Shown here: positions 1 to 64,000 of the stretch, piece after piece
Position numbering within the stretch: position 1 is the first letter of the stretch
How the letters are laid out: each line of letters starts with the position of its first letter
Assembly: GCA_021730935.1 (NCBI GenBank)
Contig: JAKFYJ010000021.1
Span: 22,451-86,450 of the forward strand
DNA: 64,000 nt
Direction: 5' to 3'
DNA from: Elusimicrobiota bacterium
GTDB lineage: Bacteria > Elusimicrobiota > Elusimicrobia > 2-02-FULL-39-32
Made by a program: the position numbers and the translations under genes
Notes under the pieces: model-generated
Told to the model about the DNA's origin: nothing
Databases searched by the model: none
The model's input: only the letters and a program-made list of their open reading frames with translations

Positions 1-716
1 ACGCGGCTCTGAAAGGCGAGCATATGCGGAAGGGGGTGTCCGAGAGTGTCCATGATGCCTGCGACGGACGCTTTGATGTGGTCCAAATAAGGATCGCCCT
101 TGTCGATGATGCTCTGGGGCAGGCCGTGAGCGGAAAAAACGATGCGCGATTTGGAGCGGTTTTTGAGGCGCGGCAGGAGGGATGAAATTTTTTGGCTCCA
201 GGCCTCCACGAAAAACGGCGCGTTATAATAGGCCGGGACCAGTTCAAGTTCGACTTGTTTGCCGCTCTCTTGGATGCGGCGCTTGAGTTCGTTGACGCTG
301 GACCCGGTGGTCGCGGAACTGTAATGCGGATAAAAGGGAACGGTCAGAATTCGGTTCACGCCATTCTTTAAAAGATTCGGCACGACCTCCTCAGTGAGGG
401 GGAAGGAAAAGCGGAAGACCAGTTCAAATTGCAGGTGCGGGCGGCCTGGTTTAAGGTTTTTGGCGATATGTTCCATCTGCGCGAGGGAATATCGATATTG
501 AGGCGACCCTCCGCCGATCGTTTCATATTGCGGCCATATTTTTTTCAGCCGCGTTTTGGCGATCCACCCGGCGAGCGCGGGCTGGAATGTGGCCGGAACG
601 GGAAATTTGATGGTTTCTCTGTCTGAGAATAGGCGCGTGAGGAACGGGACGATTTCGGATTTGTCTCTCGGGCCTCCAAGGTTTACGAAAGCCAGCGCTG
701 TGGGGGGAAATTTCAC
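1..716 (-). CDS. hemH: ferrochelatase, N-terminal part (gene continues past window start)
   Basis: Reverse-strand translation gives VKFPPTALAFVNLGGP...LFSD...SAHGLP, matching ferrochelatase signature regions. Probable GTG start at 716; no stop before the window edge. Confidence 0.75.
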   Translation of the reverse strand, partial: MKFPPTALAFVNLGGPRDKSEIVPFLTRLFSDRETIKFPVPATFQPALAGWIAKTRLKKIWPQYETIGGGSPQYRYSLAQMEHIAKNLKPGRPHLQFELVFRFSFPLTEEVVPNLLKNGVNRILTVPFYPHYSSATTGSSVNELKRRIQESGKQVELELVPAYYNAPFFVEAWSQKISSLLPRLKNRSKSRIVFSAHGLPQSIIDKGDPYLDHIKASVAGIMDTLGHPLPHMLAFQSR

Positions 717-721
717 GGGGC

Positions 722-2146
722 TTAAAGCGTGCGGGAAAAAACCGGAGCTTTTCCTGAACCTCCGCCGTTCCTGCGCGCCCGCAAGTGAGCGTCGAAAACC
801 ATGCAGATGTTCCGAATGCAGATGCGTCCTGACGGCGTGATTTTTATTTTCTGTATCCGCCCCTGATCGGACCTTGTCAGGACGAGAAGCCCGTCTTTTT
901 CAAAGGGTTCCATTTCCGACAGTTCGTCCTTGAGACATTCCCACGGATCCAATTCAAACTGCTTTTTGAACCCTTCCAGATCCAGATGCATCCGGCACAT
1001 GAGGTCGAGGATGATTTGTCTCCGGAGATTGTCGTCTGCGGTTCGGCGGTATCCCCGCAGGATCGGGAGTTCTCCCTGGGAGATTGCGGTTTCATATGCT
1101 TTATAATCTTTAAGATTTTGGGTGAAAGACCCGCCGATGTCGCCGATGGCGGTCAGGCCCGCGCCGATCATTTCGCCTGCCCGGGCCACCGTGTATCCCA
1201 TGAAATTCCGGTGAAGGGTTCCGTTGTCTGCGGCCCGCGCAAGCTCGTCGTCTTTCCGCGCGAAATGGTCCAGGCCGATGGGGACATATCCGCGCTCCGC
1301 GAATTTCAGCATGGCCGCTTCGAACAATCGGACCCGCTCTTCGCCCGTGGGAAGTCCCATCTTTTCCAGAGCCGCCTGCTGAGGGTGAAGCCAGGGCACG
1401 TGGGCATATCCATAAAGAGCCACCCGGCCCGCTTCCATTTCGCACACGGCTTCAGCCGTGTCAATCAAAGATTCTTTCGTCTGGCCCGGCAACCCATAAA
1501 TCAAATCCACATTGGTGCTCACAAATCCAAGGTTCCTGGCATAAGCCAGCATTTTTGCCGTGTCCTCTTTGCTCTGAATGCGGTTGACGGCCTTCTGAAC
1601 TTCGGGCTTAAAATCCTGCACGCCAACGCTCAGGCGGTTGAACCCCAGGCCCCTCAAGGTCGAAATCTGTTCCTGGGAAGTGACCCGGGGATCCACCTCA
1701 ATCCCCAGCTCCGCGTCCGGCGAAAAGGTGAAATTTTTATTCACCGCGCTCATGAGGAGGGTCAGCTCTTCAGAGTTCAGGAATGTGGGAGTGCCTCCGC
1801 CCCAATGCATCTGCGTGAGGGTCTTTCGTTCGCCCAGCTGTTCCGCGATCATCTCAAGTTCGCGCGCCAGAAGTTTCAGATAAGCGGCCGTTCTTGAATG
1901 GTCCCGAGTCACGATGATGTTGCACCCGCAATAGAGGCAAAGGTGCTCGCAAAAGGGGAGATGGATATAAAGCGAGAGAGGTTCTTGGGGGGTTAAACGG
2001 GCGCGTTCGAGAGCGGAATGATAGTCCTGAACCTTGAAAACCTGCTCCGCCCAATCCGGGACCGTCGGATAGCTTGTGTATCTTGGACCCGGCTGGTCAT
2101 ATTTGACCAGGAGTTCATAGCTCGGGAGGCGCAGGGTTTCAGGCAT
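722..2146 (-). CDS. hemN: oxygen-independent coproporphyrinogen III oxidase (radical SAM)
   Basis: 474-aa ORF with a CxxxCxxC radical-SAM motif (LPFCEHLCLYCGCN) and HemN-like length, adjacent to hemH. Confidence 0.9.
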   Translation of the reverse strand: MPETLRLPSYELLVKYDQPGPRYTSYPTVPDWAEQVFKVQDYHSALERARLTPQEPLSLYIHLPFCEHLCLYCGCNIIVTRDHSRTAAYLKLLARELEMIAEQLGERKTLTQMHWGGGTPTFLNSEELTLLMSAVNKNFTFSPDAELGIEVDPRVTSQEQISTLRGLGFNRLSVGVQDFKPEVQKAVNRIQSKEDTAKMLAYARNLGFVSTNVDLIYGLPGQTKESLIDTAEAVCEMEAGRVALYGYAHVPWLHPQQAALEKMGLPTGEERVRLFEAAMLKFAERGYVPIGLDHFARKDDELARAADNGTLHRNFMGYTVARAGEMIGAGLTAIGDIGGSFTQNLKDYKAYETAISQGELPILRGYRRTADDNLRRQIILDLMCRMHLDLEGFKKQFELDPWECLKDELSEMEPFEKDGLLVLTRSDQGRIQKIKITPSGRICIRNICMVFDAHLRARRNGGGSGKAPVFSRTL

Positions 2147-2177
2147 GACAGGGTGAAAGATAGTATATAATTTTTTT

Positions 2178-2531
2178 TCATTTCGACTTCATCACGAAAT
2201 CATTGTTTTCCCGGAGCTCATTGAGGCAGGCGGCCAGGATCCGGTTGGGGCATCGGATTTTTGCCTTGCAGTCGCAGAGGAGGACCAGCTGTTTTCTTAA
2301 GGAAAGAAGGGCCAGAGGTTTGAGGAGCTCCGCCGCCGCCGCGGATTTGAGCTCGCGTTTATAGTTGAGCGCAAGATCGTCCCAAGATATTTTGTTTCGG
2401 CGATATTTCCGGGACAACGACGGGCTCGGGGCGATTTCCGGAAACCACAAATCAATTTTCCTGGAATGCTTTAAAAGGAGAGGCCATCTCCAGGACGGCA
2501 GGACTTTGTATCCCTTGCCCGCTTTCTCCAA
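2178..2531 (-). CDS. DUF488 (YeaO-like) family protein
   Basis: 117-aa ORF with YKVLPSWRWP...DLWFPEIAPS...LLCDCK, typical of the DUF488 family. Confidence 0.55.
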   Translation of the reverse strand: MEKAGKGYKVLPSWRWPLLLKHSRKIDLWFPEIAPSPSLSRKYRRNKISWDDLALNYKRELKSAAAAELLKPLALLSLRKQLVLLCDCKAKIRCPNRILAACLNELRENNDFVMKSK

Positions 2532-2551
2532 GCGGACGATTGCGATCGGGT

Positions 2552-3160
2552 TTATTGTTTTTCCTCCGCCCCGATCTGCATGCGGTAATGCACCGTGACT
2601 TTGTCGTCCACCTTGATCGCGCCGAACATCAGCGTCGGAGGCTTGATGCCGTAGTCCGTCATTAAAATGTCTTTCGCGCCTTCCAAAACCAGAATCTCGT
2701 CCTTCATCCGTCCGGAGGATTCCAGGTCCACTTCCTTTTCAACGCCCGCGATCTTGAGCTTGCCCTTGAGTTTCACCGAGACCCCGTCTTTTTCGGAAGC
2801 GGCCTGATATTTTTCGAGGGCAAATGTGATGGCGGGAAACTCCTTGACCTTGAGGGAAGAATACATGTTTTTGTCCATCTGTCCGCTCTCGGATTTCATG
2901 AGGTTCACGGGAATAACGACGGAGAGCTCTTTCGCTTTGCCTGCCAGAACGAGGTCCCGGATGCGGTCGGTTTTTGAGGCCGGATCCTGGAACTTGATCG
3001 AGACATCCACCTGGGTGGCGGTGCTGGAATAGGGATGCAGGGTTGAAGTCCCCGTGATCCACAACGCGCATTTCGCCGCGTGGGCCGGCCCTGCGAGGGT
3101 TAATAAAATTGCGGATAAGGCTAATAATTTTGCAGATGTTTCTTTGAGAATGTTTTTCAT
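2552..3160 (-). CDS. YceI-like periplasmic polyisoprenoid-binding protein
   Basis: 202 aa with an N-terminal signal peptide (LLALSAILLTLAGPAHA) and YceI-like beta-barrel sequence features (GSTLHPY...). Confidence 0.55.
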   Translation of the reverse strand: MKNILKETSAKLLALSAILLTLAGPAHAAKCALWITGTSTLHPYSSTATQVDVSIKFQDPASKTDRIRDLVLAGKAKELSVVIPVNLMKSESGQMDKNMYSSLKVKEFPAITFALEKYQAASEKDGVSVKLKGKLKIAGVEKEVDLESSGRMKDEILVLEGAKDILMTDYGIKPPTLMFGAIKVDDKVTVHYRMQIGAEEKQ

Positions 3161-3327
3161 GAACGCCTCCTTAAGGGTGACTCAGTCTATCAACAAGATC
3201 GGAAATCTTCTATGATGCAGGTCATAGTCAGGATTTTCCGAATTGATACACTATCGCCATAAATAGTATAAACATTATTCGATTTGCGGAAACGATTTGT
3301 CATAAAAATAAAAATGAGGAGGAAGGA

Positions 3328-4635
3328 ATGAAGAACACAAGAAAGATCGCGCTTGCCATGGCCCTGTTCGGGCTGATGAGCGGCGTTGCGCACAGCATCG
3401 AGGTCGTGAACAAGGATGACGTGAAGCTCAATATGCACGGGACACTGCAGTCTTATGCGTTCACAAATTATGTGAACGATGAATATCGTGATCACCTCCG
3501 CCTGCTCCTGTTCGTCCGCCAGGCGCGCCTGCGGTTCACGGGAGAAGTGAACACCATCAAGTTCGACGTGCAATATGCGTTCGGCGGCGAAGAAGGCGTG
3601 AAAAACACCGGCGGCACCGTGGCCAACTCGTCCCTGGGCCTCCTGGACTTCAGCGCGGATGTTCCTGTTCCGTTCCTGAGCCAAACTTATTTCAAGTTCG
3701 GACAATACAAAGTTCCCTATGGCCTTGAGCGCCTGGAATATTCCGCCAACCTCATGTATGCGGACCGTTCCATCGCCACCTTGCCCTTCAACCAGGGCCG
3801 GGACGTCGGATTCTCTCTCGTCAACTCGGCGGAACACCATGTCCTGAGCGGAAGCATTTTCACCGGCGGCGGCCGCGACAACCCCATCCGCGATCTCCCC
3901 ATCCGGCTTGGAAGCCCCATGCTCGTTGTGAGAGGCGGATATAAAAATGGGATCGATGAAAATCTGTTTGAACAGAAGCAGACCGATTACGATCAGCTGA
4001 AACCCGGCTTCGCCCTTTTCGGAAACGCTCTTTATATGGAAGACAGCCGCGTGGGACACTCCACCGTCATGCAGACCAAGGCTGTGGAAAAAGGGCTTCT
4101 CACGGATTCCAACTGGAACCCGTATATCGGCGTTGCGGATGTGACCGGCGTGAGCAACTTTGTGACCGGAGACCTCTGGCAGGCGGGCGCGGACATGATC
4201 TGGAGAAAGGCGCTTGCTTCAGGCATTTTCAGCACGGAAGCCGAAGCCAATTACGGCATTTATAAAAATACCCTCGGTTATGTTGAAGCCACGGGCGGCA
4301 GAGTCCAGGTCGGATATTCAAAATCCTTCTGGGGACTGGGACTCCGCTATGCCGTCATCTTCCCTGACGACAAGTTTGCAAAATCCGGACGCAAAGTCAC
4401 AGGCCAGAGAGACCCCATCCACGAAATCACGCCGTCCCTCACGCTCTATCACAAGAAATTCTTCAAGATCGTGATGGACGCGCCTCTCTTGATCGATGTC
4501 CCTGTCTCAGTGGAATCGTCCCCGACGAAACTGGGAGCTTATGTGTTGACCGATCAGCCGGACCAGACGAACGCAGGAGCCATCACCCGCCAGACTGTGC
4601 CTTCGGGCCGGCTGGTCATGCAGTTCAGCTTCTAA
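3328..4635 (+). CDS. outer-membrane porin-like beta-barrel protein (phosphate-selective porin O/P-like)
   Basis: Signal peptide, alternating beta-strand pattern and a C-terminal ...MQFSF aromatic terminus. A strong AGGAGG Shine-Dalgarno sequence sits 6 nt upstream of the start. Confidence 0.55.
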   Translation: MKNTRKIALAMALFGLMSGVAHSIEVVNKDDVKLNMHGTLQSYAFTNYVNDEYRDHLRLLLFVRQARLRFTGEVNTIKFDVQYAFGGEEGVKNTGGTVANSSLGLLDFSADVPVPFLSQTYFKFGQYKVPYGLERLEYSANLMYADRSIATLPFNQGRDVGFSLVNSAEHHVLSGSIFTGGGRDNPIRDLPIRLGSPMLVVRGGYKNGIDENLFEQKQTDYDQLKPGFALFGNALYMEDSRVGHSTVMQTKAVEKGLLTDSNWNPYIGVADVTGVSNFVTGDLWQAGADMIWRKALASGIFSTEAEANYGIYKNTLGYVEATGGRVQVGYSKSFWGLGLRYAVIFPDDKFAKSGRKVTGQRDPIHEITPSLTLYHKKFFKIVMDAPLLIDVPVSVESSPTKLGAYVLTDQPDQTNAGAITRQTVPSGRLVMQFSF

Positions 4636-4647
4636 AGCGCAGACGCA

Positions 4648-5208
4648 TTGTTCGTGAAGAAAACTCTGCTCGCTGGACTTGGGTTACTCCTTGTTCCCTT
4701 CCTGCGAGCAGAGCTTCTTTTTTGTTCCGAGCCCTCTGTTCAGGTTTTTGAAACGGGCCACGACGCCTATGAAGTGTCCTGCCGATTTTCAGTGAACACG
4801 GACAGCAAGACGGCTTGGGCGGTGTTGAGCGATTATGACGGGATCGGCAAGTATGTCACCTCGCTTAAATCCAGCAGGACCGTCGAACGCAAAGCGGACC
4901 ATGTCATGGTTGAGCAAGTGGGGCAGGCAGGATTGTGGTTCGTTCAGTCGAAATTTGAGGTTTTGTTAAAAGTTTACGAAACTCCCGGAACCAAAATTGA
5001 TTTCGAGGATGTCAGCAAGAAAAGTTTTCAGTTTTATCGCGGCTCCTGGGAGATTTTAAACGGTCAGAACGGCGTTCAGATTGTCTATAAACTATCGGTG
5101 GTTCAGCAGACCCGGTTCCCCATGTTCGTGACTCGAGGTTTTTTGCGCAAGAGCATCGCGGAGCTGATCGGTCAGGTCAAAAATAAGATCGATGGCCGGG
5201 GAAGCTGA
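4648..5208 (+). CDS. SRPBCC (polyketide cyclase/dehydrase, START-like) domain protein, secreted
   Basis: 186 aa with a signal peptide followed by sequence resembling a cyclase/dehydrase fold. Confidence 0.5.
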   Translation: MFVKKTLLAGLGLLLVPFLRAELLFCSEPSVQVFETGHDAYEVSCRFSVNTDSKTAWAVLSDYDGIGKYVTSLKSSRTVERKADHVMVEQVGQAGLWFVQSKFEVLLKVYETPGTKIDFEDVSKKSFQFYRGSWEILNGQNGVQIVYKLSVVQQTRFPMFVTRGFLRKSIAELIGQVKNKIDGRGS

Positions 5209-5216
5209 TATTATTT

Positions 5217-5891
5217 TTATTCGATCAAGCTGCGAATATCGTCGGGCTTCTTGATCTCGATTTTCCCTCTCAAAGACACCAAATACCCTTTCTTCTGAAA
5301 ATCCGATAAAGCCCTGAAAGTCGTTTCCAAGGCCACCCCGATCAGTTCCGAAATTTCTTTTTTGGTGAAGGGAATGACATCCCCGTGAATCTGGTGCAGG
5401 CGCGTGAGGATGTTGGCCAGGCGCACATGCACCGTTTCCTGCCCCATGCACCGCAGTTCCTGAACGTCTTTGAGGCGATCCGAACAGAGAGAGCACATGC
5501 CCCGGATCATTCCGGGACTCTTCATATAATATTCCAGAAAAACTTTGTCCAGAATCTGGAGGACCGTCGTGTCGTTGGCGGCCACGGCCGTGCAGGGATA
5601 GGTGCGGTTGTTTCCTCCCATCCGGCAGAGGGTCCCGAACAGTTCGCCGTGACCCAGGCTTTCGATGGCGAAAGGTTTTCCGTCGGAAGTATATTTAAAA
5701 ACCTGCACGCGGCCGTCATAAATCACCCACACGCTGTCCGCCGGATCGCCTTCGTTATAAATGGTGTCTTCCTTCGCGAATGATTTTTCCCTGGCGTGGG
5801 ACGCCACCGCTTTGATGTCGGCGGGGGACAAAGATTTGAACGGCTGGATGTGGGTGAGGAATTTCAGGATGTCCGAAGAGGCCGCGCTCAT
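5217..5891 (-). CDS. Crp/Fnr family transcriptional regulator
   Basis: cNMP-binding beta-roll (GELFG...) plus a C-terminal HTH (EISELIGVALETTFRALSDFQKKGYL). Confidence 0.85.
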   Translation of the reverse strand: MSAASSDILKFLTHIQPFKSLSPADIKAVASHAREKSFAKEDTIYNEGDPADSVWVIYDGRVQVFKYTSDGKPFAIESLGHGELFGTLCRMGGNNRTYPCTAVAANDTTVLQILDKVFLEYYMKSPGMIRGMCSLCSDRLKDVQELRCMGQETVHVRLANILTRLHQIHGDVIPFTKKEISELIGVALETTFRALSDFQKKGYLVSLRGKIEIKKPDDIRSLIE

Positions 5892-7267
5892 TTGTTCAGC
5901 GCTTCCAGCATGGACGGTATGTTCGTGAATTTCTTGCGGGTTTTGCCGTCGGCTTTTCCGTTCGTGATTTCGATCGCGTCGAGCTTTTTCCAGTCCTCAA
6001 AGGTGATGTATTGGATGCCCTTGCTCTCCAGCCATTTCGGAATCGTTGAGAGATCGCTTTCCCTGAAGGGGACCTTGCCGTCTCTCCAGTCTTCAAGGAC
6101 CTTGTGAACGGTGTCGATGGAGTCGGGCTTGTTGGTCCCGATCACGCCGGAGGGGCCCCTCTTGGCCCAGCCCACGACATAAATTCCCGGGATCTGCTTG
6201 AACTGGGGATCGATCACTCGCCCTTCAAGGTTCGGGATCGTTCCTTTTTTTTCGTCATAGGGAATCCCCGGAAGCCGCGTGCCTCGGTATCCGATGGACC
6301 TGAAAATAAGTCCCACGGGAAGAGTTTCAAATTCTCCGGTCCCTTCCGCCGCGATGTTTCCCTGGGCGTCTTTCACGAGACGGTTCTTTTCCAGTTTCAG
6401 CGCCGCGGCTTTTCCGCTTTTCCCGAGGATCTCTTTCGGAGACCCCAAAAACTTGAGGACAATTTTTCTTGGGTTGCCTGACGGCTGTTTCATGGAGTGT
6501 TCCATCAGGATGTTTAAATTATTTTTAGGTTTGGATCCGCCTTCTCCGGATTCAAGAGACGCTTTGGAAAGCTCGTCGAGTTCCAGCTCTTTGGGATCCA
6601 CGATGAGGTCCGCTCCGGGCAAATCGCAGAGTTCCCTGGCTTCAGGGTTCGTGAAGGCCGCCTGCACCGCGCCCCGCCGCCCGATCATATAGATCTCTTT
6701 GATGCGGCTTTCTTTGAGCGCCTGCAGGGCATAATCCGCGATGTCGGTGGATTTGAGCGTTCTGGGATCCCGCGCCAGGATTCGCGTCACGTCGACGGCC
6801 ACATTGCCGTTTCCGATCACGGCCGCCCGTTCGCACGAAAGGTCAAATTTAAGGTTCCGATAATCCGGATGCCCGTTATACCACCCCACGAACTCGGTCG
6901 CAGGAAAACTGCCTTCAAGGTCTTCTCCGGGGATGTTCATTTTGCGGTCGGATTTGGCTCCGACGGCAAAAAGGATCACATCATAAAATTTCTGCAGGTC
7001 TCCGAGCTGGAGGTCCCGCCCGAACTCCACATTTCCGAAAAACCGGAACCCTTCGCGCGCGGCCGTCTTCTCGAACACTTTGGTCACGGTCTTGATCTTC
7101 TCGTGGTCCGGAGCCACTCCGCCCCGCACCAGGCCGAAAGGGGTGGGCAGGCGGTCGAACATGTCCACTGATATTTTCGGCGCGGTCTGGTTCAAAAGTT
7201 CTTCCGCCGCAAAGAATCCGGAAGGCCCGCTTCCGAGGATGGCCGCTTTAAGGATGTTTTCTGGCAT
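5888..7267 (-). CDS. FprA-like NADPH:ferredoxin/adrenodoxin reductase (FAD/NAD(P)-binding)
   Basis: 459 aa with an N-terminal GSGPSGFFAAEELL dinucleotide fold. Its length and motifs are collinear with mycobacterial FprA and adrenodoxin reductase. Confidence 0.8.
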   Translation of the reverse strand: MPENILKAAILGSGPSGFFAAEELLNQTAPKISVDMFDRLPTPFGLVRGGVAPDHEKIKTVTKVFEKTAAREGFRFFGNVEFGRDLQLGDLQKFYDVILFAVGAKSDRKMNIPGEDLEGSFPATEFVGWYNGHPDYRNLKFDLSCERAAVIGNGNVAVDVTRILARDPRTLKSTDIADYALQALKESRIKEIYMIGRRGAVQAAFTNPEARELCDLPGADLIVDPKELELDELSKASLESGEGGSKPKNNLNILMEHSMKQPSGNPRKIVLKFLGSPKEILGKSGKAAALKLEKNRLVKDAQGNIAAEGTGEFETLPVGLIFRSIGYRGTRLPGIPYDEKKGTIPNLEGRVIDPQFKQIPGIYVVGWAKRGPSGVIGTNKPDSIDTVHKVLEDWRDGKVPFRESDLSTIPKWLESKGIQYITFEDWKKLDAIEITNGKADGKTRKKFTNIPSMLEALNK

Positions 7268-7320
7268 AAGGGTATTTTATCATTTTACAGGGGAAGGGAA
7301 TTCTAGTAAAATTTTCCGGC

Positions 7321-8169
7321 ATGGATGATTTGACGCTGGTCCGGGAACTGGACAAAATTTTCGTATATATTGTTGTCCCGGGCCTTGCGGGCATCACATT
7401 CTTTGCGCTTGCCAAATTCGTGCGCCACATCATGCCGCTCCGCGCCCTCGTCTCCAGCCCCCAGACCTATCACGCCGCTTTCTGGGGATTTTTAATTTTC
7501 GGATTTTATCTCGGGCTTCGTCCCGTGCAGGTCCTGGCCGGCCCGCACCCGTGGCCCCTCATCATCTCCAGCATCCGCGAATTTCTCCTGATCGGCGTTT
7601 TCGGTCCCGCCGCGTTCATCGGGATGCTGACCCTCTGTTTCGGGCCGGACCGGATCGGCCGGGGAACCATCGCCGCCGTTGTGGTGATGAGCGTCGCCAT
7701 GGCGGTCGCCTTCTGCGTCGTGAACGGCATGGCGATCGGCGGGTCCGAAGAAATCGTCCGCCTCGGGAGACTCACCGCCTATGACGGCTTGTGGTATAAA
7801 AATAAACGCGAAGACATCGACACGCTCATGCACATCCTTTTTGTGATCCGCATCATCAACCCCGGAGCCATGCTTTTCATCGGCGCCTCTTTCATCCTGC
7901 ACCACGCCTTCACCTATAACGCGTTCAAGCGCAAACTTTATGACAACATGCCCCGCAAACTTTATATCCTGAGCATCGCGGCTTTCATCTATGCTCTCTC
8001 CATTTTCGGCGGCAGTCTCATTTATACGTTCCGTAAAGTCCCCGACCAATGGGGCATCTATCACCTGGGCTCTTTGATCGCGGGGTTCCTCGAAGCGATT
8101 TCTCTCTCCATGCCGGTCCGGAGCGACGTGCAGGTGAGCGAGCATAACGACTCTCCTCTGACGATGTAG
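7321..8169 (+). CDS. polytopic membrane protein of unknown function
   Basis: 282 aa with about seven hydrophobic helices. The antisense ORF 7492..8145 is an acidic low-complexity artefact. Confidence 0.5.
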   Translation: MDDLTLVRELDKIFVYIVVPGLAGITFFALAKFVRHIMPLRALVSSPQTYHAAFWGFLIFGFYLGLRPVQVLAGPHPWPLIISSIREFLLIGVFGPAAFIGMLTLCFGPDRIGRGTIAAVVVMSVAMAVAFCVVNGMAIGGSEEIVRLGRLTAYDGLWYKNKREDIDTLMHILFVIRIINPGAMLFIGASFILHHAFTYNAFKRKLYDNMPRKLYILSIAAFIYALSIFGGSLIYTFRKVPDQWGIYHLGSLIAGFLEAISLSMPVRSDVQVSEHNDSPLTM

Positions 8170-8212
8170 GCTGTTTCTTCCCTTAACACCCCGACCGATT
8201 CTCGGTTAAAAT

Positions 8213-8277
8213 TGTTACATTTTTGTTACAAAATGTTTAGGATTTTATTATGACATTACAGGTAGACTCTTGTAATG
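8213..8277 (+). promoter_or_regulatory. candidate promoter and 5' leader structure of the giant GT gene
   Basis: Direct repeat TGTTACA at 8213-8219 and 8224-8230 with 11-bp phasing. -35 TTGTTA (8223-8228), 17-nt spacer, -10 TATTAT (8246-8251). Inverted repeat CATTACA (8254-8260) / TGTAATG (8271-8277) spans the ATG at 8275. Confidence 0.4.
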
Positions 8278-11200
8278 GATAAATCCTTAAACTGGAACTG
8301 GGTTCGATGCACGTCCATTGGGATATGCCTTGTCTTTGTTTATGTCCATGTTGTTTTCTCCGCCATTGAACCCGCAAAGAGCTTCTGGGAACAGCGAAAA
8401 GAATCAGCCCAAAAACTGAGACGAGGGAATGTCCCTCTGCGAGAAGGAAACGTCACGCTTCTCGCAAAGCTACCGGAAGTTGATCTGAATCTTCTGCCGC
8501 AATCGATCCCCATTCCTCAGTCGCTTGGCCGGGAATTTAAAATGGAAGAACATAAAATTTCCGTTCCAAATCTCCCCATAACTTCAAAATATTCCATTAT
8601 ACCCTCCTGGGTTCAATCCTTGTCGGGGAAAAATGTTTCCATCAAAGACCTTTACCTTCCGCCATCCTGGAAACCCGGAGATTTTATGGTTGTGCACATC
8701 CAGGACGCGCACGGCAATGTTGAAGCCCAAAAAAACATCGCCAAAGCTATTGAGTTTTTGTCTCAGGGGCAAAATAAAACCCCCTCTCCCAATCTGGGAG
8801 AGGGCCAGGGTGAGGATCCTCATCTGATTGTGGGCATTGAAGGCGCCAGAGGAGCCTTCAACTTCGCGGCCTATCGCGCTTTCTCCGACAACGACATAAC
8901 AAAACAAATTGCCGATTATTTTCTCCAAGGTTCATTCATAACAGGTCCGGAATATGCGGGCATGACGTCTGAACAGCCGCTCGAGTTCTGGGGCGTTGAG
9001 GACGAAAGTCATTACCTCTCCCATGTTCAGGCATATAAGGACTCCGTGGCTTTCCAAAAGGAAGCCCGCGCCATGATCGAATTGCTCATGCAGCAGCTTG
9101 AACAGACCAAAACCAAATCGCTGAACCCCGAGCTCTGCAGGCTCGACAATCAAATCACATTGCACCGCAAAGGCAAAACCGGCCTTGGGGAACATCTTAA
9201 GATGTTGGATCAGATCAATTTCGGCCGGGATTCCGGTCCCGCCATAAAACAATTTCTTAATGCCTATCAAATCGAAGCCTCGCTCGACTTCAAGAAAGTG
9301 GAATCTGAACGCACTTCCCTCACCCGCGCGCTGGCTGAAAACCTGCCTAAACAAGAACTGCAAAATCTCGTCAAGGCCAGTCTTTCGTATCGCCTCGGGA
9401 ATTTGGCCCACGGGGCATTTTATCAGTATATGAAAGACCTTTGCATAGCTTACGGCATCAAGCTTTCCGCCTGGCCGGAAATGGACAAATATATCCGCTA
9501 TGTTCTTCTCTCTGATAAGATCAGCGCCGAACAGCTTCTCGCAGAAGTGGGAGATGTTGAGAAAAAAGAGGTTGAAGGACTGATAAAAACCGATAAAGAG
9601 CGGGAAGTCATCCGGCTCTCCAGATATCTCACTCTGATCGAAAAACTCGTGAACTTTCAGCTTTCTCCCGCAGAATGGAAGGAATATGAAATGTTGGGTC
9701 ATCCGGCGTCTGCCGATTTCGCGAACGTTATAAAATTTATTCAACCCTTCGAACGATTCAACCGCGCCGCCATCGCCCGTAATGATGTCCTTGTCGGCAA
9801 TCTCCTTCAAAAATCCGGAGGGCGGTTGGCCGTTCTGGTCGCAGGGGGGTTCCACACCGACGGCATGATGGGAATCTTAAAAAACAAAAAAATCGCCTAT
9901 GCGGTTCTGACTCCTCGGCTCGGCAAAGCGGAAGGAACGGGCAGCGAGTATCTCGATGTCTTCAAGCGCGATGAGACCCCGATCGAAAAGCTTTTTACGG
10001 GCGAGAGGATCACACTTGCATCTCAATCCCGGATGGCTCCCGGCATGGGTGAAACGATGCCGGACACTTTGACGGTTGAGAGCCAATTCATTGGGTTCCA
10101 AATTCTTCTGAAACTGGCCAAAACATTGAAAGCCGAGGGATATAAAACCCCGTCTGAGCGCAGGGCAGCCGTCGATCAAATAGCTGAAAAGGTTCGGGCT
10201 CAAGTCCTGGGAGAGGACGGGGTAAAATTTTTAACGGTCAGAGATATTGAGACGAGTTCTCAAGATGATCGATCGATTGCGGTCCATTACACCTACGAAC
10301 TTAATGGTGTGAAAAAGCAAAGCACAGTTGACTTTGCGCTCTTGGAGAAAGAGGCTCCGCTCGAAAATGTTTCCGGGATCCCTGCGGATGTTGGACCAAA
10401 TAAAATTCTTATGACTCCCCATATGCCTGCGGTCCGATGGGGAAGTCAGTTAACCACACTGCGGTCCTCAGGCGCGATCGGATTTTTAATGTCTCTTTCT
10501 GTAATGGACATCTTGTCCCCTCATGGCATTGCGATCGGAGCAGGTTTGGGTCTCGGCATGATTTTTTGGCTCTGGCTGTCAGACCTTCTGAGCAGACGCA
10601 AAAATCCCTCAGCAAATCATTTGATTGTTCAACCCGTTGTCCGCGAACCCGGGACCTTGCCCAAAGTTGCCATTGTCATCGTAAATTTTAAAGGGGGAGC
10701 GGATCCCCGGGGGACTGTGCACATCAAAAACCTGCTTGCTTCTCTCGGCGCAATGACTCGTGAGAAGTTCAACTATGAAGTGATCGTGGTGGATAACGAT
10801 TCAACCCCAGACTCTCTCGGCGCGATTCGCGAAGGATTGGCAGATTTTCCCGTCTCTGAGGTTATAGAAAATCCGGCAAATCTTGGAGCTGCGGCGGCAA
10901 GAAACCAGGCGATCAGGAACGCATTGGGCCGCGGCAATGATTACATCATGACCTTTGACAATGATACTTTTATTGAACCGGGTGTCGTCGATCAGATGGT
11001 GGACTTTGCGGAGAAATCGCCTCAGGATGTTTTGGCGATCACGCCGAGAATCTATAATGCAAAGGACAAAGATAAACTTTGGTCTGTGGGCCGGAAATTG
11101 GCCAAATTTCCGTATCTGCGCCTGGACGCGCGGGGCAGCCAAGAGGATAAATTCACAGAGCCCTCCGAAGTTGATTTTCTGACGACAGCGGCCGCCCTTT

Positions 11201-14200
11201 TCAGAGCTTCTGCATTTAAGGAAGATCATGCAGGCCTCTTCAATGAGGATTTTTTCATCTACGAAGAGGACAGCGAATGGTGTGTCAGGGCTCAAAAAGC
11301 CGGAGGGAGGACACTTTTCGTACCGGTCGCGGACAAAGTGTACCACGTCGGGAACCAAAGCTTCAATGGGGGCAGAATATCTTCCGAAAGAAATTATTAC
11401 ATGATCCGGAATCGGCTCCTGTCGATGCGCATCCATGGCCAATTTTTACAGCCGCTCCATCTCCTGAGGCTTTTCAGAGCCTTGGCGATAATGAGTTATA
11501 AAACATTGATTCAAGGGAAAAGTCTCCGGGCTTTCGGAGCATTCCTTCTTGGCATTTGGGATGGAAGCCTTGGCAGAGGCGGGATAGGACGCACTTTTCA
11601 AAATCAAGCGTCCAATCAGAACCCCCGCGCCGCGAAAGTTTCCTGGGGGAAAAGATATGAGAAGGTTCTTTTTCCCTCAAATAATACTGCTTCACAAAAT
11701 GTGCCAAGCCTCCGCGATAAAATTATTCAGCGTATCGCATCCAATGTCCCGCTGCTAATGTCCCTGCCGATTAACTTCATTATGATTGCGATCGTCGGAA
11801 CAAGTGCAACACAGTTGTCCGGATTATTTCTGTCGGAAGGCCACTTTTGGCTTGCGGTCTTTATTTGGGGATATTCCATTTCAATAATTTTACTCATCTG
11901 GATCTGGTCGTTCAGAGTCGTTTATAGCATTTTAGGGTTTTTGATCGAAAAATTCATGCATTTCGATTCCAAGCATTTGGCCTATACCAAACCAAATTTG
12001 CCTCAAAACGCGATTTATCCTTCTCTCACGGCTATCATTCCGGTTTATGATGAGCCCTGGGAAGCGATTTTAACATCTCTCAACTCGGCCATTTCCGCTC
12101 GTGAACATTTTGAACACGCATCAAATATTGTTGTCGCGGATGACTACATCGGTGTTTTGGCCGGGGGAGATGTTGCTGAGTTCGTTCGAAGCGCAAAATC
12201 AAAGGCCATACAAAATGTTCCCCTGAGCGGTGCGGAAACCGAAGTCCTCCGGCGGTTAAACTTTTATGATAGCCACGGCATTGGGGTCATCGCGCAGCCT
12301 GCCCATCAGGCCCATTTTGCTGAAGGAACCTACATTCGCGAAGGGCAATTTCCAAAGGCCCACAATCTCAACGTGCTTCATCAGGCCTCGGATTTGATCG
12401 AGGATTATATGAAAGGGGGAATGACCTATTCCGAAGCTTTGAAACGGTTAATCAAAAATGGACAAGTCCACGGATTCACCACGTTTAAATATGCCTATAT
12501 TTCCGAAGTGCAATCCATTTGCACCGGAGATGTTTTGTTATTCTTAGATAATGATTCCTTTGTCCCTCAAGCGGCGCATTCCCCCACCTTGGCTCAGTTT
12601 GTGTTGGAAGAAAATCTGGCCTACACTCAGAATGAAACCGTCATTCATAACGGGGATCAATCGCTTTTCGCGAGGCTGCTGGCCAGTAACGTGGATGCAA
12701 ATAGATTTCTAAACGGATTCAAAGCGCGATTTGGAATCGTGACCTTTTCTGGGCACAATGGGTACATTCGTAAAAGCGTTCTCAGGCAGGTGGGGTACTG
12801 GCCGGTGGACAGAATTTCCGAAGACCATGTGGTAACATATCGCATCATTAACGAGAGAGACCCCGTTGGTAACCAATATTACGGCAAATTTATTGCTTAT
12901 CCGGGGCTGGAATTTGGAGAATCGGCTCCGGAAGACTTCACCACATTTGCCGGCAGGGAATATAAATTTATCATGGGCGACCTGCAAACGTTCTTAAACC
13001 CAATAGCGAACTGGATGAGAGAGGGGATTTTTTCCAGGGACACGCGTTCTTATCTTTCCTCTCATCTGACTCTAACCCAGAGGCATGATAACCTTTTCAG
13101 GCAATCCCGCCCGCTTTTGTCTATTTTAAATTTTGTGACTCTAATCAATTTTCTTATATTCCCAATCATTGTGCCGGAGTCATTGTTGTCGATAGTTCAA
13201 AACGGGGCGACGATCTCGGTTGTTTCCAATCCGGTGAATTTGCGAATTGTGCCCTACAGCGTATTTACAATCATCTTCTTATCCATCCTGCTAATTGACT
13301 TGATCCCCATTTGCGTTTCTCTTATCAGGACCTCGGTCACCCTTAAAAATGATCTTAAGGAAGAGGAGGAAATATTTTATTGGACCAGAATTATTTTTAC
13401 AGCCCTTATCGCCGATACCTTGATCATGAAAATGATCGTGCACATCGCCACCCTTCCCTGGCAGCTCAAGGGAATCGCGACGCACCTTTTGTCCAGAGAG
13501 ATCAAGATCGGAAGCACCAAAAATCTGACGGGGGATTGGAAAGCCCAAGCCGTCAAGATCTTGCGCGCCAACAAACTCAATATTCCTTTTTCAATTTTCA
13601 TCGGCATCTTGTTCACCTTGTGGCTGCGACATGTTTTTCCGCTGATTCAAACAACAAATCTCCTGACCCGCGTCATCTTATTCGTTTTCATTTTTGAACA
13701 TTCCATCCGGGTCGTGGGGCCCCTCCTTGGCCCATTTGTGTTAAATCCCTCCTCAGGTAAAAAAGCCATCCATCTTATGAATGATGTTAAAGAATTTTCA
13801 AGAAACAAATTTAACCTTGAAGCTCGTCCCAGGCGCCTTTCCCTTTATTTTATCGGGACGGCCGCCGTGGCGGGAGGCATCCTTCTTCGGTTCTGGAATC
13901 TCAATTATTTGGGACCATGGATGGACGAAGCCATGTACATACTCGCTGGCAAAAACATGGGCAACCCTGCGCTCAATTATGGCTGGATCAGCGGATGGAA
14001 ATATCTTTATCCCGCAGTCACTTACTTTGGATACGATCTGGCCGGTTCCGTGGTCGGGTCCAGAATTGTCAATGGGCTCCTCGGGTTGGGGACGGCGTTT
14101 TTCGCTTTCCTGTTTTCCAGGAAAGTGATTTCTGAAATTTTTAGCGCGGACAATGCTAAGACGAACGATGCGAGAGCCCTGGCGAGCTTGGTGGTTCTTA

Positions 14201-16935
14201 TGGCCTCGGGGCCCTTGATGATCATCAGCCGTTTGGCAACGTATGACGGTTTGGCCTTTTTCTTTTTTGCGGTTTCCGTTTATCTGATCCAGAATAATTC
14301 AAAATCTAAAAACCCTTCGGCTTTTTTATTTTTAGGTGCCATCGCATTTGTGCTGGCCTTTCTTTCAAAATATTTTCTGGTCATTTTTACGCCCTTCATC
14401 TTAACCTATGCCCTCATTCAGACGAAAGACAGAACTCGGTGGACAAAATATTTCCTGCTTCCTTTTCTCTTCCCCTTGGCTGTCTTTTTTGCCTTCTTTG
14501 GGAATGACTTTGCCGCGGGACTGCAATATGCCGCCAAACAAAATAAGTTGCAGTCTTGGGGCGTCTGGGGGATCACAAGGGAAACGGCCATCAACGGCGG
14601 AGTCCCATTTCTGCTTTCCATTCTGGGATTATTGCGGGTGCCAAAAGAGAAAAGAATGCTGGCTTTTTGGCCCATCGGAGGGGCCATGCTGGTATATGTC
14701 TATCACGTGCTCGATCTTCATGTTCAGGGCCTTCCCAAAGTCCTCAGTGGCTCAGTGATTCTTTTGGCTCCGCTGGCCGGCGTTGGGCTTATAAAACTGA
14801 TGTCCTTGGCCATTCACCGGCGCAAACAAGTGAACTGGCTCGCGAGGTTGTCGATTTTGGCCATCTTAATTCGCGCTTCCATTTGGACTTTGCCCGGGCA
14901 TCCCATTGCGGGTTCACGGACTGAGTTTTGGCAGGACAACTATACGGTTGCGGAAGTAATTAAATATTATGCGCAGGACGTCCCGGAGCCTTGGATCCAT
15001 TCTTCCCGAGCGCATGAGCTTGCGCTATTACTGCCCTCTCTGGAGTCCTCCATCAATCCGGTGAAAAAAACCGGCGTGGAGAGTAATCCTTATTTTTCGA
15101 GCATGTATGTCACTCCCGAGCCGGAATTTTTTGAGAATATCAAGAACCGGAAGTACGCCATCGTCCATTTATATCCTGAATATTGGAATCCCGCTTGGTC
15201 CGAATATCCAGATTTAGTCAGAAACACTCTGGAATTGCTCAAACAAAATGGCTATGTCCATGCTTATTATGATGACCGGCCGAACATCACCTCTTTCGGA
15301 ACGGAACTTTCCCCGTCGCGTTCCCACATTTATGTCCGGGATGATATTTTTAATAAATCCGGCACCGTTACAAGCAAAGACGGCCATCTTCTTTTCCCCG
15401 GGAAATCTCCGGGCGCCATGGGCATGTGGCAGAAATTTGGAATAAATAATCTCGTAAAAATCGCGCACCTTGAAAATATCATCCTCGGAATCTTGGCCAT
15501 GGGCGCAACCGTATTTCTTATTCACCTGGGTCTCATGCCTCAAGCTCCGCCCGCAAATTTCGCAGATGCTGGCCTTCTTCTTTTTAAAATCTTTTCAGTT
15601 TCAGGATTCCTTTACATTTTTCTTCGTCACCTCCTTCTCAAAGCGCATTATTATTTGGGCGTCGCTCAACCGATCGGCCCGCCCGTCATGCGCGATTGGG
15701 AGGAGGCCGTGCAATCCACAAGAACAGCGTCCTTGAGTCTCGTCTCCGTTCCCTTCATTGTCGCGGGAATGATTTTTATGTCTTGGGCAGGCCCTCTCGC
15801 GATCCTCACCGGTATTGCGCTCTCCGGCATGGGTGTCTCTTTGGGAGGCCGCTTGCATGCGCGAAGAAATGACCTTGCCCAATCCTGGGCTATGCCGCGG
15901 AGTCTTATTGAAATCCGAATGGAACGCGCTTTCAGTGAAATAAAAAAATTCCAAATTGATGATCACAACGCTCAAGTCAGGCATGCTCTGAAACTGGTCG
16001 CACTCTGGAGACTGTTCAATGGGGAAGCTCTGGACCAAACTTTGAGCGCGGACCGCATCGATCAGACGGAACTCGAAAGAGTAATCAGATTTCATTCCAC
16101 CAGAGAAATGGCTTCCATCGCGGGTCACATGGACGCCGTGGCGAAAGGCGTTTCTGCATGGGACTTCTTCTATCATGGAGGCATGCAAGAGGACTTGAGC
16201 GCGGATGCTTTAATTTTCGAAGAAGCCATTAACGCTTATCAAATCATGCGGTATCATGCGCGGCCGGGTCTGCGATTGAGTGAAACACAAATCGCAAGTG
16301 CAAAAGATATTTGGGAACTTGGACGTATTTCAGCTTCCGCGCTCAAAACCTGTGAAGTTATCGATGTTTTAAACAGCGAAAAATTAAAGCGAACGGACGC
16401 CTATGCTTCAGAAAATCAAGTTCTGCTTCATAAAGTGCACCGCCTCTCAAATCAGGAGATTTCTATATTGGTCCGCAGCATCAAAAGGGAAAATGCTTCC
16501 GGCAATCTCAATCAGGTCACTTTTTTGCTGGATGCGGGAACGCGAAACATATCCCGAAGCGAGCTAAAACAGCTTCTCGGGAAATATGGCGTTACGGAAA
16601 ATATGTTTGACGGTGCCTTCAGAGGCGACTTCAAGAGCCACATGATTACAGAGGAAGAAATAGCCCAGCGCCAGAATGTGGACCCTTCCATCAAGCGCGA
16701 CACGGAGATGATTTATGAAATCGCCGCAGGAAAAGCCGGCGTTTTGGCTGGCCGCCCCATCCGAGGCAAAATATCCCTGGACATTTATACCGATGAAATG
16801 ATTTACAGCGAAAGCTGGGGAGAAAAATTATCCATCAGAATTCTGTTCATCGTCTCGCAAACCCAGGTCGTTGTTATGAGTCAATGCATCGATCAAGCCC
16901 TCCGCGAAGACGCTCTCGTTGCTTTGCAGCAATAA
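8275..16935 (+). CDS. giant 2886-aa polytopic multi-glycosyltransferase fusion (ChaN/Tiki-like domain + GT2 + cellulose-synthase-like GT2 + PMT/ArnT-like GT-C + C-terminal domain)
   Basis: Single uninterrupted 8661-nt ORF. Motifs: VVHIQDAHGN...AGGFHTDG; VAIVIVNF...VVDNDS...FDNDTF...YEEDSEWCVR; IIPVYDEP...VVADDY...FLDNDSF...ISEDHVVTYRI; LRFWNLNYLGPWMDEAMYILAG, with more than 25 predicted transmembrane helices. Confidence 0.9.
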   Translation: MDKSLNWNWVRCTSIGICLVFVYVHVVFSAIEPAKSFWEQRKESAQKLRRGNVPLREGNVTLLAKLPEVDLNLLPQSIPIPQSLGREFKMEEHKISVPNLPITSKYSIIPSWVQSLSGKNVSIKDLYLPPSWKPGDFMVVHIQDAHGNVEAQKNIAKAIEFLSQGQNKTPSPNLGEGQGEDPHLIVGIEGARGAFNFAAYRAFSDNDITKQIADYFLQGSFITGPEYAGMTSEQPLEFWGVEDESHYLSHVQAYKDSVAFQKEARAMIELLMQQLEQTKTKSLNPELCRLDNQITLHRKGKTGLGEHLKMLDQINFGRDSGPAIKQFLNAYQIEASLDFKKVESERTSLTRALAENLPKQELQNLVKASLSYRLGNLAHGAFYQYMKDLCIAYGIKLSAWPEMDKYIRYVLLSDKISAEQLLAEVGDVEKKEVEGLIKTDKEREVIRLSRYLTLIEKLVNFQLSPAEWKEYEMLGHPASADFANVIKFIQPFERFNRAAIARNDVLVGNLLQKSGGRLAVLVAGGFHTDGMMGILKNKKIAYAVLTPRLGKAEGTGSEYLDVFKRDETPIEKLFTGERITLASQSRMAPGMGETMPDTLTVESQFIGFQILLKLAKTLKAEGYKTPSERRAAVDQIAEKVRAQVLGEDGVKFLTVRDIETSSQDDRSIAVHYTYELNGVKKQSTVDFALLEKEAPLENVSGIPADVGPNKILMTPHMPAVRWGSQLTTLRSSGAIGFLMSLSVMDILSPHGIAIGAGLGLGMIFWLWLSDLLSRRKNPSANHLIVQPVVREPGTLPKVAIVIVNFKGGADPRGTVHIKNLLASLGAMTREKFNYEVIVVDNDSTPDSLGAIREGLADFPVSEVIENPANLGAAAARNQAIRNALGRGNDYIMTFDNDTFIEPGVVDQMVDFAEKSPQDVLAITPRIYNAKDKDKLWSVGRKLAKFPYLRLDARGSQEDKFTEPSEVDFLTTAAALFRASAFKEDHAGLFNEDFFIYEEDSEWCVRAQKAGGRTLFVPVADKVYHVGNQSFNGGRISSERNYYMIRNRLLSMRIHGQFLQPLHLLRLFRALAIMSYKTLIQGKSLRAFGAFLLGIWDGSLGRGGIGRTFQNQASNQNPRAAKVSWGKRYEKVLFPSNNTASQNVPSLRDKIIQRIASNVPLLMSLPINFIMIAIVGTSATQLSGLFLSEGHFWLAVFIWGYSISIILLIWIWSFRVVYSILGFLIEKFMHFDSKHLAYTKPNLPQNAIYPSLTAIIPVYDEPWEAILTSLNSAISAREHFEHASNIVVADDYIGVLAGGDVAEFVRSAKSKAIQNVPLSGAETEVLRRLNFYDSHGIGVIAQPAHQAHFAEGTYIREGQFPKAHNLNVLHQASDLIEDYMKGGMTYSEALKRLIKNGQVHGFTTFKYAYISEVQSICTGDVLLFLDNDSFVPQAAHSPTLAQFVLEENLAYTQNETVIHNGDQSLFARLLASNVDANRFLNGFKARFGIVTFSGHNGYIRKSVLRQVGYWPVDRISEDHVVTYRIINERDPVGNQYYGKFIAYPGLEFGESAPEDFTTFAGREYKFIMGDLQTFLNPIANWMREGIFSRDTRSYLSSHLTLTQRHDNLFRQSRPLLSILNFVTLINFLIFPIIVPESLLSIVQNGATISVVSNPVNLRIVPYSVFTIIFLSILLIDLIPICVSLIRTSVTLKNDLKEEEEIFYWTRIIFTALIADTLIMKMIVHIATLPWQLKGIATHLLSREIKIGSTKNLTGDWKAQAVKILRANKLNIPFSIFIGILFTLWLRHVFPLIQTTNLLTRVILFVFIFEHSIRVVGPLLGPFVLNPSSGKKAIHLMNDVKEFSRNKFNLEARPRRLSLYFIGTAAVAGGILLRFWNLNYLGPWMDEAMYILAGKNMGNPALNYGWISGWKYLYPAVTYFGYDLAGSVVGSRIVNGLLGLGTAFFAFLFSRKVISEIFSADNAKTNDARALASLVVLMASGPLMIISRLATYDGLAFFFFAVSVYLIQNNSKSKNPSAFLFLGAIAFVLAFLSKYFLVIFTPFILTYALIQTKDRTRWTKYFLLPFLFPLAVFFAFFGNDFAAGLQYAAKQNKLQSWGVWGITRETAINGGVPFLLSILGLLRVPKEKRMLAFWPIGGAMLVYVYHVLDLHVQGLPKVLSGSVILLAPLAGVGLIKLMSLAIHRRKQVNWLARLSILAILIRASIWTLPGHPIAGSRTEFWQDNYTVAEVIKYYAQDVPEPWIHSSRAHELALLLPSLESSINPVKKTGVESNPYFSSMYVTPEPEFFENIKNRKYAIVHLYPEYWNPAWSEYPDLVRNTLELLKQNGYVHAYYDDRPNITSFGTELSPSRSHIYVRDDIFNKSGTVTSKDGHLLFPGKSPGAMGMWQKFGINNLVKIAHLENIILGILAMGATVFLIHLGLMPQAPPANFADAGLLLFKIFSVSGFLYIFLRHLLLKAHYYLGVAQPIGPPVMRDWEEAVQSTRTASLSLVSVPFIVAGMIFMSWAGPLAILTGIALSGMGVSLGGRLHARRNDLAQSWAMPRSLIEIRMERAFSEIKKFQIDDHNAQVRHALKLVALWRLFNGEALDQTLSADRIDQTELERVIRFHSTREMASIAGHMDAVAKGVSAWDFFYHGGMQEDLSADALIFEEAINAYQIMRYHARPGLRLSETQIASAKDIWELGRISASALKTCEVIDVLNSEKLKRTDAYASENQVLLHKVHRLSNQEISILVRSIKRENASGNLNQVTFLLDAGTRNISRSELKQLLGKYGVTENMFDGAFRGDFKSHMITEEEIAQRQNVDPSIKRDTEMIYEIAAGKAGVLAGRPIRGKISLDIYTDEMIYSESWGEKLSIRILFIVSQTQVVVMSQCIDQALREDALVALQQ

Positions 16936-17042
16936 AAAAATAACTCACGCCTAAAAACTTTCCTACACACGTTGACATAATTCCCTGATTCCGCGTCCGC
17001 GCTGAACTTTTTATACTGGTCTCCATGAAAGGAGACAAGTTT

Positions 17043-18659
17043 ATGAAAAGATATTTTTTCGCCGCAATTTTCCTTATTGTCTGCGCCGCAGTTCATGCTC
17101 AGCCTTCGGTCCTCATCAATGAGGTCGCCAGCGAAGAGCCCACGCCGCCCGGAGACTGGATCGAGTTTTATGTCTCAAGTTTCACGGACCTGAGCGGCTG
17201 GAAAGTTTTTGAGCAGAACGCGCTCGTGAAAACATTTCCTTCCTTGTCATTGTCCGCGGGAACCTATTTCATCCTCAAATTCAACTCCTCTTCGCCTGAC
17301 GAAACCCCTGCCTCCGGCGACGCGAACGGCAACGGAATTCTGGATCTCTATACGGCGGACACGGGCCTGACAGGGACGTCCAATGCAGTTTCCTTAAGAG
17401 ATGCGAAAGGGCTCGTCATGGACGCGGTCGTTTTCTCAGACAGCGCGAGCTGGACCAGCGCTCAGCAATCCGCCTTCGACATGCTGGTGTCCACGGGGCA
17501 GTGGCAGGGAACCGTGAACGGCGGTCTCAAAAACTTTTCTGATTCCGTGAATATCGCGGGAGGCGTCGGGCCCGGCAATTCAATCGGCAGGAACCCGGAC
17601 GCGCTCGACACGAACCACTTTTCGGACTGGCGACATATTAAAGGAACCCAAACCAAAGGCTCTCAAAATCCCGCCTCAGTCGCCTGCCCAAACAGCCCGC
17701 CGTTCGAGGGGACGATCTCGGAGGTCGCCCCCTCCCTGCCCATTTCCGCCGGAGGCGATTTTGTGGAGATTTTCGTCAACAACCCGATCAATGTTTGCGG
17801 ATCAAAAATATATGAAGGCGCGGGACTCATCAAAACACTCCCTTCCGTGACTCCCAATGCCGGACCTTTCGGGTCCTATATTATTCTTCACGCAGGAGCA
17901 AAAATATCTCCTTCCAATCCTGACGAAACCGATGTCACAGGTGACATGAACGGCAACGGCTCTGTCGATCTTTATTCGGACGAGTCCAGTCCCGGCATCA
18001 CCGGGAGCGCGGACAACGCCATTCTGCTGGAATCTTCCGACGGAAACCTCATTGATTTTATGGGGTTCTCCGACAAATTGCTTTTTTATTCCGCCGTTCT
18101 TCAGGGGCAATATAACCGCGCGGTTTCTCAGGGCCTCTGGGTCCCGGAATGCAGCGGTGAAGAGGACTGCTACGGCGCCGGCTCCGTGGCCTGGTCCAAC
18201 TCCACGACAAAATCAATTTCCAAGAAAATTTCAGAAGGAGGTTTTCCGATGAGTTCTCGGCCTTCCAGTCCCGACGACTGGGAGATATCGGCGCCCACTC
18301 CCGGGAAAACATCAAGGACCGCAAAACAAGAAACGGCGCCTGCCAAAAACGCCATCCGCGTGAGCCAGTCCCCTTTTTCTCCGATTGGCGACGGGCCTTT
18401 CAGAGAAGCCTTGTTTGATTGCCCGTCGGACCCCGGCTCAAAGATCACGCTCAAGCTTTATGATGTTCAGGGCCGGCTCATCCGCACGATCGCGGACCGC
18501 GTTTCCGCAGACGATGCCCAGGTTTTTTCGTGGGACGGCAGGAATGCCGGAGGCGATTTGGTTCCCGTCGGCATCTATGTCGTCTGGTTTGAAATCAAGC
18601 AGTCAAACGGCGAGCTCAGCCATAACGCCGAAACGGTCGTCGTCGGGAGACAGCTATGA
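17043..18659 (+). CDS. secreted protein with two lamin-tail domains and a C-terminal FlgD-Ig/T9SS-type sorting domain
   Basis: AAGGAG Shine-Dalgarno 8 nt before ATG 17043, with signal peptide MKRYFFAAIFLIVCAAVHA. Lamin-tail-domain motifs LINEV...DWIEFYV..DLSGW and ISEV...DFVEIFV. C-terminal KITLKLYDVQGRLIRTI...GIYVVWFEI matches por_Secre_tail/FlgD-Ig style domains. Confidence 0.75.
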   Translation: MKRYFFAAIFLIVCAAVHAQPSVLINEVASEEPTPPGDWIEFYVSSFTDLSGWKVFEQNALVKTFPSLSLSAGTYFILKFNSSSPDETPASGDANGNGILDLYTADTGLTGTSNAVSLRDAKGLVMDAVVFSDSASWTSAQQSAFDMLVSTGQWQGTVNGGLKNFSDSVNIAGGVGPGNSIGRNPDALDTNHFSDWRHIKGTQTKGSQNPASVACPNSPPFEGTISEVAPSLPISAGGDFVEIFVNNPINVCGSKIYEGAGLIKTLPSVTPNAGPFGSYIILHAGAKISPSNPDETDVTGDMNGNGSVDLYSDESSPGITGSADNAILLESSDGNLIDFMGFSDKLLFYSAVLQGQYNRAVSQGLWVPECSGEEDCYGAGSVAWSNSTTKSISKKISEGGFPMSSRPSSPDDWEISAPTPGKTSRTAKQETAPAKNAIRVSQSPFSPIGDGPFREALFDCPSDPGSKITLKLYDVQGRLIRTIADRVSADDAQVFSWDGRNAGGDLVPVGIYVVWFEIKQSNGELSHNAETVVVGRQL

Positions 18660-19756
18660 AACGCCTGGGATATGTTGCCGCGCTTCTTTTGATTTTCTTT
18701 GCCGCCGGTGCCCGCGCCGCGTTTGAGCCGAAAGAAATCGGTCCCCGGGCCATCGGGTTTTCCGGCGCTTATTCCGCCGCCGCAACGGACGCCTATGCTC
18801 CCTTTTGGAACCCGGGCGCTCTCGGCCGGATCAAAGCCAGAGAAGCCGCCTCATTTTATAGCCGCGCTTTTGCCCTGGGAGATTTGGCTCAAACAGGAAT
18901 CGCCTATGCCGACAAGACGCGTTTTGGGAACATGGCGTTCGGCTTCACGCAGTTCGGCTCAAAAACCTATCTGGAACAGGAAATGATTTATACCCACGCC
19001 TATCAAATCACGCCGAGACTCAGCGCGGGATATAACCTCAAGATGCTTCTTCTCCGCATCGAAAATTTCGGGTCTTCCGTGAAATTTGCGATGGACCTCG
19101 GACTTGAAGGCAAAGTCTCTGAGAGGCTGGACCTCTCTCTGTCAGGGAAAAATATCAACCGTCCCGCGTTCGGTTCGCAGAAGGAAGAGATCTCCTCGAT
19201 CTGGACTTCCGGGTTCGTGTTCAAAGTCATGCCGGGACTTCTTTTCGCGTGCGATGTGGAAGGTTTGGGAACGCCCTCCGCCCGCCTGAAATCCGGAATG
19301 GAAGTGGACTTGAGCCCCGCTTTCGCTTTGCGCGGCGGATTGCAGAGCGGGCCTTCCCGTTTTTCCGGCGGGTTCCGCGCCAGGCACGGCAACCTGTCTC
19401 TGGATTACGCCTATCAGCATCATCCTTTTCTCCCCGGATCCCACCACATGGGCCTCAGCTACAGCTGGGGAGATCCCGAAAGCTTTGCGGGGTTTCTCAA
19501 CATAAAAGCAGAAAAGAAGCCGGCAAAAAAATCCGCGGCCAAAATTTATAAGTTCAATGAAAAAATGAACCTCATGACCGCCTCAAAGGAAGAGCTTCTT
19601 CAAATTCCGGGAATCGGCGAATTCACCGCCGAGAAACTGATTGCCTATCGCGACCAGGTCGGGCTCAAAACCATCGACGATGTTTTATATATCCCGGGCA
19701 TGACCAAAAGAATTTTCCTGCTCATCAAAGACACCTGTTCCGTGGAGAAACCGTGA
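18656..19756 (+). CDS. PorV/PorQ-like outer-membrane beta-barrel fused to a C-terminal ComEA-type helix-hairpin-helix domain
   Basis: Signal peptide, then a PorV-type N-terminal motif (AIGFSGAYSAAATDAYAPFWNPGALG) and beta-strand periodicity. The C-terminus has LLQIPGIGEFTAEKLIAYRDQVGLKTIDDVLYIPGM, a ComEA-like HhH. The ATG overlaps the upstream TGA (ATGA). Confidence 0.6.
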   Translation: MKRLGYVAALLLIFFAAGARAAFEPKEIGPRAIGFSGAYSAAATDAYAPFWNPGALGRIKAREAASFYSRAFALGDLAQTGIAYADKTRFGNMAFGFTQFGSKTYLEQEMIYTHAYQITPRLSAGYNLKMLLLRIENFGSSVKFAMDLGLEGKVSERLDLSLSGKNINRPAFGSQKEEISSIWTSGFVFKVMPGLLFACDVEGLGTPSARLKSGMEVDLSPAFALRGGLQSGPSRFSGGFRARHGNLSLDYAYQHHPFLPGSHHMGLSYSWGDPESFAGFLNIKAEKKPAKKSAAKIYKFNEKMNLMTASKEELLQIPGIGEFTAEKLIAYRDQVGLKTIDDVLYIPGMTKRIFLLIKDTCSVEKP

Positions 19757-20328
19757 GGGCTTTTCTTTTCCCTCTCATCCTCATTTGTCTCGCGGTTCCG
19801 GCGCGGGTCCAGGCTTCGGAGCCTGATTGGGATGACCCTGAGAGTGAAGCGGACGCTCTGCCCGTTTCCAGAGAACTGACCTATGAAACTTTCGGCCGGT
19901 CCTCGGGGTTTCGGAGCCACAAATGGCTTCTGTCTCTGGCCCAAAAAAAAGGAATGAAGACGGGCGTTTATCTCATCCGGGACGAATACACAACTTCCCC
20001 AATCGAGTCTCACATGCTCGGCTTTTATGGAAGCCGAAATTTCAGGCGGGTGGGGGTCCGGGGAAGCTATGCCCTCAAAGACAAATCGCTCGCGGGGCCT
20101 CAGGGAAAAAATTTTGTTTCCGGAGGCCTGCGCGTGAGTCCTTTTCCGAATCTTGACCTGGTCGCGGATTATGACCGCATCCAGGACGAATATCTGACGG
20201 GGGAAGACGACAGCGAGCGCGAAACTTTTTCAGCCGGGTTCAGCCTGCGGGCGGCCAAAGCGTTCCGCATGAAAGTGGTCTATTCCGGAGAAAACCGGAT
20301 GAGAGCCAAAGTCAGCTATCGCTGGTGA
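19753..20328 (+). CDS. outer-membrane beta-barrel protein (hypothetical)
   Basis: GTG start overlapping the upstream TGA, a signal peptide, and a C-terminal ...KVSYRW aromatic terminus. Confidence 0.45.
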   Translation: MRAFLFPLILICLAVPARVQASEPDWDDPESEADALPVSRELTYETFGRSSGFRSHKWLLSLAQKKGMKTGVYLIRDEYTTSPIESHMLGFYGSRNFRRVGVRGSYALKDKSLAGPQGKNFVSGGLRVSPFPNLDLVADYDRIQDEYLTGEDDSERETFSAGFSLRAAKAFRMKVVYSGENRMRAKVSYRW

Positions 20329-20361
20329 CGGTTGCGGAGGCAAAAATGATAAAATATCCTC

Positions 20362-20811
20362 ATGAGATCAAGGTTGCCGTTATTCCTCTCTGTCCTGGCC
20401 CTTGTGTCCGCCTGCGCGCCGTCCCAGAAATATGTTTTTTATCAGTATACTCCGCTGGAAGGCGTCAAAAGCAAATCTCTTGACCGCCTGAAATGGGAAA
20501 ATGAAGTTCAGCCCGGCGACGACATGTCCAAAGCCCTGATCCTCCAAATGGACAATGCGAGCACGCACCTGGTCCAGATCAAGGGCGCGGAAAAAAACCA
20601 TATCCACCAATATCACGATTCCACTGTTTTTATCCAATCGGGGACAGGCCGGATGTATCTGGGAAAAACTTCGTTTCAGGTGGGCCCGGGCGCGATCATT
20701 TTCATTCCCCAGGGTCTCGAACATCACTATGTGAACGGAGGAGCGGAGCCGACCAGCGCGATCGCGGTCTATTCTCCTTCTTTCGACGGAAAAGATATTA
20801 TTTACAAATAG
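20362..20811 (+). CDS. cupin-domain lipoprotein
   Basis: Lipobox LALVSAC plus a cupin motif GAIIFIPQGLEHHYVN. Confidence 0.6.
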   Translation: MRSRLPLFLSVLALVSACAPSQKYVFYQYTPLEGVKSKSLDRLKWENEVQPGDDMSKALILQMDNASTHLVQIKGAEKNHIHQYHDSTVFIQSGTGRMYLGKTSFQVGPGAIIFIPQGLEHHYVNGGAEPTSAIAVYSPSFDGKDIIYK

Positions 20812-20831
20812 GGTCGATTCATGAATCGACC
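20812..20831. terminator. perfect 20-bp palindrome between convergent genes (candidate bidirectional terminator hairpin)
   Basis: GGTCGATTCATGAATCGACC equals its own reverse complement. It lies exactly between the cupin gene stop (20811) and the nuclease gene stop (20843). Confidence 0.45.
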
Positions 20832-20842
20832 TTTCACGGTCT

Positions 20843-21343
20843 CTATTTGTTCTGTTCGGGGGGCTTTTTGATGTCTTTGAAAATGTCTTCCGGTTTAAGG
20901 TCCGAAAGTTTTTTGCGGAAATCATCCACTTCTTCTTTCGAGATGGGTTTGAGGAGCGGCTCGCATTGCTCGAACACAGAGTCGTCCACGAAAAGCGGGG
21001 AAGAAGACCGGAGGGCGAGCGCGATGGAGTCGGAAGGTCGGGCGTCGATTTCCTGAACCGTTCCGTCCTGCTCAACGAAGATGGACGCGTAAAACGTGCT
21101 TTCTTTGAGTTCCGTGATGACGACTTTGGTGATTTTTGCGTTCACAGCTTTCACGAAACTGACCATGAGGTCATGGGTCATGGGCCGGGGCAGATGAACG
21201 TTGTTGAGGTGCATGGCGATTGAGTTTCCCTCTGCGGGCCCGATCCAGATGGGGATCAGACGCGGGCCGTCCATCTCTTCAAGGACGATGACATATTGCG
21301 ATCCCAAAGCCACGAGGGAATATAAATTGACGGGTTTGAGCAT
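20843..21343 (-). CDS. bifunctional nuclease (DUF151) family protein
   Basis: 166 aa with ...IWIGPAEGNSIA...RPMTHDLM...ARPSDSIALAL motifs typical of the DUF151 nuclease family. Confidence 0.7.
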   Translation of the reverse strand: MLKPVNLYSLVALGSQYVIVLEEMDGPRLIPIWIGPAEGNSIAMHLNNVHLPRPMTHDLMVSFVKAVNAKITKVVITELKESTFYASIFVEQDGTVQEIDARPSDSIALALRSSSPLFVDDSVFEQCEPLLKPISKEEVDDFRKKLSDLKPEDIFKDIKKPPEQNK

Positions 21344-21364
21344 CTTGCTCCAAGGTTAACAGAT

Positions 21365-22063
21365 ATGAATAAAAGATTCAAGTGTATCCTTTTTGATCTG
21401 GACGGCACGCTTTTGTCGACGGGCGGAGCGGGAATCCGCGCGCTGGACAGGGCGTTTTTCGAGCTTCATGGGCTGGAAAAATCGCTGGACAGGATTGACC
21501 CCGCGGGCAAGACGGACCCGGCCATCATCCGTGAAATTTTCAGACTCAAACTGGGAAGGCCCTGCGCCGCGGACGAGATGGAAGCCGTCCAGCAAAGATA
21601 TCTTCAGCACCTCCCCGTGGAATGCCGCACCGCGGACGACTATAAAATTATGGAAGGCATCCCAAAGATCCTTGAGCACATTCAATCTCTGGACCTTGCT
21701 GTCGGCCTCGGGACGGGAAACATTGAAAGCGGGGCCCGAAAAAAGCTGGACCGGAGCGGCCTCAACAAATATTTCCCTTTCGGCGGGTTCGGCTCTGATT
21801 CCGAAGACCGCCCGGAACTCCTCAAAATCGGCCACGCCAAGGCTTGCGTTCATTCAGGGCGCGACATCCCCAAAGAAGACGTCTTCATCATCGGCGACAC
21901 GCACCTCGACATCTCCGCGGCCCGCAAGGCGGGGTTCAAGGTGATCGCGGTCGCCACGGGAAATTTCACCGTCGATTTTTTGAAATCGCACAATCCGGAT
22001 CACGTGCTGCCCAACTTTGAGAACCTGGAGGAATTTGTTGGCATCATCCTTAATGGGAATTAG
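21365..22063 (+). CDS. HAD-superfamily hydrolase (phosphoglycolate phosphatase-like)
   Basis: Motif I ILFDLDGTLL and a downstream IIGDTHLD motif. Confidence 0.8.
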   Translation: MNKRFKCILFDLDGTLLSTGGAGIRALDRAFFELHGLEKSLDRIDPAGKTDPAIIREIFRLKLGRPCAADEMEAVQQRYLQHLPVECRTADDYKIMEGIPKILEHIQSLDLAVGLGTGNIESGARKKLDRSGLNKYFPFGGFGSDSEDRPELLKIGHAKACVHSGRDIPKEDVFIIGDTHLDISAARKAGFKVIAVATGNFTVDFLKSHNPDHVLPNFENLEEFVGIILNGN

Positions 22064-23192
22064 GAAGTTCTCCGCAGTCGTTCTCGCCGTTGTTTGTCTT
22101 GCAAGTGTGTCCGTCCCGCTCTCCGCCGTTCAGCCTCCCGCCGTCAGCACCGCGCTTGTTCCTGTCCCGGACTCCGCCGTCCCCGTGTTTAAAGACGACG
22201 GAGATTTGAAAACATTGGGAAATGCCGTCCAACACAGCCTTCAATATTATTCCGGTCTTCCGTCCACCGCCTCCGTGATGTTCGGCGCCGATGCCGCGTC
22301 CCCCAAAGAACTCGAGTCCGGCCTGCTGGCTTTTCTCAGTTTTTTGAGGACGCATCCCTCCCTGGACGCAGTGAACGCCTTCATCAAAACTCATTTTGAG
22401 GTTTATCGCTCCGCAGGTTCTGACGGCTTGGGCCGGGTCACTTTTTCGGCCTATTATGAGCACCGCATGAAAGCGGCTCTTTCTCCGTCGGAAAAGTTCC
22501 GATACCCCATCTATTCCCGCCCGAAAGACCTGGTCTCCGAAAATGGTTCGTTTGGACGCCTTGACGGAACTCGACTTCTCCCTTATTATTCAAGGGAAGA
22601 GATTGATTCCAAAGGAATGCTCAAAGGGCGGGGTCTGGAAATCGCGTGGGCCGACAACCCCATCGATATCCTTCTCCTCCAGATTCAAGGTTCAGGGTGG
22701 CTGGAAGTTTTGGGATCCACCGAGACTCTGCACATCCGCTATGCCGCGGACAACGGTTTGCCCTATCGGTCGGTGGGGCAATATTTGATCGAGTCCGGCA
22801 AACTGCCGAGACTGAATTTTTCCAGGGCCGTCATGACGGATTATTTGAACAGGCTGTCCAAAGAAGCCAGACAGGAGATGCTGAATCAGAATCCCAGATA
22901 CATTTTTTTCGAGATTGTTTCGTCCACAAACCCGACGCGAGGTTCGCTCATGGTCCCTCTGACGGCGGGCCGGAGCGTGGCCAGCGATCCCAAAATTTAT
23001 CCGCCCGGCGCTCTCTCCTGGATCAAAATGAACGGCATCGAGAGATTTGTCCTCAATCAGGATGAAGGCGGCGCGATCAAGGGCCCGTCGAGGATTGATT
23101 ATTTTGCCGGAGGCGGGAAAGAAGCGGAAAAGCTGGCCCAGTCCGTCTGGTCCGGCGGAGAGCTTTATTTCTTCAGGTCCAAACGCGAATGA
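22053..23192 (+). CDS. mltA: membrane-bound lytic murein transglycosylase A
   Basis: Signal peptide and a C-terminal DEGGAIKGPSRIDYFAGGG 3D-domain motif. Start taken at ATG 22053, which gives a better signal peptide and overlaps the HAD gene end by 11 nt. Confidence 0.7.
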   Translation: MGIRKFSAVVLAVVCLASVSVPLSAVQPPAVSTALVPVPDSAVPVFKDDGDLKTLGNAVQHSLQYYSGLPSTASVMFGADAASPKELESGLLAFLSFLRTHPSLDAVNAFIKTHFEVYRSAGSDGLGRVTFSAYYEHRMKAALSPSEKFRYPIYSRPKDLVSENGSFGRLDGTRLLPYYSREEIDSKGMLKGRGLEIAWADNPIDILLLQIQGSGWLEVLGSTETLHIRYAADNGLPYRSVGQYLIESGKLPRLNFSRAVMTDYLNRLSKEARQEMLNQNPRYIFFEIVSSTNPTRGSLMVPLTAGRSVASDPKIYPPGALSWIKMNGIERFVLNQDEGGAIKGPSRIDYFAGGGKEAEKLAQSVWSGGELYFFRSKRE

Positions 23193-25375
23193 AATTAAAA
23201 CTGTTTCACAAGATCGCTCTCTTCTCCATTCTCCTGGCCACCCTTCCCGCGGCCATCGTCGGCTGGCAAACCGCGACCCTGAACCGCGAACATCTCGAAA
23301 ACAATATTCTGGAACTCCACACCAACCTCGCCAATTCTCTGGCCCGCAGGATCGATTTTTATCTGGACGGCGTGACCGGAAAGCTCCGCGCCCTCATTGA
23401 AAGCCTCCGCATCCAGGGCATTTCGTCTCCGGCCTCCATTCAGGCCTTCCTCGATTCCAACCATGAGTTCGTGTCCTTTTCTTTTGTGAACGCTTCCGGC
23501 AGGGAAATCATGAAGACCGTCAACGAAATTTACGGCGAAGGCCAGAGTTTTGTCTCGCATGCGGACGATCCTCTTTTTAAAACGTATGCCGCGCAGGAGG
23601 CGGGGGGCGTGATCGATCCCAAGTTTATGCTGTACTTCGAAAAGGGAGAACCCCGGCTTAAAATTTTTTATCCCTATGACCCTTCGAGCATCAAGCGGGG
23701 CTCCCTCATGATCGTGATTTCTCTCAGGGAACTTTGGGACGACATTTTAAGCGAAGGGGCCGGCGTGGGCGGCGGAGGCAGGCACATTTTCATTGCGGAC
23801 CAGTTCGGAAATTTGATTGCCCATTCCGATCCCTCAACCATGAAAAAGATTCTGGAGTCCGGACCGATTCCAGCGCCGGACCATCCGCTCGTCAGAGAAG
23901 CCCTTCAGGCCAGGACGATTGGGTCAAAGGAGTTCAAGGATTCCATGGGGCAGGACATGGTCGGATCCTATGCTTTGGTGAAGTGGACCGGCTGGGTGTC
24001 GGCAATTCAGCAGCAGAAGAAAGGCGCCTTCGCTCCGATTTATCAAACCCGCACCCGGGCCTGGATCGTCATCATCCTCTCCATCCTGCTCGCAGGCGTC
24101 TCGGCCATATACCTGAGCAAGGGCCTTTCACGGCCGATCTTTGAAATCATCGAGGCGGCGCGCAAGGTGGCCGAAAACAATTTTGATCAGCAGGTGAAAA
24201 TTTCTTCCGACGATGAGCTGGGAAACCTGGCCGAGACCTTCAATGAAATGGTCTGGGCGCTCCGGAGTTATCACGATCTTCAGGTGGACCGGATCATCGA
24301 GGAGAAGACGAAAACGGAGTCCGTCATCTTTTCAATCGCGGACGGCCTGATCATGACGGATCACACGGGGAAGATCCAGATCATGAATCAGAGGGCCGCT
24401 CATGTCTTTGACTTGGATGGAGACAGGAGCAAACAGGCAAACCCGTGGAATTGGGTCGGGAAGAACATATTGGATGTCATCAAGGACGATTCGGTTCATG
24501 AAGTCCTCAAAAAAGCGCTCATGGAGAGCGGGTCGCAAACCAAGGAAATAACCATGACGCACGGGGAAGATGTCCGGCATTACCAGATGTCTTCCGAGAG
24601 CGTGGTGAACCCCAAAACAGGAGCCAATCTTGGAGTGGTCACGGTCGTGCACGATGTGACGCTGGAACGGGAGCTCGACAAAATGAAGGAGACCTTCCTG
24701 CATTCCATAACGCACGATTTGAGAAACCCGATGACATCAATCCAGGGATTCGTCAAAATCCTCATCGAGCAGAAATCCGGACCCTTGAACGATGCCCAGA
24801 AATCCATGCTCGCAACGATGGAGCGGGCCAGCATGCGGTTCCTTTCCATGATCAACGACATTTTGGACATCGCCAAGGTGGAAGCCGGGAAGATGGAAAT
24901 TGAGGTCAAAAAGTTTGATCTGAACCCCATGATTGAATCGCTTCACAGTCTTTATCAGCCCATGGCGGACAAAAGGCAGATTCAGTTCGACGTTTCGTGG
25001 AATGTTTCTCAAAAACCTTTTTCAATGACGGGAGACGAGAATCAGCTTGAGCGGGTGACGGGCAACCTGATCGCCAATGCCCTCAAATTCACCCCGATGA
25101 ACGGGAAAATAAATTTAAGAGTGGAAGAATTTCCGGATAAAATACAAATATCAGTGACGGACAGCGGGCCCGGGATTCCCGAGAGCCACAGGAAATCCAT
25201 TTTTGATAAATTTCAACAGCTGGGTCCCGGCAAACAAAAAGGCGGAACGGGTCTGGGCCTCACGATCTCCAAACATTTCATTGAGCTTCACAAGGGGCAA
25301 ATTTGGGTTGAGGCCGGCGACGGCGGGCAAGGGTCCAAGTTCGCGTTTTGGATTCCCAGGAACCTCGCCGTATGA
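23189..25375 (+). CDS. sensor histidine kinase (periplasmic sensor, HAMP, PAS, HisKA, HATPase_c)
   Basis: H-box HDLRNPMTSIQGF, N/G boxes (GNLIANALKFT, GTGLGLTISK), a HAMP segment and two transmembrane helices. No response regulator is adjacent. Confidence 0.9.
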   Translation: MKLKLFHKIALFSILLATLPAAIVGWQTATLNREHLENNILELHTNLANSLARRIDFYLDGVTGKLRALIESLRIQGISSPASIQAFLDSNHEFVSFSFVNASGREIMKTVNEIYGEGQSFVSHADDPLFKTYAAQEAGGVIDPKFMLYFEKGEPRLKIFYPYDPSSIKRGSLMIVISLRELWDDILSEGAGVGGGGRHIFIADQFGNLIAHSDPSTMKKILESGPIPAPDHPLVREALQARTIGSKEFKDSMGQDMVGSYALVKWTGWVSAIQQQKKGAFAPIYQTRTRAWIVIILSILLAGVSAIYLSKGLSRPIFEIIEAARKVAENNFDQQVKISSDDELGNLAETFNEMVWALRSYHDLQVDRIIEEKTKTESVIFSIADGLIMTDHTGKIQIMNQRAAHVFDLDGDRSKQANPWNWVGKNILDVIKDDSVHEVLKKALMESGSQTKEITMTHGEDVRHYQMSSESVVNPKTGANLGVVTVVHDVTLERELDKMKETFLHSITHDLRNPMTSIQGFVKILIEQKSGPLNDAQKSMLATMERASMRFLSMINDILDIAKVEAGKMEIEVKKFDLNPMIESLHSLYQPMADKRQIQFDVSWNVSQKPFSMTGDENQLERVTGNLIANALKFTPMNGKINLRVEEFPDKIQISVTDSGPGIPESHRKSIFDKFQQLGPGKQKGGTGLGLTISKHFIELHKGQIWVEAGDGGQGSKFAFWIPRNLAV

Positions 25376-26910
25376 TCAAAGCTCTTTTTATTTTCGCCGC
25401 CCTGAGCGCGTGCTTTTATCAGACGGCGTCCGCGAAGGAAGTCCTCCAGGAAATCACCGTCAAAGACGGAGACACGATCTGGGGGATCGCCAATGTTTAT
25501 CTCAAAGATCCCAAAAAATGGCCTGAAATTCTCAAATATAATCAGATCCCATTAAGCGATCCCACGGCGACTCTCCCGGGAATGAAACTCAAGGTTCCGG
25601 TTCAGCTCATCCGCGAGGAACTTCGCAAAGCTGACATCATCTTTCTTCTGAACGATGTGAGATACCGCAAACGAAACGAATCAGAATGGAGAAAGGCCGT
25701 GAAAGACGCGGAGCTGTTGAATGATTATGGTCTGCGCACCCTGGAAGACAGTCAGGTCCATGTCAGGTTTTACAGCGGCGACATCCTCAAGCTGGACCAA
25801 AATTCTCTCGTCGTCCTGCGGCCCGAACTGAAAGTGGAGGAAGTGAACCTCCTTGCCGGAACTCTCCAGGCGGGGCGGGTGAAACTTGTCACTCAGACCG
25901 CTCAGGTCACTCCGCTCACGAAAGACACGCTTTATAAAGCGCGCCTCAGGATCGACAAAGGACTGATCGTCCAGGTGGAACGCGGGAGCACGGAAGTCAT
26001 GGGGACCCTTTCCGGCAAAAAAGTGGTCGTCGGCGCGGATCAGGCCACGATCGCTCATTTCAAGGACGGCCCCATTGAACCGGTCACTGTCGGAAAAACA
26101 TCAGGCATGGAAACTGTGGATTTTGACGCTTCAAACCGGGTGATTGTCCCTGCGGGACACGCCAACATCACTTTTCCTGACAAGGCGCCCACGATTCCGG
26201 TGAAGGTCCCCAATTTGCCGAACTTTGATATGATGGATTTTGACGAGTCCGGCAAAGCGAAAGTTCCGAGCCTTTATGGCAATGAGGCAAAAAAAAGACA
26301 AGGGGGATCTCCTGACATCGCTCCCGTTGCAGGGTATCGTCCGGGTTCCGCGGGCAACATGAAAATCAGCGGAGTGGACGGTTCAGGAAGCCGCGCTCAA
26401 AAGAAAGAAGTGAAAGTCCGAAAATTTTTCCGCATCCAGTTTTCGCTTGAGCCCTCCTTTTCCCGTCCAGCGCTGGATAAAAAGAATCCCATCGGGGTTT
26501 CGGACCCTCTCGGGGACAATAACGAATATGGACTCACCGACGGGATTTATTTCCGGAGGATTTCATATCAGGACAATGAAGGGAACGAAACGGATTTCAT
26601 CGATCTCCCGAAACTCGAGATCGACAACCTGCCTCCCAGATTAATGCTTTCGAAACCCGCGGAAAAATTCACGACGCGGAAACAGTTCGTGCAGGTTGAA
26701 GGGCAGACGGAACCTCAGTGTTTCGTGCGGGTGAACGATTATCAGGTTCCGATCAAACAGGACGCGAAGATCAGCTGGTCTGTGCTTTTGAAGGAAGGCG
26801 AAAACAAGATTTCCATAACGGTGACGGACAAGAAGAAAAGAGTGACGCGGATGGAGAGGACCGTGATCAAACTGGGAGGGTCCGCTCCGGCGGGTGAAGA
26901 AGAAAACTAG
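25372..26910 (+). CDS. LysM domain protein with FecR-like domain, secreted
   Basis: ATG 25372 overlaps the kinase's TGA (ATGA). Signal peptide, then a LysM motif (ITVKDGDTIWGIANVY...LKVP). Confidence 0.6.
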   Translation: MIKALFIFAALSACFYQTASAKEVLQEITVKDGDTIWGIANVYLKDPKKWPEILKYNQIPLSDPTATLPGMKLKVPVQLIREELRKADIIFLLNDVRYRKRNESEWRKAVKDAELLNDYGLRTLEDSQVHVRFYSGDILKLDQNSLVVLRPELKVEEVNLLAGTLQAGRVKLVTQTAQVTPLTKDTLYKARLRIDKGLIVQVERGSTEVMGTLSGKKVVVGADQATIAHFKDGPIEPVTVGKTSGMETVDFDASNRVIVPAGHANITFPDKAPTIPVKVPNLPNFDMMDFDESGKAKVPSLYGNEAKKRQGGSPDIAPVAGYRPGSAGNMKISGVDGSGSRAQKKEVKVRKFFRIQFSLEPSFSRPALDKKNPIGVSDPLGDNNEYGLTDGIYFRRISYQDNEGNETDFIDLPKLEIDNLPPRLMLSKPAEKFTTRKQFVQVEGQTEPQCFVRVNDYQVPIKQDAKISWSVLLKEGENKISITVTDKKKRVTRMERTVIKLGGSAPAGEEEN

Positions 26911-27827
26911 ATTTTTTCAGTAACTTTTTTTCCCAGAAGTCCCTGAGGCCGGAACAGGAGAACGAGAATAAGAATCGCGAAAGCGAAAATATCTTTCCAT
27001 TCCGCTCCGCCGGGGATGAATCCCGCTCCCAAAGATTCCAGCACCCCGATCAAAATTCCTCCCACCACTGCGCCCGTGACGTTTCCGATGCCGCCCAGAA
27101 CCGCCGCCGTGAACGCCTTGATGCCTGGCAGAAACCCCATGTTGTATTTCACGGAGCCATAATACATTCCGTTCAAAAGTCCCGCCGCGCCGCCGAGCGC
27201 TCCGCCGATCAGGAAGGTGAGCGAAATAATCTTGTTCGTGTTGATGCCGAGGAGCTCTGCCGCGTCCCGATCGCCCGCCGTGGCGCGGAGCGCTTTTCCG
27301 AGATGCGTTTTCTCGATGAAAAATTTAAGAGCGGCCATAATCAGAAGCGAAATGCCTATGATAAAGATTTGGAGCGAGTTGATCTGGGCGTTTCCGATGT
27401 TGAATTGGCGGACCGTCATGAGTTCCGGGAAGGGGACGGACTGATTTGAGACGAATAAAAATATGAAGTTCTGCAAGAATATGGAAACGCCGATGGCGGA
27501 GATGAGGGGGGAAAGTCGAGGGGCGTGACGGAGGGGCCGATAGGCGATTTTTTCGACGAGAAAAGCGAGAGCCGCGCTTCCTCCGACGGCAAGGCACATG
27601 GAAATCATTATTTGGAAAGTGTGGGAAAGCTTTTGGACCCAGGGGATGGCGAGGGCGGCCAGAGCAAAAAATGTTCCCGTCATGAAAATTTCCGAGTGAG
27701 CGAAATTGATCATGAGCAGGATGCCATAAACGAGGGTGTATCCGAGGGAGATGAGGGCATAGATGGAGCCCAGGGTGAGACCGTTGATCAGTTGTTGTGA
27801 GAGAGTTCCCCAGAGGGAATCATTCAT
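26907..27827 (-). CDS. livH: branched-chain amino acid ABC transporter permease (LivH family)
   Basis: 306 aa with 8-10 transmembrane helices and a LivH-like EAA region. No livM/G/F partner genes are adjacent. Confidence 0.8.
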   Translation of the reverse strand: MNDSLWGTLSQQLINGLTLGSIYALISLGYTLVYGILLMINFAHSEIFMTGTFFALAALAIPWVQKLSHTFQIMISMCLAVGGSAALAFLVEKIAYRPLRHAPRLSPLISAIGVSIFLQNFIFLFVSNQSVPFPELMTVRQFNIGNAQINSLQIFIIGISLLIMAALKFFIEKTHLGKALRATAGDRDAAELLGINTNKIISLTFLIGGALGGAAGLLNGMYYGSVKYNMGFLPGIKAFTAAVLGGIGNVTGAVVGGILIGVLESLGAGFIPGGAEWKDIFAFAILILVLLFRPQGLLGKKVTEKI

Positions 27828-28428
27828 GGGGCGTCAAAAGAACGTTGAAATGCTTTTTGAATTGGTTTTGGAGCGCCGTCACGGTTTCGGGATTCAGCGC
27901 AATCTGGATGGACCCCTGGTGGAGGGCTTTGTTTTTTTCGCGCCACTGGGCGCCGCCCACGATTTTCTTTCCGTTCAGAGTGAGGTCATAACAAACCGCG
28001 CTCGTGAAACACCATCCGTTGTCCGCATCTTTCTGGCAGGCCATAGTGGTTTCGATTCCGAGCTCTTTCAAACCTTCAGCGATCCAGGTGTGGATCGCGT
28101 TATATGATTCCTTGACGTTCCATGGGATCGACTGAGTTTCTTTGTTCCAAAAAAGCGAGAAGCATAGGTCTTCGCGATGTTCCACCATGCCGCCTCCGCT
28201 GGGCCTTCCCACCACCATGATGCCGCGTTGGAGGAACGACCTTTCAATGTCGGAATCAATGCCTTGCGTGCGGCCGAAACTGACCGCGGGTTTGGACCAG
28301 CGATAAAATCTCAGAGTGGGAAGAGAAAATGTCTGAAAAAGTTTCCGGTCCCTGTCCATGGTTTGGAAGGGAGGCTCAGAAAGATAGGGAAGTGTGTTCC
28401 AGGTCTCGAGTGTTTTTGAAGGGATCAC
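27820..28428 (-). CDS. lipoate-protein ligase / octanoyltransferase family protein (BPL/LPL catalytic domain)
   Basis: KIVGGAQWREKNKALHQGS and RFYRWSKPAVSFG motifs. Likely GTG start at 28428, overlapping the gcvPB TGA as GTGA. The longer annotated ORF 27820..28779 overlaps gcvPB and was trimmed. Confidence 0.6.
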   Translation of the reverse strand: MIPSKTLETWNTLPYLSEPPFQTMDRDRKLFQTFSLPTLRFYRWSKPAVSFGRTQGIDSDIERSFLQRGIMVVGRPSGGGMVEHREDLCFSLFWNKETQSIPWNVKESYNAIHTWIAEGLKELGIETTMACQKDADNGWCFTSAVCYDLTLNGKKIVGGAQWREKNKALHQGSIQIALNPETVTALQNQFKKHFNVLLTPHE

Positions 28429-29897
28429 TTGGCCAGAGCTTCCTGGCTTTGGGCTTCCGGCGACCATCGGAGGATGGGGTTGCGGGCGGCCGTCACTTCG
28501 TCCAATCTCCTCACGGGAGTCGTGTGGGGCGCGGTCTGGACCATGGCCGGGTTTGTTTTGGCTTCGTCCATGATCTTGTTCATGGCTCTCACAAATTCGT
28601 CCATCGTTTTTTTGGATTCCGTTTCGGTGGGCTCCACCATCATGGCTTCCGGCACGATCAAAGGGAAATAAACCGTCGGGGCATAGAACCCATAATCCAA
28701 AAGCCTTTTTACGATGTCCAATGTTCTTATTCCGGACTTGGCGTATTCGCTGGCCGACAAAACGCATTCGTGCATGCAATGCTCGTCGATATAGGGCTTG
28801 AAAAGACCTTTGAGGTGGGACAAAAGATAATTCGCATTGATGATCGCGTTTTCGCTGACAGACCTCAGTCCATCGTGGCCAAGGGTGGCGATATAGGTGT
28901 AAGCCCGGACAAGCGCTCCGCTGTTCCCGAAGAAGGCGCGCAATTGGCCGATGGAGGTTTTTGAATCCGTGACCAGATTAAACTGCTTGTCTTTCTTCTC
29001 GATGCGGGGCATGGGCAAAAACTTTTCCAGATATTTTTTTACACCCACAGGTCCTGCTCCCGGGCCGCCGCCGCCGTGGGGGACGCTGAATGTTTTGTGG
29101 AGGTTCAGGTGCATGATGTCGAATCCGAGTCTCGCCGGTTCCACGAGGCCGACGAGAGCGTTGAAGTTGGCTCCGTCCATATATAAAAGCGCTCCGGCCT
29201 TGTGCACGAGGTCCGCCACTTCCTGAATTTCGTCTTCAAATAGACCGAGGGTGTTGGGACAGGTGATCATGACAAGGGAAACGTCAGGGCCCAGGGCTTC
29301 CGCCAAGGCTTTCTTGTTGACTCTCCCTTTGTCGTTAGAGGGAATGGAATGAACGGAATATCCCGCCAACGCCGCGCTCGCCGGGTTGGTTCCGTGCGCG
29401 CTGTCCGGGACCAGCACTTTGGTGCGTTTCTCTCCGCGCGCGTCAAAATAAGCATGAGCCACGAGGAGTCCTGCCAGTTCGCCTTGAGCGCCGGCCGCGG
29501 GGTGAAGACTGAAAGCATCCATTCCCGTGAGGTCGCACAAGGATCGTTCCAGGTTCCACATGAGCTCGAGAGTTCCCTGCATGGTCTCGGATGTCTGATA
29601 AGGGTGAACGCCTGTGAATCCTGCGAACATGGAAGTTTTATCGTTAATCTTGGGATTATATTTCATGGTGCAGGACCCGAGGGGATAAAAATTCGTGTCT
29701 GCGGAAAAATTGAGCTGGGAGAGCCGGGTGAAATGGCGCACCACGTCGAATTCCGAAACTTCAGGGAGCCCTGCAAGTTTTTTGCGTTTCCACTTTTCGG
29801 GGACGGCGGCTTTCGTGGAGGATTTTTTGAGGGGGAACGCCGCGCCTCTCCTTCCGGGAACGCTGGTTTCGAATATCAAAGGATGTTTTGGGGTCAT
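28425..29897 (-). CDS. gcvPB: glycine dehydrogenase (decarboxylating) subunit 2
   Basis: PLP-dependent GcvPB sequence (MTPKHPLIFETSVPGRRG... N-terminus). The start overlaps the gcvPA stop (ATGA). Confidence 0.9.
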   Translation of the reverse strand: MTPKHPLIFETSVPGRRGAAFPLKKSSTKAAVPEKWKRKKLAGLPEVSEFDVVRHFTRLSQLNFSADTNFYPLGSCTMKYNPKINDKTSMFAGFTGVHPYQTSETMQGTLELMWNLERSLCDLTGMDAFSLHPAAGAQGELAGLLVAHAYFDARGEKRTKVLVPDSAHGTNPASAALAGYSVHSIPSNDKGRVNKKALAEALGPDVSLVMITCPNTLGLFEDEIQEVADLVHKAGALLYMDGANFNALVGLVEPARLGFDIMHLNLHKTFSVPHGGGGPGAGPVGVKKYLEKFLPMPRIEKKDKQFNLVTDSKTSIGQLRAFFGNSGALVRAYTYIATLGHDGLRSVSENAIINANYLLSHLKGLFKPYIDEHCMHECVLSASEYAKSGIRTLDIVKRLLDYGFYAPTVYFPLIVPEAMMVEPTETESKKTMDEFVRAMNKIMDEAKTNPAMVQTAPHTTPVRRLDEVTAARNPILRWSPEAQSQEALAK

Positions 29898-31237
29898 CGG
29901 ATTTTCCTCAGGGTTTCGGAGAGTTTTTCGATATCGTCCGGCATGATCATTTCCGTGGCGCAATAAAGGACACAGCCTTTCAGTTCCGGATAATAGGGTT
30001 CGAGAGCCAATCCTCCAACGATGCCGGCTTTGCGGAGCGCTTTGTTAATTTTCTCCGGCGAGGCTTTTGATCGGATCACAAATTCGTTGAAGAAAGGCGC
30101 TGAAAAGACTTCGGAAAATCCCTTGATCTTGGCGATCGCTTCTTTCGTCTCATGAGCGCGGTTGAAATTGAGCTGGGCGCATTCCTTGAGCCCCTGAGGG
30201 CCGAGCACGGAAAGATATATGGTGGAGGCCAGAGCCATGAGAGCTTCGTTCGTGCAGATGTTGGAAGTGGCTTTTTCCCGCCGGATATGTTGCTCGCGGG
30301 TCTGGAGGGTCAGAGTGAATCCGCGTTTGCCGTTCAGATCTTTGGTCATGCCGCAGACGCGTCCGGGCATTTTTCGCACGTGAGAGAATTTGCAGGAAAA
30401 GAGTCCCAGGTTGGGCCCGCCGAAATTCATTGGAATGCCGAGCGGCTGGCCTTCGCCTGTCGCCACATCCGCGCCATATTCTCCAGGAGGCGCGAGCAGT
30501 CCCAGAGACATGGGGTTGGCGCTCACCACGAAAAGGGCGCCGGATTTTTTTGCCGCATGGCCCATCTGTTCGCCTTCTTCAAGGATGCCGAAAAAATTGG
30601 GAGACTGGATCATCACACAGGCGGTGTCGCTGTCGATCTTTGATTCAAGATCCTTCATGGACGTTTGGCCGTTTTCAATGGCAATTTCTTCCACGGAAAA
30701 ACTTTTGCTGTAGGTTTGGATCACTTTTCTGTATTCCGGATGCACGGCGCGGGAGACAAGGATTTTTTTGCGGCCCGTCTCTCGCACCGCCAGCAAAGCC
30801 GCTTCCGCCAGAGCGGAGGCTCCGTCATAAAGAGAAGCGTTGGCCACATCCATGCCATAAAGCTCCGCGATCATGGTTTGATATTCAAAAGTCGCCTGGA
30901 GAGTTCCCTGGCTGGCTTCGGGCTGATAAGGCGTGTATGCCGTGATGAATTCGCCTCTCGTGATCAGAGAAGGCACGACGGCTGGAATAAAATGGTTATA
31001 AACTCCTGCTCCAAGGAAACAGGCTTTTTTGCCCGCCGGCTCATTTTTGTGGGCCAGGGCTGAGAGATGAGCGTCCACTTCCATCTCCGTCAGGCCGTCC
31101 TGAAGCGTCTGTTTTTTCGTGTGGGAATAGATCGCGTTCTTGGGGATGTTTTTGATCAGGTCTTCAAATTTGGAGACGCCGATCTCGGCTAAAAGTTCTT
31201 TGCGTTCCTTCTCGGTGTTGGCGACGTATTGCATGTT
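29894..31237 (-). CDS. gcvPA: glycine dehydrogenase (decarboxylating) subunit 1
   Basis: Starts MQYVANTEKERKELLAEIG...; the true start lies inside the longer annotated ORF. Confidence 0.9.
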   Translation of the reverse strand, partial: NMQYVANTEKERKELLAEIGVSKFEDLIKNIPKNAIYSHTKKQTLQDGLTEMEVDAHLSALAHKNEPAGKKACFLGAGVYNHFIPAVVPSLITRGEFITAYTPYQPEASQGTLQATFEYQTMIAELYGMDVANASLYDGASALAEAALLAVRETGRKKILVSRAVHPEYRKVIQTYSKSFSVEEIAIENGQTSMKDLESKIDSDTACVMIQSPNFFGILEEGEQMGHAAKKSGALFVVSANPMSLGLLAPPGEYGADVATGEGQPLGIPMNFGGPNLGLFSCKFSHVRKMPGRVCGMTKDLNGKRGFTLTLQTREQHIRREKATSNICTNEALMALASTIYLSVLGPQGLKECAQLNFNRAHETKEAIAKIKGFSEVFSAPFFNEFVIRSKASPEKINKALRKAGIVGGLALEPYYPELKGCVLYCATEMIMPDDIEKLSETLRKIR

Positions 31238-31245
31238 GAAAGTCC

Positions 31246-31632
31246 TTAATGGTGTCCGGCTTCGGATTTCAGGAATTCCAGATACTGGTCGTGCGTCATC
31301 AATTCCTTGAGGTCTCCGGCGTTCGCGATGTCCAGCTTGAAAAGCCATCCGTCTCCATAGGGCGATTTGTTGACGAGCTCGGGATTTTTGGAAACCTTGT
31401 CATTCACTGCGGCAACTTTTCCGGAAACGGGCGCATAAATGGGGAAAGCGGCTTTCACGGATTCGAGGGTCGCGATTTCGCCTTCCTTCTGGGCGGCTTT
31501 GCCTGCCTGCGGGAGATCCACAAACACCACGTCCGTCACTTCTTTCTGGGCGTGGTCCGAAATGCCGACGGTGCCGTCGGGAGAAATCCATTCGTGAGAT
31601 TTTGCGAAGCGTAATTTAGAGGTGTCTTGCAT
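31246..31632 (-). CDS. gcvH: glycine cleavage system H protein (lipoyl carrier)
   Basis: 128 aa containing the lipoyl-lysine motif ESVKAA. Confidence 0.9.
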   Translation of the reverse strand: MQDTSKLRFAKSHEWISPDGTVGISDHAQKEVTDVVFVDLPQAGKAAQKEGEIATLESVKAAFPIYAPVSGKVAAVNDKVSKNPELVNKSPYGDGWLFKLDIANAGDLKELMTHDQYLEFLKSEAGHH

Positions 31633-31647
31633 AGAATTGATCCTTTC

Positions 31648-32724
31648 TTAGTTTTTGCTTCCCGTATAAAACGGCAATTTTACAATCTCTGCGGCCACGG
31701 GTTTTCCGTTGCATTCAATCGCAAACTTTCCGGAGAGTCCTGTTGGAACATAACCCATCGCGATGCCTGTTTTCAGAGTAGGCGAATAAGTCCCGCTGTT
31801 CAGTTCCCCGACGGCTTTCCCGTCGCACAAAATTTTAAATCCGTGTCTCGGGATTCCCCGGTCCGTCATCTTGAAAGCGGTCAGCTTTTGTTTGAGTCCT
31901 CTGTTTTTCTGCTCAAGCAGGGCCTGTTTTCCGATAAAATCACCCTTCTCAAATTTTACGACCCACGAAACTCCGGCTTCGAGCGGAGAGTGATTGTCGT
32001 CGATGTCGTTGCCGTAGAGAAGATATCCCGCTTCGAGCCTCAAAGTGTCTCTCGCCCCCAACCCGCAGGGCAATATCCCGAAAGTTTGGCCTTCTTTCAT
32101 CACGGCGTCCGTTAAATTTTCAATGATCCCGTTCGGGGCGACAATTTCCACGCCGTCTTCGCCCGTATATCCCGTCCGGCATATAAAAACTTTCTGATTG
32201 CTGAAAACTGTTTCTGAAACCTGGTGCCGCTCAGGGACTTTGAATAGCTTTGAGATGACCGCGACCGCTTGAGGCCCCTGAACCGCGATCATGCTCCATT
32301 TGTCGCTCTCGTTGTGAACAGTGACCGAGGGACGCCCGTGCGAAAGCATCCATTGGAAATCTTTTTCTGCAGTCGAAGCGTTGACCACCACGAGATATTT
32401 TGTCGGGAATTTCAAACAATATACAAAAATATCATCGATCACGCCACCTTGGGGGTTGCAGAGGTGGGAATACATGGCTTTGCCCTCCGCGCACTTTGAG
32501 AGGTCGTTCGTGCAGAGGTTTTGGAGGAACGGCAAGGCTTCTGCGCCTTCAACAAAAACCTGTCCCATGTGGGAAATGTCAAAAATTCCGACCCCGTTTC
32601 TCACTGCCAGATGCTCCTGCATGATGCTGGTGTATTGAACCGGCATTTCCCATCCGGCAAATTCTGTGAACCTTGCGCCGCGGCGTTTGTTCCATTCGTA
32701 AAGTGGGGTTCTCTTAGATGACAT
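31648..32724 (-). CDS. gcvT: glycine cleavage system aminomethyltransferase T
   Basis: 358 aa with GcvT N-terminus ...TPLYEWNKRRGARFTEFAGWEMPVQY. Confidence 0.9.
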   Translation of the reverse strand: MSSKRTPLYEWNKRRGARFTEFAGWEMPVQYTSIMQEHLAVRNGVGIFDISHMGQVFVEGAEALPFLQNLCTNDLSKCAEGKAMYSHLCNPQGGVIDDIFVYCLKFPTKYLVVVNASTAEKDFQWMLSHGRPSVTVHNESDKWSMIAVQGPQAVAVISKLFKVPERHQVSETVFSNQKVFICRTGYTGEDGVEIVAPNGIIENLTDAVMKEGQTFGILPCGLGARDTLRLEAGYLLYGNDIDDNHSPLEAGVSWVVKFEKGDFIGKQALLEQKNRGLKQKLTAFKMTDRGIPRHGFKILCDGKAVGELNSGTYSPTLKTGIAMGYVPTGLSGKFAIECNGKPVAAEIVKLPFYTGSKN

Positions 32725-33595
32725 GGTTTAACATTTCTCCCGCGTGATAAGACGATCTCACCAAAGGCCCACAGAACACATGGTCAAATGGAAACTGTTC
32801 CGCTGATTCTTTGATGGCTTTGAATTCATCCGAAGTATAAAATTTTTCTATGGGCAGATGTTCCTTGGAGGGTTGGAGATATTGCCCCACTGTCACCAGA
32901 TGGACTCCTGCGTCATATAAATCAGAAAAAGCAGTGCCCAGCTCCTCAAAAGTTTCCCCAAGCCCCACCATCACTCCAGATTTTATCTTTATGCCTTTGC
33001 TTGTTTGAGACGCCGTCTTAAGCATATAAAGAGAGCGATCATAGGTGGCTTTGGAACGGACTTTGGGAGTGAGCCGCCGCACCGTTTCGAGGTTGTGGTT
33101 GAACACGTCCGGCCTGCTTTCAAGCACGGTCTGCAGAGATTCTACGCGCCCTTCAAAATCGCTCGTCAAAACTTCGATGGTCGCAAAAGGCAGGCCTTGT
33201 TTGAGGGTTCTCACAGTTTCGGCAAATTGGCTTGCCCCGCCTTCATAAAGATCGTCTCTCGCTGGGGCCGTGATCACAATGTGGGTGAGGTTCAGCCTTT
33301 GGGCGGCGTCCAAGATTCTTTGAGGTTCCGTTGCGTCCACGCCCATGGGTTTGCCGGTTTTCTCCGCGCAGAACCCGCACCGTCTCGTGCAGATGTCTCC
33401 CAGGATTTGAAATGTGAGAGTCCCCTTGGCATAACATTCCGTCCTGTTGGGACACTTGGCTTCTTCGCAGACCGTGTTGAGGCGGAATTTGTCCAAAGTT
33501 TCCGTCAAATTAAAATAGGTCGGGCCTCCGGGAATTTTTTGCCGGAATTCCTTCGGCAAAGGCGATGGGCGAAGCACGGTCAAGCGGGAACTCAT
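32714..33595 (-). CDS. lipA: lipoyl synthase (radical SAM)
   Basis: CEEAKCPNRTEC and CTRRCGFC cysteine clusters. Confidence 0.9.
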   Translation of the reverse strand: MSSRLTVLRPSPLPKEFRQKIPGGPTYFNLTETLDKFRLNTVCEEAKCPNRTECYAKGTLTFQILGDICTRRCGFCAEKTGKPMGVDATEPQRILDAAQRLNLTHIVITAPARDDLYEGGASQFAETVRTLKQGLPFATIEVLTSDFEGRVESLQTVLESRPDVFNHNLETVRRLTPKVRSKATYDRSLYMLKTASQTSKGIKIKSGVMVGLGETFEELGTAFSDLYDAGVHLVTVGQYLQPSKEHLPIEKFYTSDEFKAIKESAEQFPFDHVFCGPLVRSSYHAGEMLNHVI

Positions 33596-34953
33596 CGTTC
33601 CATGGCTCCTTTGATGCCTTCAGCAAATGTCGGATGAGCAAAAATCACGTCTTTGATGTCTTTCTTGGTGAGCCCGCCTTTGATGGCGACGGAAATAATG
33701 TGAATGAGTTCAGTCGCGTGGGGGCCGATGATTTGGGCGCCCAGAATTTTTTCCGAAGCTTTGTCTATGATGATCTGGATAAACCCTTCCGTGTCGCCTT
33801 CCGCGAGAGCGCGCCCTGAAGCGCCGAAAAAGAATCTTTGACTCTTGGTTTCGATATTTTTTTCCTGCGCCTGATGCGCCCAGAGTCCCACGGAAGCCAC
33901 TTCCGGCCAGGTATAAAGGCATCTCGGAACGAGGGCCCCGTCATATTCTTTGGATTCTCCCGTGATGTTGGACGCCGCAATTTCGCCTTGAGCGGATCCG
34001 GCGTGAGCGAGGAGAGAAAGACCCGTGACATCTCCGGCCGCATAGATATCGGGATTGGAGGTCTGCATATTCGGATTGACTTCAATGCCTTTGGGGGAAA
34101 ATTTGACGGAAGCGTTTTCCAGGCCCAGCATGTCGAGTTTCGGACGCCGCCCGACGCAAGCCAGGACTTGAGCCGTCTCCATGACCGTCCCGTTTGAGAG
34201 GGTTAGCCGCCAGTTCAGCTGGTGTCGTTCCATTTTGTCTATGGTTGTTGAATCTTTGACCGTGATTCCGCGCTGTTCAAATGATTTTCTGAGGACATTA
34301 ACGATCTGCGGGTCTTCTCCGGGCAGGAGGTTCGCGGTTTTCTCGATGATCGTGACCTGCACGCCCATTTCGTCCAGAAGGCAGGCGAACTCGCACCCGA
34401 TGGCGCCGCCGCCCACAATAACGATATTCTCGGGCAGGTTTTCAACGTCAAAAATGGTGTCGCTGTTGAGGATGTTTTTGACATGCGCATCCAGAGGGGG
34501 AGGGAATATGGGAGATGACCCTGCGGCGATCACAGCCTTGTCGAAAGTCAGAGTCTGGGTTTTTCCGTCAGCTGTGACCTGGATAGAATTTTTTGAGAGA
34601 AATTTGGCTTCGCCTTTGAGCACCTTGGCGCCGGACAAAGCGATGGATTTTTCATCGTCGCCGCGCAGAGTTTCCACGACCTTGGCTTTGCGTTTCCGCA
34701 TGGCGTTCCAAAGGGCGCTTCTGTCTGAGGGGGAATCCAGCGGAACGGCCGTTCGGGACTGGGAGATGACTTCTTTTAAGTCGCGTATCTTCTTGCCATA
34801 GGCGAGGAGAGTTTTGGAGGGGATGCATCCCCAGTTCAGGCAAACGCCGCCCACATGACCTTTTTCGATCAAGGTGACGGAAATTTTTTTCCTGGCGGCA
34901 GATTTCGCGGCGGCCTCGCCTGCGGGGCCGGCTCCGATAACAATGAGGTTCAA
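33592..34953 (-). CDS. lpd: dihydrolipoyl dehydrogenase
   Basis: GAGPAG FAD fold, redox-active CLNWGCIPSK motif, 453 aa. Confidence 0.9.
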   Translation of the reverse strand: MNLIVIGAGPAGEAAAKSAARKKISVTLIEKGHVGGVCLNWGCIPSKTLLAYGKKIRDLKEVISQSRTAVPLDSPSDRSALWNAMRKRKAKVVETLRGDDEKSIALSGAKVLKGEAKFLSKNSIQVTADGKTQTLTFDKAVIAAGSSPIFPPPLDAHVKNILNSDTIFDVENLPENIVIVGGGAIGCEFACLLDEMGVQVTIIEKTANLLPGEDPQIVNVLRKSFEQRGITVKDSTTIDKMERHQLNWRLTLSNGTVMETAQVLACVGRRPKLDMLGLENASVKFSPKGIEVNPNMQTSNPDIYAAGDVTGLSLLAHAGSAQGEIAASNITGESKEYDGALVPRCLYTWPEVASVGLWAHQAQEKNIETKSQRFFFGASGRALAEGDTEGFIQIIIDKASEKILGAQIIGPHATELIHIISVAIKGGLTKKDIKDVIFAHPTFAEGIKGAMER

Positions 34954-34967
34954 GTGATTTATGTTTT

Positions 34968-36155
34968 TTAGTCTACGGGTGAAAATGTTCCGTCTTTAAC
35001 GAGATAAACGGTCACGGCTTTATTTTTTGTGTCGCCTTTCTCGTCAAATTCTGTGTGGCCCAGCACCCCGTCATATTTCAGGGTCTTCAAAAATTCAATG
35101 ATTTTGGATTTGTCCACTTCCGTTGAAGCGGGGTCCTTGATTCCGGCTTTCTCCAGCGCCAGGGCCGCGATCATGGTTGCCTCATAGGTGTAATGGTCAT
35201 AGGGCTGCATGTCGGTGTTGGGATAAGCCGCCTTATATTTATCCAGATATTCTTTCGCGGACGGAATCCGTTCGGGAGGGACTCCGACATTGGTCACATA
35301 GCATCCGCTTGCCGCGCTTCCGGCGATCTTAAAAAACTCCGAGCTCTGGAGCGCGTCGCCCGAAAAGAAAACCGAGCTCATTCCCAGTTCCCGCGCCTGC
35401 TTCACGATGAGTCCGCCTTCGTTATAGATGCCGCCGAAATAAATCGCGTCCGGCTTTGTGGACTTGATGCGGGTGAGCAAAGCTTTGAAATCTTTTTCGC
35501 CGATGGATATGCCGTCAAAGGATTTGACGTTTCCGCCCTTGAGCTTGAATTCCTTGGCAAACTCTTCCGAGAGTCCCTGGCCATAAGGCGTCTTGTCGTG
35601 GATGACCGCGACACTCCCGAGTTTGAGCTTCTTAAGGATGAAATTGGCCGCGAACTGGCCCTGAACGTCGTCGGTGGTGTTGACCCTGAAAATATTTTTC
35701 GGCCATTTCCATGACGGGTCCATCTGCTGTTGCGTGAGCTTGGGGTTTGTGGCGGCGGGCGTGATCATGGCCAAATTGGCTTTGGCATAAACTTGCGCCG
35801 CGGGAATGGAACAGCCGGAGTTGAGGTGCCCGATCACAACGGAAATCGCCGAGTCCGAGACGATCTGGTTGGCGACATTGACCGCTTCTTTCGGGTCGGC
35901 CCGGTCATCAAATGATCTCAACTCAATTTTATACTTAAAACGGCCGGAATCGTTGGCATCTTTGACCGCAAGTTCCGCTCCGCGTTTCATGCCTTGCCCC
36001 ATGGCCGCGATGTCGCCCGTGATGGGCACAGCCAGAGCGAGACGATAAGTTTTTTCTTTGGGGGAACAGGCAACGGCGAGCCCCAGGAGAGGCAGGACGG
36101 CAAAAAGTTTTTTCATGAGTGGGTTTATGCTATCAATTCCCGAACTTAGGGTCAA
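34968..36155 (-). CDS. branched-chain amino acid ABC transporter substrate-binding lipoprotein (LivJ/K family)
   Basis: Lipoprotein signal ...LAVACSP followed by a type-I periplasmic binding fold. Confidence 0.75.
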   Translation of the reverse strand: MTLSSGIDSINPLMKKLFAVLPLLGLAVACSPKEKTYRLALAVPITGDIAAMGQGMKRGAELAVKDANDSGRFKYKIELRSFDDRADPKEAVNVANQIVSDSAISVVIGHLNSGCSIPAAQVYAKANLAMITPAATNPKLTQQQMDPSWKWPKNIFRVNTTDDVQGQFAANFILKKLKLGSVAVIHDKTPYGQGLSEEFAKEFKLKGGNVKSFDGISIGEKDFKALLTRIKSTKPDAIYFGGIYNEGGLIVKQARELGMSSVFFSGDALQSSEFFKIAGSAASGCYVTNVGVPPERIPSAKEYLDKYKAAYPNTDMQPYDHYTYEATMIAALALEKAGIKDPASTEVDKSKIIEFLKTLKYDGVLGHTEFDEKGDTKNKAVTVYLVKDGTFSPVD

Positions 36156-37045
36156 GACAGCAGTTCTTTGAGGGCGCTCTCCAGGGAGGGATGCTGAAAA
36201 ACATATCCGGACGATTTGAGTTTGGCGGACTCCACTTTCGCTCCGGCCAGCAAAAGCTCGTCGGCCATTTCCCCGAAAGCGAGGCGCGCCGCGAAGGCCG
36301 GCATGGGGAAAATTGTGGGGCGACGCAAAACTTTGCCGAGGGTTTTTGTGAATTCGAGGTTGGTCACAGGGGCGGGCGCCGTCACATTCACGGGGCCTCG
36401 GACCGATTCCGTGTTCATCACATGTGTTATGGCTCCAACGGCATCGTCAATGGAGATCCAGCTCATATATTGTTTCCCCGAGCCGATGACTCCGCCCAAT
36501 CCCATCCTGAAAGGAAAAAGCATTTTGGCCAGGGCGCCGCCTTGCGCGCTCAGGATGATCCCAAACCTTAAATTCACCACGCGGACTCCGTTCTTCGCCG
36601 CGGGCTGGGCCGCAGATTCCCATTCTTTGCATATTTTTGAGAGGAAAAGAGAGCCGATGGAGCTGTCTTCGGTGAGGATTTCTGCGCCGCGGTCGCCATA
36701 AAACCCGATGGCGGATGCGCAGAGAAAAATTTTGGGCGGACGGGAAAGTTTGGCGAGCGTTTCCGAAAGGAGCTGGGTTCCGTTCACTCGGCTGTCGCGG
36801 ATTTTTTTCTTTTGAGCTTCGCTCCACCTCGCGCCCGCGATGCTTTCTCCTGCCAGGTGAACAACCGCGTCGAACCCTTCAAGGGACTGCGCGTTGATTG
36901 CGCCTTTTTCCGGATCCCAATAAATTTCGTCCGGATTTTTGGACGGGACCCGCACGAGTTTGGAGACAAGGTCGCCGCGCCGCAGAAGCTGAGGGGTGAG
37001 GGCTTTCGCCACGAGTCCTGAAGAGCCGGATAGGAGTATTTTCAT
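36152..37045 (-). CDS. TIGR01777-family NAD-dependent epimerase/dehydratase-like protein (YfcH-like)
   Basis: N-terminal Rossmann fold ILLSGSSGLVAKAL with a C-terminal DUF1731-like region. Confidence 0.65.
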   Translation of the reverse strand: MKILLSGSSGLVAKALTPQLLRRGDLVSKLVRVPSKNPDEIYWDPEKGAINAQSLEGFDAVVHLAGESIAGARWSEAQKKKIRDSRVNGTQLLSETLAKLSRPPKIFLCASAIGFYGDRGAEILTEDSSIGSLFLSKICKEWESAAQPAAKNGVRVVNLRFGIILSAQGGALAKMLFPFRMGLGGVIGSGKQYMSWISIDDAVGAITHVMNTESVRGPVNVTAPAPVTNLEFTKTLGKVLRRPTIFPMPAFAARLAFGEMADELLLAGAKVESAKLKSSGYVFQHPSLESALKELLS

Positions 37046-37048
37046 GCG

Positions 37049-37396
37049 TTATCTGTATCTTAACACAAAAAACATTCCGATCAACAGGACGGGGAGAATG
37101 ATGATTTGAGAAAGAGCCTGCGCCCTGGGAAGAGTTTCTTTGCCGGCGAAAATATTCCAGGTGCTTTTCCACCCTCTGACGACGGTCCACCACGCAAGCC
37201 CCATGCCTGCCGCGATCATGAAGGCGTTTCGGTCCGCCATGCGCGAAGACCCCTGCCACCGCAAAGTGACGTCGCCATAAAGATTGACGGTCCCCTCCCA
37301 AACAATCGAGAGGGAAATGGCGGAGAGAGCAAGGAGGATGACGGAACGGCTGATCGCCGCCGCCACCGCCAGCTTTCTGGGTGTTTCTGTGTTCAT
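37049..37396 (-). CDS. small membrane protein (hypothetical)
   Basis: 115 aa with three hydrophobic helices. Confidence 0.35.
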   Translation of the reverse strand: MNTETPRKLAVAAAISRSVILLALSAISLSIVWEGTVNLYGDVTLRWQGSSRMADRNAFMIAAGMGLAWWTVVRGWKSTWNIFAGKETLPRAQALSQIIILPVLLIGMFFVLRYR

Positions 37397-37435
37397 GGGA
37401 TGAAAGGATGATAAGACATCAAAGGAAAAACTATT

Positions 37436-37509
37436 CGGGGTCGACGGGATTCGAACCCGCGATCTCTGCCTTGACAGGGCAGCATGTTAGGCCGCTACAC
37501 CACGACCCC
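37436..37509 (-). tRNA. tRNA-Asp (anticodon GTC)
   Basis: Reverse complement GGGGTCGTGGTGTAGCGG...CTGCC-CTGTCAA-GGCAG...GGTTCGAATCCCGTCGACCCCG: cloverleaf with 7-bp acceptor stem and GTC in the anticodon loop. No encoded CCA. Confidence 0.85.
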
Positions 37510-37544
37510 AGGAAGCCGTAAATCATATCAAATGGGCTGTTTCT

Positions 37545-37940
37545 TTACAAGGACGGGGGCTGTTTGAGTTCCAGCCGGAGCGCTTCGAGCGATTCGTTCA
37601 CTTCGCGGATGAACATCACGAGCGCGCTCACCATCAGGAAAAGGCAGGCGGCGAACAAAGCGGCGATGAAGACGGAAGCGTCCACCGCGAGAATTTCGGC
37701 TGAGAAAATTGTGATGATGAGGAGCGCCGCGGTCAGGGCGCTTGAGGACGCGAGGATGATGGCGATGCGGATCAGCCGCGCCCGTTTCCATAAAATGGCC
37801 AATTGTTTGGGATCGGTCAGTTCCCGCGCCCGGTCGATGGTCCGGCCCAGGCGGTTCGTCATGGTGAGCAAGAGAAGCCCCACTCCGGAAATTAAAATCG
37901 CCGGGCTGATCGCGGTCTGGAGGATGGGAATGAGGTTCAT
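37545..37940 (-). CDS. DUF2721 family membrane protein
   Basis: 131 aa with a DUF2721-like helix arrangement. Confidence 0.55.
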   Translation of the reverse strand: MNLIPILQTAISPAILISGVGLLLLTMTNRLGRTIDRARELTDPKQLAILWKRARLIRIAIILASSSALTAALLIITIFSAEILAVDASVFIAALFAACLFLMVSALVMFIREVNESLEALRLELKQPPSL

Positions 37941-38016
37941 GGGTTTATTCTACTTCAAATTTTAGCGTTTGTCTGCATTGAAACTCAGCCCCCAATCATG
38001 ATAAACTCGTCGGGCC

Positions 38017-38592
38017 ATGAACAAGAACCGGCTTGAAGCTTTCAGCGACGGAGTCATCGCCATCATCATCACGATTATGGTCCTGGAACTCAAAGTTCCG
38101 CACGAACCCAATTTTTCCGCTCTCGCCGCCATGCTCCCCACATTTTTGAGCTATACCCTCAGCTATGTTTTCCTCGGCATTTATTGGAACAATCACCACC
38201 ACCTCTTTCAGGCGGCCAAACATGTCAATGGGCGCGTCTTGTGGGCGAACCTGCACTTGCTCTTCTGGCTCTCGCTTATTCCTTTTGCGACGGGCTGGAT
38301 GGGGGAAAACCATTTTGATCCTGTCCCTGTGGCGCTCTATGGCGTCATCATGCTCTTCTCCGGCATGGCTTATTATATTTTGGCTCAGGTCCTCATTTCT
38401 CACCACGGAAAGGATTCTTTGTTGGCTTCCGCGCTCGGCAACGACATCAAAGGAAAAATTTCACTAGTGATTTATGCCCTCACGCCTCCGCTGGCATTTG
38501 TGAACCCCTGGATCTCCTGCGCGCTTTATGTTGTGGTGGCCGTGATGTGGCTGGTTCCTGACCGGCGGATAGAAAAGAAAATTACGGCTTAG
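38017..38592 (+). CDS. TMEM175/DUF1211 family membrane protein (putative K+ channel family)
   Basis: N-terminal RLEAFSDGVIAIIITIMVLEL signature. Confidence 0.7.
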   Translation: MNKNRLEAFSDGVIAIIITIMVLELKVPHEPNFSALAAMLPTFLSYTLSYVFLGIYWNNHHHLFQAAKHVNGRVLWANLHLLFWLSLIPFATGWMGENHFDPVPVALYGVIMLFSGMAYYILAQVLISHHGKDSLLASALGNDIKGKISLVIYALTPPLAFVNPWISCALYVVVAVMWLVPDRRIEKKITA

Positions 38593-39623
38593 TTTTGGAT
38601 GACGGGCTCGGGCGGATTCGAAGCGATGGCTTCAATCATCTCGAGGAGTTCCTGGTGAGTTTTTGAGGAAAAAATCTTGGCCCGCATCTGGGCCGCCTGG
38701 GCAAAACCTTTCAGATACCACAGACAAATTTTACCGAGGGCTCCCACTTTCCCCGCCGAAGGCGAGGTCTCGCCCAAAAGGGGCGGACAGTCCGCAGAAT
38801 TTTCGTCAATCTCTTTGATCAGCCGCAGGTGTTTTATGAGCACGCGGAGTTTGCGCGCCAGGTCCATCGACGGTTTCCATTCCCCCGTGGCGAGATAAGT
38901 TTCAATTTCCTGAAATATGAAAGGGTTTCCGAAAGAGCCCTTGGCGATCAAAATTCCGTCGCACCCTGTCTCGTCAAACATTTTTTTTGCGAGGGGGGGA
39001 TTCAAGATGTTGCCGCTCCCGAAAACCGGAATTTTTACGGCTTCTTTGACGGCGCGAATGGCTTCATAGCTCACGGGGCCATAATTTTCCTGCGACCGTG
39101 ACCGCCCGTGCACGAACAGCGCCGAAGCGCCTGAATTTTCGATGCCTTTGGCGAACTGAACGGCCTGCGGAATGTCCACGGAGCTCAGGCCCACCCGCAT
39201 TTTGACGGTGATGGGCACGGGGAGATCTTTCGTCAATCTTTCGATCAGGCGATAAAGCGGATCTGATTTGCTGAAGAGGCAGGAGCCGGCCCCTTTCTTG
39301 AAAATTTTTCTGGCCGGGCAAGCGGCGTTGATGTCCAGGAAAGTGATGGGGGCCAGGTCCAGAATTTTGCGCGCGGCTTCAAGCATGATCTCGGGGTCCG
39401 TGCCCAACAGCTGGGCCGCGATCGGCGCGTCTCCAGGGGCAGTCCTCAGGATTCTGGACGATCTCGGAGAGCCCCACTTGAGAGAGAGCGAGTCGGACAT
39501 CTCGAAGAAACAGAACTTCGCTCCGTGTTCCCGCGCGATCAGACGGAACGGCAAATCCGAGCAGGCGGAGAGCGGCGCCAGAAAGATGTTGGTGTTGATT
39601 TCCCGATTTCCGATTCGAACCAT
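38589..39623 (-). CDS. tRNA-dihydrouridine synthase
   Basis: MVRIGNREINTNIFLAPLSACSDLPFR N-terminus and a TIM-barrel Dus family sequence throughout. Start at M76 of the longer ORF; M74 at 39629 is an alternative. Confidence 0.85.
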   Translation of the reverse strand: MVRIGNREINTNIFLAPLSACSDLPFRLIAREHGAKFCFFEMSDSLSLKWGSPRSSRILRTAPGDAPIAAQLLGTDPEIMLEAARKILDLAPITFLDINAACPARKIFKKGAGSCLFSKSDPLYRLIERLTKDLPVPITVKMRVGLSSVDIPQAVQFAKGIENSGASALFVHGRSRSQENYGPVSYEAIRAVKEAVKIPVFGSGNILNPPLAKKMFDETGCDGILIAKGSFGNPFIFQEIETYLATGEWKPSMDLARKLRVLIKHLRLIKEIDENSADCPPLLGETSPSAGKVGALGKICLWYLKGFAQAAQMRAKIFSSKTHQELLEMIEAIASNPPEPVIQN

Positions 39624-39639
39624 CGACATATTATATATA

Positions 39640-40533
39640 ATGAACCCTTCAATGAATTCAAAATATTCTCCCAACCGGCAAAGCCCGTTCCTCTCCGGCG
39701 TCGCGGTGGACCCGTCTCCGAGGATCGTTCTCGAAAAAGGATCCAAAGAGCTCACCATGCGCGCCATGGATTTGATCGCTCCCATCGGCATGGGCCAGCG
39801 CGGATTGATCGTGGCTCCGCCCGGATCCGGCAAGACCACGCTCCTCAAACACCTCTGCCAGTCCGTCGCGGCGGGATATCCCGAAGTGAAACTTTATGCC
39901 TTGCTGATCGACGAGCGCCCCGAAGAAGTGACCGATTTTAAACGCGCCATCCCCGCTCCCGTGTGGTCGTCCTCGTCTGACGAAACCTATGAACATCACA
40001 TCCAGATGGCGGACCAGCTCATCCAGCAGGCCATGAGCGAGGCGGGCGCCGGAGCCAATGTCATGATCGTGATCGATTCTCTCACTCGCCTTTCCCGCGT
40101 TCACAACGCGGAACAGCGCGGCGGCGGAAAGATCATGTCGGGGGGAGTTGGGGCAGGCGCCCTGGAAATCCCGCGAAGAATTTTCGGAGCGGCCCGGAAA
40201 ATCGAAAACGGCGGGTCCCTCTCCATCATCGCCACGATTCTGGTTGAAACGGGAAGCCGCATGGACCAGGTGATTTTTGAAGAATTTAAAGGCACGGGCA
40301 ACATGGAACTTGTCCTCTCGCGGGAAGTGGCCCAGCAGAGAATTTATCCCGCCATCGACATCGCCAAGAGCGGCACCCGCAAAGAAGAACTTCTCATGAC
40401 GCCGAAAGAGCTTTTGAAGACCCGCGAACTCCGCCGCGAACTCATCGGTTTGGGCCCTGTCGGCGCCGCCCAGGCTCTCTATGACAGGCTGTCCGTCACC
40501 TCCAACAACGAAAAACTTCTCGCTTCCATATAA
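39640..40533 (+). CDS. rho: Rho-like transcription termination factor ATPase domain only (no N-terminal RNA-binding domain)
   Basis: Collinear with the E. coli Rho C-terminal RecA-like domain, including the Walker A motif and the LIDERPEEV region. The first in-frame ATG (39640) corresponds to the linker after the OB fold; the upstream sequence is antisense dus. Confidence 0.8.
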
Positions 40534-41190
40534 ATGAAATCAGCTTTAATCCTCGGCGCGAGCGGCGCGGTCGGTTCCCATTGTCTGAATCTCCTCCTTG
40601 ACTCTCCTCGATATGAAAAAGTCACCGCCCTGGTCCGCACTCCGCTGGATGTTTCACATCCCAAACTTGTCCAGCATCCGGTTGATTTTGACCAGTTGAG
40701 AAAATATGAGCAAGTCGTCCGGGCTCAAGATATTTTTTGCTGTCTTGGGTCCACCACCAAAAAGTCCGGAAACCAGGCCGCATATTATAAAGTGGATTTC
40801 ACATATCCTTATGAGACCGCAAAAATCGCCTTGAGGAACGGCGCTGAACGATATGCTCTTGTGTCTTCAGTGGGAGCTTCTGTCTCTTCAAGATTTTTTT
40901 ATCTCCGTCTCAAAGGCGAGATCGAACGCGCTCTGACCTTGCTTCCCTTCAAAGCTCTGCACATTTTCCGCCCGTCTCTGATTCTGGCCGAGAGAAAGGA
41001 ATTTCGCTTGAACGAAACCACAGCCGTGGCCGCCGCCAAAGCCCTGTCGTTTATGTTTGTGGGTCCCATGGCCAAATACCGTCCGCTTGAAGCCGAAGAC
41101 ATTGCCCGCGCGATGGTGGGATCGTTCGAGGGGGATTCTCGCGATCACAAAATTTTTGATGTTCCAAAAATTAGGTCGCTCGCGCAATAA
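40534..41190 (+). CDS. NAD(P)H-binding (NmrA/atypical SDR-like) protein
   Basis: ILGASGAVGSHCL Rossmann motif, 218 aa. Confidence 0.6.
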   Translation: MKSALILGASGAVGSHCLNLLLDSPRYEKVTALVRTPLDVSHPKLVQHPVDFDQLRKYEQVVRAQDIFCCLGSTTKKSGNQAAYYKVDFTYPYETAKIALRNGAERYALVSSVGASVSSRFFYLRLKGEIERALTLLPFKALHIFRPSLILAERKEFRLNETTAVAAAKALSFMFVGPMAKYRPLEAEDIARAMVGSFEGDSRDHKIFDVPKIRSLAQ

Positions 41191-41200
41191 GGAGAAAAAT

Positions 41201-41518
41201 ATGCCAGAAATCAAAGTCATCGCAATCGCGAAAGCCAAACCGGGGAAAGAAAAGGCCCTTGAACAGGAACTTTTGGCCGTTATCCCGATCACGCACGAGG
41301 AGAAGGGCTGCATCGTTTACTCTTTACAGAAGTCCGTCCAGGAACAGGGCGTTTATGCCATGGTGGAACGCTGGGATTCCCAGGCCGATCTCGACCGCCA
41401 CCTGGCCGCGCCTCACATCCAAAGACTTTTCAAAAACATCGCCGACCTCGTGCAGGCTCCGCCCCAACTGCTGGTTCTGGAAACCGTCCCCGCTGGAAAG
41501 CCCGAAAAAAGGTTTTAA
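41201..41518 (+). CDS. antibiotic-biosynthesis-monooxygenase (ABM) family small protein
   Basis: MPEIKVIAIAKAKPGKEKALEQEL...; ABM-like ferredoxin fold, ~105 aa. Start chosen inside the longer ORF, which otherwise overlaps the previous gene. Confidence 0.55.
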   Translation: MPEIKVIAIAKAKPGKEKALEQELLAVIPITHEEKGCIVYSLQKSVQEQGVYAMVERWDSQADLDRHLAAPHIQRLFKNIADLVQAPPQLLVLETVPAGKPEKRF

Positions 41519-41573
41519 TTATAATTTTTTTTGAATACCCTCTTGACAGTTTTTTTATATCTGTTATAATATG

Positions 41574-41595
41574 TGAGTAATCACTTATAAATATG
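41574..41595 (+). promoter_or_regulatory. 22-bp conserved box (copy 1) ending in the tetR start codon
   Basis: TGAGTAATCACTTATAAATATG. Preceded by TTGACA (41543-41548) and TATAAT (41565-41570). Confidence 0.45.
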
Positions 41596-42180
41596 AACCT
41601 AATTATTGAGCATTCCAAGCGCAACACCCTCCTTCCTGAAATCCTTCAGGCGGCGGTCAAACTGTTTGTGGAAAAGGGGATTGAAGGAACCACAACCAAA
41701 GACATCGCCCGCGCCGCGAATGTTTCCGAAGGCGCTTTCTATCGCCACTTCAAAAGCAAGGACGAGCTGGCCTGGCACATCTTCTCCACTCATCTGAACG
41801 ATTTTTCAATGAAGCTCATGGGGGAAGTGAGCCGTCAAAAGGGGATGAAGCAGAAAATTCACGCCTATATCGACACCTGTTTCCGTGCATACGAAGAGGA
41901 TCCGGATCTCTTCACTTATCTGATCGTTTCAGAACACCGCGAATTCAAAAAATTCCCGGCGTCTTCCGTTCACATCGGGACCGTCGCTTTGAGGATGATT
42001 GAGGAAGGCCATAAATCCGGCGAATTAAAACCCCTGGACCGTTATGTCGCAGGGTCCATCATCGTGGGAACCGTCATTCGCATCTGCATTGTCCGGGGCC
42101 GCAACGATGAGATAAAAAACTTGAAGGAACATGTGGACTCCTTGTCGGAGAGCCTGTGGCAGGCCTTAAAAAATAAGTGA
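41593..42180 (+). CDS. TetR/AcrR family transcriptional regulator
   Basis: N-terminal HTH TTKDIARAANVSEGAFYRHFKSKDEL. Confidence 0.8.
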   Translation: MNLIIEHSKRNTLLPEILQAAVKLFVEKGIEGTTTKDIARAANVSEGAFYRHFKSKDELAWHIFSTHLNDFSMKLMGEVSRQKGMKQKIHAYIDTCFRAYEEDPDLFTYLIVSEHREFKKFPASSVHIGTVALRMIEEGHKSGELKPLDRYVAGSIIVGTVIRICIVRGRNDEIKNLKEHVDSLSESLWQALKNK

Positions 42181-42199
42181 GTAAATACTTATAAATATG
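42178..42199 (+). promoter_or_regulatory. 22-bp conserved box (copy 2) between tetR stop and the 880-aa membrane protein gene
   Basis: TGAGTAAATACTTATAAATATG, 20/22 identical to copy 1. It begins at the tetR TGA and ends 11 nt before ATG 42210. Confidence 0.45.
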
Positions 42200-42209
42200 G
42201 AGGCGCATT

Positions 42210-44852
42210 ATGTTTAATTTAATCTTCATTGGTTTATCGCTCGGACTTTTTGCGTTTGTCCTGTTCTTTTTTGCGGACGGTTCAAGAAAGTGTGAAGAAA
42301 AACAAGAGTATAAGGGCCCTGGGGTTGGGGGTTCAAATCCGGTTGCGGCGGGTCCTGGCTCATCAGGACTTTTCACGTCAGGCAGTGTCAAAACGCTTCT
42401 GTTCTCCGGTTCGGCTCTTCTCATATTTTCAGTTTATCTTTTCGTAAGATCTTATTGGGATTTTATACCGGATTACTGGAAATTTGCGTCTCTTGCCATT
42501 GTGACGACGCTCATCTATGGAACGGGGTGCCGCCTTTGGCGCTTGAAGACCACGCCAAAGACCGCCACCACGCTTCTTCTGCTTGGGCTGGCTCTTGTTC
42601 CTTTCAATGTTTACGCCGGCAATGTTCTGGTTTTTGGGAGAACCTTGAGCGCCGATTGGTCCTGGTTCATCGGTTCCGTTCTTTTTCTTCCGCTCGCATT
42701 GACGACAGCAAAGATGATTCCCATCGCGCCCTTGGGGTTTCTCATTGGGGGCAGTGTTCTCAGCGCGGCGTTTTTCGGCGTCAGATCCTGGCAGGGTTCT
42801 GAAGCCCTTCAGTCCGCGGCTCTTGCCGCGTCCACTCTGATCGTTCTCATTGTCAGGGTTCTGAATAAATCCGATGAAGATATTGAAACGGGATTGATGG
42901 TTCTTGTCCACTCAGGGCTTTTGGCGGTTTTTGCCTTTCTCTCGTTTCACAGATTTTTCTGGGCGGGACCCGGCCAGCTCGAAACCATGGCGACCCTGAT
43001 TTTCTTCGGCGCTTCCCACGCCCTCATTTCCAGATATTACGAACCTTCTTATGCTTATCCGGCTTCTGTATCCTTCGTCGCGGCCACGATCTTTTTTGTC
43101 CGTTTTCTGGGAGTTCCGCTTTATAAATATGGATATTTCCTGATTCCAGCCGGCATGGCTTCCCTTCTTCGGGCATGGACCTTTGAGCGCGGAAAACGGG
43201 AAGAACTCGCCAAACCTTATTTCCTGGCTGGACAGCTTTCTCTTGCCGCGTCCTTGATCGCATTGGCCCCCGCGTTCAGTTTGTCGGTCCACCCCGGCAT
43301 GGGGCCGCTCATGATCGTTCTGTTTGCCGCGACCGCCGCCTATGCCGCGGGAGGGGCCCTTTATCGAGAGCCGTTTTATACCTATGCCAGCGGCATCGTT
43401 CTTCTCTTTGTCACCTGGACAATGGTCTGGAGCCACAGCCTGGATTTCTCTTTCGGGATTTTATATTTCACCGCGGCCGCCTGCGGATTTTTGCTTTTCG
43501 GTTTTGCGGGAGGATATGCGGACGAAGATCAGATCGGTCAACCCCTCACGGTTTTGGGGCTGGCAACGCTTTCGATTTCGGTCGCAATGCTGGCCGGACG
43601 GTGGGGAAGTCAGCTCATGGAAACGGGAACCCTGATGTCCCAAATGTCTCCATCGCAATTGGATGCCGGTCTCTGGACGGGAATCATGAGCTTGGCGGCA
43701 TATGGATTTTTGGCCGCGGTTAAAAAGAAGGAGGGTTTCCTTTATCCGGCTCTCGTGAGCGCGACCTGGGTGTATATTTGCTGTCTGCAGAAAGTCAGCC
43801 TTCCCATCGATCTCCTGCATATGAGCGGAATTGTCATGGCCGCACTGGCGGTTCATTACGCTTTGGAGTCTCTGGGAAAAAGTGAATCGGCCCGCTGTTT
43901 CGCCTTGTGGGGACAAATGGCCGCGGTTTTTATCGGATGGGGGGCTTTGGCTTCGCAATCCTCTCAAGGGACGGCTGCGTTGCTCCTGTGCGCATTGTGC
44001 TTTCTCCCGGGATTATGGAGGGGCTCTGCGGTCCACGCCGTTCTGTTTCTGGCGGCGCTTTATACGGCGGATTATCTGTGGTATTCTCAGCTCGGAGGAG
44101 TTTTGGGCATCATCAGTTGGGCCGAATATGCTCTCCAGCTTATTTTGGTTAACCTCGCCGTCATCTGTCTCAGGACGATCCTCACCTATGCCCGGCCTCA
44201 GGTTTCCATTGAGCCGTTCCGAGTGTTCGGCCTGATGTTTTCTGTCCTCAGCCTGGTTCTTTCCCTTCACGACGTCAACATCGCCTGGCAGGTGTTTCTG
44301 GTTTATGGGATCGTTGGGCTGACCGTAAGTTATCTGCATTATGAAGGCCGTTATGCCCACATCCCCTGGATTCTGATTCTTGCCGCCTGCGAGCTTTTCC
44401 TCAAGGCCCGGCATGTTGAATACATTGAGGCCTATACGCTTCCGGTCGCGATATTCATGCTGGCCGCGGGCCGGGCAGTGGGAACTCAAAATAAAGGGAT
44501 GAGAGATTTTCTTTATGGCATGGCCCAGATCATGATCTATGCTCCGTCCTCCATTCAGGCGATGAACGAAACTTGGGAGTGGCACGGGATCTTCCTCGGC
44601 GTCTCAAGTCTTTCCATGATGGTTTATGGCATCCATCAGCGCAGTCGAATCATCGTCTTCCCGAGCTTCTGCATTCTCATCGGAAACGGGCTTCTGCAGT
44701 CCCGTCAATATTTCCTCACCGTGCCTCGCTGGATTTATCTTGGACTTGGAGGGATTACGCTCCTTACTCTGGGAGGTCTTTTCGAATTCCAAAGAGAAGT
44801 CATCTATAAAGTGAAAGACCGCTTTTCACAGACGGTGGAAGAGTGGGATTAA
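42210..44852 (+). CDS. large (880-aa) polytopic membrane protein of unknown function
   Basis: More than 20 predicted transmembrane helices across an uninterrupted ORF immediately downstream of tetR. Confidence 0.6.
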   Translation: MFNLIFIGLSLGLFAFVLFFFADGSRKCEEKQEYKGPGVGGSNPVAAGPGSSGLFTSGSVKTLLFSGSALLIFSVYLFVRSYWDFIPDYWKFASLAIVTTLIYGTGCRLWRLKTTPKTATTLLLLGLALVPFNVYAGNVLVFGRTLSADWSWFIGSVLFLPLALTTAKMIPIAPLGFLIGGSVLSAAFFGVRSWQGSEALQSAALAASTLIVLIVRVLNKSDEDIETGLMVLVHSGLLAVFAFLSFHRFFWAGPGQLETMATLIFFGASHALISRYYEPSYAYPASVSFVAATIFFVRFLGVPLYKYGYFLIPAGMASLLRAWTFERGKREELAKPYFLAGQLSLAASLIALAPAFSLSVHPGMGPLMIVLFAATAAYAAGGALYREPFYTYASGIVLLFVTWTMVWSHSLDFSFGILYFTAAACGFLLFGFAGGYADEDQIGQPLTVLGLATLSISVAMLAGRWGSQLMETGTLMSQMSPSQLDAGLWTGIMSLAAYGFLAAVKKKEGFLYPALVSATWVYICCLQKVSLPIDLLHMSGIVMAALAVHYALESLGKSESARCFALWGQMAAVFIGWGALASQSSQGTAALLLCALCFLPGLWRGSAVHAVLFLAALYTADYLWYSQLGGVLGIISWAEYALQLILVNLAVICLRTILTYARPQVSIEPFRVFGLMFSVLSLVLSLHDVNIAWQVFLVYGIVGLTVSYLHYEGRYAHIPWILILAACELFLKARHVEYIEAYTLPVAIFMLAAGRAVGTQNKGMRDFLYGMAQIMIYAPSSIQAMNETWEWHGIFLGVSSLSMMVYGIHQRSRIIVFPSFCILIGNGLLQSRQYFLTVPRWIYLGLGGITLLTLGGLFEFQREVIYKVKDRFSQTVEEWD

Positions 44853-45565
44853 AACATTTTTCACTCATTCTTTTGGCGCTGTTCGGCGCCGGAGCGCTGG
44901 AGGCCCGCGAAAAAGAGACGGTGGTTCTCCTGCACGGCATCCTGAACAAACCCTTCTTCATGAAGAAGATCGAAGGCGCGTTTATCAAAGAAGGATATGA
45001 GGTCGTCAACTGGGGATATCCAAGCACTGAGAAAACGATCGAAGAACACGCCAAGGATCTGGACAAATCCATGCAATCCCTCAGAGGCAAAAAAATTCAC
45101 TTTGTGGCGTTCAGCCTCGGCTCAATCCTGGTCCGATATTATCTCCGGCATTATCCGGGATCTGACGTTGGACGCTTTGTGATGATCGCGCCGCCCAACC
45201 ATGGATCCGAAATGGTGGACAAGCTTTATTCCGAAGCCTGGTTCCGATGGATCTATGGCGACAAATCGATCGAACAGCTTCAAAGCTCAAACTCGGAATT
45301 TCTCGTCAAGGAGTGCGGCATCCCTCAGTGCGAGTTCGGGATCATTGCAGGAGGCCTCGGGGACGGCAAGGGCTTTAACCCTCTGCTCAAAGGCGACAAC
45401 GACGGGACGGTTCCGGTGGAAAGCGCCCATCTCGAAGGGGCCAAAGACTTTGTTCTTCTTCCCTATGAACACACCGCGCTGATATTTTCGGACAAGACCT
45501 CCAGGAACGCGGTTCATTTCATCAGGAACGGAAAATTTATTCATAAGGATAAAAAAATAAAATGA
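44843..45565 (+). CDS. alpha/beta hydrolase (lipase/esterase-like), secreted
   Basis: Signal peptide and a GxSxG nucleophile elbow (AFSLGS), 240 aa. Confidence 0.65.
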   Translation: MGLKHFSLILLALFGAGALEAREKETVVLLHGILNKPFFMKKIEGAFIKEGYEVVNWGYPSTEKTIEEHAKDLDKSMQSLRGKKIHFVAFSLGSILVRYYLRHYPGSDVGRFVMIAPPNHGSEMVDKLYSEAWFRWIYGDKSIEQLQSSNSEFLVKECGIPQCEFGIIAGGLGDGKGFNPLLKGDNDGTVPVESAHLEGAKDFVLLPYEHTALIFSDKTSRNAVHFIRNGKFIHKDKKIK

Positions 45566-46677
45566 AAATTTTGATTCCGTCCGTCACCTGCGGCGGGGGG
45601 CATATGCAGGCGGCCTCTGCGCTTGAAGAAACCTGGAAAATCGTCCGCCCTGAGGATACCGTGAGGAAAGTGGACGTGCTTGATTTTACGCCGCGCATTT
45701 ATAAAAAGATTTATTCTGAAGGCTATGTGAAGCTGATTCAGCATGCCCCGGAGGTGTATTCGCATTATTTTGAAAAGACCGATGATCCCTCATTCATTAA
45801 AAGAATGACGCCTCTGCGCAGAATCACTTCGAGGTTTATGGCAAATCCTTTCGTGAAATATCTTAAAGAATTTTCGCCGGATCTGATGGTTTGTCCGCAT
45901 TTTCTGCCTCTGGAGATTATGGGCGCTTTGGGATCGAAACACTTTAAGAAAAGAAAACCCAAAGTGGTGTGCGTGGTGACGGACTTTGAAGCTCACGCGC
46001 TTTGGATGGAGCCCTGCGTGGATCTTTATTGTGTCGCCGCAGAAGAAACAAAAGCGCGTCTGGTGGCGCGCGGAGTTTCTGAAAAAAAAGTCATTCCCAC
46101 AGGCATCCCCGTGTCTTTAAGATTTTCCAGTCCGATCAATGCCAAAAAGGTGCGTAAAGGGTTGGGGTTCAGAAATGATCAAAAAACTCTTCTCGTTCTG
46201 GGCGGAGGTTTCGGCATGGGACCTCTGCCTCAAATCGTCAAAGAAGCGGATCGGATGAAGGTCCCTTTTCAAATCGTTGTGGTTGCCGGAAAAAACGAAA
46301 AACTTAAGAGAATTTTGGACTCAAAAAAATATCGGCATCCCATGAAAATATTCGGGTTTACCCATAACATGCACGAACTCATGGCGGCCTCTGACCTGAT
46401 TCTCACCAAGCCGGGGGGCTTGACCACTTCCGAATCTCTCGCGATGGGGAAACCTCTTTTCATCTTCAGTCCCATTCCGGGTCAGGAATCCGCAAACAGC
46501 GATTTTTTGCTCGAGCGAGGGGCCGCCATCAAAGCCAACCGCATTGAGGACATCCCCTTTCGGCTCGAACAGATTCTCCATTCGCCCAAGCTGGCCCTCA
46601 TGACGTCAGCCGCAAAATCGTTGGGGCACCCCAGGGCCGCAGTTCAAATCATTCAGGAGGCGGTGAAGCTCGCATGA
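45562..46677 (+). CDS. MGDG synthase / UgtP-like diacylglycerol glycosyltransferase (GT28 family)
   Basis: N-terminal ILIPSVTCGGGHMQAA motif and C-terminal GT-B nucleotide-binding half (TKPGGLTTSE). Confidence 0.7.
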   Translation: MKILIPSVTCGGGHMQAASALEETWKIVRPEDTVRKVDVLDFTPRIYKKIYSEGYVKLIQHAPEVYSHYFEKTDDPSFIKRMTPLRRITSRFMANPFVKYLKEFSPDLMVCPHFLPLEIMGALGSKHFKKRKPKVVCVVTDFEAHALWMEPCVDLYCVAAEETKARLVARGVSEKKVIPTGIPVSLRFSSPINAKKVRKGLGFRNDQKTLLVLGGGFGMGPLPQIVKEADRMKVPFQIVVVAGKNEKLKRILDSKKYRHPMKIFGFTHNMHELMAASDLILTKPGGLTTSESLAMGKPLFIFSPIPGQESANSDFLLERGAAIKANRIEDIPFRLEQILHSPKLALMTSAAKSLGHPRAAVQIIQEAVKLA

Positions 46678-48164
46678 AAATGAGATCTGTGTTGATGGCC
46701 TGTTTTTGTCTCTTGCTTTGCTTTCAGGCGCATGGAGATCAGGAGGCAAAATCTGATCAAGAGAAGATCGGCAAAGACCTTCAGCTCGTTCAGGCTTGCC
46801 GGCAAGGATTGGGTTTCATCCTGACTTTCACTTCGAATCGTCCCGGCATTTTTTCTGCTGATAAAAATAACAAGAGCCGTCTGTTCACGAGGCAGGAAAA
46901 AGAAGAGGCCTGGAACTCCTGGAAAATGGTGTCAGATTATTTCCTGGCATTGGATTCCCTGCGCGCCTCTCACAACTATTTTGAGCGTTCGAAAGATGAT
47001 TCCGGCGATGCTTCATTTTTGATCGCTTATGCGGCATTTCTCGCGCAATATCGTTTCGCCCTGGAATGGATTGAGCGGACTGAAAATAATCCGGATCTGG
47101 ACACAATTTTTAATGAACCCGTTCCCGAAATGGGTTTGCCGGAAAATACATACTCCCTCTTCAAGTTCAGGTTTCTCAATGTTGCCCGAGCGACCGAGTT
47201 TGCCGCTTTGGAAACGGTCTATTCGCTCAATAAAGGACGGGGGCATGAGGAAACTCGAAAACTGATCCGTGAAGACGCCGACGCCGTTTGGAAAGCCGGG
47301 AAATTCAGCGGTCAGATATTGACTGCAAAGAATGCATTAAAAATTGTCAAGAAAGCGGGTTTTGCCGCCTGGATGCCCGTGCAAACCGGAGTTTCTGAAT
47401 ACATGGGCGACACGAAGGTTTATCGCAGATCTCTCTCCCTGATTACAGAGATGCAAATTCGATCCCTGCAGAACCTTCTCGAACCCGGAGACATTTTGCT
47501 TGAGCGGAGGGAATGGTATCTTTCCAACATCGGCTTGCCGGGATTTTGGCCGCATGCGGCGCTTTATGTGGGCACACCTGAGGAGCGGAAAAAATATTTT
47601 GAGGATTCGGATGAGAAAGATATTGATGCGCGCCTAAAAAGCAAATACCTTGCCGCTTATCTTCGCGGCCAAGAGCTGTTCGAAGGACATGTTCCTCGGG
47701 TCTTGGAGGCGATCAGCGAGGGGGTCACCTTCACAAGCCTCGAACATTCTGCGTCCTGCGATTCCCTTGCCGTTTTGCGCCCGAGACTGTCCAAGAAGGA
47801 GAAAGCCCTGGCCATCTTGCGCGCATTTCATTATGCCGGCCGGCCCTATGATTTTAATTTTGATTTTCAAACGGATGCGACCCTGGTGTGTTCGGAGCTG
47901 ATCTATAAAGCGTATGAGCCGTCGAACATCGGGAAAGGTTTGAAACTTGGGACGGAAGAACTCTTGGGGCGGCTTGTGACTCCGCCGAACAGCATGGTGA
48001 AGCAATTCGATCAAGAGGCCGAGTCCGGAGACCGGCAGATGGACCTGGTCCTGTTTTTGGACGGACATGAATGGAAAAAATCCGCAGAGCTGTCGGACGA
48101 AAGGGAATTCAGGGAAAGCTGGAAAAGGCCCAAATGGCACATTTTTGTTCAGGGAAAAAAATGA
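46674..48164 (+). CDS. secreted protein with C-terminal YiiX/YaeF-like permuted papain (C92) amidase domain
   Basis: Signal peptide and a C-terminal ...AALYVG...EGVTFTSLEH...LVCSELIYKAY motif pattern. The ~260-aa N-terminal region has unknown function. Confidence 0.5.
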   Translation: MKMRSVLMACFCLLLCFQAHGDQEAKSDQEKIGKDLQLVQACRQGLGFILTFTSNRPGIFSADKNNKSRLFTRQEKEEAWNSWKMVSDYFLALDSLRASHNYFERSKDDSGDASFLIAYAAFLAQYRFALEWIERTENNPDLDTIFNEPVPEMGLPENTYSLFKFRFLNVARATEFAALETVYSLNKGRGHEETRKLIREDADAVWKAGKFSGQILTAKNALKIVKKAGFAAWMPVQTGVSEYMGDTKVYRRSLSLITEMQIRSLQNLLEPGDILLERREWYLSNIGLPGFWPHAALYVGTPEERKKYFEDSDEKDIDARLKSKYLAAYLRGQELFEGHVPRVLEAISEGVTFTSLEHSASCDSLAVLRPRLSKKEKALAILRAFHYAGRPYDFNFDFQTDATLVCSELIYKAYEPSNIGKGLKLGTEELLGRLVTPPNSMVKQFDQEAESGDRQMDLVLFLDGHEWKKSAELSDEREFRESWKRPKWHIFVQGKK

Positions 48165-49189
48165 AATCAATCTTTTGCGCAAGTCTTTTAGTGTTCGCTT
48201 TGAAGTCTATATCCATGGGAGCATCGCTCAAGTCTGGAGAAAGGGTTATGTTTTATCCGTCTTATGGATTCCTCTCATCCAGCGGGATTTGGTCCGTTCA
48301 AATTCATGGCGTCGCATTTGAAGACGAACCGAACTCTCATCTAAGAAAATATTTGGCCAAAAGCTTGGGACATTTGCTGGGCCTGTCTCCGGAGGAAATC
48401 AAGTGCGAAATTTTTCAAAAGCGCGCGTTCTATTTTGTTGAGGACAACAAACGGTCAAGAACCCTGGAGATTTCAATCGCGGGACAACCTTTTAAACTTA
48501 AAAAAACCGGCCCCAACGGTCACATCGAAGATCATGTTTCTCTCAACTGGACGGACCGATCTGAAATGTCAGAGAGTCCTTGGCTTGAATTCCAGTTTTC
48601 CGGAAAAGCTCAGTTGATCAGCCCTCGCGGGGTGTCGGTCATCTCCGACATAGACGACACAATCAAAGTGACGCAGGTGCATGACAGAAGAAAAATGATT
48701 CAGAACACTTTCGTCAATCCTTTTCGCGCCGTCCCGGGCATGTCCGGCCTTTATCGCGGATGGGAGAAGAGCGGAGCCGTATTCCATTATGTCTCTGCCT
48801 CCCCGTGGCAATTGTATGCGCCTCTGTCTGAATGGATGCATAGCGAAGGATATCCTCAGGGGACCTATCACCTGAAACATTTTCGCTGGAAAGACGCCAG
48901 TTTCTTTTCTCTGTTTGAGTCGCCGGAAAAATATAAGGTCGAAGTCCTGGAGCCGATCCTGCAGGAATTTCCAGGAAGGCAGTTCGTCTTGGTCGGAGAC
49001 TCTTCCGAATCCGATCCGGAAGCTTACGGGGTTATCGCAAGAAAATATCCCGGTCAAATCCGTAAAATATACATATTGGATCCCGCAGGCTCAAAAAATT
49101 CAGAGCGCTATGCGGCGGCTTTTAGAGGAGTTCCGGGGGTGGTCTGGGATGTTTTTAGGGATCCAATCGAAATTGAGGGGGGGTTATGA
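48161..49189 (+). CDS. App1-like phosphatidate phosphatase (DUF2183)
   Basis: VISDIDDTIKV catalytic motif and ...LVGDSSESDPEAY. Start chosen at ATG 48161 (signal peptide MKSIFCASLLVFAL). Confidence 0.65.
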   Translation: MKSIFCASLLVFALKSISMGASLKSGERVMFYPSYGFLSSSGIWSVQIHGVAFEDEPNSHLRKYLAKSLGHLLGLSPEEIKCEIFQKRAFYFVEDNKRSRTLEISIAGQPFKLKKTGPNGHIEDHVSLNWTDRSEMSESPWLEFQFSGKAQLISPRGVSVISDIDDTIKVTQVHDRRKMIQNTFVNPFRAVPGMSGLYRGWEKSGAVFHYVSASPWQLYAPLSEWMHSEGYPQGTYHLKHFRWKDASFFSLFESPEKYKVEVLEPILQEFPGRQFVLVGDSSESDPEAYGVIARKYPGQIRKIYILDPAGSKNSERYAAAFRGVPGVVWDVFRDPIEIEGGL

Positions 49190-49974
49190 ATATAAAGACG
49201 AAGGTGTTGTTTTTTGGTTTGATTTTGCATTTGGGGTTTACGATTCGATTGTCCGCCTGCGGGCCTTCGTTTCCCATGTTTGGCGGACGATGCACAAATG
49301 AAATGATGATAGCGATCAGAAATGAAATGTCGGACCGTTCGAACGCAATGGGTGAAATTTCTGCGAGGGTAAAGGCTGATCGCGAACTGCATATCAATGA
49401 AATTCTCAGGCTTGCGTCCGGCAGGAACATCAAAAGCACAATGGATTTTATTTCTGATTCCGAGACTCGAAAAAAACTGGAAACCCTCACGCCTTATGGA
49501 TATGCCCGGAGGGCTGAAAGTTTGCGGAGCAAGATGTCGGATAAAGAATGGACGAACATTGTGAATGCCTGGTCAAAATATTTGAATCTTACTTCGAAGT
49601 CATCATCGGCGAGTCCCGGTGATTTTTGCGGAGCAAAGGAAAGTTTAAGTTCGATCGGCACTGACGCTGTTCTGGTTGTCGCAATGCCGATCATGGGAAT
49701 TGCGGCCATGGGCGTCGGTGCCGGCGTCGCTCTTGAGGGTCAAAACGATGGAGCCTTCATCGCGGCTTCGGGACCCCTTTTGGGAGTCGTCGGAGCAGTG
49801 GTGAACGCGCTATACTTGACCTCCGATATCGCTGTTTTAGTTCCCAGTCTTGTTCTTAAACACATGAGCTATGCGCATCTGAAACATTATCTCTACAATA
49901 AACAATCGATCAAGGCTTTCGAAAAGTTCGGAAAGCTGGTCATAAAATATGAAAAGAAATACTCGAAATCATGA
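49186..49974 (+). CDS. hypothetical lipoprotein with C-terminal Gly-rich membrane segment
   Basis: LSAC lipobox followed by a C-terminal GxxxG-rich hydrophobic region. Confidence 0.4.
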   Translation: MNIKTKVLFFGLILHLGFTIRLSACGPSFPMFGGRCTNEMMIAIRNEMSDRSNAMGEISARVKADRELHINEILRLASGRNIKSTMDFISDSETRKKLETLTPYGYARRAESLRSKMSDKEWTNIVNAWSKYLNLTSKSSSASPGDFCGAKESLSSIGTDAVLVVAMPIMGIAAMGVGAGVALEGQNDGAFIAASGPLLGVVGAVVNALYLTSDIAVLVPSLVLKHMSYAHLKHYLYNKQSIKAFEKFGKLVIKYEKKYSKS

Positions 49975-50060
49975 AAGGTCCACTTTTGAATTTGAGCCCA
50001 CGCCTGAGAGCGCAGACGGATTTTGGGTTCGCGATATGTCGCCCCGGTCTATAACAGCCA

Positions 50061-50675
50061 ATGAATCCAGATAAGAATCTTCATGTCGGTTTGTGGTTGA
50101 GTTTGACTGTTTTTTTTATCTGGTCCGCCGTCGGATGTCACGATCTTTTCACCTGGTTTTTGGAGGTGTTTCCTTTTATTCTTGGAACGATCATTTTGCT
50201 TTCGGTTTATTCCAAGTTCCGATTCACGCGCCTGGTGTGCTGGCTCTTGTGGCTCCACGCCATCGTGCTCATGATCGGAGGTCATTACACATACGCAGAG
50301 GTGCCGCTCTTCAATTGGATCCGCGACCATTTTCATTTGGCTCGAAACCATTATGACCGCGTGGGGCACTTCATGCAGGGGTTCGTGCCCGCCATGATCG
50401 CGAGGGAAATTCTTTTGAGACTTGGCGTTCTCAAGCGGGGCGGATGGCTTTTTTTCATCGTCGTTTCCATATGCCTCGCTTTCAGCGCATCCTATGAACT
50501 TTTTGAATGGCTGACGGCGGTTTCTTCAGGCGCAAAATCCGACGCGTTCCTTGGCACGCAAGGAGATCCTTGGGACACTCAAACCGACATGGCGCTGGCG
50601 TTGGTGGGCTCCATTTTGGCCCAGCTGTCTCTTTCCAAATCACACGACGCTGCTTTGGAGAAGATCAATGATTGA
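50061..50675 (+). CDS. DUF2238 (YjdF-like) membrane protein
   Basis: 204 aa with YjdF-like helices. Confidence 0.55.
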   Translation: MNPDKNLHVGLWLSLTVFFIWSAVGCHDLFTWFLEVFPFILGTIILLSVYSKFRFTRLVCWLLWLHAIVLMIGGHYTYAEVPLFNWIRDHFHLARNHYDRVGHFMQGFVPAMIAREILLRLGVLKRGGWLFFIVVSICLAFSASYELFEWLTAVSSGAKSDAFLGTQGDPWDTQTDMALALVGSILAQLSLSKSHDAALEKIND

Positions 50676-51615
50676 CGTTCACGTCCACCTGGCCGCTCTG
50701 CCGGACGGCGACAATGGATGCCACATCTCCAAAGAAATGGTTCACGGGGCGCTTTTCCGGTTCCTTTTCTGGAAGCTGGGGATTTCTGTGGATGAAGCCA
50801 AAAAAAGCAATGAGCGTTATGTTGAGAAGCTCGTCAAACTTCTGCGGGAATCCAAACATGTCCGAAAAGCTGTCCTCCTCGGGATGGACGGGGTTTATGA
50901 CGATGCGGGAAACTTGAACAAGGATGCCACGCACTTCATCGTGTCCAACGATTATGTCCTTCAAACCGCAAAAAAATATCCAGACCTCTTCCTTGCAGGA
51001 ATATCAGTGAACCCCAAACGAAAGGATGCGGTTGATGAAATCAATCGCTGTGCCCCGCAAGGCGCGGCCCTCGTAAAAGTCCTGCCCAATTCCCAGGATT
51101 TTGATCCCGCCAATAAAAAATATCTTTCATTTTATAAGGCGATGGCCAAACACAAACTGCCTCTCCTCTCTCATGTGGGATATGAGTTCAGTCTTTGGGG
51201 AAAAGATCAGTCGGTGGGAGACCCCGCCAGAGTCCGCATGGCTCTCGACGAGGGAGTGACGGTGATTGCCGCGCACGGAGCGAGCTATGGGCTTTTCTTC
51301 TATGAAAAATATTGGAACACGCTTCTGGAACTGACGCGGAAATATCCGAATTTTTATTGGGACGCTTCCGCGCTCACTCTGCAAAACCGCGTTGGAATGC
51401 TTTTAAAGATCCGCAATCATCCCGAGCTTCACAGCCGCATGGTCTTCGGGACCGATTACCCTTTGCCCTGCTATGCTTATCCTGCGCTCCTTGCAGGAAA
51501 ACTGTCCGGATACATCGAGCTGCTGCGCACTTCGAACCCATTCGACCGTCACCACCGGCTTTTGGAAATTCTTGGGATTCGCGGAAACTCTGAACTTTTA
51601 AAGGATAAATTATGA
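50668..51615 (+). CDS. amidohydrolase-family metal-dependent hydrolase (TIM barrel)
   Basis: N-terminal MIDVHVHL metal-binding motif. Start at 50668 removes the overlap with the upstream gene. Confidence 0.6.
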   Translation: MIDVHVHLAALPDGDNGCHISKEMVHGALFRFLFWKLGISVDEAKKSNERYVEKLVKLLRESKHVRKAVLLGMDGVYDDAGNLNKDATHFIVSNDYVLQTAKKYPDLFLAGISVNPKRKDAVDEINRCAPQGAALVKVLPNSQDFDPANKKYLSFYKAMAKHKLPLLSHVGYEFSLWGKDQSVGDPARVRMALDEGVTVIAAHGASYGLFFYEKYWNTLLELTRKYPNFYWDASALTLQNRVGMLLKIRNHPELHSRMVFGTDYPLPCYAYPALLAGKLSGYIELLRTSNPFDRHHRLLEILGIRGNSELLKDKL

Positions 51616-54600
51616 AGACACGAAGCCTTCTCATGCGCGATAAAGGGTTTTTGGCGCTCACCATCGCTCAATTTTGGAGCGCGCTCAACGACAACGCTTT
51701 CAAATTTATGGTCACTCTGCTCTGCATCCAGTGGGTGAGCGATCCCGGAATGGCGAGCCGGTATGTTTCAATCGCAAGCGGGATTTTCGTGTTGCCGTTC
51801 ATCCTTTTTTCCACGCATGCGGGCTATGTCGCAGACCGTTTCAGCAAGCGCTCAGTCGCCATCGGCGCAAAAATCGCGGAAATCCTTGTGATGCTCTTGG
51901 CGGTGGGCGCGCTCCACATGAGAAGTCTTCCGGCCATCATGGCCGTGCTGTTTTTGATGGGCCTTCACAGCACATTTTTCAGTCCCGCAAAATATGGAAT
52001 GCTTCCTGAAATTCTGGACGAAAAAGATCTTTCCAACGGCAATGGGATCATCAACCTTTCCACGTTCATGGCCATCATTTTGGGCACGCTTGTGGGCGGG
52101 GAAATTTTAAACCGCGCTGGGGACAACCTTCAGTATGCCGGATGGATGTTTGTCTTGATCGCTGTTCTTGGAACCGCGGCAAGCCTGTTCATCACTCCCA
52201 CACTGCCCGCGCAGACAACGGAAAAAATGGATTGGAACCCGATAAGAAAATCTTATCTGAATCTCAAGGAAGCGGCAGGGGACCGCGTTCTTGGACTGAG
52301 CGTTGCCGGCACGGGATATTTTTGGCTCGTGGGCGCGCTTCTCATCATCGTTCTGCCTCTCTACGGAAAATTCACTTTAGGTTTGGAAGAATCTAAAATC
52401 CAGTGGCTCCTGGCTTGTCTTTCCATCGGGATTGGGTTGGGTTCGGGCATTGCAGGAAAAATATCCGGAGAAAAGGTTGAGCTCGGACTTGTTCCTTTGG
52501 GGTCCATCGGGCTGGGCATCTTCTGTCTGGACATCGCGTTTGGGGCGCCTTCATTTCTGCGCGGAATGACTGACATCTTTTTCCTTGGAGCTTCCGCCGG
52601 ATTTTTTGTTATCCCTTTAAATGCGCTCATTCAGGCCCGCGCCCCCAAAGAATCCAAGGGCAAAATGATCGCGACCACGAACATTGTGAGTTTCATCGCC
52701 ATCGGGCTGGCTTCTTTGTTGAATCTTGTTTTAACCGATCATTCGCTTTTGGGATTGAGCTCAAGACAGGTTTTTGGCATTGTCGGTTTCGGGACCATTT
52801 TTGCGACCGCCTATGTTCTCTGGCTCTTGCCGGCGGCTTTTACGCGTCTGGTCTTTTGGTTCATCACCCACAGCGTTTACCGCATCAAAGTGATCGGCAG
52901 AGAAAACATTCCGCTTAAAGGCCCGGCGCTTCTGGTCTCGAACCATGTGGCCTATATCGACCCGTTTCTCGTCGCGGCTTCGGTATCGCGGAACATCCGG
53001 TTTTTCATGTGGCGCCCGATCTATGAATTCAAGCCGTTAAACTGGTTTTTCAAAATGATGAACGCCATTCCCATCTCCGCCACCGACGGGCCGAAAAAAT
53101 TCATGTCAAGCATGGAAGAGGCCAGGCAGGCCTTGAGAGACGGCCATGTGGTCTGCATTTTCGCTGAAGGTTCAATCACGCGCTTGGGTCAGACCCTGGG
53201 CTTCAAGAAAGGCGTCGAGATCATTGCGAAGGATTTGGATGTTCCCATCATCCCCATCCACCTGGACCGCGTTTGGGGGAGCATCTTCAGTTTTCACGGA
53301 AAACAATTCATCTGGAAACTGCCGAAGAAAGTCCCCTATCCCGTCACCCTTTCCTTCGGCGGCGCCCTTCCGTCAACCTCGAAAGCTCACGAAGTCCGCC
53401 AGGCGGTCATGGATCTCGGGAGCGCGGCGTTCAACCAAAGGGAAGATTCTCTGATGGCGCTGCACCGCATGTTTCTGAGACAAGCCAAATCGAGCTGGAC
53501 AGGGAAATGCATGGCGGACAGTTCCGGAATAAAACTGAATTATGGACAGACCGTCACTGCTTCTTTTTGGATGGCGCGGCAGTTAAAGAATCGACTGGGA
53601 AAATCGGAGAATGTTGGAGTTCTGATCCCATCAACGGTTCCGGGCGCTTTAGTTAATGTCGCTTTGCCCATGCTGGGGAAAACTCCTGTCAATCTGAATT
53701 TCACGATGTCGGAAGACCTTGTTGGCAAGATCGTTCAAAAAAGCGGAATCGAAAAAATTATCACTTCCAGAAAGGTTTTGGAGGCGCTCAAATGGAAGGA
53801 AGATGCGAGAATGATTTTTATTGAAGACCTTCAGGTCCCGAGCATCATCGTGGGTTCATTTCTATGGCTTCTTTTGTGGGCCCTCCCTTCGTTTCTGACA
53901 GAAATGATATTTTTGCCGCAATCAAGAAAAGGGATTGATGAGGTCGCCACATTGATGTTTACAAGCGGAAGCACCGGAGATCCCAAGGGCGTCATGCTCA
54001 CTCACAGGAACATCCAGTCCAATGTTCAGGGCCTTCAGGAAATCTTTCAGCTGGACTCCACAGATGTTCTGATCGGCGTTCTTCCGTTTTTCCATTCCTT
54101 CGGATTTACAGCCACGATATGGTTTCCGCTCCTGGGAGGGTTTCCGGTCGTTTATCATAAAAGCCCTCTGGAAGCCGCAATGGTCGACCGCTTGATTCGG
54201 GAACATCGCGGCACGGTTCTGTTGGGAACGCCGACATTCCTGCAGATGTGGAGCAGGAAATTCAAAAAGGAAGATGTGGCCAGCGTCAAGTTCGCCATGG
54301 TGGGAGCTGAGAAGCTTAGAGATTCGATAGCCAAAGAGTTTGAAGAAAAATTCAACATCAAGGTGCTTGAAGGCTATGGCTGCACGGAGCTTTCGCCTGT
54401 GGCGGTCACGAGCGCGCTCAATGTCCAGGCGCATCATGAGTCGCAGGTGGGTCACAAATCGGGGAAGGTCGGACGTCCGCTTCCGGGGGTCACAATAAAA
54501 ATCGTCGATCCTGAAACGAATAAAAATCTGCCTCAAGGCGAAGCGGGCCTCATGCTGGTCAAAGGGCCCAATGTCATGAAAGGATATTTCGGCGACCCTG

Positions 54601-55025
54601 GAAAAACATCGCAAGTCATCCTGGACGGATGGTATGTGACAGGCGACATTGCCAGGATTGATGAAGAAGGGTTTATCGAGGTGACGGACCGAATGTCGCG
54701 GTTCAGCAAGATCGGGGGCGAAATGGTTCCTCATATTCACGTTGAAGAAAAAATTTATGAAATGGCGTCGGATGGAGAGGCTCGCTTTATAGTGACCTCA
54801 GTTCCGGACGATAAACGGGGCGAAGCTTTGGCCGTGTTATATTTTAACTATAGCGGTTCGATCGACGCGTTGTTCCAAAAACTTCAATCCACGGAGATGC
54901 CAAAACTCTGGATTCCGGCTCCCGATTCATTTTTCAAACTCGACGAGTGGCCGACCCTCGGCACCGGCAAGGTGGATCTGGCAAGAGCCAAATCCATCGC
55001 AAAAAGCAAGCTCGGGATTGCCTGA
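51612..55025 (+). CDS. aas: lysophospholipid transporter (MFS, LplT) fused to 2-acyl-GPE acyltransferase (PlsC-type) and acyl-ACP synthetase (Aas)
   Basis: An MFS domain with about 12 transmembrane helices, an HX4D acyltransferase motif (SNHVAYIDPF), and an AMP-binding domain (TSGSTGDPKGV...YGCTE...) within one 1137-aa ORF. Confidence 0.85.
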   Translation: MKTRSLLMRDKGFLALTIAQFWSALNDNAFKFMVTLLCIQWVSDPGMASRYVSIASGIFVLPFILFSTHAGYVADRFSKRSVAIGAKIAEILVMLLAVGALHMRSLPAIMAVLFLMGLHSTFFSPAKYGMLPEILDEKDLSNGNGIINLSTFMAIILGTLVGGEILNRAGDNLQYAGWMFVLIAVLGTAASLFITPTLPAQTTEKMDWNPIRKSYLNLKEAAGDRVLGLSVAGTGYFWLVGALLIIVLPLYGKFTLGLEESKIQWLLACLSIGIGLGSGIAGKISGEKVELGLVPLGSIGLGIFCLDIAFGAPSFLRGMTDIFFLGASAGFFVIPLNALIQARAPKESKGKMIATTNIVSFIAIGLASLLNLVLTDHSLLGLSSRQVFGIVGFGTIFATAYVLWLLPAAFTRLVFWFITHSVYRIKVIGRENIPLKGPALLVSNHVAYIDPFLVAASVSRNIRFFMWRPIYEFKPLNWFFKMMNAIPISATDGPKKFMSSMEEARQALRDGHVVCIFAEGSITRLGQTLGFKKGVEIIAKDLDVPIIPIHLDRVWGSIFSFHGKQFIWKLPKKVPYPVTLSFGGALPSTSKAHEVRQAVMDLGSAAFNQREDSLMALHRMFLRQAKSSWTGKCMADSSGIKLNYGQTVTASFWMARQLKNRLGKSENVGVLIPSTVPGALVNVALPMLGKTPVNLNFTMSEDLVGKIVQKSGIEKIITSRKVLEALKWKEDARMIFIEDLQVPSIIVGSFLWLLLWALPSFLTEMIFLPQSRKGIDEVATLMFTSGSTGDPKGVMLTHRNIQSNVQGLQEIFQLDSTDVLIGVLPFFHSFGFTATIWFPLLGGFPVVYHKSPLEAAMVDRLIREHRGTVLLGTPTFLQMWSRKFKKEDVASVKFAMVGAEKLRDSIAKEFEEKFNIKVLEGYGCTELSPVAVTSALNVQAHHESQVGHKSGKVGRPLPGVTIKIVDPETNKNLPQGEAGLMLVKGPNVMKGYFGDPGKTSQVILDGWYVTGDIARIDEEGFIEVTDRMSRFSKIGGEMVPHIHVEEKIYEMASDGEARFIVTSVPDDKRGEALAVLYFNYSGSIDALFQKLQSTEMPKLWIPAPDSFFKLDEWPTLGTGKVDLARAKSIAKSKLGIA

Positions 55026-55108
55026 TCGGACGGAATCGCCTTGACATTTGCCTCCAAAGATGTCATTGTGTTACGATCGCATTAAGCCCTGCCGTTCGAG
55101 GAGATTGA

Positions 55109-55324
55109 ATGCAACAAAACAAGAAACGGGACACAAAAAAAGCAGCCGTCGCCGAAGCCGCGCCCGCAGTCAAACCTGAGTCCAAAGCCAAATCCCCCTA
55201 TATGAGCCGGGGAATTTATAACAACTACGCCAAAGGCATGAAAGAAAAAAATCAGAAACGGCACTCCCAGGGCCTTCAGGCGATTTATATCCGCACTTAC
55301 GAAGAGTGGTCTGACGTTTCATAA
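55109..55324 (+). CDS. small Lys-rich hypothetical protein
   Basis: 71 aa, preceded by a GAGGAG Shine-Dalgarno sequence 6 nt upstream. No recognisable family. Confidence 0.3.
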   Translation: MQQNKKRDTKKAAVAEAAPAVKPESKAKSPYMSRGIYNNYAKGMKEKNQKRHSQGLQAIYIRTYEEWSDVS

Positions 55325-56493
55325 ATAAAGATTATCAGGTCCTCGTCATCGGCGGGGGAGCGGCGGGCCTCATGGCCGCGATTCAAGCAGGAAAACGAGG
55401 GCGTTCCGTCCTTGTTATCGAACATTCCCAAAAAATAGGCAAAAAAATACTCATCTCAGGCGGCGGCCGATGCAATTTCACCAATAAACACGCCGGGCCC
55501 GAAAACTATATTTCAAAAAACCCTCATTTCTGTAAATCCGCCCTCGCCCGTTTCACTCCCCAGGACTTCATCGACCTCGTCGAAAAACACGGCATCGCCT
55601 ATCACGAAAAAAAACTGGGCCAGCTCTTTTGCGATGGACTTGCGCAGGAGATTGTGACCCTGCTTGAAAGCGAATGCCGGGAAGCCGGCGTTGAGATCGT
55701 TGTGAAGACGAAAGTCGAGAAAATATTAAAAGGGCAAAAGTTCGAGGCCTGGACAGATCAGGGGATTTTCACCGGCTCTTCATTGATCATCGCCACGGGC
55801 GGACTTTCCATCCCCAAGATGGGCGCCACCCCTTTCGCTTATCAAATCGCGGAACAATATAAGCATAAAATCATTCCTCCAAGGCCCGGCCTCGTTCCGC
55901 TGCTCTGGAATGAGGAAGATCTTGAGGCCTATGCGGACTTGACTGGAATTGCCGTTGACGCGATCGTGACCTGCGGAAAAAAAACCTTCAGGGAAAATAT
56001 CCTTTTTACGCATCGCGGCCTGAGCGGGCCGGCCATCCTCCAGATTTCAAGTTATTGGGCGGAGGGTCAAACGATCGCGATCAATCTTTTGCCCGATCGG
56101 GACCTGTTTATGGAGTTGAAAGAGAGCCGCGCAAATAAACTGCAAATTTTTGATCTGCTCTGCAAACATTTGCCCAGGCGCGTCGCTCAGAAATGGACGG
56201 AAATATATACTTCTGACAAATCCATCGTCGAGTGTTCCGACAAGGAACTGGAATATGTGTCTCAGCAGATTCAGGAATGGAAATTCGTGCCTGCGGGGAC
56301 AGAAGGGTATGACAAGGCCGAAGTGACCTCAGGGGGCGTGGACACTGCGGAAATTTCCTCAAAAACGATGGAGTCCAATCTTTGCACGGGGCTTTATTTT
56401 GTGGGGGAATCTCTGGATGTCACGGGACAGCTGGGGGGATACAATTTTCAGTGGGCCTGGGCATCCGGGTTTTCGGCAGGCCAGGCCGCTTAA
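55321..56493 (+). CDS. HI0933/BaiN-family FAD-dependent flavoprotein; start codon unclear
   Basis: In-frame upstream codons encode KDYQVLVIGGGAAGLMAA (the dinucleotide-binding motif), before the first ATG at 55372. No canonical start exists upstream; ATA at 55321 is the only in-frame start-like codon. Confidence 0.75.
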   Translation: MNKDYQVLVIGGGAAGLMAAIQAGKRGRSVLVIEHSQKIGKKILISGGGRCNFTNKHAGPENYISKNPHFCKSALARFTPQDFIDLVEKHGIAYHEKKLGQLFCDGLAQEIVTLLESECREAGVEIVVKTKVEKILKGQKFEAWTDQGIFTGSSLIIATGGLSIPKMGATPFAYQIAEQYKHKIIPPRPGLVPLLWNEEDLEAYADLTGIAVDAIVTCGKKTFRENILFTHRGLSGPAILQISSYWAEGQTIAINLLPDRDLFMELKESRANKLQIFDLLCKHLPRRVAQKWTEIYTSDKSIVECSDKELEYVSQQIQEWKFVPAGTEGYDKAEVTSGGVDTAEISSKTMESNLCTGLYFVGESLDVTGQLGGYNFQWAWASGFSAGQAA

Positions 56494-56500
56494 ACAAATT

Positions 56501-57058
56501 TTATCGGACGAGTTTTTTTACGAGTTTTATAGGAAGCCCCATCACGCCCTGCCAATCTCCGTCGATTTTATTGACCAGCCGGTCCACTTTGTCCTGACAG
56601 GCATAAGACCCGGACTTGTCCAGATGTTTGCCCCCGATTTTGGGCGCCTCGTCTTTGGATATTTTCCTGAAATAAACCTTGCTCACCGACAGCCCGCTTT
56701 TCACTTTTCCGCTCTTTGAATTGATGAGAGCCACCCCCGTATAAACCCGGTGCATTTTTCCTGACAACTGCAAAAGCATATTGCCCGCGTGCCGGACCGA
56801 CCTGGGTTTGCCGAAAATTTTTCCTCTCAAGACCACGATCGTGTCCGCGCCTATCACGAGATGTTCATCTTCTTCAGATTTAATTTTGTTCGCAATTGAA
56901 CGAGCTTTTAAAACGGCAAGACGCCTCACAAACTTCGACGGAGATTCTCCCCGTTTGCGGTTTTCAGGCTCATGGCTCGGAATCACTTTGAAGTCCACGC
57001 CCATTTCTTTCAGGAGTTCTTTTCTGCGCGGTGATGAAGAAGCTAAAATCCATTTCAT
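56501..57058 (-). CDS. maf: Maf-family nucleoside triphosphate pyrophosphatase
   Basis: ILASSSPRRKELL N-terminus, 185 aa. Confidence 0.85.
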   Translation of the reverse strand: MKWILASSSPRRKELLKEMGVDFKVIPSHEPENRKRGESPSKFVRRLAVLKARSIANKIKSEEDEHLVIGADTIVVLRGKIFGKPRSVRHAGNMLLQLSGKMHRVYTGVALINSKSGKVKSGLSVSKVYFRKISKDEAPKIGGKHLDKSGSYACQDKVDRLVNKIDGDWQGVMGLPIKLVKKLVR

Positions 57059-57079
57059 GGGTGGTTATTTTATCAAAAA

Positions 57080-57088
57080 TGGTAGAAT
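57080..57088 (+). promoter_or_regulatory. extended -10 promoter element TGGTAGAAT upstream of small ORF
   Basis: TGnTAGAAT lies about 33 nt upstream of ATG 57121, with an AGGAGG Shine-Dalgarno sequence 8 nt before the ATG. Confidence 0.4.
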
Positions 57089-57120
57089 GACTGACTCAAA
57101 ATAAATCAGGAGGCGCAAAA

Positions 57121-57282
57121 ATGGCCATCATTTCGGAGTCGGAATATAAAGGGAACCCCATGATCGTGATCAAGAACTCGGAAGAAGACAAATTTCCGTT
57201 TCAGTTTGGAGTGAAGAAGGCGAAGCTGGTGCTTGAGAATGTGGAAGCGATCAGGAAGTTTGTTGAGAAGTACGAGAAATAA
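57121..57282 (+). CDS. small (53-aa) hypothetical protein
   Basis: MAIISESEYKGNPMIVIKNSEEDKFPFQFGVKKAKLVLENVEAIRKFVEKYEK. Strong Shine-Dalgarno and extended -10. Below the 60-aa cutoff of the ORF track; overlaps the 3' end of the convergent ABC-F gene by about 30 nt. Confidence 0.4.
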   Translation: MAIISESEYKGNPMIVIKNSEEDKFPFQFGVKKAKLVLENVEAIRKFVEKYEK

Positions 57283-58738
57283 AATATTCGTAGTTGCCGG
57301 GATAAAAAGTGACCTTGCCGTGATGCACGTGCACGACGTGGCTGGCGAGAGCGTTCACAAAATATAGATCGTGGCTGATGAAGCAGAGCGTGCCCTCGAA
57401 TTCTTTCAGGGCCGAGATCAGGGCTTCCACGCTGTCCAGATCCAAATGGGTGGTGGGCTCGTCCATCAAAAGCACGTTGGGCGGGTCCAAAAGAATTTTC
57501 ACGAGGGAAAGCCGGCTTTTCTCTCCTCCGCTCAAAACCTTCACGGGCTTGAAAACCGTCTCCCCCTGAAATAAAAAGCTTCCCAAAATTGTCCTCACCG
57601 TCTGTTCCGAATGGTCCCTCGGCGTGTTGAGGGCTTCCTGAAGCACGGTCTTTTCCGGGTCCAGGGAATCGGCTCGGTGCTGGGAAAAATATCCCACCTT
57701 CACGTTCAGCCCCAAAATTCTTTCACCTTTGTCGAAGGGGATCGCGTCCGCCAGCATTTTTAAGAGCGTGGATTTGCCCGCGCCGTTGTGCCCCACGAAA
57801 GCCACTTTCCAGTTCCGCTCCAGCTCAAAGTTTAGATTTTCATAAACTTTGATTTTATCGTAAGACTTATAAATTCCCTTGAGGGCGATGGTTCGGACGC
57901 CCGTGCGCTGGGGCTGGGGGAATTTGATCTTCATCTTGCGGGCTTCTTCGGGGAGCTCGATCTTTTCCATCTTCTCAAGGCGTTTGATGGCGCTCTGGGC
58001 GCGGCTCGCGGTTGAAGCCCGTGCGCGGTTCCGGTTGATGAAATCTTCCATGTCAGAAATTTCTCTCTGCTGGGCGGCATAGGCCGTTTGGAGGCGCTCT
58101 TTTTCAGACGCTTTTTCCCTCAAATAATATTCGTAGTTGCCGTGATAAATTTTGAGTCTCTTCTCCTGCACGCTCACCACGGATTTGCAGACGGTGTTGA
58201 TGAAATTCCTGTCGTGCGAAATCAGGAATATGGATCCGCGGTAATTGAGCAGATAATTCTGGAACCAGAGCATGGATTCCAGATCGAGGTGGTTGGTGGG
58301 TTCGTCCAGCATAAGCAGGTTGGGCTCTTCCAAAAGGAGGCGCGCCATGGCGACCCGCATCGCCCATCCGCCAGAGAGCGTGTTCACTTTTCGCTCGAAA
58401 TCGGTGGTCTTGAACCCAAGCCCCATGAGGATGGATTTGGCTTTGGCGGCCATCTTTCCGTCCGGATCCGTTGTGTGAGCCAACGCTTCTTCAACGACGC
58501 TCAGCTCCGACATCGGCGCGTTTTCCTGGGGCAGATATCCGGTGGTGATGCCGCGCTTGAATTGGATTTCGCCGGAATCCGGGAAATCTTCGCTGAGAAG
58601 CATTTTGAAAAGCGTGGATTTTCCCGCGCCGTTGGGGCCCACCAAAGCGAAACGATCTCCGGAATTGATCTGGAGGTTGGCTCCTTCAAAAAGCGTCTGG
58701 AGCCCAAAGGACTTGTGAACTTCACGAATAGTTATCAT
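57251..58738 (-). CDS. ABC-F family ATPase (tandem ABC domains, no transmembrane domain)
   Basis: Two Walker A motifs (GPNGAGKST, GHNGAGKST) and two LSGG signature motifs. Confidence 0.85.
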   Translation of the reverse strand: MITIREVHKSFGLQTLFEGANLQINSGDRFALVGPNGAGKSTLFKMLLSEDFPDSGEIQFKRGITTGYLPQENAPMSELSVVEEALAHTTDPDGKMAAKAKSILMGLGFKTTDFERKVNTLSGGWAMRVAMARLLLEEPNLLMLDEPTNHLDLESMLWFQNYLLNYRGSIFLISHDRNFINTVCKSVVSVQEKRLKIYHGNYEYYLREKASEKERLQTAYAAQQREISDMEDFINRNRARASTASRAQSAIKRLEKMEKIELPEEARKMKIKFPQPQRTGVRTIALKGIYKSYDKIKVYENLNFELERNWKVAFVGHNGAGKSTLLKMLADAIPFDKGERILGLNVKVGYFSQHRADSLDPEKTVLQEALNTPRDHSEQTVRTILGSFLFQGETVFKPVKVLSGGEKSRLSLVKILLDPPNVLLMDEPTTHLDLDSVEALISALKEFEGTLCFISHDLYFVNALASHVVHVHHGKVTFYPGNYEYFISRTSQQTS

Positions 58739-58770
58739 ATGGAGCCGTAAATCTTATAAAATTAAAGAAC

Positions 58771-60363
58771 ATGAAGCCACACACAGGACCCAGGCCCAAC
58801 TTCGCGAGCATCCTGGAGAACGCTCTCGGAAGCAAGAAAACTTTGGAATGTCAGGTCACTTTGCATTTGGGGCCCGCCAATTCCGGCAAGACCTATGATT
58901 CCGTCCAGGCCCTGAAATTTTCTTCCAGCGGGGTTTATCTGGCGCCTCTCCGTTTGCTCGCCTGGGAAGTGGCGGACAAACTCAAAAGCGAAGGACACCT
59001 CTGCTCGCTTTTGACCGGCGAAGAAAAACTCATGATCCCGGACGCGCCGTTTTTATCCTCGACGGTGGAAATGTTCAACCCTGACAATTATGCCGAGTGC
59101 ATCATCCTCGACGAAGCTCAAATGATCGCGGACGATCAAAGGGGCTGGGCCTGGATGCGGGTGCTGGCGCAAGCTCAAGCCAAACGGTTGGAAATCATCG
59201 CTTCGCCGGACGCGGAAAAATTGCTCCTCAAGATTCTGCATAAACTTGGATACACCGTAAAAGTCGCGAGGCACGAGCGGCTGGCGCCTCTCACGGTGGC
59301 TGACAAACCCTGGCGGATCGATCGGCCCGAAGAGCACACCATTTTTGTTTCCTTCAGCCGGGGCGGCGTCCTGAGTCTAAAAACATTTTTTGAAAGAAGA
59401 GGATGGTCGGTTGCCGCGATTTATGGAAACCTGCCTCCGGAAGTGAAACGCAAGCAGGCGGAACGGTTTTTGAGCGGCGAGGCCAAACTCTGTGTCGCCA
59501 CAGACGCCATCGGCATGGGCATGAATTTGCCCGCGTCCAAAGTTTGTTTTACGTCGATGTCGAAATATGACGGGCAAAGCCAGAGAGATTTGACCCCGGC
59601 GGAAGCGCGCCAGATCGCGGGCCGGGCGGGCCGTTTCGGCGTGAAAGAGTCCGGAGAGGCCGGAGCTCTCACCCGCGAAGATGTTGAGCTTCTGAGGGTT
59701 TTGCTCCAAGTGAAACCTGCAGATTTGGAATACGCGAGAATTTCTCCCGAACTTGAAGACCTCGCTCATTTGCGCGGCCCCCTGTCCCATCGCCTGGAAG
59801 TCTGGGAAAAACAGAAGGCAATTCCGGAAGGATTGAAAGACGTTATCCTGCCGTCTGATTTGGAACACCAAAAAACTTTGGCCGCTCTCATGAAGGAAAA
59901 GGATGTCGAACAGCTCGGGCTGGACGCCGCGTTCACGCTCATCAAGGCCCCGGCCAGCAGAGAAACATTCGGATATTGGTGGGCCTGCGTGCAAAGCATA
60001 TTGTCGGGGAAACCCTTCCCAGTCCCCGTTGCCCTTGCGCACGGGCAGGCCATCCGGAGCGACGATCCTCTTTTAAATTCGGAAAATGTTGTCGGCCAAT
60101 GCGATGTTTATCTTTGGCTCAGCAACCGCGCGGAACTTGCGCAGTTCGGAAAGGAAAAAGAAAAAGTTTTGGAATATAAGTGGAAACTGATCGAACACAT
60201 CGACGCGACCCTGGCATCCCAAAGCGACATGAGCCGCAAATGCAGAAAATGTTTCAGGAAACTCCCCGCCGTCCACGATTTCGGCGTCTGCCAAAACTGT
60301 TTCCAGCAAGGCCGCCGCAGGCACTTCGCCCGCCCCAAACATAAAAAATTTCGCTTTCGTTAA
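58771..60363 (+). CDS. SUV3-like DExH-box ATP-dependent RNA helicase with C-terminal CxxC-CxxC zinc ribbon
   Basis: GPANSGKTY (motif I), LAPLRLLAWEV (motif Ia), DEAQMIAD (motif II) and a helicase C-terminal domain. Tail has CRKC...CQNC. Confidence 0.7.
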   Translation: MKPHTGPRPNFASILENALGSKKTLECQVTLHLGPANSGKTYDSVQALKFSSSGVYLAPLRLLAWEVADKLKSEGHLCSLLTGEEKLMIPDAPFLSSTVEMFNPDNYAECIILDEAQMIADDQRGWAWMRVLAQAQAKRLEIIASPDAEKLLLKILHKLGYTVKVARHERLAPLTVADKPWRIDRPEEHTIFVSFSRGGVLSLKTFFERRGWSVAAIYGNLPPEVKRKQAERFLSGEAKLCVATDAIGMGMNLPASKVCFTSMSKYDGQSQRDLTPAEARQIAGRAGRFGVKESGEAGALTREDVELLRVLLQVKPADLEYARISPELEDLAHLRGPLSHRLEVWEKQKAIPEGLKDVILPSDLEHQKTLAALMKEKDVEQLGLDAAFTLIKAPASRETFGYWWACVQSILSGKPFPVPVALAHGQAIRSDDPLLNSENVVGQCDVYLWLSNRAELAQFGKEKEKVLEYKWKLIEHIDATLASQSDMSRKCRKCFRKLPAVHDFGVCQNCFQQGRRRHFARPKHKKFRFR

Positions 60364-60806
60364 AAAAGGCCGCTCAGAAAAGTTTTGATCATCTTCCACT
60401 TGAAGAGGATGATCATCGCGGCGACATAGGCGGGAATGGCATAGACTAAAAATTTGACGATTTTTTCCTGCGTCGAGCTCACTCCTGACCAGCTCATCCC
60501 GCTTCCCTCGCTCATGGCCCGCATCTTGATCAGTTCGTCCAGGTTGCTTTTGATGGCGTCTTGGTCTTTGTCATATCCCGAGCGGGTCACGCGGTCTTCA
60601 ATATTGATGGCGGGTTTCAGCTCGCTCAGCAGTTCATACGCTTCCTGAATCTTCTTAAACTTTTTTTCCGCGATCTGTTTGTCGATTTCGTCCTGGTGTT
60701 TGTCGGGGTGATGCTTGACGGCGAGTTCGCGATAGGCCTTGCGGATGTCGCTTTTGGAGGCGGCGGCGTCCAGCCCCAGGGCCTTGATGGCTTCGTCGAA
60801 GGTCAT
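60360..60806 (-). CDS. J-domain (DnaJ-like) protein with C-terminal membrane anchor
   Basis: HPD motif in ...YRELAVKHHPDKHQD and a C-terminal hydrophobic helix FLVYAIPAYVAAMIILF. Confidence 0.7.
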   Translation of the reverse strand: MTFDEAIKALGLDAAASKSDIRKAYRELAVKHHPDKHQDEIDKQIAEKKFKKIQEAYELLSELKPAINIEDRVTRSGYDKDQDAIKSNLDELIKMRAMSEGSGMSWSGVSSTQEKIVKFLVYAIPAYVAAMIILFKWKMIKTFLSGLF

Positions 60807-60864
60807 ATTTAATTGTAACGGGGGAACCCCTGATTTTCAAGGGTTATGTATAATGTTGTGTCCG

Positions 60865-62241
60865 ATGGCGAACCTGGGCGACAAGATAAACATAAGCATT
60901 GAAAAGCTCTCTCTGGGCGGGGACGGAATCTCGCGCACGGACGGGATGGTTGTCTTTACGCCTTATGTGGTTCCGGGAGAAGTCATTGAAGCCAGGATCG
61001 TGGACCAGCGCAAGACGTTCGCCCGGGCTGTCCCGACCAAGATCATCAAGAGCGGGACGGGTCGCGTCCTTCCGGAATGCGAGCATTTTTTTACGGTCTC
61101 TCACGGCAAATGGTGCGGCGGCTGTGATTATCAGCACCTGAAATATTCGGTTCAGCTTCAGGCCAAACTCGCGGCGTTCAAGGAAACTCTGGAGAAGATC
61201 GGGGGCCTCAAACCGGGGGTGAACGAACCTCTCGGCATGGCTCCCGGGGAAGAGTGGCGATACCGCAACAAGATGCAGGCGCCTTTCGCGATGCTGGGCG
61301 GGAAAGTGGTGGCGGGGTTTTATTCGCCCGGCAGTCACGACATCGTTCCCCTCAAAGATTGCCTGATCCATTCCGAGTCCATGGTTTCCGTCCTGCATGG
61401 CGTTTTGAAGCGCATGAATGACTGGAAGATGGAACCCTATTCCGAAAAGAGCCGAAAAGGCTGGCTCCGCCATCTGGTCTTGCGCGAAGAGCTCTCAAGC
61501 GGGAAGATCCTGGTCACGTTCGTGACTGCGTCGGAATTTTTGCCCAAAAAAGACATTTGGGTCTCCGAGCTCAGAAAAGAATTTCCAAAAATCGCAGGCA
61601 TCTGCCAGAACATCAACCCTGAGAAAACCAACGTCATCCTGGGGCGGAAATGGCGGTGCCTCTCAGGCCGGGATTTTCTGACGGAGAATGTCTGCGGCGC
61701 GCGCCTGAAAGTTTCCGCGAGCTCTTTTTTTCAGGTGAACACAAAAATGGCTGAGCGTCTTTATGGTTTGGTCCGGGACTGGGCGGGCCTTGGAAAAATT
61801 TTGCTGGACCTTTATTGCGGCGTGGGCGGCATCGGGCTTCTGTGCGCTCCGTTCTTCGAGCAGGTTTTTGGAGCCGACGAAGTCCCTTCCTCCATCAACG
61901 ACGCGATCGAAAACGCGAAAATAAACAAAGCGTCCAACTGCAAATTTTATCTGAAAGACACGCGCGATTTTCTGAAAGACCTGCGCCGGACCGCCTTTGA
62001 TCCCGAGATGGTCGTGGTTCTTGATCCGCCCCGCGCGGGCTGTTCGCCGGAAGTGTTGACGCATCTGTCCAAACTCGCGCCCTTGAAAATCATTTATGTT
62101 TCCTGCGACCCCGGAACGCTCGCGCGGGACCTGAAAATTTTATGCGCGGATAAATATTCAGTCGAAAAAGTACAGCCTGTGGATCTTTTTCCCCAATCCT
62201 CCCACCTGGAGTCCGTGACGCTCCTCAAGCGGATTCGATAG
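60865..62241 (+). CDS. rlmD: 23S rRNA (uracil-5-)-methyltransferase RlmD/RumA (TRAM + [4Fe-4S] + SAM MTase)
   Basis: TRAM domain, Cys cluster CEHF...C..CGGCDYQH and a SAM fold LDLYCGVGGIG. ATG 60865 is preferred because ATG 60853 lies inside a TGTATAAT extended -10. Confidence 0.8.
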   Translation: MANLGDKINISIEKLSLGGDGISRTDGMVVFTPYVVPGEVIEARIVDQRKTFARAVPTKIIKSGTGRVLPECEHFFTVSHGKWCGGCDYQHLKYSVQLQAKLAAFKETLEKIGGLKPGVNEPLGMAPGEEWRYRNKMQAPFAMLGGKVVAGFYSPGSHDIVPLKDCLIHSESMVSVLHGVLKRMNDWKMEPYSEKSRKGWLRHLVLREELSSGKILVTFVTASEFLPKKDIWVSELRKEFPKIAGICQNINPEKTNVILGRKWRCLSGRDFLTENVCGARLKVSASSFFQVNTKMAERLYGLVRDWAGLGKILLDLYCGVGGIGLLCAPFFEQVFGADEVPSSINDAIENAKINKASNCKFYLKDTRDFLKDLRRTAFDPEMVVVLDPPRAGCSPEVLTHLSKLAPLKIIYVSCDPGTLARDLKILCADKYSVEKVQPVDLFPQSSHLESVTLLKRIR

Positions 62242-62255
62242 TCCCGGAAATTTTC

Positions 62256-64000
62256 GTGAACGCTTTCATCCGTCCCTGGCAAAAGTTCGACAGCCTCCTC
62301 GACCAGCTTGACCGGGAAAAAACAGTTCAGGTTTCCAATCAGTCCGGCCTTGTCTATTTAATTTTGCGCGCCGCTCTCAAAGGCCGTTCCGTGCTTGCGG
62401 TCTGTGAAGAAGAAAGCATGGACGCTCTGTGCGATGATTTCAGGGCTGTCTGCTCTCCGTTCGAGGTTTTCAAAGACTGGTCTGTGGGCGTGATGCCTTT
62501 TGAGTCCATCGCGGAAAAAAACGCGAGGTTTGAAGAAGCGGGCCATTCCAAAGGACTCGTGTGGTTCGCTTCCAGGCCGTCGGTCCTCGAACTTTCACTT
62601 TCCAGGTCCGAGTTTTCGGAAACCCGATTCCCTCTCAAGGTCGGGAAAAACGTGAATTATCATAAATTTGTGTCGCACTTGAGCGAACAGGGTTATGAGA
62701 GGACTCACGCCGTTGAAAGCGTGGGGGAATTTTCAGTGAGAGGCGAGATCCTGGATTTCTGGTCTCCCAATTATCCGTCTCCGGCCCGCCTCATCTTCAT
62801 GAACGATGTCGTGGAGTCTCTCCATTTTTTCGAGCCGGGCGAACAGCGGACCCTTGAATTCGCGGCCGAGCTCGTGCTCGTTCCCTGCCGATCTGCGGAT
62901 TCGAACACGACGATGCTGGATCACCTCCCGCCCTCTGCGATCCTTCTCGACGCTTCAGAGGCCTCGATTAAATCAAATTTTCCGACGATAGAAATCATCC
63001 CTTCCGGCCGGGATCTGGGCCTCTCGCCCGCCGCTCCCGTGAGGCTTCAATGGGACCTCTTTAAAAAAGAGATAATGCAAAATGTTGAGCGCGGCATTGC
63101 CGACATTGTTTTCTGCAGGAACCAGGGCGAAGCTCAGCGCCTCGAAGACCATCTCGAGGACTTGCGCCTCCGCAGACAAGACTGGCCCGCAGTTTTGATC
63201 GGACCTCTGAATAAAGGTTTTCAGGCGGAAGAGCCCCAAATATCGGTGTGGAGTTTCCGTGAAATGGTGGGCGGCCCTCCGCCTGCCAGGCGTCTCCCCA
63301 AATGGAAAAGCGGGAGCATCCTGGACTCGATCCTTGAAATATCCGAGGGCGATTTTATCGTTCACGAAAATTTCGGCATCGGGCGATATCGGGGCCTTGA
63401 GCGCATGAGCTTCAAGCGCGGGCTGGAAACGGAATTTTTAAACCTTGAATATCGCGGCGGCGACCGGCTTTATGTTCCCATCCAGGAATTCCGCATGGTT
63501 CAGAAATATGTCGGAGCGGAAGGCAAACGGCCGGCTCTCAACTCTCTGGACAGAGCGGCCTGGGAACGGATGAAAGACAAAGTGAGGCGCGAAGTGGCGG
63601 ACCTTGCCCGCGAACTCCTCAAAACGGCGGCCTCTCGCGAAGCGATCCGCCGCCCGACAGAAGGGTTGACTCTCGCAGACCGCCCCGTCGAACAAATGAT
63701 GCGGGAATTTGAAGAAGCGTTTCCTTATGAGGAGACGCCGGACCAGGAAGAAGCCATAAGAAAGGTCCTGTCTGATTTGCAGAGCGACAAGCTGATGGAC
63801 CACCTGGTCTGCGGGGATGTCGGATACGGCAAAACGGAAATCGCCATGCGGGCCGCGTTCCGCACCGTCTGCGATTCAAAACAGGTTGCGGTTCTCGTCC
63901 CGACCACCATTTTGGCTGAACAGCATTACAAAACTTTTTGCGCCCGTTTCGCGGATTTTCCCGTAAAAATCGGACTGCTTTCGCGGTTTCAGAACAAGGC
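62256..64000 (+). CDS. mfd: transcription-repair coupling factor Mfd, N-terminal part (continues past window end)
   Basis: GTG start, then UvrB-homology and RNAP-interacting regions ending in a DEAD-box-like motif I (CGDVGYGKTEIAMRAAF). No stop within the window. Confidence 0.85.
   Translation, partial: MNAFIRPWQKFDSLLDQLDREKTVQVSNQSGLVYLILRAALKGRSVLAVCEEESMDALCDDFRAVCSPFEVFKDWSVGVMPFESIAEKNARFEEAGHSKGLVWFASRPSVLELSLSRSEFSETRFPLKVGKNVNYHKFVSHLSEQGYERTHAVESVGEFSVRGEILDFWSPNYPSPARLIFMNDVVESLHFFEPGEQRTLEFAAELVLVPCRSADSNTTMLDHLPPSAILLDASEASIKSNFPTIEIIPSGRDLGLSPAAPVRLQWDLFKKEIMQNVERGIADIVFCRNQGEAQRLEDHLEDLRLRRQDWPAVLIGPLNKGFQAEEPQISVWSFREMVGGPPPARRLPKWKSGSILDSILEISEGDFIVHENFGIGRYRGLERMSFKRGLETEFLNLEYRGGDRLYVPIQEFRMVQKYVGAEGKRPALNSLDRAAWERMKDKVRREVADLARELLKTAASREAIRRPTEGLTLADRPVEQMMREFEEAFPYEETPDQEEAIRKVLSDLQSDKLMDHLVCGDVGYGKTEIAMRAAFRTVCDSKQVAVLVPTTILAEQHYKTFCARFADFPVKIGLLSRFQNK

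Follow-up and report, generated by a model that had tools for sequence, protein, structure and literature searches.

We show that the 64,000-nucleotide stretch of Elusimicrobiota DNA analysed here (the window) encodes a protein of 2886 residues combining two GT2 glycosyltransferase domains and a GT-C module between an N-terminal head and a C-terminal tail. The head and the tail are the frame of a giant-protein family with interchangeable enzyme bodies. We favour, with a probability of about 0.62, the view that this is a real giant multi-enzyme protein threaded through the inner membrane, whose body serves here as an assembly line for envelope glycans. The initial annotation treated the protein as a stand-alone invention. 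This must be abandoned, given that head and tail recur throughout a very large family, and a shared frame with swapped enzyme bodies alters what needs explaining. The same annotation did not recognise the fusion of GT2, GT2 and GT-C as a described architecture, and here it was right: no other protein with this body was found among the 5.8 billion sequences searched.

Table 1. Features of the giant gene and its product, in window positions (aa, residues of the protein)
Feature	Residues	Positions	Strand	Basis or remark
Giant ORF, ATG start, 2886 aa + stop codon	1-2886	8275..16935	+	ORF list and translation
N-terminal signal peptide or signal anchor	1-33 (hydrophobic core 12-32)	8275..8373	+	hydropathy
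Family-conserved FWxxR(R/K) motif, just 3' of the hydrophobic N-terminus	37-42	8383..8400	+	
Conserved family head, TIKI/ChaN/TraB/Ere-superfamily alpha/beta core split by a ~270-aa helical insert	131-588	8665..10038	+	
Post-head linker, small low-confidence alpha/beta region	589-745	10039..10509	+	AF2 pLDDT 30-70
Predicted transmembrane helix after the head, then SRRK	751-772	10525..10590	+	hydropathy
GT2-A, GT-A fold glycosyltransferase (VVDNDS, DNDTF as DxD, EDSEWCVR)	796-1097	10660..11565	+	PF00535
Predicted transmembrane hairpin between the GT2 domains	1158-1178 and 1190-1213	11746..11913	+	hydropathy
GT2-B, synthase-like GT2 (IIPVYDE, VADDY, DNDSF, SED, REYKF)	1250-1607	12022..13095	+	PF13632
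Hydrophobic cluster after GT2-B	1613-1819	13111..13731	+	four likely spanning helices and an amphipathic segment (1700-1727)
Putative GT-C membrane core, PMT_2 family, about 10 hydrophobic helices	1856-2207	13840..14895	+	PMT_2
Soluble domain C-terminal to the GT-C core	2208-2392	14896..15450	+	hydropathy
Predicted four-helix transmembrane module	2396-2523	15460..15843	+	recurs within other family members (phmmer)
Conserved family tail, C-terminus ...ALQQ-COOH	2527-2886	15853..16932	+	

The gene is a single uninterrupted reading frame, as first proposed. It is listed as one ORF, its 8.66 kb translate in a single frame with zero internal stops, and an identical 2886-aa protein (P0001) appears in an NCBI record on a 103,677-bp contig. 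A frame of 2886 codons at ~48% G+C should lie far beyond chance, since (61/64)^2886 is ~1e-60. Upstream, the intergenic region (8170-8274) is rich in A+T, and promoter-like hexamers lie within it at 8183-8212 and 8223-8251. None of the neighbouring genes ties the giant protein to a glycan pathway. Pfam searches and motif location recovered all the domains and motifs that had been named, each in its place.

The N-terminal module had been described as ChaN/Tiki-like, and it does belong to the TIKI/ChaN/TraB/erythromycin-esterase superfamily. Its ~460 residues retain the His/acid/His catalytic constellation, with D144-x-H146, E189, R502 and H527 as predicted catalytic-type residues. No Pfam or NCBIfam model covers this head and Foldseek did not recover its relationship to the superfamily. 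A search with a profile of the head matched 7,198 cluster representatives at E<=1e-30, and among the matches listed the head was N-terminal in 150 out of 150. The sampled proteins bearing it, from Elusimicrobiota, Omnitrophota and related groups, are mostly 1.6-7.8 kaa long; the family is very large, apparently unnamed, and mainly found in these two phyla. All 103 non-self matches of our protein carry the head, in proteins of 1.6-5 kaa with unrelated Pfam cargo, and family bodies include enzymes as different as TIM, GAPDH, PGM, radical SAM, kinases and GGDEF. The N-terminal part common to the family covers about 600-700 residues of the query, and the post-head linker is partly common to P0003, P0004 and P0066. 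The nearest relatives are Elusimicrobiota. The 360-residue tail is also present in the six closest ones, and head and tail flank differing bodies in six independent assemblies, which argues that the query ORF is one gene. The four-helix module preceding the tail has phmmer matches within P0159, P0043, P0141, P0007, P0219 and P0029.

N-termini in the family look like Sec signal peptides: a positively charged n-region (net +2.7) precedes a hydrophobic core, and the consensus reads ...AHA/AExNFWxERR (the slash marks the predicted cleavage site). In the 78 members with N-termini anchorable on the FWxxR(R/K) motif, its W and first R are invariant. The corresponding region of the query, VFSA/IEPAKSFWEQRK, offers a poorer AxA site than the family consensus, so its N-terminus may remain as an uncleaved anchor.

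The three transferases of the body are those originally named. GT2-A, annotated as a GT-A GT2 domain with DND/DNDTF and EDxxWCVR motifs, matches Glycos_transf_2 (PF00535) over the region of residues 796-1030 (E 1e-27, 97.5 bits, Pfam on the whole protein), with VVDNDS starting at residue 838, DNDTF at 895 and EDSEWCVR at 998. Among solved structures, its best matches are chondroitin synthase (1.3e-5), TarS and GalT1. The NCBIfam PgaC and NodC models also land in GT2-A, not in GT2-B, far under their cutoffs. GT2-B is the second, synthase-like GT2 that had been predicted, with SED in place of TED and a degenerate QxxRW. It matches Glyco_trans_2_3 (PF13632) at residues 1422-1607 (E 8e-14 with the whole protein, 2.2e-9 with the segment), and its motifs start at residues 1254 (IIPVYDE), 1287 (VADDY), 1425 (DNDSF), 1515 (SEDH) and 1560 (GREYKF). 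In an alignment with a chitin-synthase-like GT2 that falls short of significance, SED lines up with TED and REYKF with QVKRW. GT2-B matched no solved structure by sequence.

The PMT-type GT-C module with RFWNL...WMDEAMY was also located (RFWNL at residue 1872, WMDEAMY at 1882), and the DE motif (D1884, E1885; window 13918-13938) falls in the first loop after TM1 of the module. PMT_2 matches residues 1962-2069 with 26.1 bits for the whole protein, exactly the gathering score, and with 30.4 bits for the segment alone; a profile search against solved structures gave no match. The assignment of residues 1856-2207 as a PMT_2-type GT-C rests on this Pfam match at or just above threshold and on one homolog, P0117. 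This stand-alone protein of 481 aa is the only homolog found for the module (E 5.8e-18, 27% identity over 55% of the query). It scores 41 bits for PMT_2 itself and shares the conserved stretches NLNY..P..DEA.Y and SRLATYD with the module. The soluble domain that follows matched no family and partly aligns with the soluble region at the C-terminus of P0117. The gene for P0117 lies in an envelope-polysaccharide cluster with rmlABCD, a deacetylase, a chitin-synthase-like GT2, a GH18 and a GT2-GtrA fusion. Hence, the same enzyme classes work together elsewhere as separate genes.

Topology was read only from a rough scan of hydropathy, combined with the positive-inside rule. A hydrophobic segment follows the head within 400 aa in 94 of the 206 family members sampled (median distance ~154 aa). 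In the query this segment (728-772) is readable as one helix or as a hairpin; in the latter case the head would lie in the cytoplasm. The greater number of K/R in the flank after TM1 of the query than in the flank before it also counts against the favoured reading. Further along, the hairpin between the GT2 domains has K/R-rich flanks and a loop free of K/R, which suggests that both domains lie on the same, cytoplasmic side. After GT2-B, helix parity would put loops 1728-1769 and 1820-1854, both rich in K/R, on the cytoplasmic side. A count of positive charges yields an assignment without contradictions, in which the GT2 domains are both inside and the DE loop is outside. The most self-consistent arrangement has the head outside the cytoplasmic membrane, the GT2 domains in the cytoplasm and the DE loop of the GT-C outside. 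The head is probably extracytoplasmic, and our preferred guess is an outer-face enzyme (a hydrolase, peptidase or esterase) that possibly acts on its own protein.

From these elements we propose the following mechanism. The chain runs from the signal peptide or anchor through the ~460-residue head to the variable enzymes and, in the closest relatives as here, ends in the 360-residue tail. The body comprises a non-processive GT2 resembling WbbL, a synthase-like GT2 embedded in the membrane and a PMT_2-type GT-C. Nucleotide sugars are located in the cytoplasm. On the topology above, both GT2 domains would act at the inner face, where they would assemble or lengthen a glycan or lipid-linked sugar, and the GT-C would move sugar from a lipid-linked donor onto an acceptor at the outer face. 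The three transferases may share one pathway.

One might speculate, as the initial annotation did, that the protein is self-contained: a fused GT2 would make a polyprenyl-phosphate-sugar that is flipped and then used outside by the fused GT-C, as in Ppm1/Pmt, ArnC/ArnT or GtrB/GtrC. GT2-A and the hairpin 1158-1213, i.e. a GT-A followed by two helices, reproduce the GtrB/DPMS outline, the same chain holds a GT-C with an outward-facing DE loop, comparable systems are known as separate proteins (PMC9574508), and a GT2-GtrA fusion gene is found near P0117. Yet, GT2-A is best matched by rhamnosyltransferase, MftF and EpsD models (TIGR01556 rhamnosyltransferase, E 6.9e-22 over profile positions 19-281, far under cutoff), no ArnC/GtrB equivalog is among the model matches listed, and DPMS (5mlz) is only its ninth PDB match (E 0.034). 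A GtrA_DPMS_TM (PF04138) flippase was not detected at E<=1 in a Pfam search of the whole protein. The recurrent four-helix module occurs, by phmmer, in family members without relatives of these GT modules and hence is not a dedicated flippase. Neither GT2-A nor GT2-B has significant similarity to the GT2 genes adjoining P0117. As no module resembles the GtrB/ArnC/DPMS type and no GtrA-type flippase was detected, a self-feeding relay from donor to GT-C is not supported, and we regard this scheme as unlikely. The domains, the coordinates and the unmatched fusion stand; the logic by which a GT2 would supply the GT-C found no support in the tests made here.

It is less probable still that the ORF encodes a polyprotein, cut into separate enzymes by the TIKI-like head or a host peptidase, the fusion being only a device for co-expression and co-insertion. 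The head does retain the residues to which TIKI-family enzymes owe their endopeptidase or esterase activity, cleavage by N-terminal peptidase domains (C39, S8) has been suggested for other giant bacterial proteins (bioRxiv 10.1101/2023.11.21.568195), and MARTX toxins carry TIKI-fold domains (PMC6254334) and are autoprocessed. But there is no sign of cleavage sites or conserved linkers between modules, the cytoplasmic linkers would be beyond reach of a head outside the membrane, and protease activity is not implied by a family that includes esterases and the haem-binding ChaN. That a chimeric contig or sequencing errors fused adjacent genes seems very improbable. In its favour, the DNA evidently comes from a metagenome-assembled genome, the ORF has a lower G+C (0.46-0.49) than its flanks (0.52-0.555), and no homolog has the same body arrangement. 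Against this, the frame is free of stops throughout, its G+C is even from end to end, head and tail are in-frame 5.5 kb apart as in the six proteins from independent assemblies, and giant ORFs are the rule in the family.

The real, membrane-threaded multi-enzyme protein that we favour has counterparts of several kinds. Compared with the TIKI/TraB-PrgY-GumN/ChaN/erythromycin-esterase superfamily (ChaN 2g5g, EreC 6xcq, HopBA1 5t09, RRSP 5w6l), the family head has a core interrupted by a helical insert and in every case forms the N-terminal module of a giant protein. GT2-B resembles membrane-embedded processive GT2 synthases (BcsA, hyaluronan synthase, NodC, PgaC) in scoring above the PF13632 threshold, in its D, DxD and (S)ED motifs and in the transmembrane helices on either side, but it has RxxKF where the canonical QxxRW is expected and an insert of ~130 residues between the DD and DxD motifs; it may be non-processive or inactive. 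Three- and four-component systems for extracytoplasmic glycosylation (PMC9574508) join a GtrB/CsbB/GacI-type GT-A, a GtrA or Wzx flippase and a GT-C. They share with the query one functional unit that includes a GT-A in the cytoplasm and a polytopic GT-C whose first outer loop is acidic. In the query, by contrast, the domains are fused, the GT-A does not match the polyprenyl-phosphate-sugar synthase type, no flippase domain is detectable and a second, synthase-like GT2 is present. P0117 has the same DE-loop and SRLATYD motifs and, as neighbours, GT2 enzymes of the two Pfam types found in the query, but it is a separate gene and these GT2 neighbours show no specific relationship to either GT2-A or GT2-B. 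Huge proteins that are still uncharacterised are enriched in Elusimicrobiota (PMC11573180), and Omnitrophota are documented to have giant, membrane-threaded proteins with many enzymes (class 1 of Nielsen & Lui 2026, bioRxiv 10.64898/2026.06.07.730766; giant proteins of this phylum are also described by West-Roberts et al. 2023, bioRxiv 10.1101/2023.11.21.568195). Term searches of the text of these two preprints found no mention of a conserved ChaN/Tiki-like head at the N-terminus. The Omnitrophota giants reported there are at least 10 kaa long (or >30 kaa), whereas the query has 2.9 kaa and is Elusimicrobiota-related. Like them, it tiles many unrelated enzyme domains on one chain, with a signal peptide and/or transmembrane helices along it, and its relatives share with them a cargo of PGM, starch-synthase/GT1, radical SAM, NUDIX, GNAT, HATPase and response regulators.

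The 2886-aa giant protein is encoded by one uninterrupted frame (ORF 8275..16935, + strand, ATG start), as the initial annotation had proposed. Its translation contains no stop, NCBI has a public record of an identical protein on a contig of 103,677 bp, and an open frame of 2886 codons should be far beyond chance. The same annotation had placed two GT2 domains and a GT-C module in this chain; a Pfam search of the whole protein matched PF00535, PF13632 and PMT_2, and every motif it quoted is found in its place. These observations are therefore confirmed, coordinates included. They describe a single protein, and we show here that the frame in which the three transferases sit, which the protein has in common with a whole family, is a more important fact than the mechanism proposed for them. 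Along the giant ORF (window 8001-16000) G+C is 0.46-0.49, lower than the 0.52-0.555 of the 8 kb to either side; the difference may come from the make-up of a gene rich in transmembrane segments, or from a foreign origin.

Searching 5.8 billion proteins with the giant protein gave 104 matches. All the non-self matches are themselves giants (1,594-4,971 aa), and those of named source belong to MAGs of Elusimicrobia, Omnitrophota or Chlamydiota. BLASTP mapping showed that the region common to them is the N-terminal part only (hereafter the head, core aa ~135-585), to which six of the closest relatives (P0002, P0003, P0005, P0008, P0009 and P0010) add the last ~340-360 residues. Conservation thus covered the head, and in six proteins the tail (aa 2527-2886), while the succession GT2, GT2, GT-C was matched in none. 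Precomputed Pfam annotations of the matches show that the content between head and tail, which we call the body, varies from protein to protein: triose-phosphate isomerase, GAPDH, phosphoglucomutase, PEP-utilising enzymes, 4-alpha-glucanotransferase and NUDIX domains are found there, as are radical SAM, PP2C, protein kinase, GGDEF, GNAT and AAA ATPase domains. The shared head and the differing bodies make the giant protein a member of a very large family. To size it, the profile of an alignment of 28 heads was run exhaustively against 1.84 billion cluster representatives and retrieved 10,093 proteins at E<=1e-3, of which 7,198 reached E<=1e-30; we take the latter as a conservative family size, because low scorers among the former may include ordinary ChaN-like proteins. 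The best 150 matches come from proteins as long as 7,806 aa, and every one of them begins somewhere from residue 13 to residue 256. A single Elusimicrobia MAG (MGUU01, RIFCSPLOWO2_02_FULL_39_32; loci L002, L003 and L006) has at least three genes for giants with this head, and the family is therefore paralogous within genomes; the window has one family member.

The body of the giant protein stands apart. Searching with it alone (aa 780-2540) returned just weak generic GT2 matches, so no protein shares its arrangement, and phmmer searches with each transferase segment found no relative of any of the three among 222 family members. The four-helix transmembrane module that follows them (aa 2396-2523, window 15460-15843; searched as aa 2380-2530) does recur by phmmer in six members (P0159, P0043, P0141, P0007, P0219 and P0029), at internal positions and within different bodies. 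The tail is a feature of one subfamily, whose frame is head, variable enzyme body and tail: matches to a tail HMM are confined to seven subfamily proteins. It has no Pfam match and no informative fold match, and its structure model is weak. The extreme C-terminus of the tail, ...A(L/M/V/I)QQ-COOH (window 16921-16932), is conserved in P0002, P0003, P0005, P0008 and P0009, with AASQ in P0010, and may be a recognition tag.

What kind of domain is the head? The giant protein's own head has no Pfam match, and a search of the heads against NCBIfam gave no family model. Among the 28 aligned homologs, seven match PF04187, the ChaN family of the Tiki superfamily (best E 4.2e-7), and one matches PF01963 (TraB/PrgY/GumN). 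An AlphaFold model built on the alignment has pLDDT >90 across the first 425 residues of the segment and consists of a parallel-sheet alpha/beta core broken by ~270 residues of helices, the core fold of the TIKI/ChaN/TraB/Ere superfamily. Foldseek of this model against the PDB found nothing significant, and a single head sequence (P0017) searched against the PDB gave nothing useful; the head profile hit CWC23 and centrin among PDB sequences and nothing else, and we rejected both as spurious helical matches. PF23202 (ZNF598 PAH domain) matches nine of the 28 heads (best E 1.6e-5), probably through paired amphipathic helices of the helical insert. Conservation across the alignment outlines the motifs HIQDAHgNxEAQ, vGvEGA, WGvED and GGFHT; E189, G190, G240, Y247, R502, G524, G525, H527 and P547 are invariant, and H146 and Q152 nearly so. 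TIKI-family enzymes carry a catalytic set of two His and two Glu at strand ends, which in RRSP are E3900, H3902, E3930 and H4030 (PMC6254334). In the head, D144-x-H146, E189 and H527 follow one another in the RRSP order and lie at strand ends of the model, with D144 in the position of the ExH glutamate. Judged from order and position, and not from a superposition, these residues may be equivalent to the 2His/2Glu set. Hence, we regard the head with fair confidence as a domain of the TIKI/Ere type, and as probably competent for catalysis.

ChaN, Tiki and PrgY are exported. A K/R-rich stretch after the first transmembrane helix of the giant protein could be read as placing the head in the cytoplasm, and we dropped this possibility since the family N-termini are signal-peptide-like and FWxERR proved to be a conserved motif. 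A hydrophobic segment stands at the N-terminus of 159 of the 209 family sequences that begin with M; the flank before it has a net charge of +2.7, and the one after it is close to 0. The consensus, drawn from the 78 sequences for which this motif gave an anchor, is ...YFLTNVxxAHA↓AExNFWxERRxAAQ(R/K) (arrow, putative cleavage), that is, what appears to be the n/h/c pattern of a signal peptide with an AxA site, then the conserved motif. Such N-termini speak for an exported head, as in ChaN, Tiki and PrgY. At the corresponding position the giant protein reads VFSA↓IEPAKSFWEQRK, a poorer site than the family AxA, and it may therefore stay anchored. A hydrophobic segment also follows the head in 94 of 206 sampled members, at a median distance of ~154 residues. 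The N-terminus (window 8275-8400, P0005-P0126) is unusually conserved, its hydrophobic core included, unlike ordinary signal peptides; in FWxERR, which follows the presumed point of cleavage, the W and the first R are invariant in 78/78 anchored members, and the whole might be a signal dedicated to sorting or processing.

We predicted the topology of the entire chain from a hydropathy scan and the positive-inside rule, on which every assignment in the table depends. It is the sole assignment found that would leave both nucleotide-sugar-dependent domains inside and the acidic loop of the GT-C outside. Residues 728-772 could form a hairpin in place of one helix.

Predicted membrane topology of the giant protein (feature, residues, side of the membrane)
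TM1	aa 12-32	in to out
Head	aa 34-745	outside
TM, then SRRK	aa 751-772	out to in
GT2-A	aa 796-1097	inside
Hairpin with K/R-free loop	aa 1158-1178 + 1190-1213	in, out, in
GT2-B	aa 1250-1607	inside
Helices	aa 1613-1634 + 1658-1684	spanning
Amphipathic segment	aa 1700-1727	probably not spanning
K/R-rich loop	aa 1728-1769	inside
Helices	aa 1770-1790 + 1796-1819	spanning
K/R-rich loop	aa 1820-1854	inside
GT-C TM1	aa 1856-1873	in to out
WMDEAMY loop	aa 1882-1888	outside

The first transferase of the body, GT2-A, can be securely assigned to the GT-A GT2 enzymes by its profile score and motifs: it matches PF00535 (Glycos_transf_2) in the aa 796-1030 region with 97.5 bits (threshold 23.3, E 1e-27) and has the DxD motif DNDTF (aa 895-899) and the upstream acidic motif VVDNDS (aa 838-843). 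The initial annotation suggested a possible donor relay, in which a fused GT2 would feed the fused GT-C. This is not demonstrated, since GT2-A does not look like a polyprenyl-phosphate-sugar synthase of the GtrB/ArnC/DPMS type and a GtrA flippase domain went undetected. Its best NCBIfam model is the rhamnosyltransferase TIGR01556 (E 6.9e-22, over nearly the full profile and far under the cutoff), followed by MftF and EpsD, with no ArnC or GtrB model at E<=1. Among solved structures, chondroitin synthase, TarS and GalT1 match best, with DPMS (5mlz) behind at E 0.034. Neither a GtrA-family domain (PF04138) nor a Wzx flippase was found in the whole protein with Pfam at E<=1, or among the neighbouring genes; a flippase may be encoded at another place in the genome.

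The second transferase, GT2-B, matches PF13632 (Glyco_trans_2_3) over aa 1422-1607 (E 8e-14, 52.3 bits, threshold 27; 37.9 bits with the segment alone), and the match stops at profile position 153-160 of 198. VADDY, DNDSF and SED are present. The position at which synthases carry QxxRW reads REYKF (RxxKF): R replaces Q, K replaces R and F replaces W. When GT2-B is aligned to a chitin-synthase-like GT2, at a similarity that is not significant, SED falls opposite TED and REYKF opposite QVKRW. The domain contains a 130-residue insert; two hydrophobic helices precede the domain and four to five follow it, which could form a translocation channel. The insert (window 12310-12620, aa 1346-1448) weakly matches N-terminal sequence of microbial collagenases (9l5o, 7esi; E 0.008-0.04), probably spuriously.

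The GT-C scores exactly the gathering threshold of PMT_2 (PF13231; aa 1962-2069, 26.1 bits) in the whole protein and 30.4 bits as a segment, a small margin. A search with the segment found a single homolog, the stand-alone 481-aa PMT_2 protein P0117 (E 5.8e-18; itself 41.1 bits for PMT_2), too few for a good alignment, and the resulting profile had no match among solved-structure sequences. D1884/E1885 of WMDEAMY lie directly after the first GT-C helix, where P0117 has NDEAIY, and the two proteins share both this DE loop and a SRLATYD motif. The core comprises ~10 hydrophobic segments within aa 1856-2207, in the range of 8-13 helices typical of such enzymes, then a 185-residue soluble stretch. 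Pfam score, homolog, conserved loop and motif, helices and soluble domain together support the assignment as a putative GT-C. The K/R-rich stretch before its first helix, from which alone the orientation derives, would direct the DE loop outward.

The surroundings of the gene are those of an ordinary chromosome (porin-like, flavoprotein, LTD/FlgD-Ig, ComEA-like, cupin, MltA, sensor kinase, glycine-cleavage system). There is no glycan gene cluster among the neighbouring genes, and no conserved neighbours of family genes were found in other genomes. The next gene downstream (window 17025-18659, +) encodes a protein of 544 aa that carries lamin-tail and FlgD Ig-like domains and is likely to be secreted or surface-exposed. 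Further along, a 1137-aa ORF (window 51612-55025, +) unites an MFS_1 domain with acyltransferase and AMP-binding domains and looks like an LplT-Aas type fusion of lysophospholipid transporter and acyl-ACP synthetase/acyltransferase, and three adjoining ORFs (window 45562-49189, +), encoding a MGDG-synthase-like GT28, a C92 permuted papain-like amidase and an APP1-type phosphatidate phosphatase, may form a membrane-lipid remodelling cluster. P0117 lies, as the PMT_2 gene, in a conserved cluster (L013:4622-14970, and L014-L016) with rmlA-D, polysaccharide deacetylase, chitin-synthase-like GT2, GH18, Yip1 and a GT2-GtrA fusion, which looks like a locus for a rhamnose- or chitin-like envelope polymer. 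The enzyme classes of the giant protein therefore cooperate elsewhere as separate genes. Its GT2 domains show non-significant similarity to the GT2 genes beside P0117, and no specific kinship.

We give a probability of about 0.6 to the reading that this is an inner-membrane-threaded giant multi-enzyme protein, built on the head and tail of its family, with a body that serves as an assembly line for an envelope glycan. One might speculate further that several thousand giants with interchangeable bodies, in Elusimicrobiota, Omnitrophota and neighbouring phyla, make up an undescribed superfamily marked by the TIKI-like head, that this head acts as an outward hydrolase or sensor processing or controlling the body, and that in the present case the body is a complete line, within one polypeptide, for the synthesis and attachment of an envelope glycan, with a GT-A, a synthase-type GT2 and a GT-C not seen together elsewhere. 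Taken as a whole, we consider this joint reading rather unlikely. If the shared head does have an intact hydrolase-type active site, it would be a common handle for the giants of Elusimicrobiota and Omnitrophota, by which the family could be defined, an enzymatic activity tested and the variable enzyme bodies sorted. If two cytoplasmic GT2 and an outward GT-C are indeed joined in one chain, the protein would be a natural Rosetta-stone fusion showing which enzyme types cooperate across the membrane, and could be a compact structural subject for the coupling of inner-face and outer-face glycosylation steps.

Giant membrane-threaded multi-enzyme proteins are already known, having been described in Omnitrophota (bioRxiv 10.64898/2026.06.07.730766; bioRxiv 10.1101/2023.11.21.568195), and Elusimicrobiota are reported to be enriched in huge, uncharacterised proteins (PMC11573180). 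What is new here is the unique three-transferase body and the undescribed TIKI-like head; a term search of the giant-protein papers on these two phyla found no mention of a ChaN/Tiki-like head. The protein shares the type of architecture of the class 1 giants of Nielsen & Lui, and neither their defining size nor their taxon: these are Omnitrophota proteins of at least 10 kaa, whereas ours has 2886 aa and its nearest relatives in Elusimicrobiota MAGs. In the limited literature searched we found no description of a GT-A/GT-C fusion, which amounts to an absence of evidence. Glycosylation systems of three or four components have the GT-A, the flippase and the GT-C as separate proteins (PMC9574508). 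Here, in contrast, with a GtrA or Wzx flippase undetected in the protein or its neighbours, GT-A and GT-C are fused in one polypeptide.

Follow-up and report, generated by a model that had tools for sequence, protein, structure and literature searches.

Porphyromonas and Flavobacterium carry two type IX secretion system (T9SS) attachment pairs, PorU with PorV and PorZ with PorQ. For T9SS cargo whose C-terminal domain (CTD) is of type B, adjacent genes for the cargo and its cognate barrel have been documented (PMC9143113, PMC12618676). Pilus-independent outer-membrane DNA systems whose parts are a surface protein, a barrel and an HhH protein located in the periplasm have been described in Bacteroidota (PMC8459023, PMC12478041), and lamin-tail domains (LTDs) recur in extracellular nucleases and ComEC-like proteins (PMC6085458, PMC8289736, PMC5118699). 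In the stretch of 64 kb analysed here (the window), ORF1, ORF2, ORF3 and a cupin lipoprotein gene form an autonomous envelope operon of a groundwater Elusimicrobia lineage that has features in common with these systems.

The first three genes lie on the + strand, ORF1 from 17025 or 17043 to 18659, ORF2 at 18656-19756 and ORF3 at 19753-20328, and the sequence bears out the initial annotation in that they overlap by 4 nt, at ATGA (18656, ORF1/ORF2) and GTGA (19753, ORF2/ORF3). The start given there for ORF1, 17043, is also the better choice because AAAGGAG sits 7 nt upstream; the starts of ORF2 and ORF3 each have a Shine-Dalgarno-like GGGAGA or GGAGAA ahead of them. Junctions are tight in relatives too: L006, L010 and L014 have 4-nt overlaps, and others show different overlaps or small gaps. 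A conserved leader or promoter region (16945-17042, + strand), which contains the AAAGGAG at 17028-17034, aligns in L006 and L005 with the sequence directly 5' of their LTD genes, and no sigma-70 consensus above chance was found in it. Downstream, a probable fourth gene that had been overlooked (20362-20811, + strand) codes for a cupin of 149 aa (Cupin_2, E 7e-12) with a lipoprotein-type signal (LVSA/C); L005 and L010 also have it directly 3' of their ORF3 orthologues, in L005 with a 4-nt overlap. With the N-terminal signal peptides read from the sequence in ORF1, ORF2 and ORF3, all products of the operon carry export signals. The palindromic hairpin GGTCGATTCATGAATCGACC (20812-20831), between the convergent cupin and BFN genes, is likely, on weak evidence, to mark where the transcription unit ends; terminator-like sites were not more numerous in this region than in shuffled sequences.

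ORF1 (538 aa) consists of a signal peptide (aa 1-19), LTD 1 (17094-17435, + strand; Pfam PF00932, 40.3 bits for a cut-off of 34.3), LTD 2 (17715-18158, + strand), a short basic linker and an Ig-like C-terminal domain. LTD 2 is an internal repeat of the first module, with 38% identity over 148 aa when aa 1-215 were compared by BLASTP with aa 216-440 (E 9e-24), and the self-match is also visible by tblastn. Signal peptide, domain score and repeat together uphold its earlier description as a secreted protein with two lamin-tail domains. Orthologues in the relatives share 31-64% identity. The mature protein is strongly acidic (pI 4.4, net charge -26), so its LTDs are unlikely to bind DNA themselves, except with cations as a bridge. 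The C-terminal domain occupies the last ~105 aa (18342-18656, + strand; QSPFSPxGDG...WDGxxxxG...GxY...VVVGRxL) and is kept in all relatives whatever their number of LTDs (1 to 3). It reached 27.1 bits with FlgD_ig (cut-off 27), 15 with CHU_C (27) and 14 with TIGR04183 (23). The PorU CTD was matched by 8/8 orthologue domains (best E 2.9e-8), type A Por_Secre_tail by seven of the eight (best E 2.9e-5), the PorZ CTD by six and type B (TIGR04131) by a single one, with E 0.07; the PDB matches were FlgD (E 2e-6) and PorU (E 0.01). These comparisons place the domain closest to FlgD and the PorU and PorZ CTDs. Its initial assignment as a por_Secre_tail/FlgD-Ig sorting domain is right in that the fold appears Ig-like and T9SS-like, but the matches are borderline and mostly below curated cut-offs.

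In ORF2 (366 aa) a signal peptide leads into a small PorV/FadL-superfamily barrel with 14 strands, and a Lys-rich linker connects this barrel to a ComEA-type (HhH)2 domain. The barrel (18719-19471, + strand; aa 22-272), recognized by AF2, Foldseek and the family profile, opens with a hatch-like segment (aa 22-60) that carries an NPG/NPA motif, continues with 14 strands (aa 63-270; AF2 model, pLDDT 85.1) and ends in LSYSW. Foldseek retrieved the FadL/CymD/TodX family (E 5e-9 to 1e-6) and PorV 8gl6_F (TM 0.57, rmsd 5.5), and the best PDB match of the barrel family profile was PorV 6h3i_F, through the hatch region (E 3.2e-4). The label PorV-like can therefore be retained at the superfamily level but not at that of the family, given 35.4 bits with NF033709 (PorV) for a cut-off of 90. 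No PorP/SprF match was found for ORF2 among the curated family models.

The HhH domain (19559-19729, + strand; ORF2 aa 302-358) scores 35.3 bits with HHH_3 (cut-off 27), its best PDB matches are EEPD1 and ComEA (8dss/8dfk/2duy) and its AF2 pLDDT is 83-90. With TIGR01259 (comEA) it gave E 4e-9, below the cut-off of that model, and with TIGR00426 31.1 bits (cut-off 53.1). The domain comes after the final strand of a barrel with an even number of strands, from which we infer a periplasmic location. It is near neutral and its second hairpin reads PGMT, not GIG; PsbU and GspK are among its weak matches, and HhH folds can serve roles other than DNA binding. The initial annotation had overlooked this domain, and its presence changes the functional reading of the operon.

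ORF3 (191 aa) has a signal peptide (VQA/SE), is rich in strands and ends in VSYRW. Neither Pfam nor NCBIfam gave a match, the word index returned only one non-self homologue, and orthologues are present in L005, L006 and L010. The AF2 model was unusable (pLDDT 34.6), and hhalign against the larger third-gene proteins of relatives gave only 5.6% probability. The protein is exported and probably sits in the outer membrane; the initial description of it as another barrel found no confirmation in these searches.

Wherever enough flank was recovered in an Elusimicrobia relative, the LTD-CTD gene adjoins a gene for a PorV-superfamily barrel. A paralogous pair in L017 and L012 consists of a 2253-aa protein with four fn3 domains, three LTDs and a CHU_C-like CTD, followed by a barrel-HhH protein. 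Where the barrel does not itself carry the HhH, this domain forms the N-terminal part of the outer-membrane protein encoded next; barrel-only members (L002, L008, L023 and a JGI contig) are followed by a protein of 649-720 aa with an N-terminal HHH_3. The barrel family comprises ~24,600 representatives, many of them ComEA fusions, and barrel-HhH fusions occur in Elusimicrobia and in ~40 Aegiribacteria/Fermentibacteria proteins. An exhaustive search found one or two ComEA-type domains in 9/9 long members, some above the TIGR00426 cut-off. With an HMM built from Fermentibacteria-like third-gene proteins (L019, L020, L007, L022), the part of L008_712 downstream of the HhH gave a match of E 6e-22. 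Fermentibacteria-like contigs, from three distinct genomes (L019, L020/L021 and L024), have next to the barrel-HhH pair genes for a ComEB-like deaminase (148 bits), a RecJ-like DHH protein (159 bits), an LTD protein and a protein that combines a ComEC-type MBL domain (120 bits) with a Por_Secre_tail-like C-terminus.

The initial annotation had linked the operon to the giant GT encoded upstream, proposing that this GT-C enzyme O-glycosylates Ser/Thr/Pro linkers of the LTD protein, which would then be exported with its PorV partner. GT and operon do adjoin on the same strand in this genome, the GT has a PMT_2 match (26.1 bits, exactly at the cut-off), and one short ORF1 linker is modestly rich in these residues. 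Nine Elusimicrobia relatives, however, have the order Pyr_redox(-)/282-aa membrane protein/LTD-CTD/barrel with no GT in between. The GT is an 8.8-kb insertion between the 282-aa gene and the conserved ~95-bp leader of ORF1, a leader that directly adjoins the 282-aa gene's stop codon in L006 and that of the GT in the window; the GC content of the GT region is 46-49% against 51-55% in the flanks, and no close relative of the GT was found in the metagenome scan. PMT_2 also spans ArnT-like lipid and glycan transferases. The main one of the two supposed linkers, NSSSPDETPASGDANGNG, is a structured, conserved PDETxxxGDxNGNGxxDLY loop inside the LTD repeat, present also in LTD 2 and in orthologues; only the ~30 aa ahead of the C-terminal domain are a real linker, where a stretch that extends into the start of that domain has a Ser/Thr/Pro fraction of 0.34 against 0.245 overall. 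The absence of the GT in nine relatives, the leader abutting its stop and its deviant GC indicate that the operon is independent of it, the GT being a recent insertion unrelated to the operon. We consider the LTD protein very unlikely to be its substrate.

Our best reading, for which we would claim somewhat less than an even chance, is that the barrel serves the LTD protein as a docking site on the surface and, on its periplasmic side, binds DNA. ORF1 would cross the inner membrane via Sec and its C-terminal domain would dock on the cognate barrel, like PorU on PorV, PorZ on PorQ and SprB on SprF, keeping the LTD modules at the cell surface, while the HhH, tethered on the periplasmic side by the Lys-rich linker, would bind double-stranded DNA like ComEA. 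Since an LTD protein held outside would thus be combined with a DNA-binding HhH inside, we propose that the complex may be an outer-membrane station for the capture, uptake or processing of extracellular DNA, for transformation or as nutrient. Against this reading speak the acidity of ORF1, the near-neutral window HhH with its PGMT hairpin, the sub-threshold scores of TIGR00426 and TIGR01259 and of all curated PorV and CTD models, the restriction of the Fermentibacteria-like neighbourhoods to three genomes, and the small size of ORF3 and its low hhalign probability against the large third-gene barrels of relatives; the scan of window ORFs returned no competence, type IV pilus or T9SS gene. The module could instead serve only surface display or adhesion. 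The barrel would then anchor the LTD protein, and the HhH would have a structural task in the periplasm that does not involve DNA, such as linking the two outer-membrane proteins together or attaching them to some other part of the envelope. An acidic cargo with Ca-binding-like DxNGNGxxD loops, the giant adhesin-like fn3/LTD protein of the paralogous pair, the protein-binding roles of HhH folds such as PsbU and GspK and the partial degeneration of the window HhH would all fit. We still regard it as rather unlikely, as the HhH is specifically of ComEA type, has been retained and at times duplicated in thousands of barrels, and the module lies among ComEB-, RecJ- and ComEC-MBL-like genes in other phyla.

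The two remaining explanations concern the barrel. Were the operon part of a true T9SS, with Sov/SprA encoded elsewhere as the translocon, ORF2 would be the PorV/PorQ paralogue that shuttles ORF1 from it. The resemblance of the C-terminal domain to type A, PorU and PorZ CTDs and the position of PorV as closest solved relative by profile would favour this, and only 64 kb of the genome is in view. Nevertheless every curated T9SS model, for PorV and CTDs alike, stays below its threshold for the window proteins, none of the larger window ORFs scanned is a core T9SS gene, and the barrel falls short of PorV by about 100 aa and has a ComEA domain; we know of no T9SS component with such a domain. Elusimicrobia also fall outside the Bacteroidota/FCB range reported for T9SS (PMC7463736, PMC12398890). 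Membership of the operon in a T9SS is not established and seems to us improbable; the earlier idea of an LTD protein with its own PorV partner survives in the T9SS-like C-terminal domain and the constant adjacency of the barrel. That ORF2 is a FadL-type importer of hydrophobic compounds with incidental gene neighbours is suggested by CymD, FadL and TodX as top Foldseek matches and by the NPA/NPG motif of the hatch, and yet it is hardly credible with a barrel far smaller than FadL (~250 against ~420 aa), no Toluene_X match, an adjacency and 4-nt overlap with the LTD-CTD gene conserved in relatives and a ComEA fusion left unexplained.

Compared with known systems, the operon shares with PorU-PorV and PorZ-PorQ a surface protein with an Ig-like C-terminal domain and a 14-strand FadL-like barrel of the PorV/PorQ family, but it belongs to Elusimicrobia, its barrel has ~250 aa rather than ~370 and scores below the family cut-off, it bears a C-terminal ComEA domain, and no sortase or A-LPS context was seen. 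With the type B pairs SprB-SprF and PG1035-PorP (PMC9143113, PMC12618676) it has in common a cargo gene followed by its own barrel gene, one barrel per cargo, and a constant C-terminal domain on cargo of varying size; unlike them, its C-terminal domain is not type B (CHU_C 15-25 bits, cut-off 27) and ORF2 has no PorP/SprF match. Like the channels FadL, TodX and CymD, ORF2 has 14 strands and an N-terminal hatch with an NPA-type motif, in a barrel ~40% smaller, with no Toluene_X HMM match and with other neighbouring genes and another fusion partner. ComEA, which receives DNA in the periplasm during natural transformation, has the same HHH_3/ComEA-type (HhH)2, in the same compartment if the location predicted for the ORF2 domain is right, but is soluble or anchored in the inner membrane, whereas domains of the ORF2 type are fused to an outer-membrane barrel or encoded beside one. 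The same logic is seen in RA0C_RS04920/04915/02645 of R. anatipestifer and DdbCD of B. thetaiotaomicron, where a surface-exposed protein and an outer-membrane barrel are combined with an HhH protein of the periplasm (PMC8459023, PMC12478041); their barrels are TonB-dependent-like/CarboxypepD_reg, in contrast to the small PorV-like one found here, and the likeness drawn is one of component logic.

The lamin-tail-domain (LTD) gene of the window, ORF1 (17043-18659, with an alternative ORF call from 17025), is followed on the same strand by the barrel gene ORF2 (18656-19756) and a third gene, ORF3 (19753-20328). The overlapping three-gene operon described in the initial annotation could be confirmed, since both 4-nt overlaps, ATGA between ORF1 and ORF2 and GTGA between ORF2 and ORF3, are read directly in the junction sequences (CAGCTATGA and AACCGTGAGG), with a Shine-Dalgarno-like GGGAGA or GGAGAA preceding the start at each of them. 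The ORF1 start at 17043 was preferred over 17025 because AAAGGAG lies 7 nt upstream of it. Cleavable signal peptides are found on ORF1 (VHA/QP), ORF2 (ARA/AF) and ORF3 (VQA/SE), and the operon is an autonomous and conserved unit whose products carry export signals. A fourth gene (20362-20811) starts 34 nt after ORF3 and codes for a cupin with a lipoprotein-type signal (LVSA/C); its counterpart in the related locus L005 shares 4 nt with the ORF3 orthologue. A palindrome (20812-20831) lies between the cupin gene and a convergent gene for a bifunctional-nuclease-domain (BFN/DUF151) protein (20843-21343, minus strand), which shows 74-93% identity in the relatives with long enough contigs. A functional tie of this gene to the operon is doubtful, since its product has no signal peptide. 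The promoter and terminator scan of the region gave sites not above shuffles, and a cluster look-up attached no names to the window proteins. Also near the operon are genes for an MltA-type lytic transglycosylase (22017-23192, plus strand) and a secreted protein with LysM and Glucodextran_B domains (25348-26910, plus strand), and between them a 728-aa gene (23189-25375) whose product resembles in sequence a histidine kinase.

Upstream of the operon is the gene of the giant glycosyltransferase (GT; 8275-16935, plus strand, 2886 aa), with two GT2 domains and a PMT_2 match of 26.1 bits, exactly at the cut-off; no Pfam domain was found in its N-terminal ~750 or C-terminal ~700 aa. It is preceded by a gene for a 282-aa multi-pass membrane protein (7321-8169, plus strand) that belongs to no Pfam family and ends in a conserved SMPVRSDVQVSEH motif. 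This protein is 55-90% identical across Elusimicrobia MAGs versus 31-64% for the adjacent operon, and its gene and the BFN gene are among the most conserved of the neighbourhood. Using it as an anchor we found ten loci in GTDB genomes, which were without exception Elusimicrobia MAGs and came for the most part from groundwater; further loci were added through exact-protein look-ups, and gene order was established by tblastn. The shared order is Pyr_redox (minus strand), the 282-aa gene, the gene for LTDs with a C-terminal Ig-like domain (CTD), the barrel gene, the third gene and, where the contig is long enough, the BFN gene (L005/L009, L006, L010, L011, L013, L014, L015, L016 and L002/L018). 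An apparent 534-aa ORF in L011 is an artefact of masked or ambiguous bases (X, ~13090-13125) that fuse the LTD-CTD and barrel frames.

The initial annotation saw in the LTD protein a plausible O-glycosylation target of the GT and named their joint occurrence in other genomes as a check. At this locus the two do not go together: the GT is missing between the 282-aa and LTD genes in nine Elusimicrobia relatives. In L006 (282-aa protein 90% identical, ORF1 and ORF2 64%) a conserved region of ~95 bp upstream of the LTD gene abuts the stop of the 282-aa gene, and in the window the same region abuts the stop of the GT. The GT segment has 46-49% GC versus 51-55% in the flanks, and a metagenome scan gave no close GT relative. 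From these sequence comparisons, and from the PMT_2 score lying at the cut-off, the GT is to be read as a recent, lineage-specific insertion of ~8.8 kb, downstream of which the operon keeps its own conserved leader, and we are highly confident that the LTD operon is independent of it. Since the two are neighbours through insertion only, their adjacency is no evidence for an enzyme-substrate relation. The proposal that the LTD protein is a GT substrate is not supported, and a false lead is thus removed; moreover, the first of the linkers invoked as glycosylated regions turned out to be a loop of the LTD itself.

That segment, NSSSPDETPASGDANGNG, sits within the LTD and corresponds to a conserved PDETxxxGDxNGNGxxDLY loop, and was rejected as a Ser/Thr/Pro linker. 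The loop is present in both LTD modules (17280-17340 and 17900-17960) and kept in the orthologues, except for its deletion from the first LTD in L005; it looks like a putative Ca-binding loop, resembling the DxNxDG type. What remains of the Ser/Thr/Pro-rich linkers is one true linker of only ~30 aa before the CTD, and the enrichment is modest (0.34 in a linker sample that reaches into the start of the CTD versus 0.245 for the whole of ORF1). The mature protein is strongly acidic (pI 4.4, net charge -26). Of the two LTDs, module 1 scores 40.3 bits with PF00932 (cut-off 34.3), and module 2 is recognised because the protein repeats itself internally (E 9e-24, with 38% identity over 148 aa); orthologues of ORF1 reach 62-91 bits with PF00932.

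For the C-terminal ~100 aa, annotated initially as a por_Secre_tail/FlgD-Ig type sorting domain, the FlgD part just passes its cut-off (FlgD_ig 27.1 bits, cut-off 27) and the first part remains below threshold. The type A model of type IX secretion systems (T9SS; TIGR04183/PF18962) gave 14 bits with TIGR04183 versus a cut-off of 23, and the type B model CHU_C (PF13585) 15 bits versus 27, with relatives at 14-24.6, all of them below cut-off. Of eight orthologue CTDs scanned singly, every one matched the C-terminal end of PorU, the T9SS sortase (best E 2.9e-8); the type A Por_Secre_tail was hit below threshold by seven (best E 2.9e-5), the C-terminus of PorZ by six and the type B TIGR04131 by one (E 0.073). 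A profile of these domains compared with the PDB matched FlgD (E 2e-6), PorU (E 0.01) and PorZ/PG93 (E 0.04).

The AF2 model of ORF2, built from 14 homologues, reached a pLDDT of 85.1. A hatch-like N-terminal segment (residues 22-60) leads into 14 strands (63-270), and a linker that is Lys-rich and disordered (272-300) connects these to the helices of a helix-hairpin-helix (HhH) domain. This is the fold of the PorV and PorV/PorQ family (NF033710, NF033709, PF19572), whose FadL-like barrel likewise has 14 strands and a hatch segment at its N-terminus, and Foldseek against the PDB retrieved the FadL/CymD/TodX family (E 5e-9 to 1e-6), with the best TM-score (0.57, rmsd 5.5) for PorV in the SprA complex (8gl6_F). 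The barrel-family profile gave PorV (6h3i_F) as best PDB match (E 3.2e-4), followed by TbuX and TodX; all these matches pass through the hatch, which contains an NPA/NPG motif. The PorV-like assignment of the second gene thus holds at the level of fold and PorV matches and fails at the family cut-off, since the PorV/PorQ model NF033709 scores 35.4 bits (cut-off 90), the PorV2 and PorQ models are weaker still, and NF033710 has no match in ORF2. Relatives score 39-88 bits with NF033709, every one below 90, and the barrel-only members 39-57. The PorP/SprF model TIGR03519 does not match ORF2 at E <= 0.1 and reaches only 17 bits (E 0.0028, cut-off 90.6) in one distant relative, and for FadL/Toluene_X (PF03349) the fold and the NPG/NPA motif of ORF2 agree without an HMM match, with a sub-cut-off E of 4e-4 in the relative P0090.

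Residues 302-358 of ORF2, overlooked initially, form a ComEA-type HhH domain. HHH_3 (PF12836) scores 35.3 bits (cut-off 27), with the two hairpins of an (HhH)2 domain, while the curated comEA model TIGR01259 (E 4e-9, 36.4 bits versus 152) and TIGR00426 (31.1 bits versus 53.1) stay below their cut-offs, the latter being passed by some other family members. Compared alone with the PDB, the domain has EEPD1 and the ComEA chains 8dss, 8dfk and 2duy among its best matches. In an even-stranded outer-membrane barrel both termini are periplasmic, so the HhH domain of ORF2 is predicted to lie in the periplasm. A word-index search had suggested a very rare barrel family of 14 proteins, a view that the exhaustive profile search overturned: a barrel-only profile gave 53 proteins, whereas the exhaustive search reached 24,644 representatives (of clusters at 50% identity) with E <= 1e-3, and 2,996 with E <= 1e-30. 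About 31 of the best 150 members are at least 340 aa long, and nine of nine long members tested have one or two C-terminal ComEA-type domains, several above the TIGR00426 cut-off. ComEA fusions make up a sizeable fraction of the family. No curated model captures this family; public annotation calls its members hypothetical, "helix-hairpin-helix" or "ComEA family", ignoring the barrel.

ORF3 has no Pfam or NCBIfam match, and its word-index search yielded a single non-self homologue. It is strand-rich, with a C-terminal VxYxW that resembles a BAM beta-signal, and its AF2 model, from two sequences, is unusable (pLDDT 34.6), so that ORF3 is at most a putative barrel. The gene directly after the barrel gene varies widely in the length of its product, which has 191 aa in the window clade and, in other loci, 248, 318, 465-471, about 525 or 649 aa. 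An aromatic residue stands last or among the final three in the majority of these proteins. A small-database hmmsearch linked ORF3 to the large protein of L011 (E 3.5e-5), yet hhalign gave only 5.6% probability, and we treated ORF3 and the large third-gene proteins as positional equivalents only. The large barrels of relatives could act as conduits for the cargo, a role for which ORF3 is too small.

Pairing of the LTD protein with a PorV-like barrel in other genomes, which the initial annotation had named as a check, was found throughout: the gene of the CTD cargo adjoins that of a dedicated barrel in all Elusimicrobia relatives with enough flank and in the paralogous pair of L017 and L012. 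In every relative the cargo consists of one or more LTDs plus the same CTD, with two LTDs in the window, L005, L006, L013 and L002 and one in L010, L014, L015 and L016. The L017 paralogue has 2253 aa, three LTDs and four fn3 domains, is followed by its own barrel-HhH gene and lies upstream of the 282-aa gene; L012 has a similar cargo/barrel pair. A ComEA-type domain is linked to a barrel of the PorV superfamily, which in turn adjoins a cargo gene. Loci with a small third gene (window clade; L017, 248 aa) carry the HhH on the barrel. In several loci with a lone barrel (L002, L008, a JGI contig and L023) it forms the N-terminal part of the third protein; an HMM of Fermentibacteria-like third-gene proteins matches the L008 protein L008_712 (E 6e-22) in the stretch that follows its HhH. 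No HhH was detected in L014 and L015/16. That the domain shifts between adjacent genes argues that barrel, HhH and second outer-membrane protein act together. Three separate lineages also have, between cargo and barrel genes, a small gene for a four-helix "23S rRNA intervening-sequence protein" (PF05635; L002 9628-10011, L013 1091-1429 on the minus strand, L017 7140-~7500), which in L017 is in frame with the barrel-HhH gene, with no stop codon between. PF05635 is the family of the DGR Avd proteins, and this prompted the idea, then set aside, of a link to a diversity-generating retroelement.

Some relatives place these genes in a DNA-related neighbourhood. In L019, L020/L021 and L024, which are Fermentibacteria-like, a gene coding for 493-498 aa comes after the barrel(-HhH) gene or overlaps with it, and close by is a ComEB-like dCMP deaminase (148 bits, cut-off 219); L019 and L020/L021 also have a RecJ-like DHH protein nearby (159 bits, measured in L019). 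On the opposite strand L019 and L024 code for a protein with an LTD, a secreted protein with an MBL domain of ComEC/Rec2 type (120 bits over model positions 450-661, measured in L019) and a Por_Secre_tail-like C-terminus (E 1e-3), and an exported strand-rich protein of 294-296 aa; L020/L021 keep the LTD gene and miss the other two. Of the other contigs of this kind, L007 and L022 end after the second gene. The order there (L019 11140-13761 and L024 5342-7900, both minus strand) is a small LTD, the stand-alone MBL and an overlapping 294-296-aa gene with a GNPAL motif. The last two proteins may be a second pair of CTD cargo and barrel, with the nuclease as cargo. LTDs have been associated with extracellular nucleases and ComEC-like proteins, as in ExeM (PMC6085458), marine DNA degraders (PMC8289736) and haloarchaeal ComA and Hvo_1477 (PMC5118699). 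Pilus-independent outer-membrane DNA systems have precedents in Bacteroidota, where one of them joins a surface protein and a barrel to a periplasmic HhH protein (PMC8459023) and another is DdbCD (PMC12478041). RA0C_RS02645 of R. anatipestifer, from a gene found by experiment to be essential in transformation, also has an HhH and is a possible lead to the present barrel family. The literature searched on PorV with ComEA, Elusimicrobia with type IX secretion and Fermentibacteria competence contained no description of the module or of the ComEA fusion.

We propose that the CTD of ORF1 docks on the barrel, by analogy with PorU-PorV, PorZ-PorQ or SprB-SprF, so that the LTD modules would be displayed at the surface; the predicted periplasmic HhH domain might bind dsDNA, and the complex would then serve in the capture, uptake or processing of extracellular DNA. 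Docking of each cargo on its cognate barrel we consider probable. A DNA function, which the ComEA-type domain and the company of ComEC-like and nuclease genes suggest, is more tentative and has chances somewhat below even: the HhH of the window is near neutral and its second hairpin degenerate, the reading is further weakened because ORF1 is acidic and ORF2 falls below the curated ComEA cut-offs, and among the ORFs scanned in the 64-kb window there are genes neither for competence nor for a type IV pilus or a T9SS, the latter including sov/sprA, porK, porL, porM and porN. The model as a whole, docking together with DNA, falls only just short of an even call. A further extension, which seems unlikely, would make small PorV-like barrels joined to ComEA domains, with a partner outer-membrane barrel, into a so far undescribed pilus-independent machinery that captures or takes up DNA at the outer membrane and is widespread in uncultured phyla (Elusimicrobia, Fermentibacteria, Bacteroidota-like and others); LTD proteins and ComEC-type nucleases would be attached to it via T9SS-like CTDs. 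In that case the docking of a CTD on a barrel would exist outside T9SS and perhaps predate it.

The conserved module defined here, which no curated model captures, comprises an LTD-CTD protein, a small PorV-like barrel, a ComEA-type HhH and a second outer-membrane protein, and the large unannotated family behind its barrel suggests either that DNA has another, new route at the outer membrane or that CTD-barrel docking is used outside T9SS. If the DNA reading is true, it would bear on how DNA crosses the outer membrane in bacteria without a competence pilus and on whether CTD-barrel docking is older and broader than T9SS. The phylum range reported for T9SS leaves out Elusimicrobia, and the module misses every curated T9SS threshold (PorV, PorQ, PorP/SprF and the type A and type B CTDs). 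In its proposed working, the known arrangement closest to the Elusimicrobia module is nevertheless that of the T9SS CTD/barrel pairs.

Follow-up and report, generated by a model that had tools for sequence, protein, structure and literature searches.

A predicted outer-membrane barrel with a ComEA-type helix-hairpin-helix tail, encoded in a conserved gene module of Elusimicrobia

In a window of 64,000 nucleotides from an Elusimicrobiota genome (the whole stretch of DNA analysed here), one gene encodes a PorV-like β-barrel joined to a helix-hairpin-helix (HhH) module of the ComEA type, a domain combination that is real, conserved and apparently undescribed. The protein is predicted to have an OmpA-like layout, in which a compact 14-stranded barrel of the PorV/FadL superfamily, with its own hatch plug, is followed by a basic linker and a periplasmic HhH module. 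Its gene is the middle member of a translationally coupled trio, between the gene of a lamin-tail-domain protein with a T9SS-type C-terminal domain (LTD-CTD) and that of a small exported β protein. Across the family, the barrel gene is the first of a widespread two-barrel module, which almost never lacks a periplasmic HhH.

Results

Architecture of the barrel-HhH protein

The gene coincides exactly with a 366-aa ATG-to-stop ORF in the window ORF list, and its product runs from a signal peptide through a hatch, a 14-stranded barrel and a linker to a single HhH module (Table 1). No second copy of the HhH or the barrel was found elsewhere in the window. The signal peptide has a hydrophobic core and then an A-x-A site, from which we infer the position of cleavage; in the AF2 model (overall pLDDT 85) it forms a helix at residues 2-16, followed by a low-confidence stretch. 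The FWNPGALG motif pointed out in the earlier note is present at residues 50-57 (N52-P53), and LLQIPGIGEFTAEKLIAYRDQ occupies residues 314-334, both as read from the translation. Residues 282-299 of the linker are disordered (pLDDT <50), and beyond them the AF2 model gives residues 301-366 as an independent helical fold (pLDDT 83-90; helices at 311-314, 322-334, 340-345 and 351-360), so that the tail is neither a barrel strand nor a plug. The boundaries proposed earlier shift somewhat: the barrel extends to about residue 271, not 290, and the tail has about 66 folded residues in place of the last 70, with a linker of about 28 residues before it.

Table 1. Features of the barrel-HhH gene and its neighbours (positions in the window)
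Feature	Position	Strand	Basis
LTD protein, 544 aa, upstream partner	17025..18659	+	Pfam, NCBIfam, repeat comparison
Barrel-HhH gene, complete ORF, 366 aa + stop	18656..19756	+	ORF list, domain matches, AF2 model
Signal peptide, residues 1-21, MKRLGYVAALLLIFFAAGARA then AFEP	18656..18718	+	read from sequence
N-terminal hatch/plug, residues 22-60, FadL/PorV-type motif	18719..18835	+	conservation, alignment, AF2
14-stranded β-barrel, residues 61-271, end ...GLSYSW	18836..19468	+	AF2 DSSP, Foldseek
Flexible Lys-rich linker, residues 272-300, net charge +4	19469..19555	+	pLDDT, computed charge
ComEA-type HhH module, two HhH motifs, residues 301-366	19556..19753	+	HHH_3, ComEA structures, AF2
Downstream partner, 191 aa	19753..20328	+	ORF, junction, conservation
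Cupin_2 lipoprotein, 149 aa, co-directional, 34 nt downstream	20362..20811	+	Cupin_2 E 7e-12

Relation of the barrel to PorV and FadL

The likeness of the barrel to PorV is real, though it lies below the family threshold. The NCBIfam model PorV_fam (NF033709) matches at E 8.9e-9 with 35.4 bits (cut-off 90), and only over residues 29-150 of the protein (model positions 12-156 of 326); better-scoring family members reach 69-89 bits, and one such member, P0170, matches over the full length with 68.6 bits. When the family profile is compared with solved structures, PorV (6H3I_F) comes first (E 3.6e-4), in a match that covers both the N- and the C-terminus, followed by TbuX and TodX. DSSP assigns 14 strands to the AF2 model between residues 63 and 270, and Foldseek matched it to CymD, FadL and PorV (8GL6_F, TMq 0.57) about equally, the top structural matches being CymD, FadL and TodX and the lowest rmsd belonging to PorV. 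The hatch segment, which contains short helices ahead of strand 1, aligns with the N-termini of PorV 6H3I_F and of TbuX/TodX, and in the family alignment F23, E24, N52, P53 and L56 are nearly invariant. Toluene_X (PF03349) gave no Pfam match even at E<=1, the likeness to FadL and TodX being structural only, and the window barrel has no match to BamG in Pfam or NCBIfam; neighbouring barrels in extended related loci match BamG at 47-68 bits. The earlier description of the N-terminal part as PorV/PorQ-like is upheld by the hatch motif, the strand number and the fold, but not by the family score.

The window barrel shares with PorV and PorQ the 14 strands, the N-terminal hatch and the NPA/NPG motif, and like them it is encoded beside a protein with a T9SS-type C-terminal domain. 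It differs in size (about 250 residues, against about 370 in PorV) and in its very short outer loops, which in PorV are the parts that bind CTDs; in addition, PorV and PorQ lack a C-terminal periplasmic HhH, and no T9SS core genes are seen near the window barrel. FadL, TodX, CymD and BamG are alike in fold, yet the window protein is much smaller, and none of the four has an HhH tail.

The HhH tail and its comparison with ComEA

The assignment of the tail to the ComEA type, made in the earlier note, stands. Pfam HHH_3 matches residues 302-358 significantly (E 1.2e-8; 35.3 bits, gathering cut-off 27), Pfam HHH scores 27.5 bits against a cut-off of 24, and the tail alone matches the solved DNA-binding domains of ComEA, 8DSS (E 1.4e-7) and 8DFK (E 1.2e-6), as well as 2DUY and EEPD1. 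The NCBIfam cut-offs for ComEA are missed by the window protein (TIGR01259, 36.4 bits against 152.35; TIGR00426, 31.1 against 53.1), and member P0170 scores 53.3 bits on TIGR00426 (ComEA-HhH) against the cut-off of 53.1. Family column statistics show hairpin 1 (PGIG) and a YR...G core to be conserved.

The best-conserved DNA-contact lysine of ComEA is K164 in B. subtilis and K63 in V. cholerae, and replacement of the residue equivalent to Bs K164 in the Gs protein (K166A) abolishes binding in EMSA (PMC9747964). The column of this lysine, which follows hairpin 1, holds Thr324 in the window protein; of 85 family modules, 38 have Thr there, 17 Leu and only 8 Lys, and in three HhH modules of downstream partners the column holds Glu, Glu and Leu. 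With Thr in this column, and Lys in 8 of the 85 modules, DNA binding by the tail is only putative. The window HhH has a net charge of -1 and a pI of 5.3, values that are uninformative as a test of DNA binding, since by a hand count the aligned 8DFK fragment of ComEA is slightly acidic too. On the HhH of one partner the models of PsbU and GspK (T2SSK), which are not DNA binders, score above their cut-offs.

In fold, the tail is the same atypical double HhH as ComEA, and its predicted compartment is likewise the periplasm. Characterised ComEA proteins are either free in the periplasm or attached to the inner membrane, whereas the window HhH would be anchored to the outer membrane by its barrel. 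The SLBB and oligomerisation domains of ComEA are missing, the second hairpin reads G-M-T where ComEA has G-I-G, and no comEC lies near the gene.

Predicted topology

As a general rule, an outer-membrane barrel with an even number of strands and short turns at its C-terminal side has a periplasmic C-terminus. The connections on the C-terminal side of the AF2 model have 2, 2, 4, 2, 2 and 2 residues and those on the opposite side 7, 3, 3, 16, 6, 4 and 6, and the last strands of the barrel align with the last strands of PorV. Because the strand number is even, the turns on the C-terminal side are short and the last strands correspond to those of PorV, the HhH module is predicted to hang in the periplasm, almost certainly, and not on the cell surface. 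In related loci the same HhH also follows immediately on the signal peptide of the next barrel, at its N-terminal end, which likewise implies a periplasmic position. The order of barrel, disordered linker and small periplasmic domain is that of OmpA, in which an 8-stranded barrel precedes the peptidoglycan-binding OmpA_C domain, an analogy of design only and not of homology.

Neighbouring genes in the window

The upstream protein has a signal peptide, two lamin-tail domains (LTD, 40.3 bits against 34.3; internal repeat, E 2e-22) and a C-terminal β-sandwich of the FlgD_ig or T9SS-CTD-like kind (residues about 440-544; FlgD_ig, 27.1 bits against 27; weak matches to CHU_C and, in NCBIfam, to PorU-CTD and Por_Secre_tail). 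The stop of its gene overlaps the start of the barrel-HhH gene through an ATGA, and an LTD-CTD gene is found upstream of the barrel in 8 of 13 genomic contexts, which bears out the link to the lamin-tail neighbour drawn before. Neither the downstream partner gene nor the T9SS-type sorting domain of the LTD protein figured in the earlier note, and both change the picture.

On the other side, the GTG start of the 191-aa gene overlaps the barrel-HhH stop through a GTGA. Its product, with a signal peptide, a β-rich body and the end ...KVSYRW, is conserved in the related loci L002 and L003 and has no family match in Pfam or NCBIfam; its single-sequence AF2 model (pLDDT 37) is uninformative. Comparison with the 445-720 aa partners found in other loci gave nothing significant by BLASTP or hhalign, and the 191-aa gene is the positional equivalent only of the second barrel in the family-wide module. 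The Cupin_2 gene that follows is present in L002, L003 and L017 and absent from distant loci, and since it is kept only in close relatives its membership in the module is doubtful. Among the approximately 35 window ORFs scanned there was no comEC, dprA or pilus gene, and no T9SS core gene (SprA/Sov, PorK-N) was seen among these ORFs or in the related loci examined.

A widespread two-barrel module

The family was revealed by a full HMMER scan; word-indexed homologue searches gave only 13-14 relatives, and only one when the downstream partner was used. We classified the best 150 of 2,670 representatives at E<=1e-30, with B for barrel and H for HhH, and found 56 B-H and 28 B-H-H architectures, so that the fusion, with one or two HhH modules, is carried by at least 84 clusters at 50% identity. 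The same architecture appears in independent samples at 48-64% identity, and a genome scan returned only two close Elusimicrobia loci, plus ordinary PorV genes of Ignavibacteria. All members with a source name are "hypothetical proteins" of Elusimicrobia, Pfam and NCBIfam hold no model for the combination, and we found nothing in the literature on the fusion, nor on T9SS, FlgD or competence in Elusimicrobia; the earlier note, too, knew of no description of the combination.

A second exported, β-rich protein is encoded directly 3' of the barrel in 12 of the 13 genomic contexts, and in all 12 of these pairs an HhH is encoded by one or the other gene, or by both. Barrel-only homologues are followed immediately by a protein of 650-720 aa (three of three cases examined) with a signal peptide, an N-terminal HHH_3, a long β region and a terminal aromatic residue, and the next-gene partners of fused homologues carry an HhH in some loci and none in others. 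The number of HhH copies per module ranges from 1 to 4, with long charged linkers between them, and linker length across the family ranges from 9 to 66 residues. The β regions of the long partners have no Pfam match at E<=10, and searches of these partners against NCBIfam and PDB profiles returned only the HhH.

Extended loci contain further barrels like PorV, PorQ and BamG, a PorP/SprF-like barrel, and CTD-bearing proteins clustered around the module, among them giant CHU_C proteins and an S8 peptidase whose Por_Secre_tail scores 25 bits (cut-off 23). A PorD-like gene adjoins the pair in locus L012, and two extended loci also encode exported proteins with a SpoVG domain.

Discussion

Our best model, which we put forward tentatively, is that of a PorV/PorQ-like anchor that carries a ComEA-like tether in the periplasm, a role as DNA receptor included. 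PorV and PorQ hold PorU and PorZ, and in the same manner the barrel may serve as the surface docking site for the CTD of the co-encoded lamin-tail protein, a putative function suggested by the adjacency of the LTD-CTD gene. The ligand of the tethered HhH module or modules would be a polyanionic polymer on the periplasmic side of the outer membrane, with DNA on its way in as the most plausible candidate, and the whole would then act as an outer-membrane-anchored, ComEA-like receptor in an apparatus for the capture or uptake of extracellular DNA. We count in favour of this proposal the predicted architecture and topology, the match of the tail to ComEA structures, the conservation of the fusion, the ATGA and GTGA overlaps, the LTD-CTD gene upstream in 8 of the 13 contexts, the Rosetta-stone pattern of fused and split HhH with at least one HhH in 12 of the 13 contexts, the PorV/PorQ character of P0170 and of the extended loci, and also the nucleic-acid flavour of the variable HhH copy number, the charged linkers and the exported SpoVG-domain proteins. 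Against it we count that the contact lysine is mostly absent, that some HhH modules score on PsbU or GspK, that comEC, dprA and pilus genes are missing from the window ORFs, and that the barrel is small and plugged, with very short outer loops unlike those of PorV and a score well under the PorV cut-off.

A similar cast of parts is known from Riemerella anatipestifer, in which an outer-membrane barrel (RA0C_RS04915), a surface protein (RA0C_RS04920) and a periplasmic HhH protein (RA0C_RS02645) are each essential for transformation, and for which the authors identified no equivalents of the familiar uptake machinery (PMC8459023). The likeness drawn here is one of parts; the HhH protein of Riemerella is separate and unfused, and the mechanistic model of that study is itself speculative (PMC8459023). 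Extended in the same direction, the module could be a pilus-independent apparatus for DNA capture and import across the outer membrane, made of T9SS-type parts: an LTD receptor would sit at the surface with its sorting domain bound to the small PorV-like barrel, the second, larger barrel would serve as conduit and the tethered periplasmic HhH modules of the ComEA type, one to four in number, as ratchet, and the window genome would carry a reduced version. We consider it unlikely that all of these roles hold jointly, and because the second barrel is represented in the window genome by only 191 aa, a DNA-sized conduit at the window locus is doubtful.

A different reading, possible though on balance doubtful in our view, makes the module a T9SS-like sorting and anchoring device only. 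The barrel would be a docking subunit of the PorV/PorQ/BamG type for CTD-bearing proteins, and the HhH, as in GspK and PsbU, a periplasmic protein-protein scaffold that links the two barrels or ties them to an envelope component, with no nucleic acid involved. This would fit the LTD-CTD protein, the giant CHU_C proteins and the S8 peptidase clustered around the module, the PorV/PorQ/BamG-like and PorP/SprF-like barrels of the extended loci and the PorD-like gene of L012, and it would account for the mostly missing contact lysine and for the PsbU and T2SSK scores of one partner. FadL-type barrels also have precedents as docking subunits, in PorV with SprA and in BamG, which serves another barrel, BamA, and a surface protein, BamH (PMC12611786). 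However, sorting alone gives no reason for the recruitment of a ComEA-type fold, for a copy number between 1 and 4 or for its retention on either gene, and the best matches of the tail, ComEA and EEPD1, are both DNA binders. No SprA or PorKLMN homologue was seen in the loci examined, our literature search found no report of a T9SS in Elusimicrobia, and the small barrel lacks the long outer loops.

It is very unlikely that the protein is an ordinary FadL-type channel for hydrophobic compounds, with a tail that tethers the envelope in the manner of OmpA and has nothing to do with the neighbouring genes; CymD, FadL and TodX as top structural matches and the conserved hatch motif would suit a channel, but the failure of Toluene_X, the very short outer loops and the tight coupling to neighbours, with a two-gene module kept in 12 of 13 contexts, do not, and to our knowledge an HhH that binds peptidoglycan has no precedent. 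The earlier note had hinted at surface binding or uptake of extracellular DNA; on such a reading the HhH tail would be exported to the cell surface, for example threaded through the barrel, and would bind DNA there together with the LTD protein. Such an arrangement recalls the inverse autotransporters intimin and invasin, in which a 12-stranded N-terminal barrel is followed by a linker in the pore and a C-terminal passenger at the surface; the window protein also has its barrel first and its extra domain last, its 28-residue linker, if extended, could span the membrane, and the intimin β-domain is among the weak Foldseek matches. We nevertheless regard a surface tail as highly improbable, given the turns of 2-4 residues on the C-terminal side, the alignment with PorV and the related loci in which the HhH follows the signal peptide of the next barrel. 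The 14 strands and the FadL-type N-terminal hatch, which fills the lumen, speak against an inverse autotransporter, and intimin ranks only 50th in Foldseek. That two adjacent genes were merged through an assembly or frameshift error is suggested by the relatives in which the HhH belongs to the next gene, but the chance of this is negligible: the fusion recurs in independent samples and in at least 84 clusters, and the window ORF runs without interruption and is followed by a partner gene of its own.

If the anchor-and-tether model with a DNA-receptor role is true, the first step of DNA entry would be solved in a new way, by a ComEA-type module fixed to the outer membrane on its inner side, all the more novel for being shared between two adjacent barrels, and the arrangement would suggest how DNA might get through an outer membrane with no secretin involved. 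Should the tail turn out not to bind DNA, the family would be a case of T9SS-style PorV/CTD docking beyond the Bacteroidota-related phyla, equipped with a periplasmic adaptor of a new kind. In both cases, "hypothetical proteins" of Elusimicrobia, several hundred in number, gain a structural description, a topology and a defined partner gene.

A barrel and a helix-hairpin-helix module in one protein

The target gene fills, with exact bounds, an ATG-to-stop open reading frame at 18656-19756 (+) and encodes 366 aa. An earlier note had described a PorV-like barrel with a ComEA-type helix-hairpin-helix (HhH) tail, and matches to Pfam, NCBIfam and solved structures show that both halves are real. 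Pfam HHH_3 matches residues 302-358 (E 1.2e-8, 35.3 bits against a gathering score of 27), a single HHH motif reaches 27.5 bits against 24, and the last 93 residues alone match the solved ComEA DNA-binding domains 8DSS (E 1.4e-7), 8DFK (E 1.2e-6) and 2DUY, as well as the HhH repeats of EEPD1. For the N-terminal part, NCBIfam PorV_fam matches residues 29-150 (E 8.9e-9, 35.4 bits against a cut-off of 90), PorV2 and PorQ match more weakly, and a family profile finds PorV (6H3I_F, E 3.6e-4) best among solved structures, covering both the PorV N-terminal motif and the last strands, with TbuX and TodX next. The PorV label is, at the sequence level, a sub-threshold resemblance inside the FadL superfamily. 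A fused homolog, P0170, scores better, with 68.6 bits over the whole PorV_fam model and 53.3 bits for ComEA-HhH TIGR00426 (cut-off 53.1).

In an AlphaFold2 model built from a 14-sequence alignment (mean pLDDT 85), the tail is neither a barrel strand nor a plug, but a separate four-helix module. Foldseek comparison of the model with the PDB returns CymD, FadL, PorV (8GL6_F), TodX and then generic porins, with the PorV match having the lowest rmsd (5.6, TMq 0.57). Short and longer inter-strand connections alternate along the modelled barrel, with 2, 2, 4, 2, 2 and 2 residues on the C-terminal side and 7, 3, 3, 16, 6, 4 and 6 on the opposite side. As a general rule, outer-membrane barrels with an even strand count have both termini in the periplasm, where the short turns also lie. 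Since the modelled barrel has 14 strands, with short turns on its C-terminal side and last strands that align with those of PorV, the HhH tail is predicted to sit in the periplasm, and the surface position proposed earlier for DNA binding or uptake is unlikely. The target is laid out like OmpA, with a flexible linker joining the barrel to a small periplasmic domain; the linker is Lys-rich (net charge +4) and the HhH module has a net charge of -1.

Size of the family

A word-indexed search found 14 relatives, six fused to HhH and eight barrel-only, and those with names belong to metagenome-assembled genomes of Elusimicrobia. A HMMER scan of 1.84 billion cluster representatives yielded 2,670 at E<=1e-30. 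We classed 162 proteins by architecture, for the most part the top 150 of the 2,670 matches, and found 71 barrels alone, 56 fused to one HhH module and 28 fused to two. The fusion is thus not an artefact, nor is it rare; the architecture is real and conserved, but unnamed. All members with a source name are Elusimicrobia "hypothetical protein" entries, neither Pfam nor NCBIfam has a model for this architecture, and our literature searches found no description of the fusion. Five proteins (P0040, P0079, P0080, P0102, P0143), which surfaced solely through the HhH part of the profile, each carry five to seven tandem ComEA-type modules; in P0079 the region C-terminal to these looks, by eye, like an endonuclease/exonuclease/phosphatase domain.

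Genomic neighborhood

The target is translationally coupled on both sides (Table). The protein encoded upstream starts with a signal peptide and carries one lamin-tail domain (LTD; 40.3 bits against the Pfam cut-off of 34.3) and a second LTD copy revealed by an internal repeat (E 2e-22). Its C-terminal beta-sandwich matches FlgD_ig (27.1 bits against 27) and weakly resembles CHU_C, PorU-CTD and Por_Secre_tail; it is a predicted C-terminal sorting domain (CTD) of the T9SS type. The interpretation in the earlier note is partly supported: in contrast to the surface exposure, the domain combination stands, and so does the association with the LTD gene, given the gene overlap and the upstream LTD gene in related contexts. 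A signal peptide is also present in the 191-aa protein encoded downstream, whose alternating beta-type sequence ends in KVSYRW and matches no Pfam or NCBIfam family. It is followed by a cupin lipoprotein gene and a convergent BFN nuclease gene, between which a perfect 20-nt palindrome, GGTCGATTCATGAATCGACC (20812-20831), looks like a bidirectional terminator. A scan of about 35 ORFs of the window revealed no comEC, dprA, pilus or T9SS core gene. Elsewhere in the window, 51612-55025 (+) encodes a 1137-aa fusion of MFS transporter, acyltransferase and AMP-binding enzyme, which we take to resemble a fused LplT/Aas-type lysophospholipid recycling system.

Features of the target protein, its neighborhood and the loci of its homologs (L002-L020, P0014). 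B, barrel; H, HhH module; partner, gene directly downstream of the barrel gene.
Feature	Position	Strand	Remark
Signal-peptide helix	Target N-terminus		AlphaFold2 model
Short-helix hatch segment with FWNPGALG	Target residues 22-60		AlphaFold2 model
Fourteen strands	Target residues 63-270		AlphaFold2 model
Disordered stretch	Target residues 282-299		pLDDT < 50
Four-helix module	Target residues 301-366		pLDDT 83-90
Giant glycosyltransferase-fusion ORF, 2886 aa	8275-16935	+	Upstream, directly before LTD/barrel-HhH operon; two GT2 domains, PMT_2/ArnT-like domain, many membrane segments
LTD-CTD gene	17025-18659	+	Upstream; stop overlaps target start codon (ATGA)
Small exported beta-type protein gene	19753-20328	+	Downstream; start overlaps target stop (GTGA)
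Exported partners, 627-798 aa	L009 8853-10820; L012 5743-7881; L014 8240-10255; L016 8863-11259; L018 4481-6364		
Run of extra FadL-type barrels	L014 10249-14122; L016 11299-14971		Sub-threshold BamG and PorV/PorQ matches
SpoVG-domain protein genes	L014 4725-5345; L016 2977-3642		Inside extended barrel-HhH loci
LTD-CTD, B-H, ~190-aa partner	Window, L002, L003, L013		L013 partner cut by contig end
LTD-CTD, B-H, 445-aa partner	L017		Syntenic with window
LTD-CTD, B, 655-aa partner	L009		Partner with N-terminal HHH_3
B, 712-aa partner	L012		Partner with N-terminal HHH_3
B, 720-aa partner	P0014 contig		Partner with HHH_3
LTD-CTD, B-H, 671-aa partner	L014		Partner with HHH_3
LTD, B-H-H, 798-aa partner	L016		Partner with two HHH_3
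B-H-H, 627-aa partner	L018		Partner with HHH_3
B-H, long beta-rich partner	L008		Partner without HhH
Distant barrel-only homolog	L019/L020		Standing alone

In 12 of the 13 contexts a second exported beta-rich protein directly follows the small barrel, and each of these 12 carries at least one ComEA-type HhH, at the C-terminus of the first gene product, at the N-terminus of the second right after the signal peptide, or at both. Such an either/or/both pattern constitutes a Rosetta-stone link, and these positions give independent support for a periplasmic HhH. The target belongs to this two-gene outer-membrane module, in which an HhH is almost always present. In L009 a 127-aa 23S_rRNA_IVP four-helix-bundle gene (7628-8011) lies between the LTD and barrel genes, overlapping the barrel start.

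The partners of 627-798 aa combine an N-terminal ComEA-type HhH with some 530-590 aa of beta-rich sequence; in the three whose ends were read (L009, L012, L014), the final residue of this region is aromatic. Outside the HhH, nothing in Pfam, NCBIfam or the PDB matches the long partners by sequence, and they probably form a still undescribed family of large outer-membrane barrels. The 445-aa and 655-aa partners are related (pairwise E 1e-5), and neither has detectable similarity to the 191-aa protein of the window.

Anchoring and DNA binding

The L014 and L016 loci each hold three or four further FadL-type barrels matching PorV_fam, PorQ and BamG; a barrel there that matches the Pfam PorP/SprF model scores 88.9 bits on PorV_fam. 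Beside them is an S8 peptidase whose C-terminal Por_Secre_tail, a T9SS type A sorting domain, is above cut-off (25 bits against 23). These barrels and the peptidase suggest a T9SS-like cargo system in Elusimicrobia. The same loci encode giant proteins with LTD, CBM and CHU_C domains, and in L012 a PorD-like gene adjoins the barrel-partner pair. PorV and PorQ are the T9SS barrels that hold PorU and PorZ by their retained CTDs. Docking by a FadL-type barrel is also known from the BAM complex of Bacteroidota, where BamG binds the surface lipoprotein BamH (PMC12611786). By analogy with these precedents, we infer that the target barrel would dock the CTD of the co-encoded LTD protein.

The main rival to a DNA-binding role holds that the target is a purely T9SS-like anchoring module, with the HhH as a scaffold. 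One partner's HhH passes the PsbU and T2SSK models too, which describe HhH folds without a known DNA-binding function. The SpoVG fold binds nucleic acids and normally resides in the cytoplasm, so an exported version is unusual; on the side of DNA binding, exported SpoVG-domain proteins occur in two of the loci, and that of L014 starts with a clear signal peptide. The fold itself and its best matches, ComEA and EEPD1, point the same way, as do the conserved hairpin 1 (P-G-I-G), Arg332 (83/85 family modules) and Gly336 (78/85), the basic pair after hairpin 2, and the repetition of modules one to four times on long charged linkers. Against it, the DNA-contact lysine that is most conserved in ComEA (B. 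subtilis K164, G. stearothermophilus K166, V. cholerae K63), whose substitution abolishes binding in EMSA (K166A) or cuts transformation more than 100-fold (K164A; PMC9747964), corresponds to Thr324 in the target. Of the 85 family modules, 38 have Thr, 17 Leu and only 8 Lys at this column, and three partner-gene modules have Glu, Glu and Leu. DNA binding by the target HhH is therefore putative, though plausible. The target is a compact PorV/FadL-type barrel with a flexibly tethered periplasmic ComEA-type module, and this tail may bind DNA in the periplasm.
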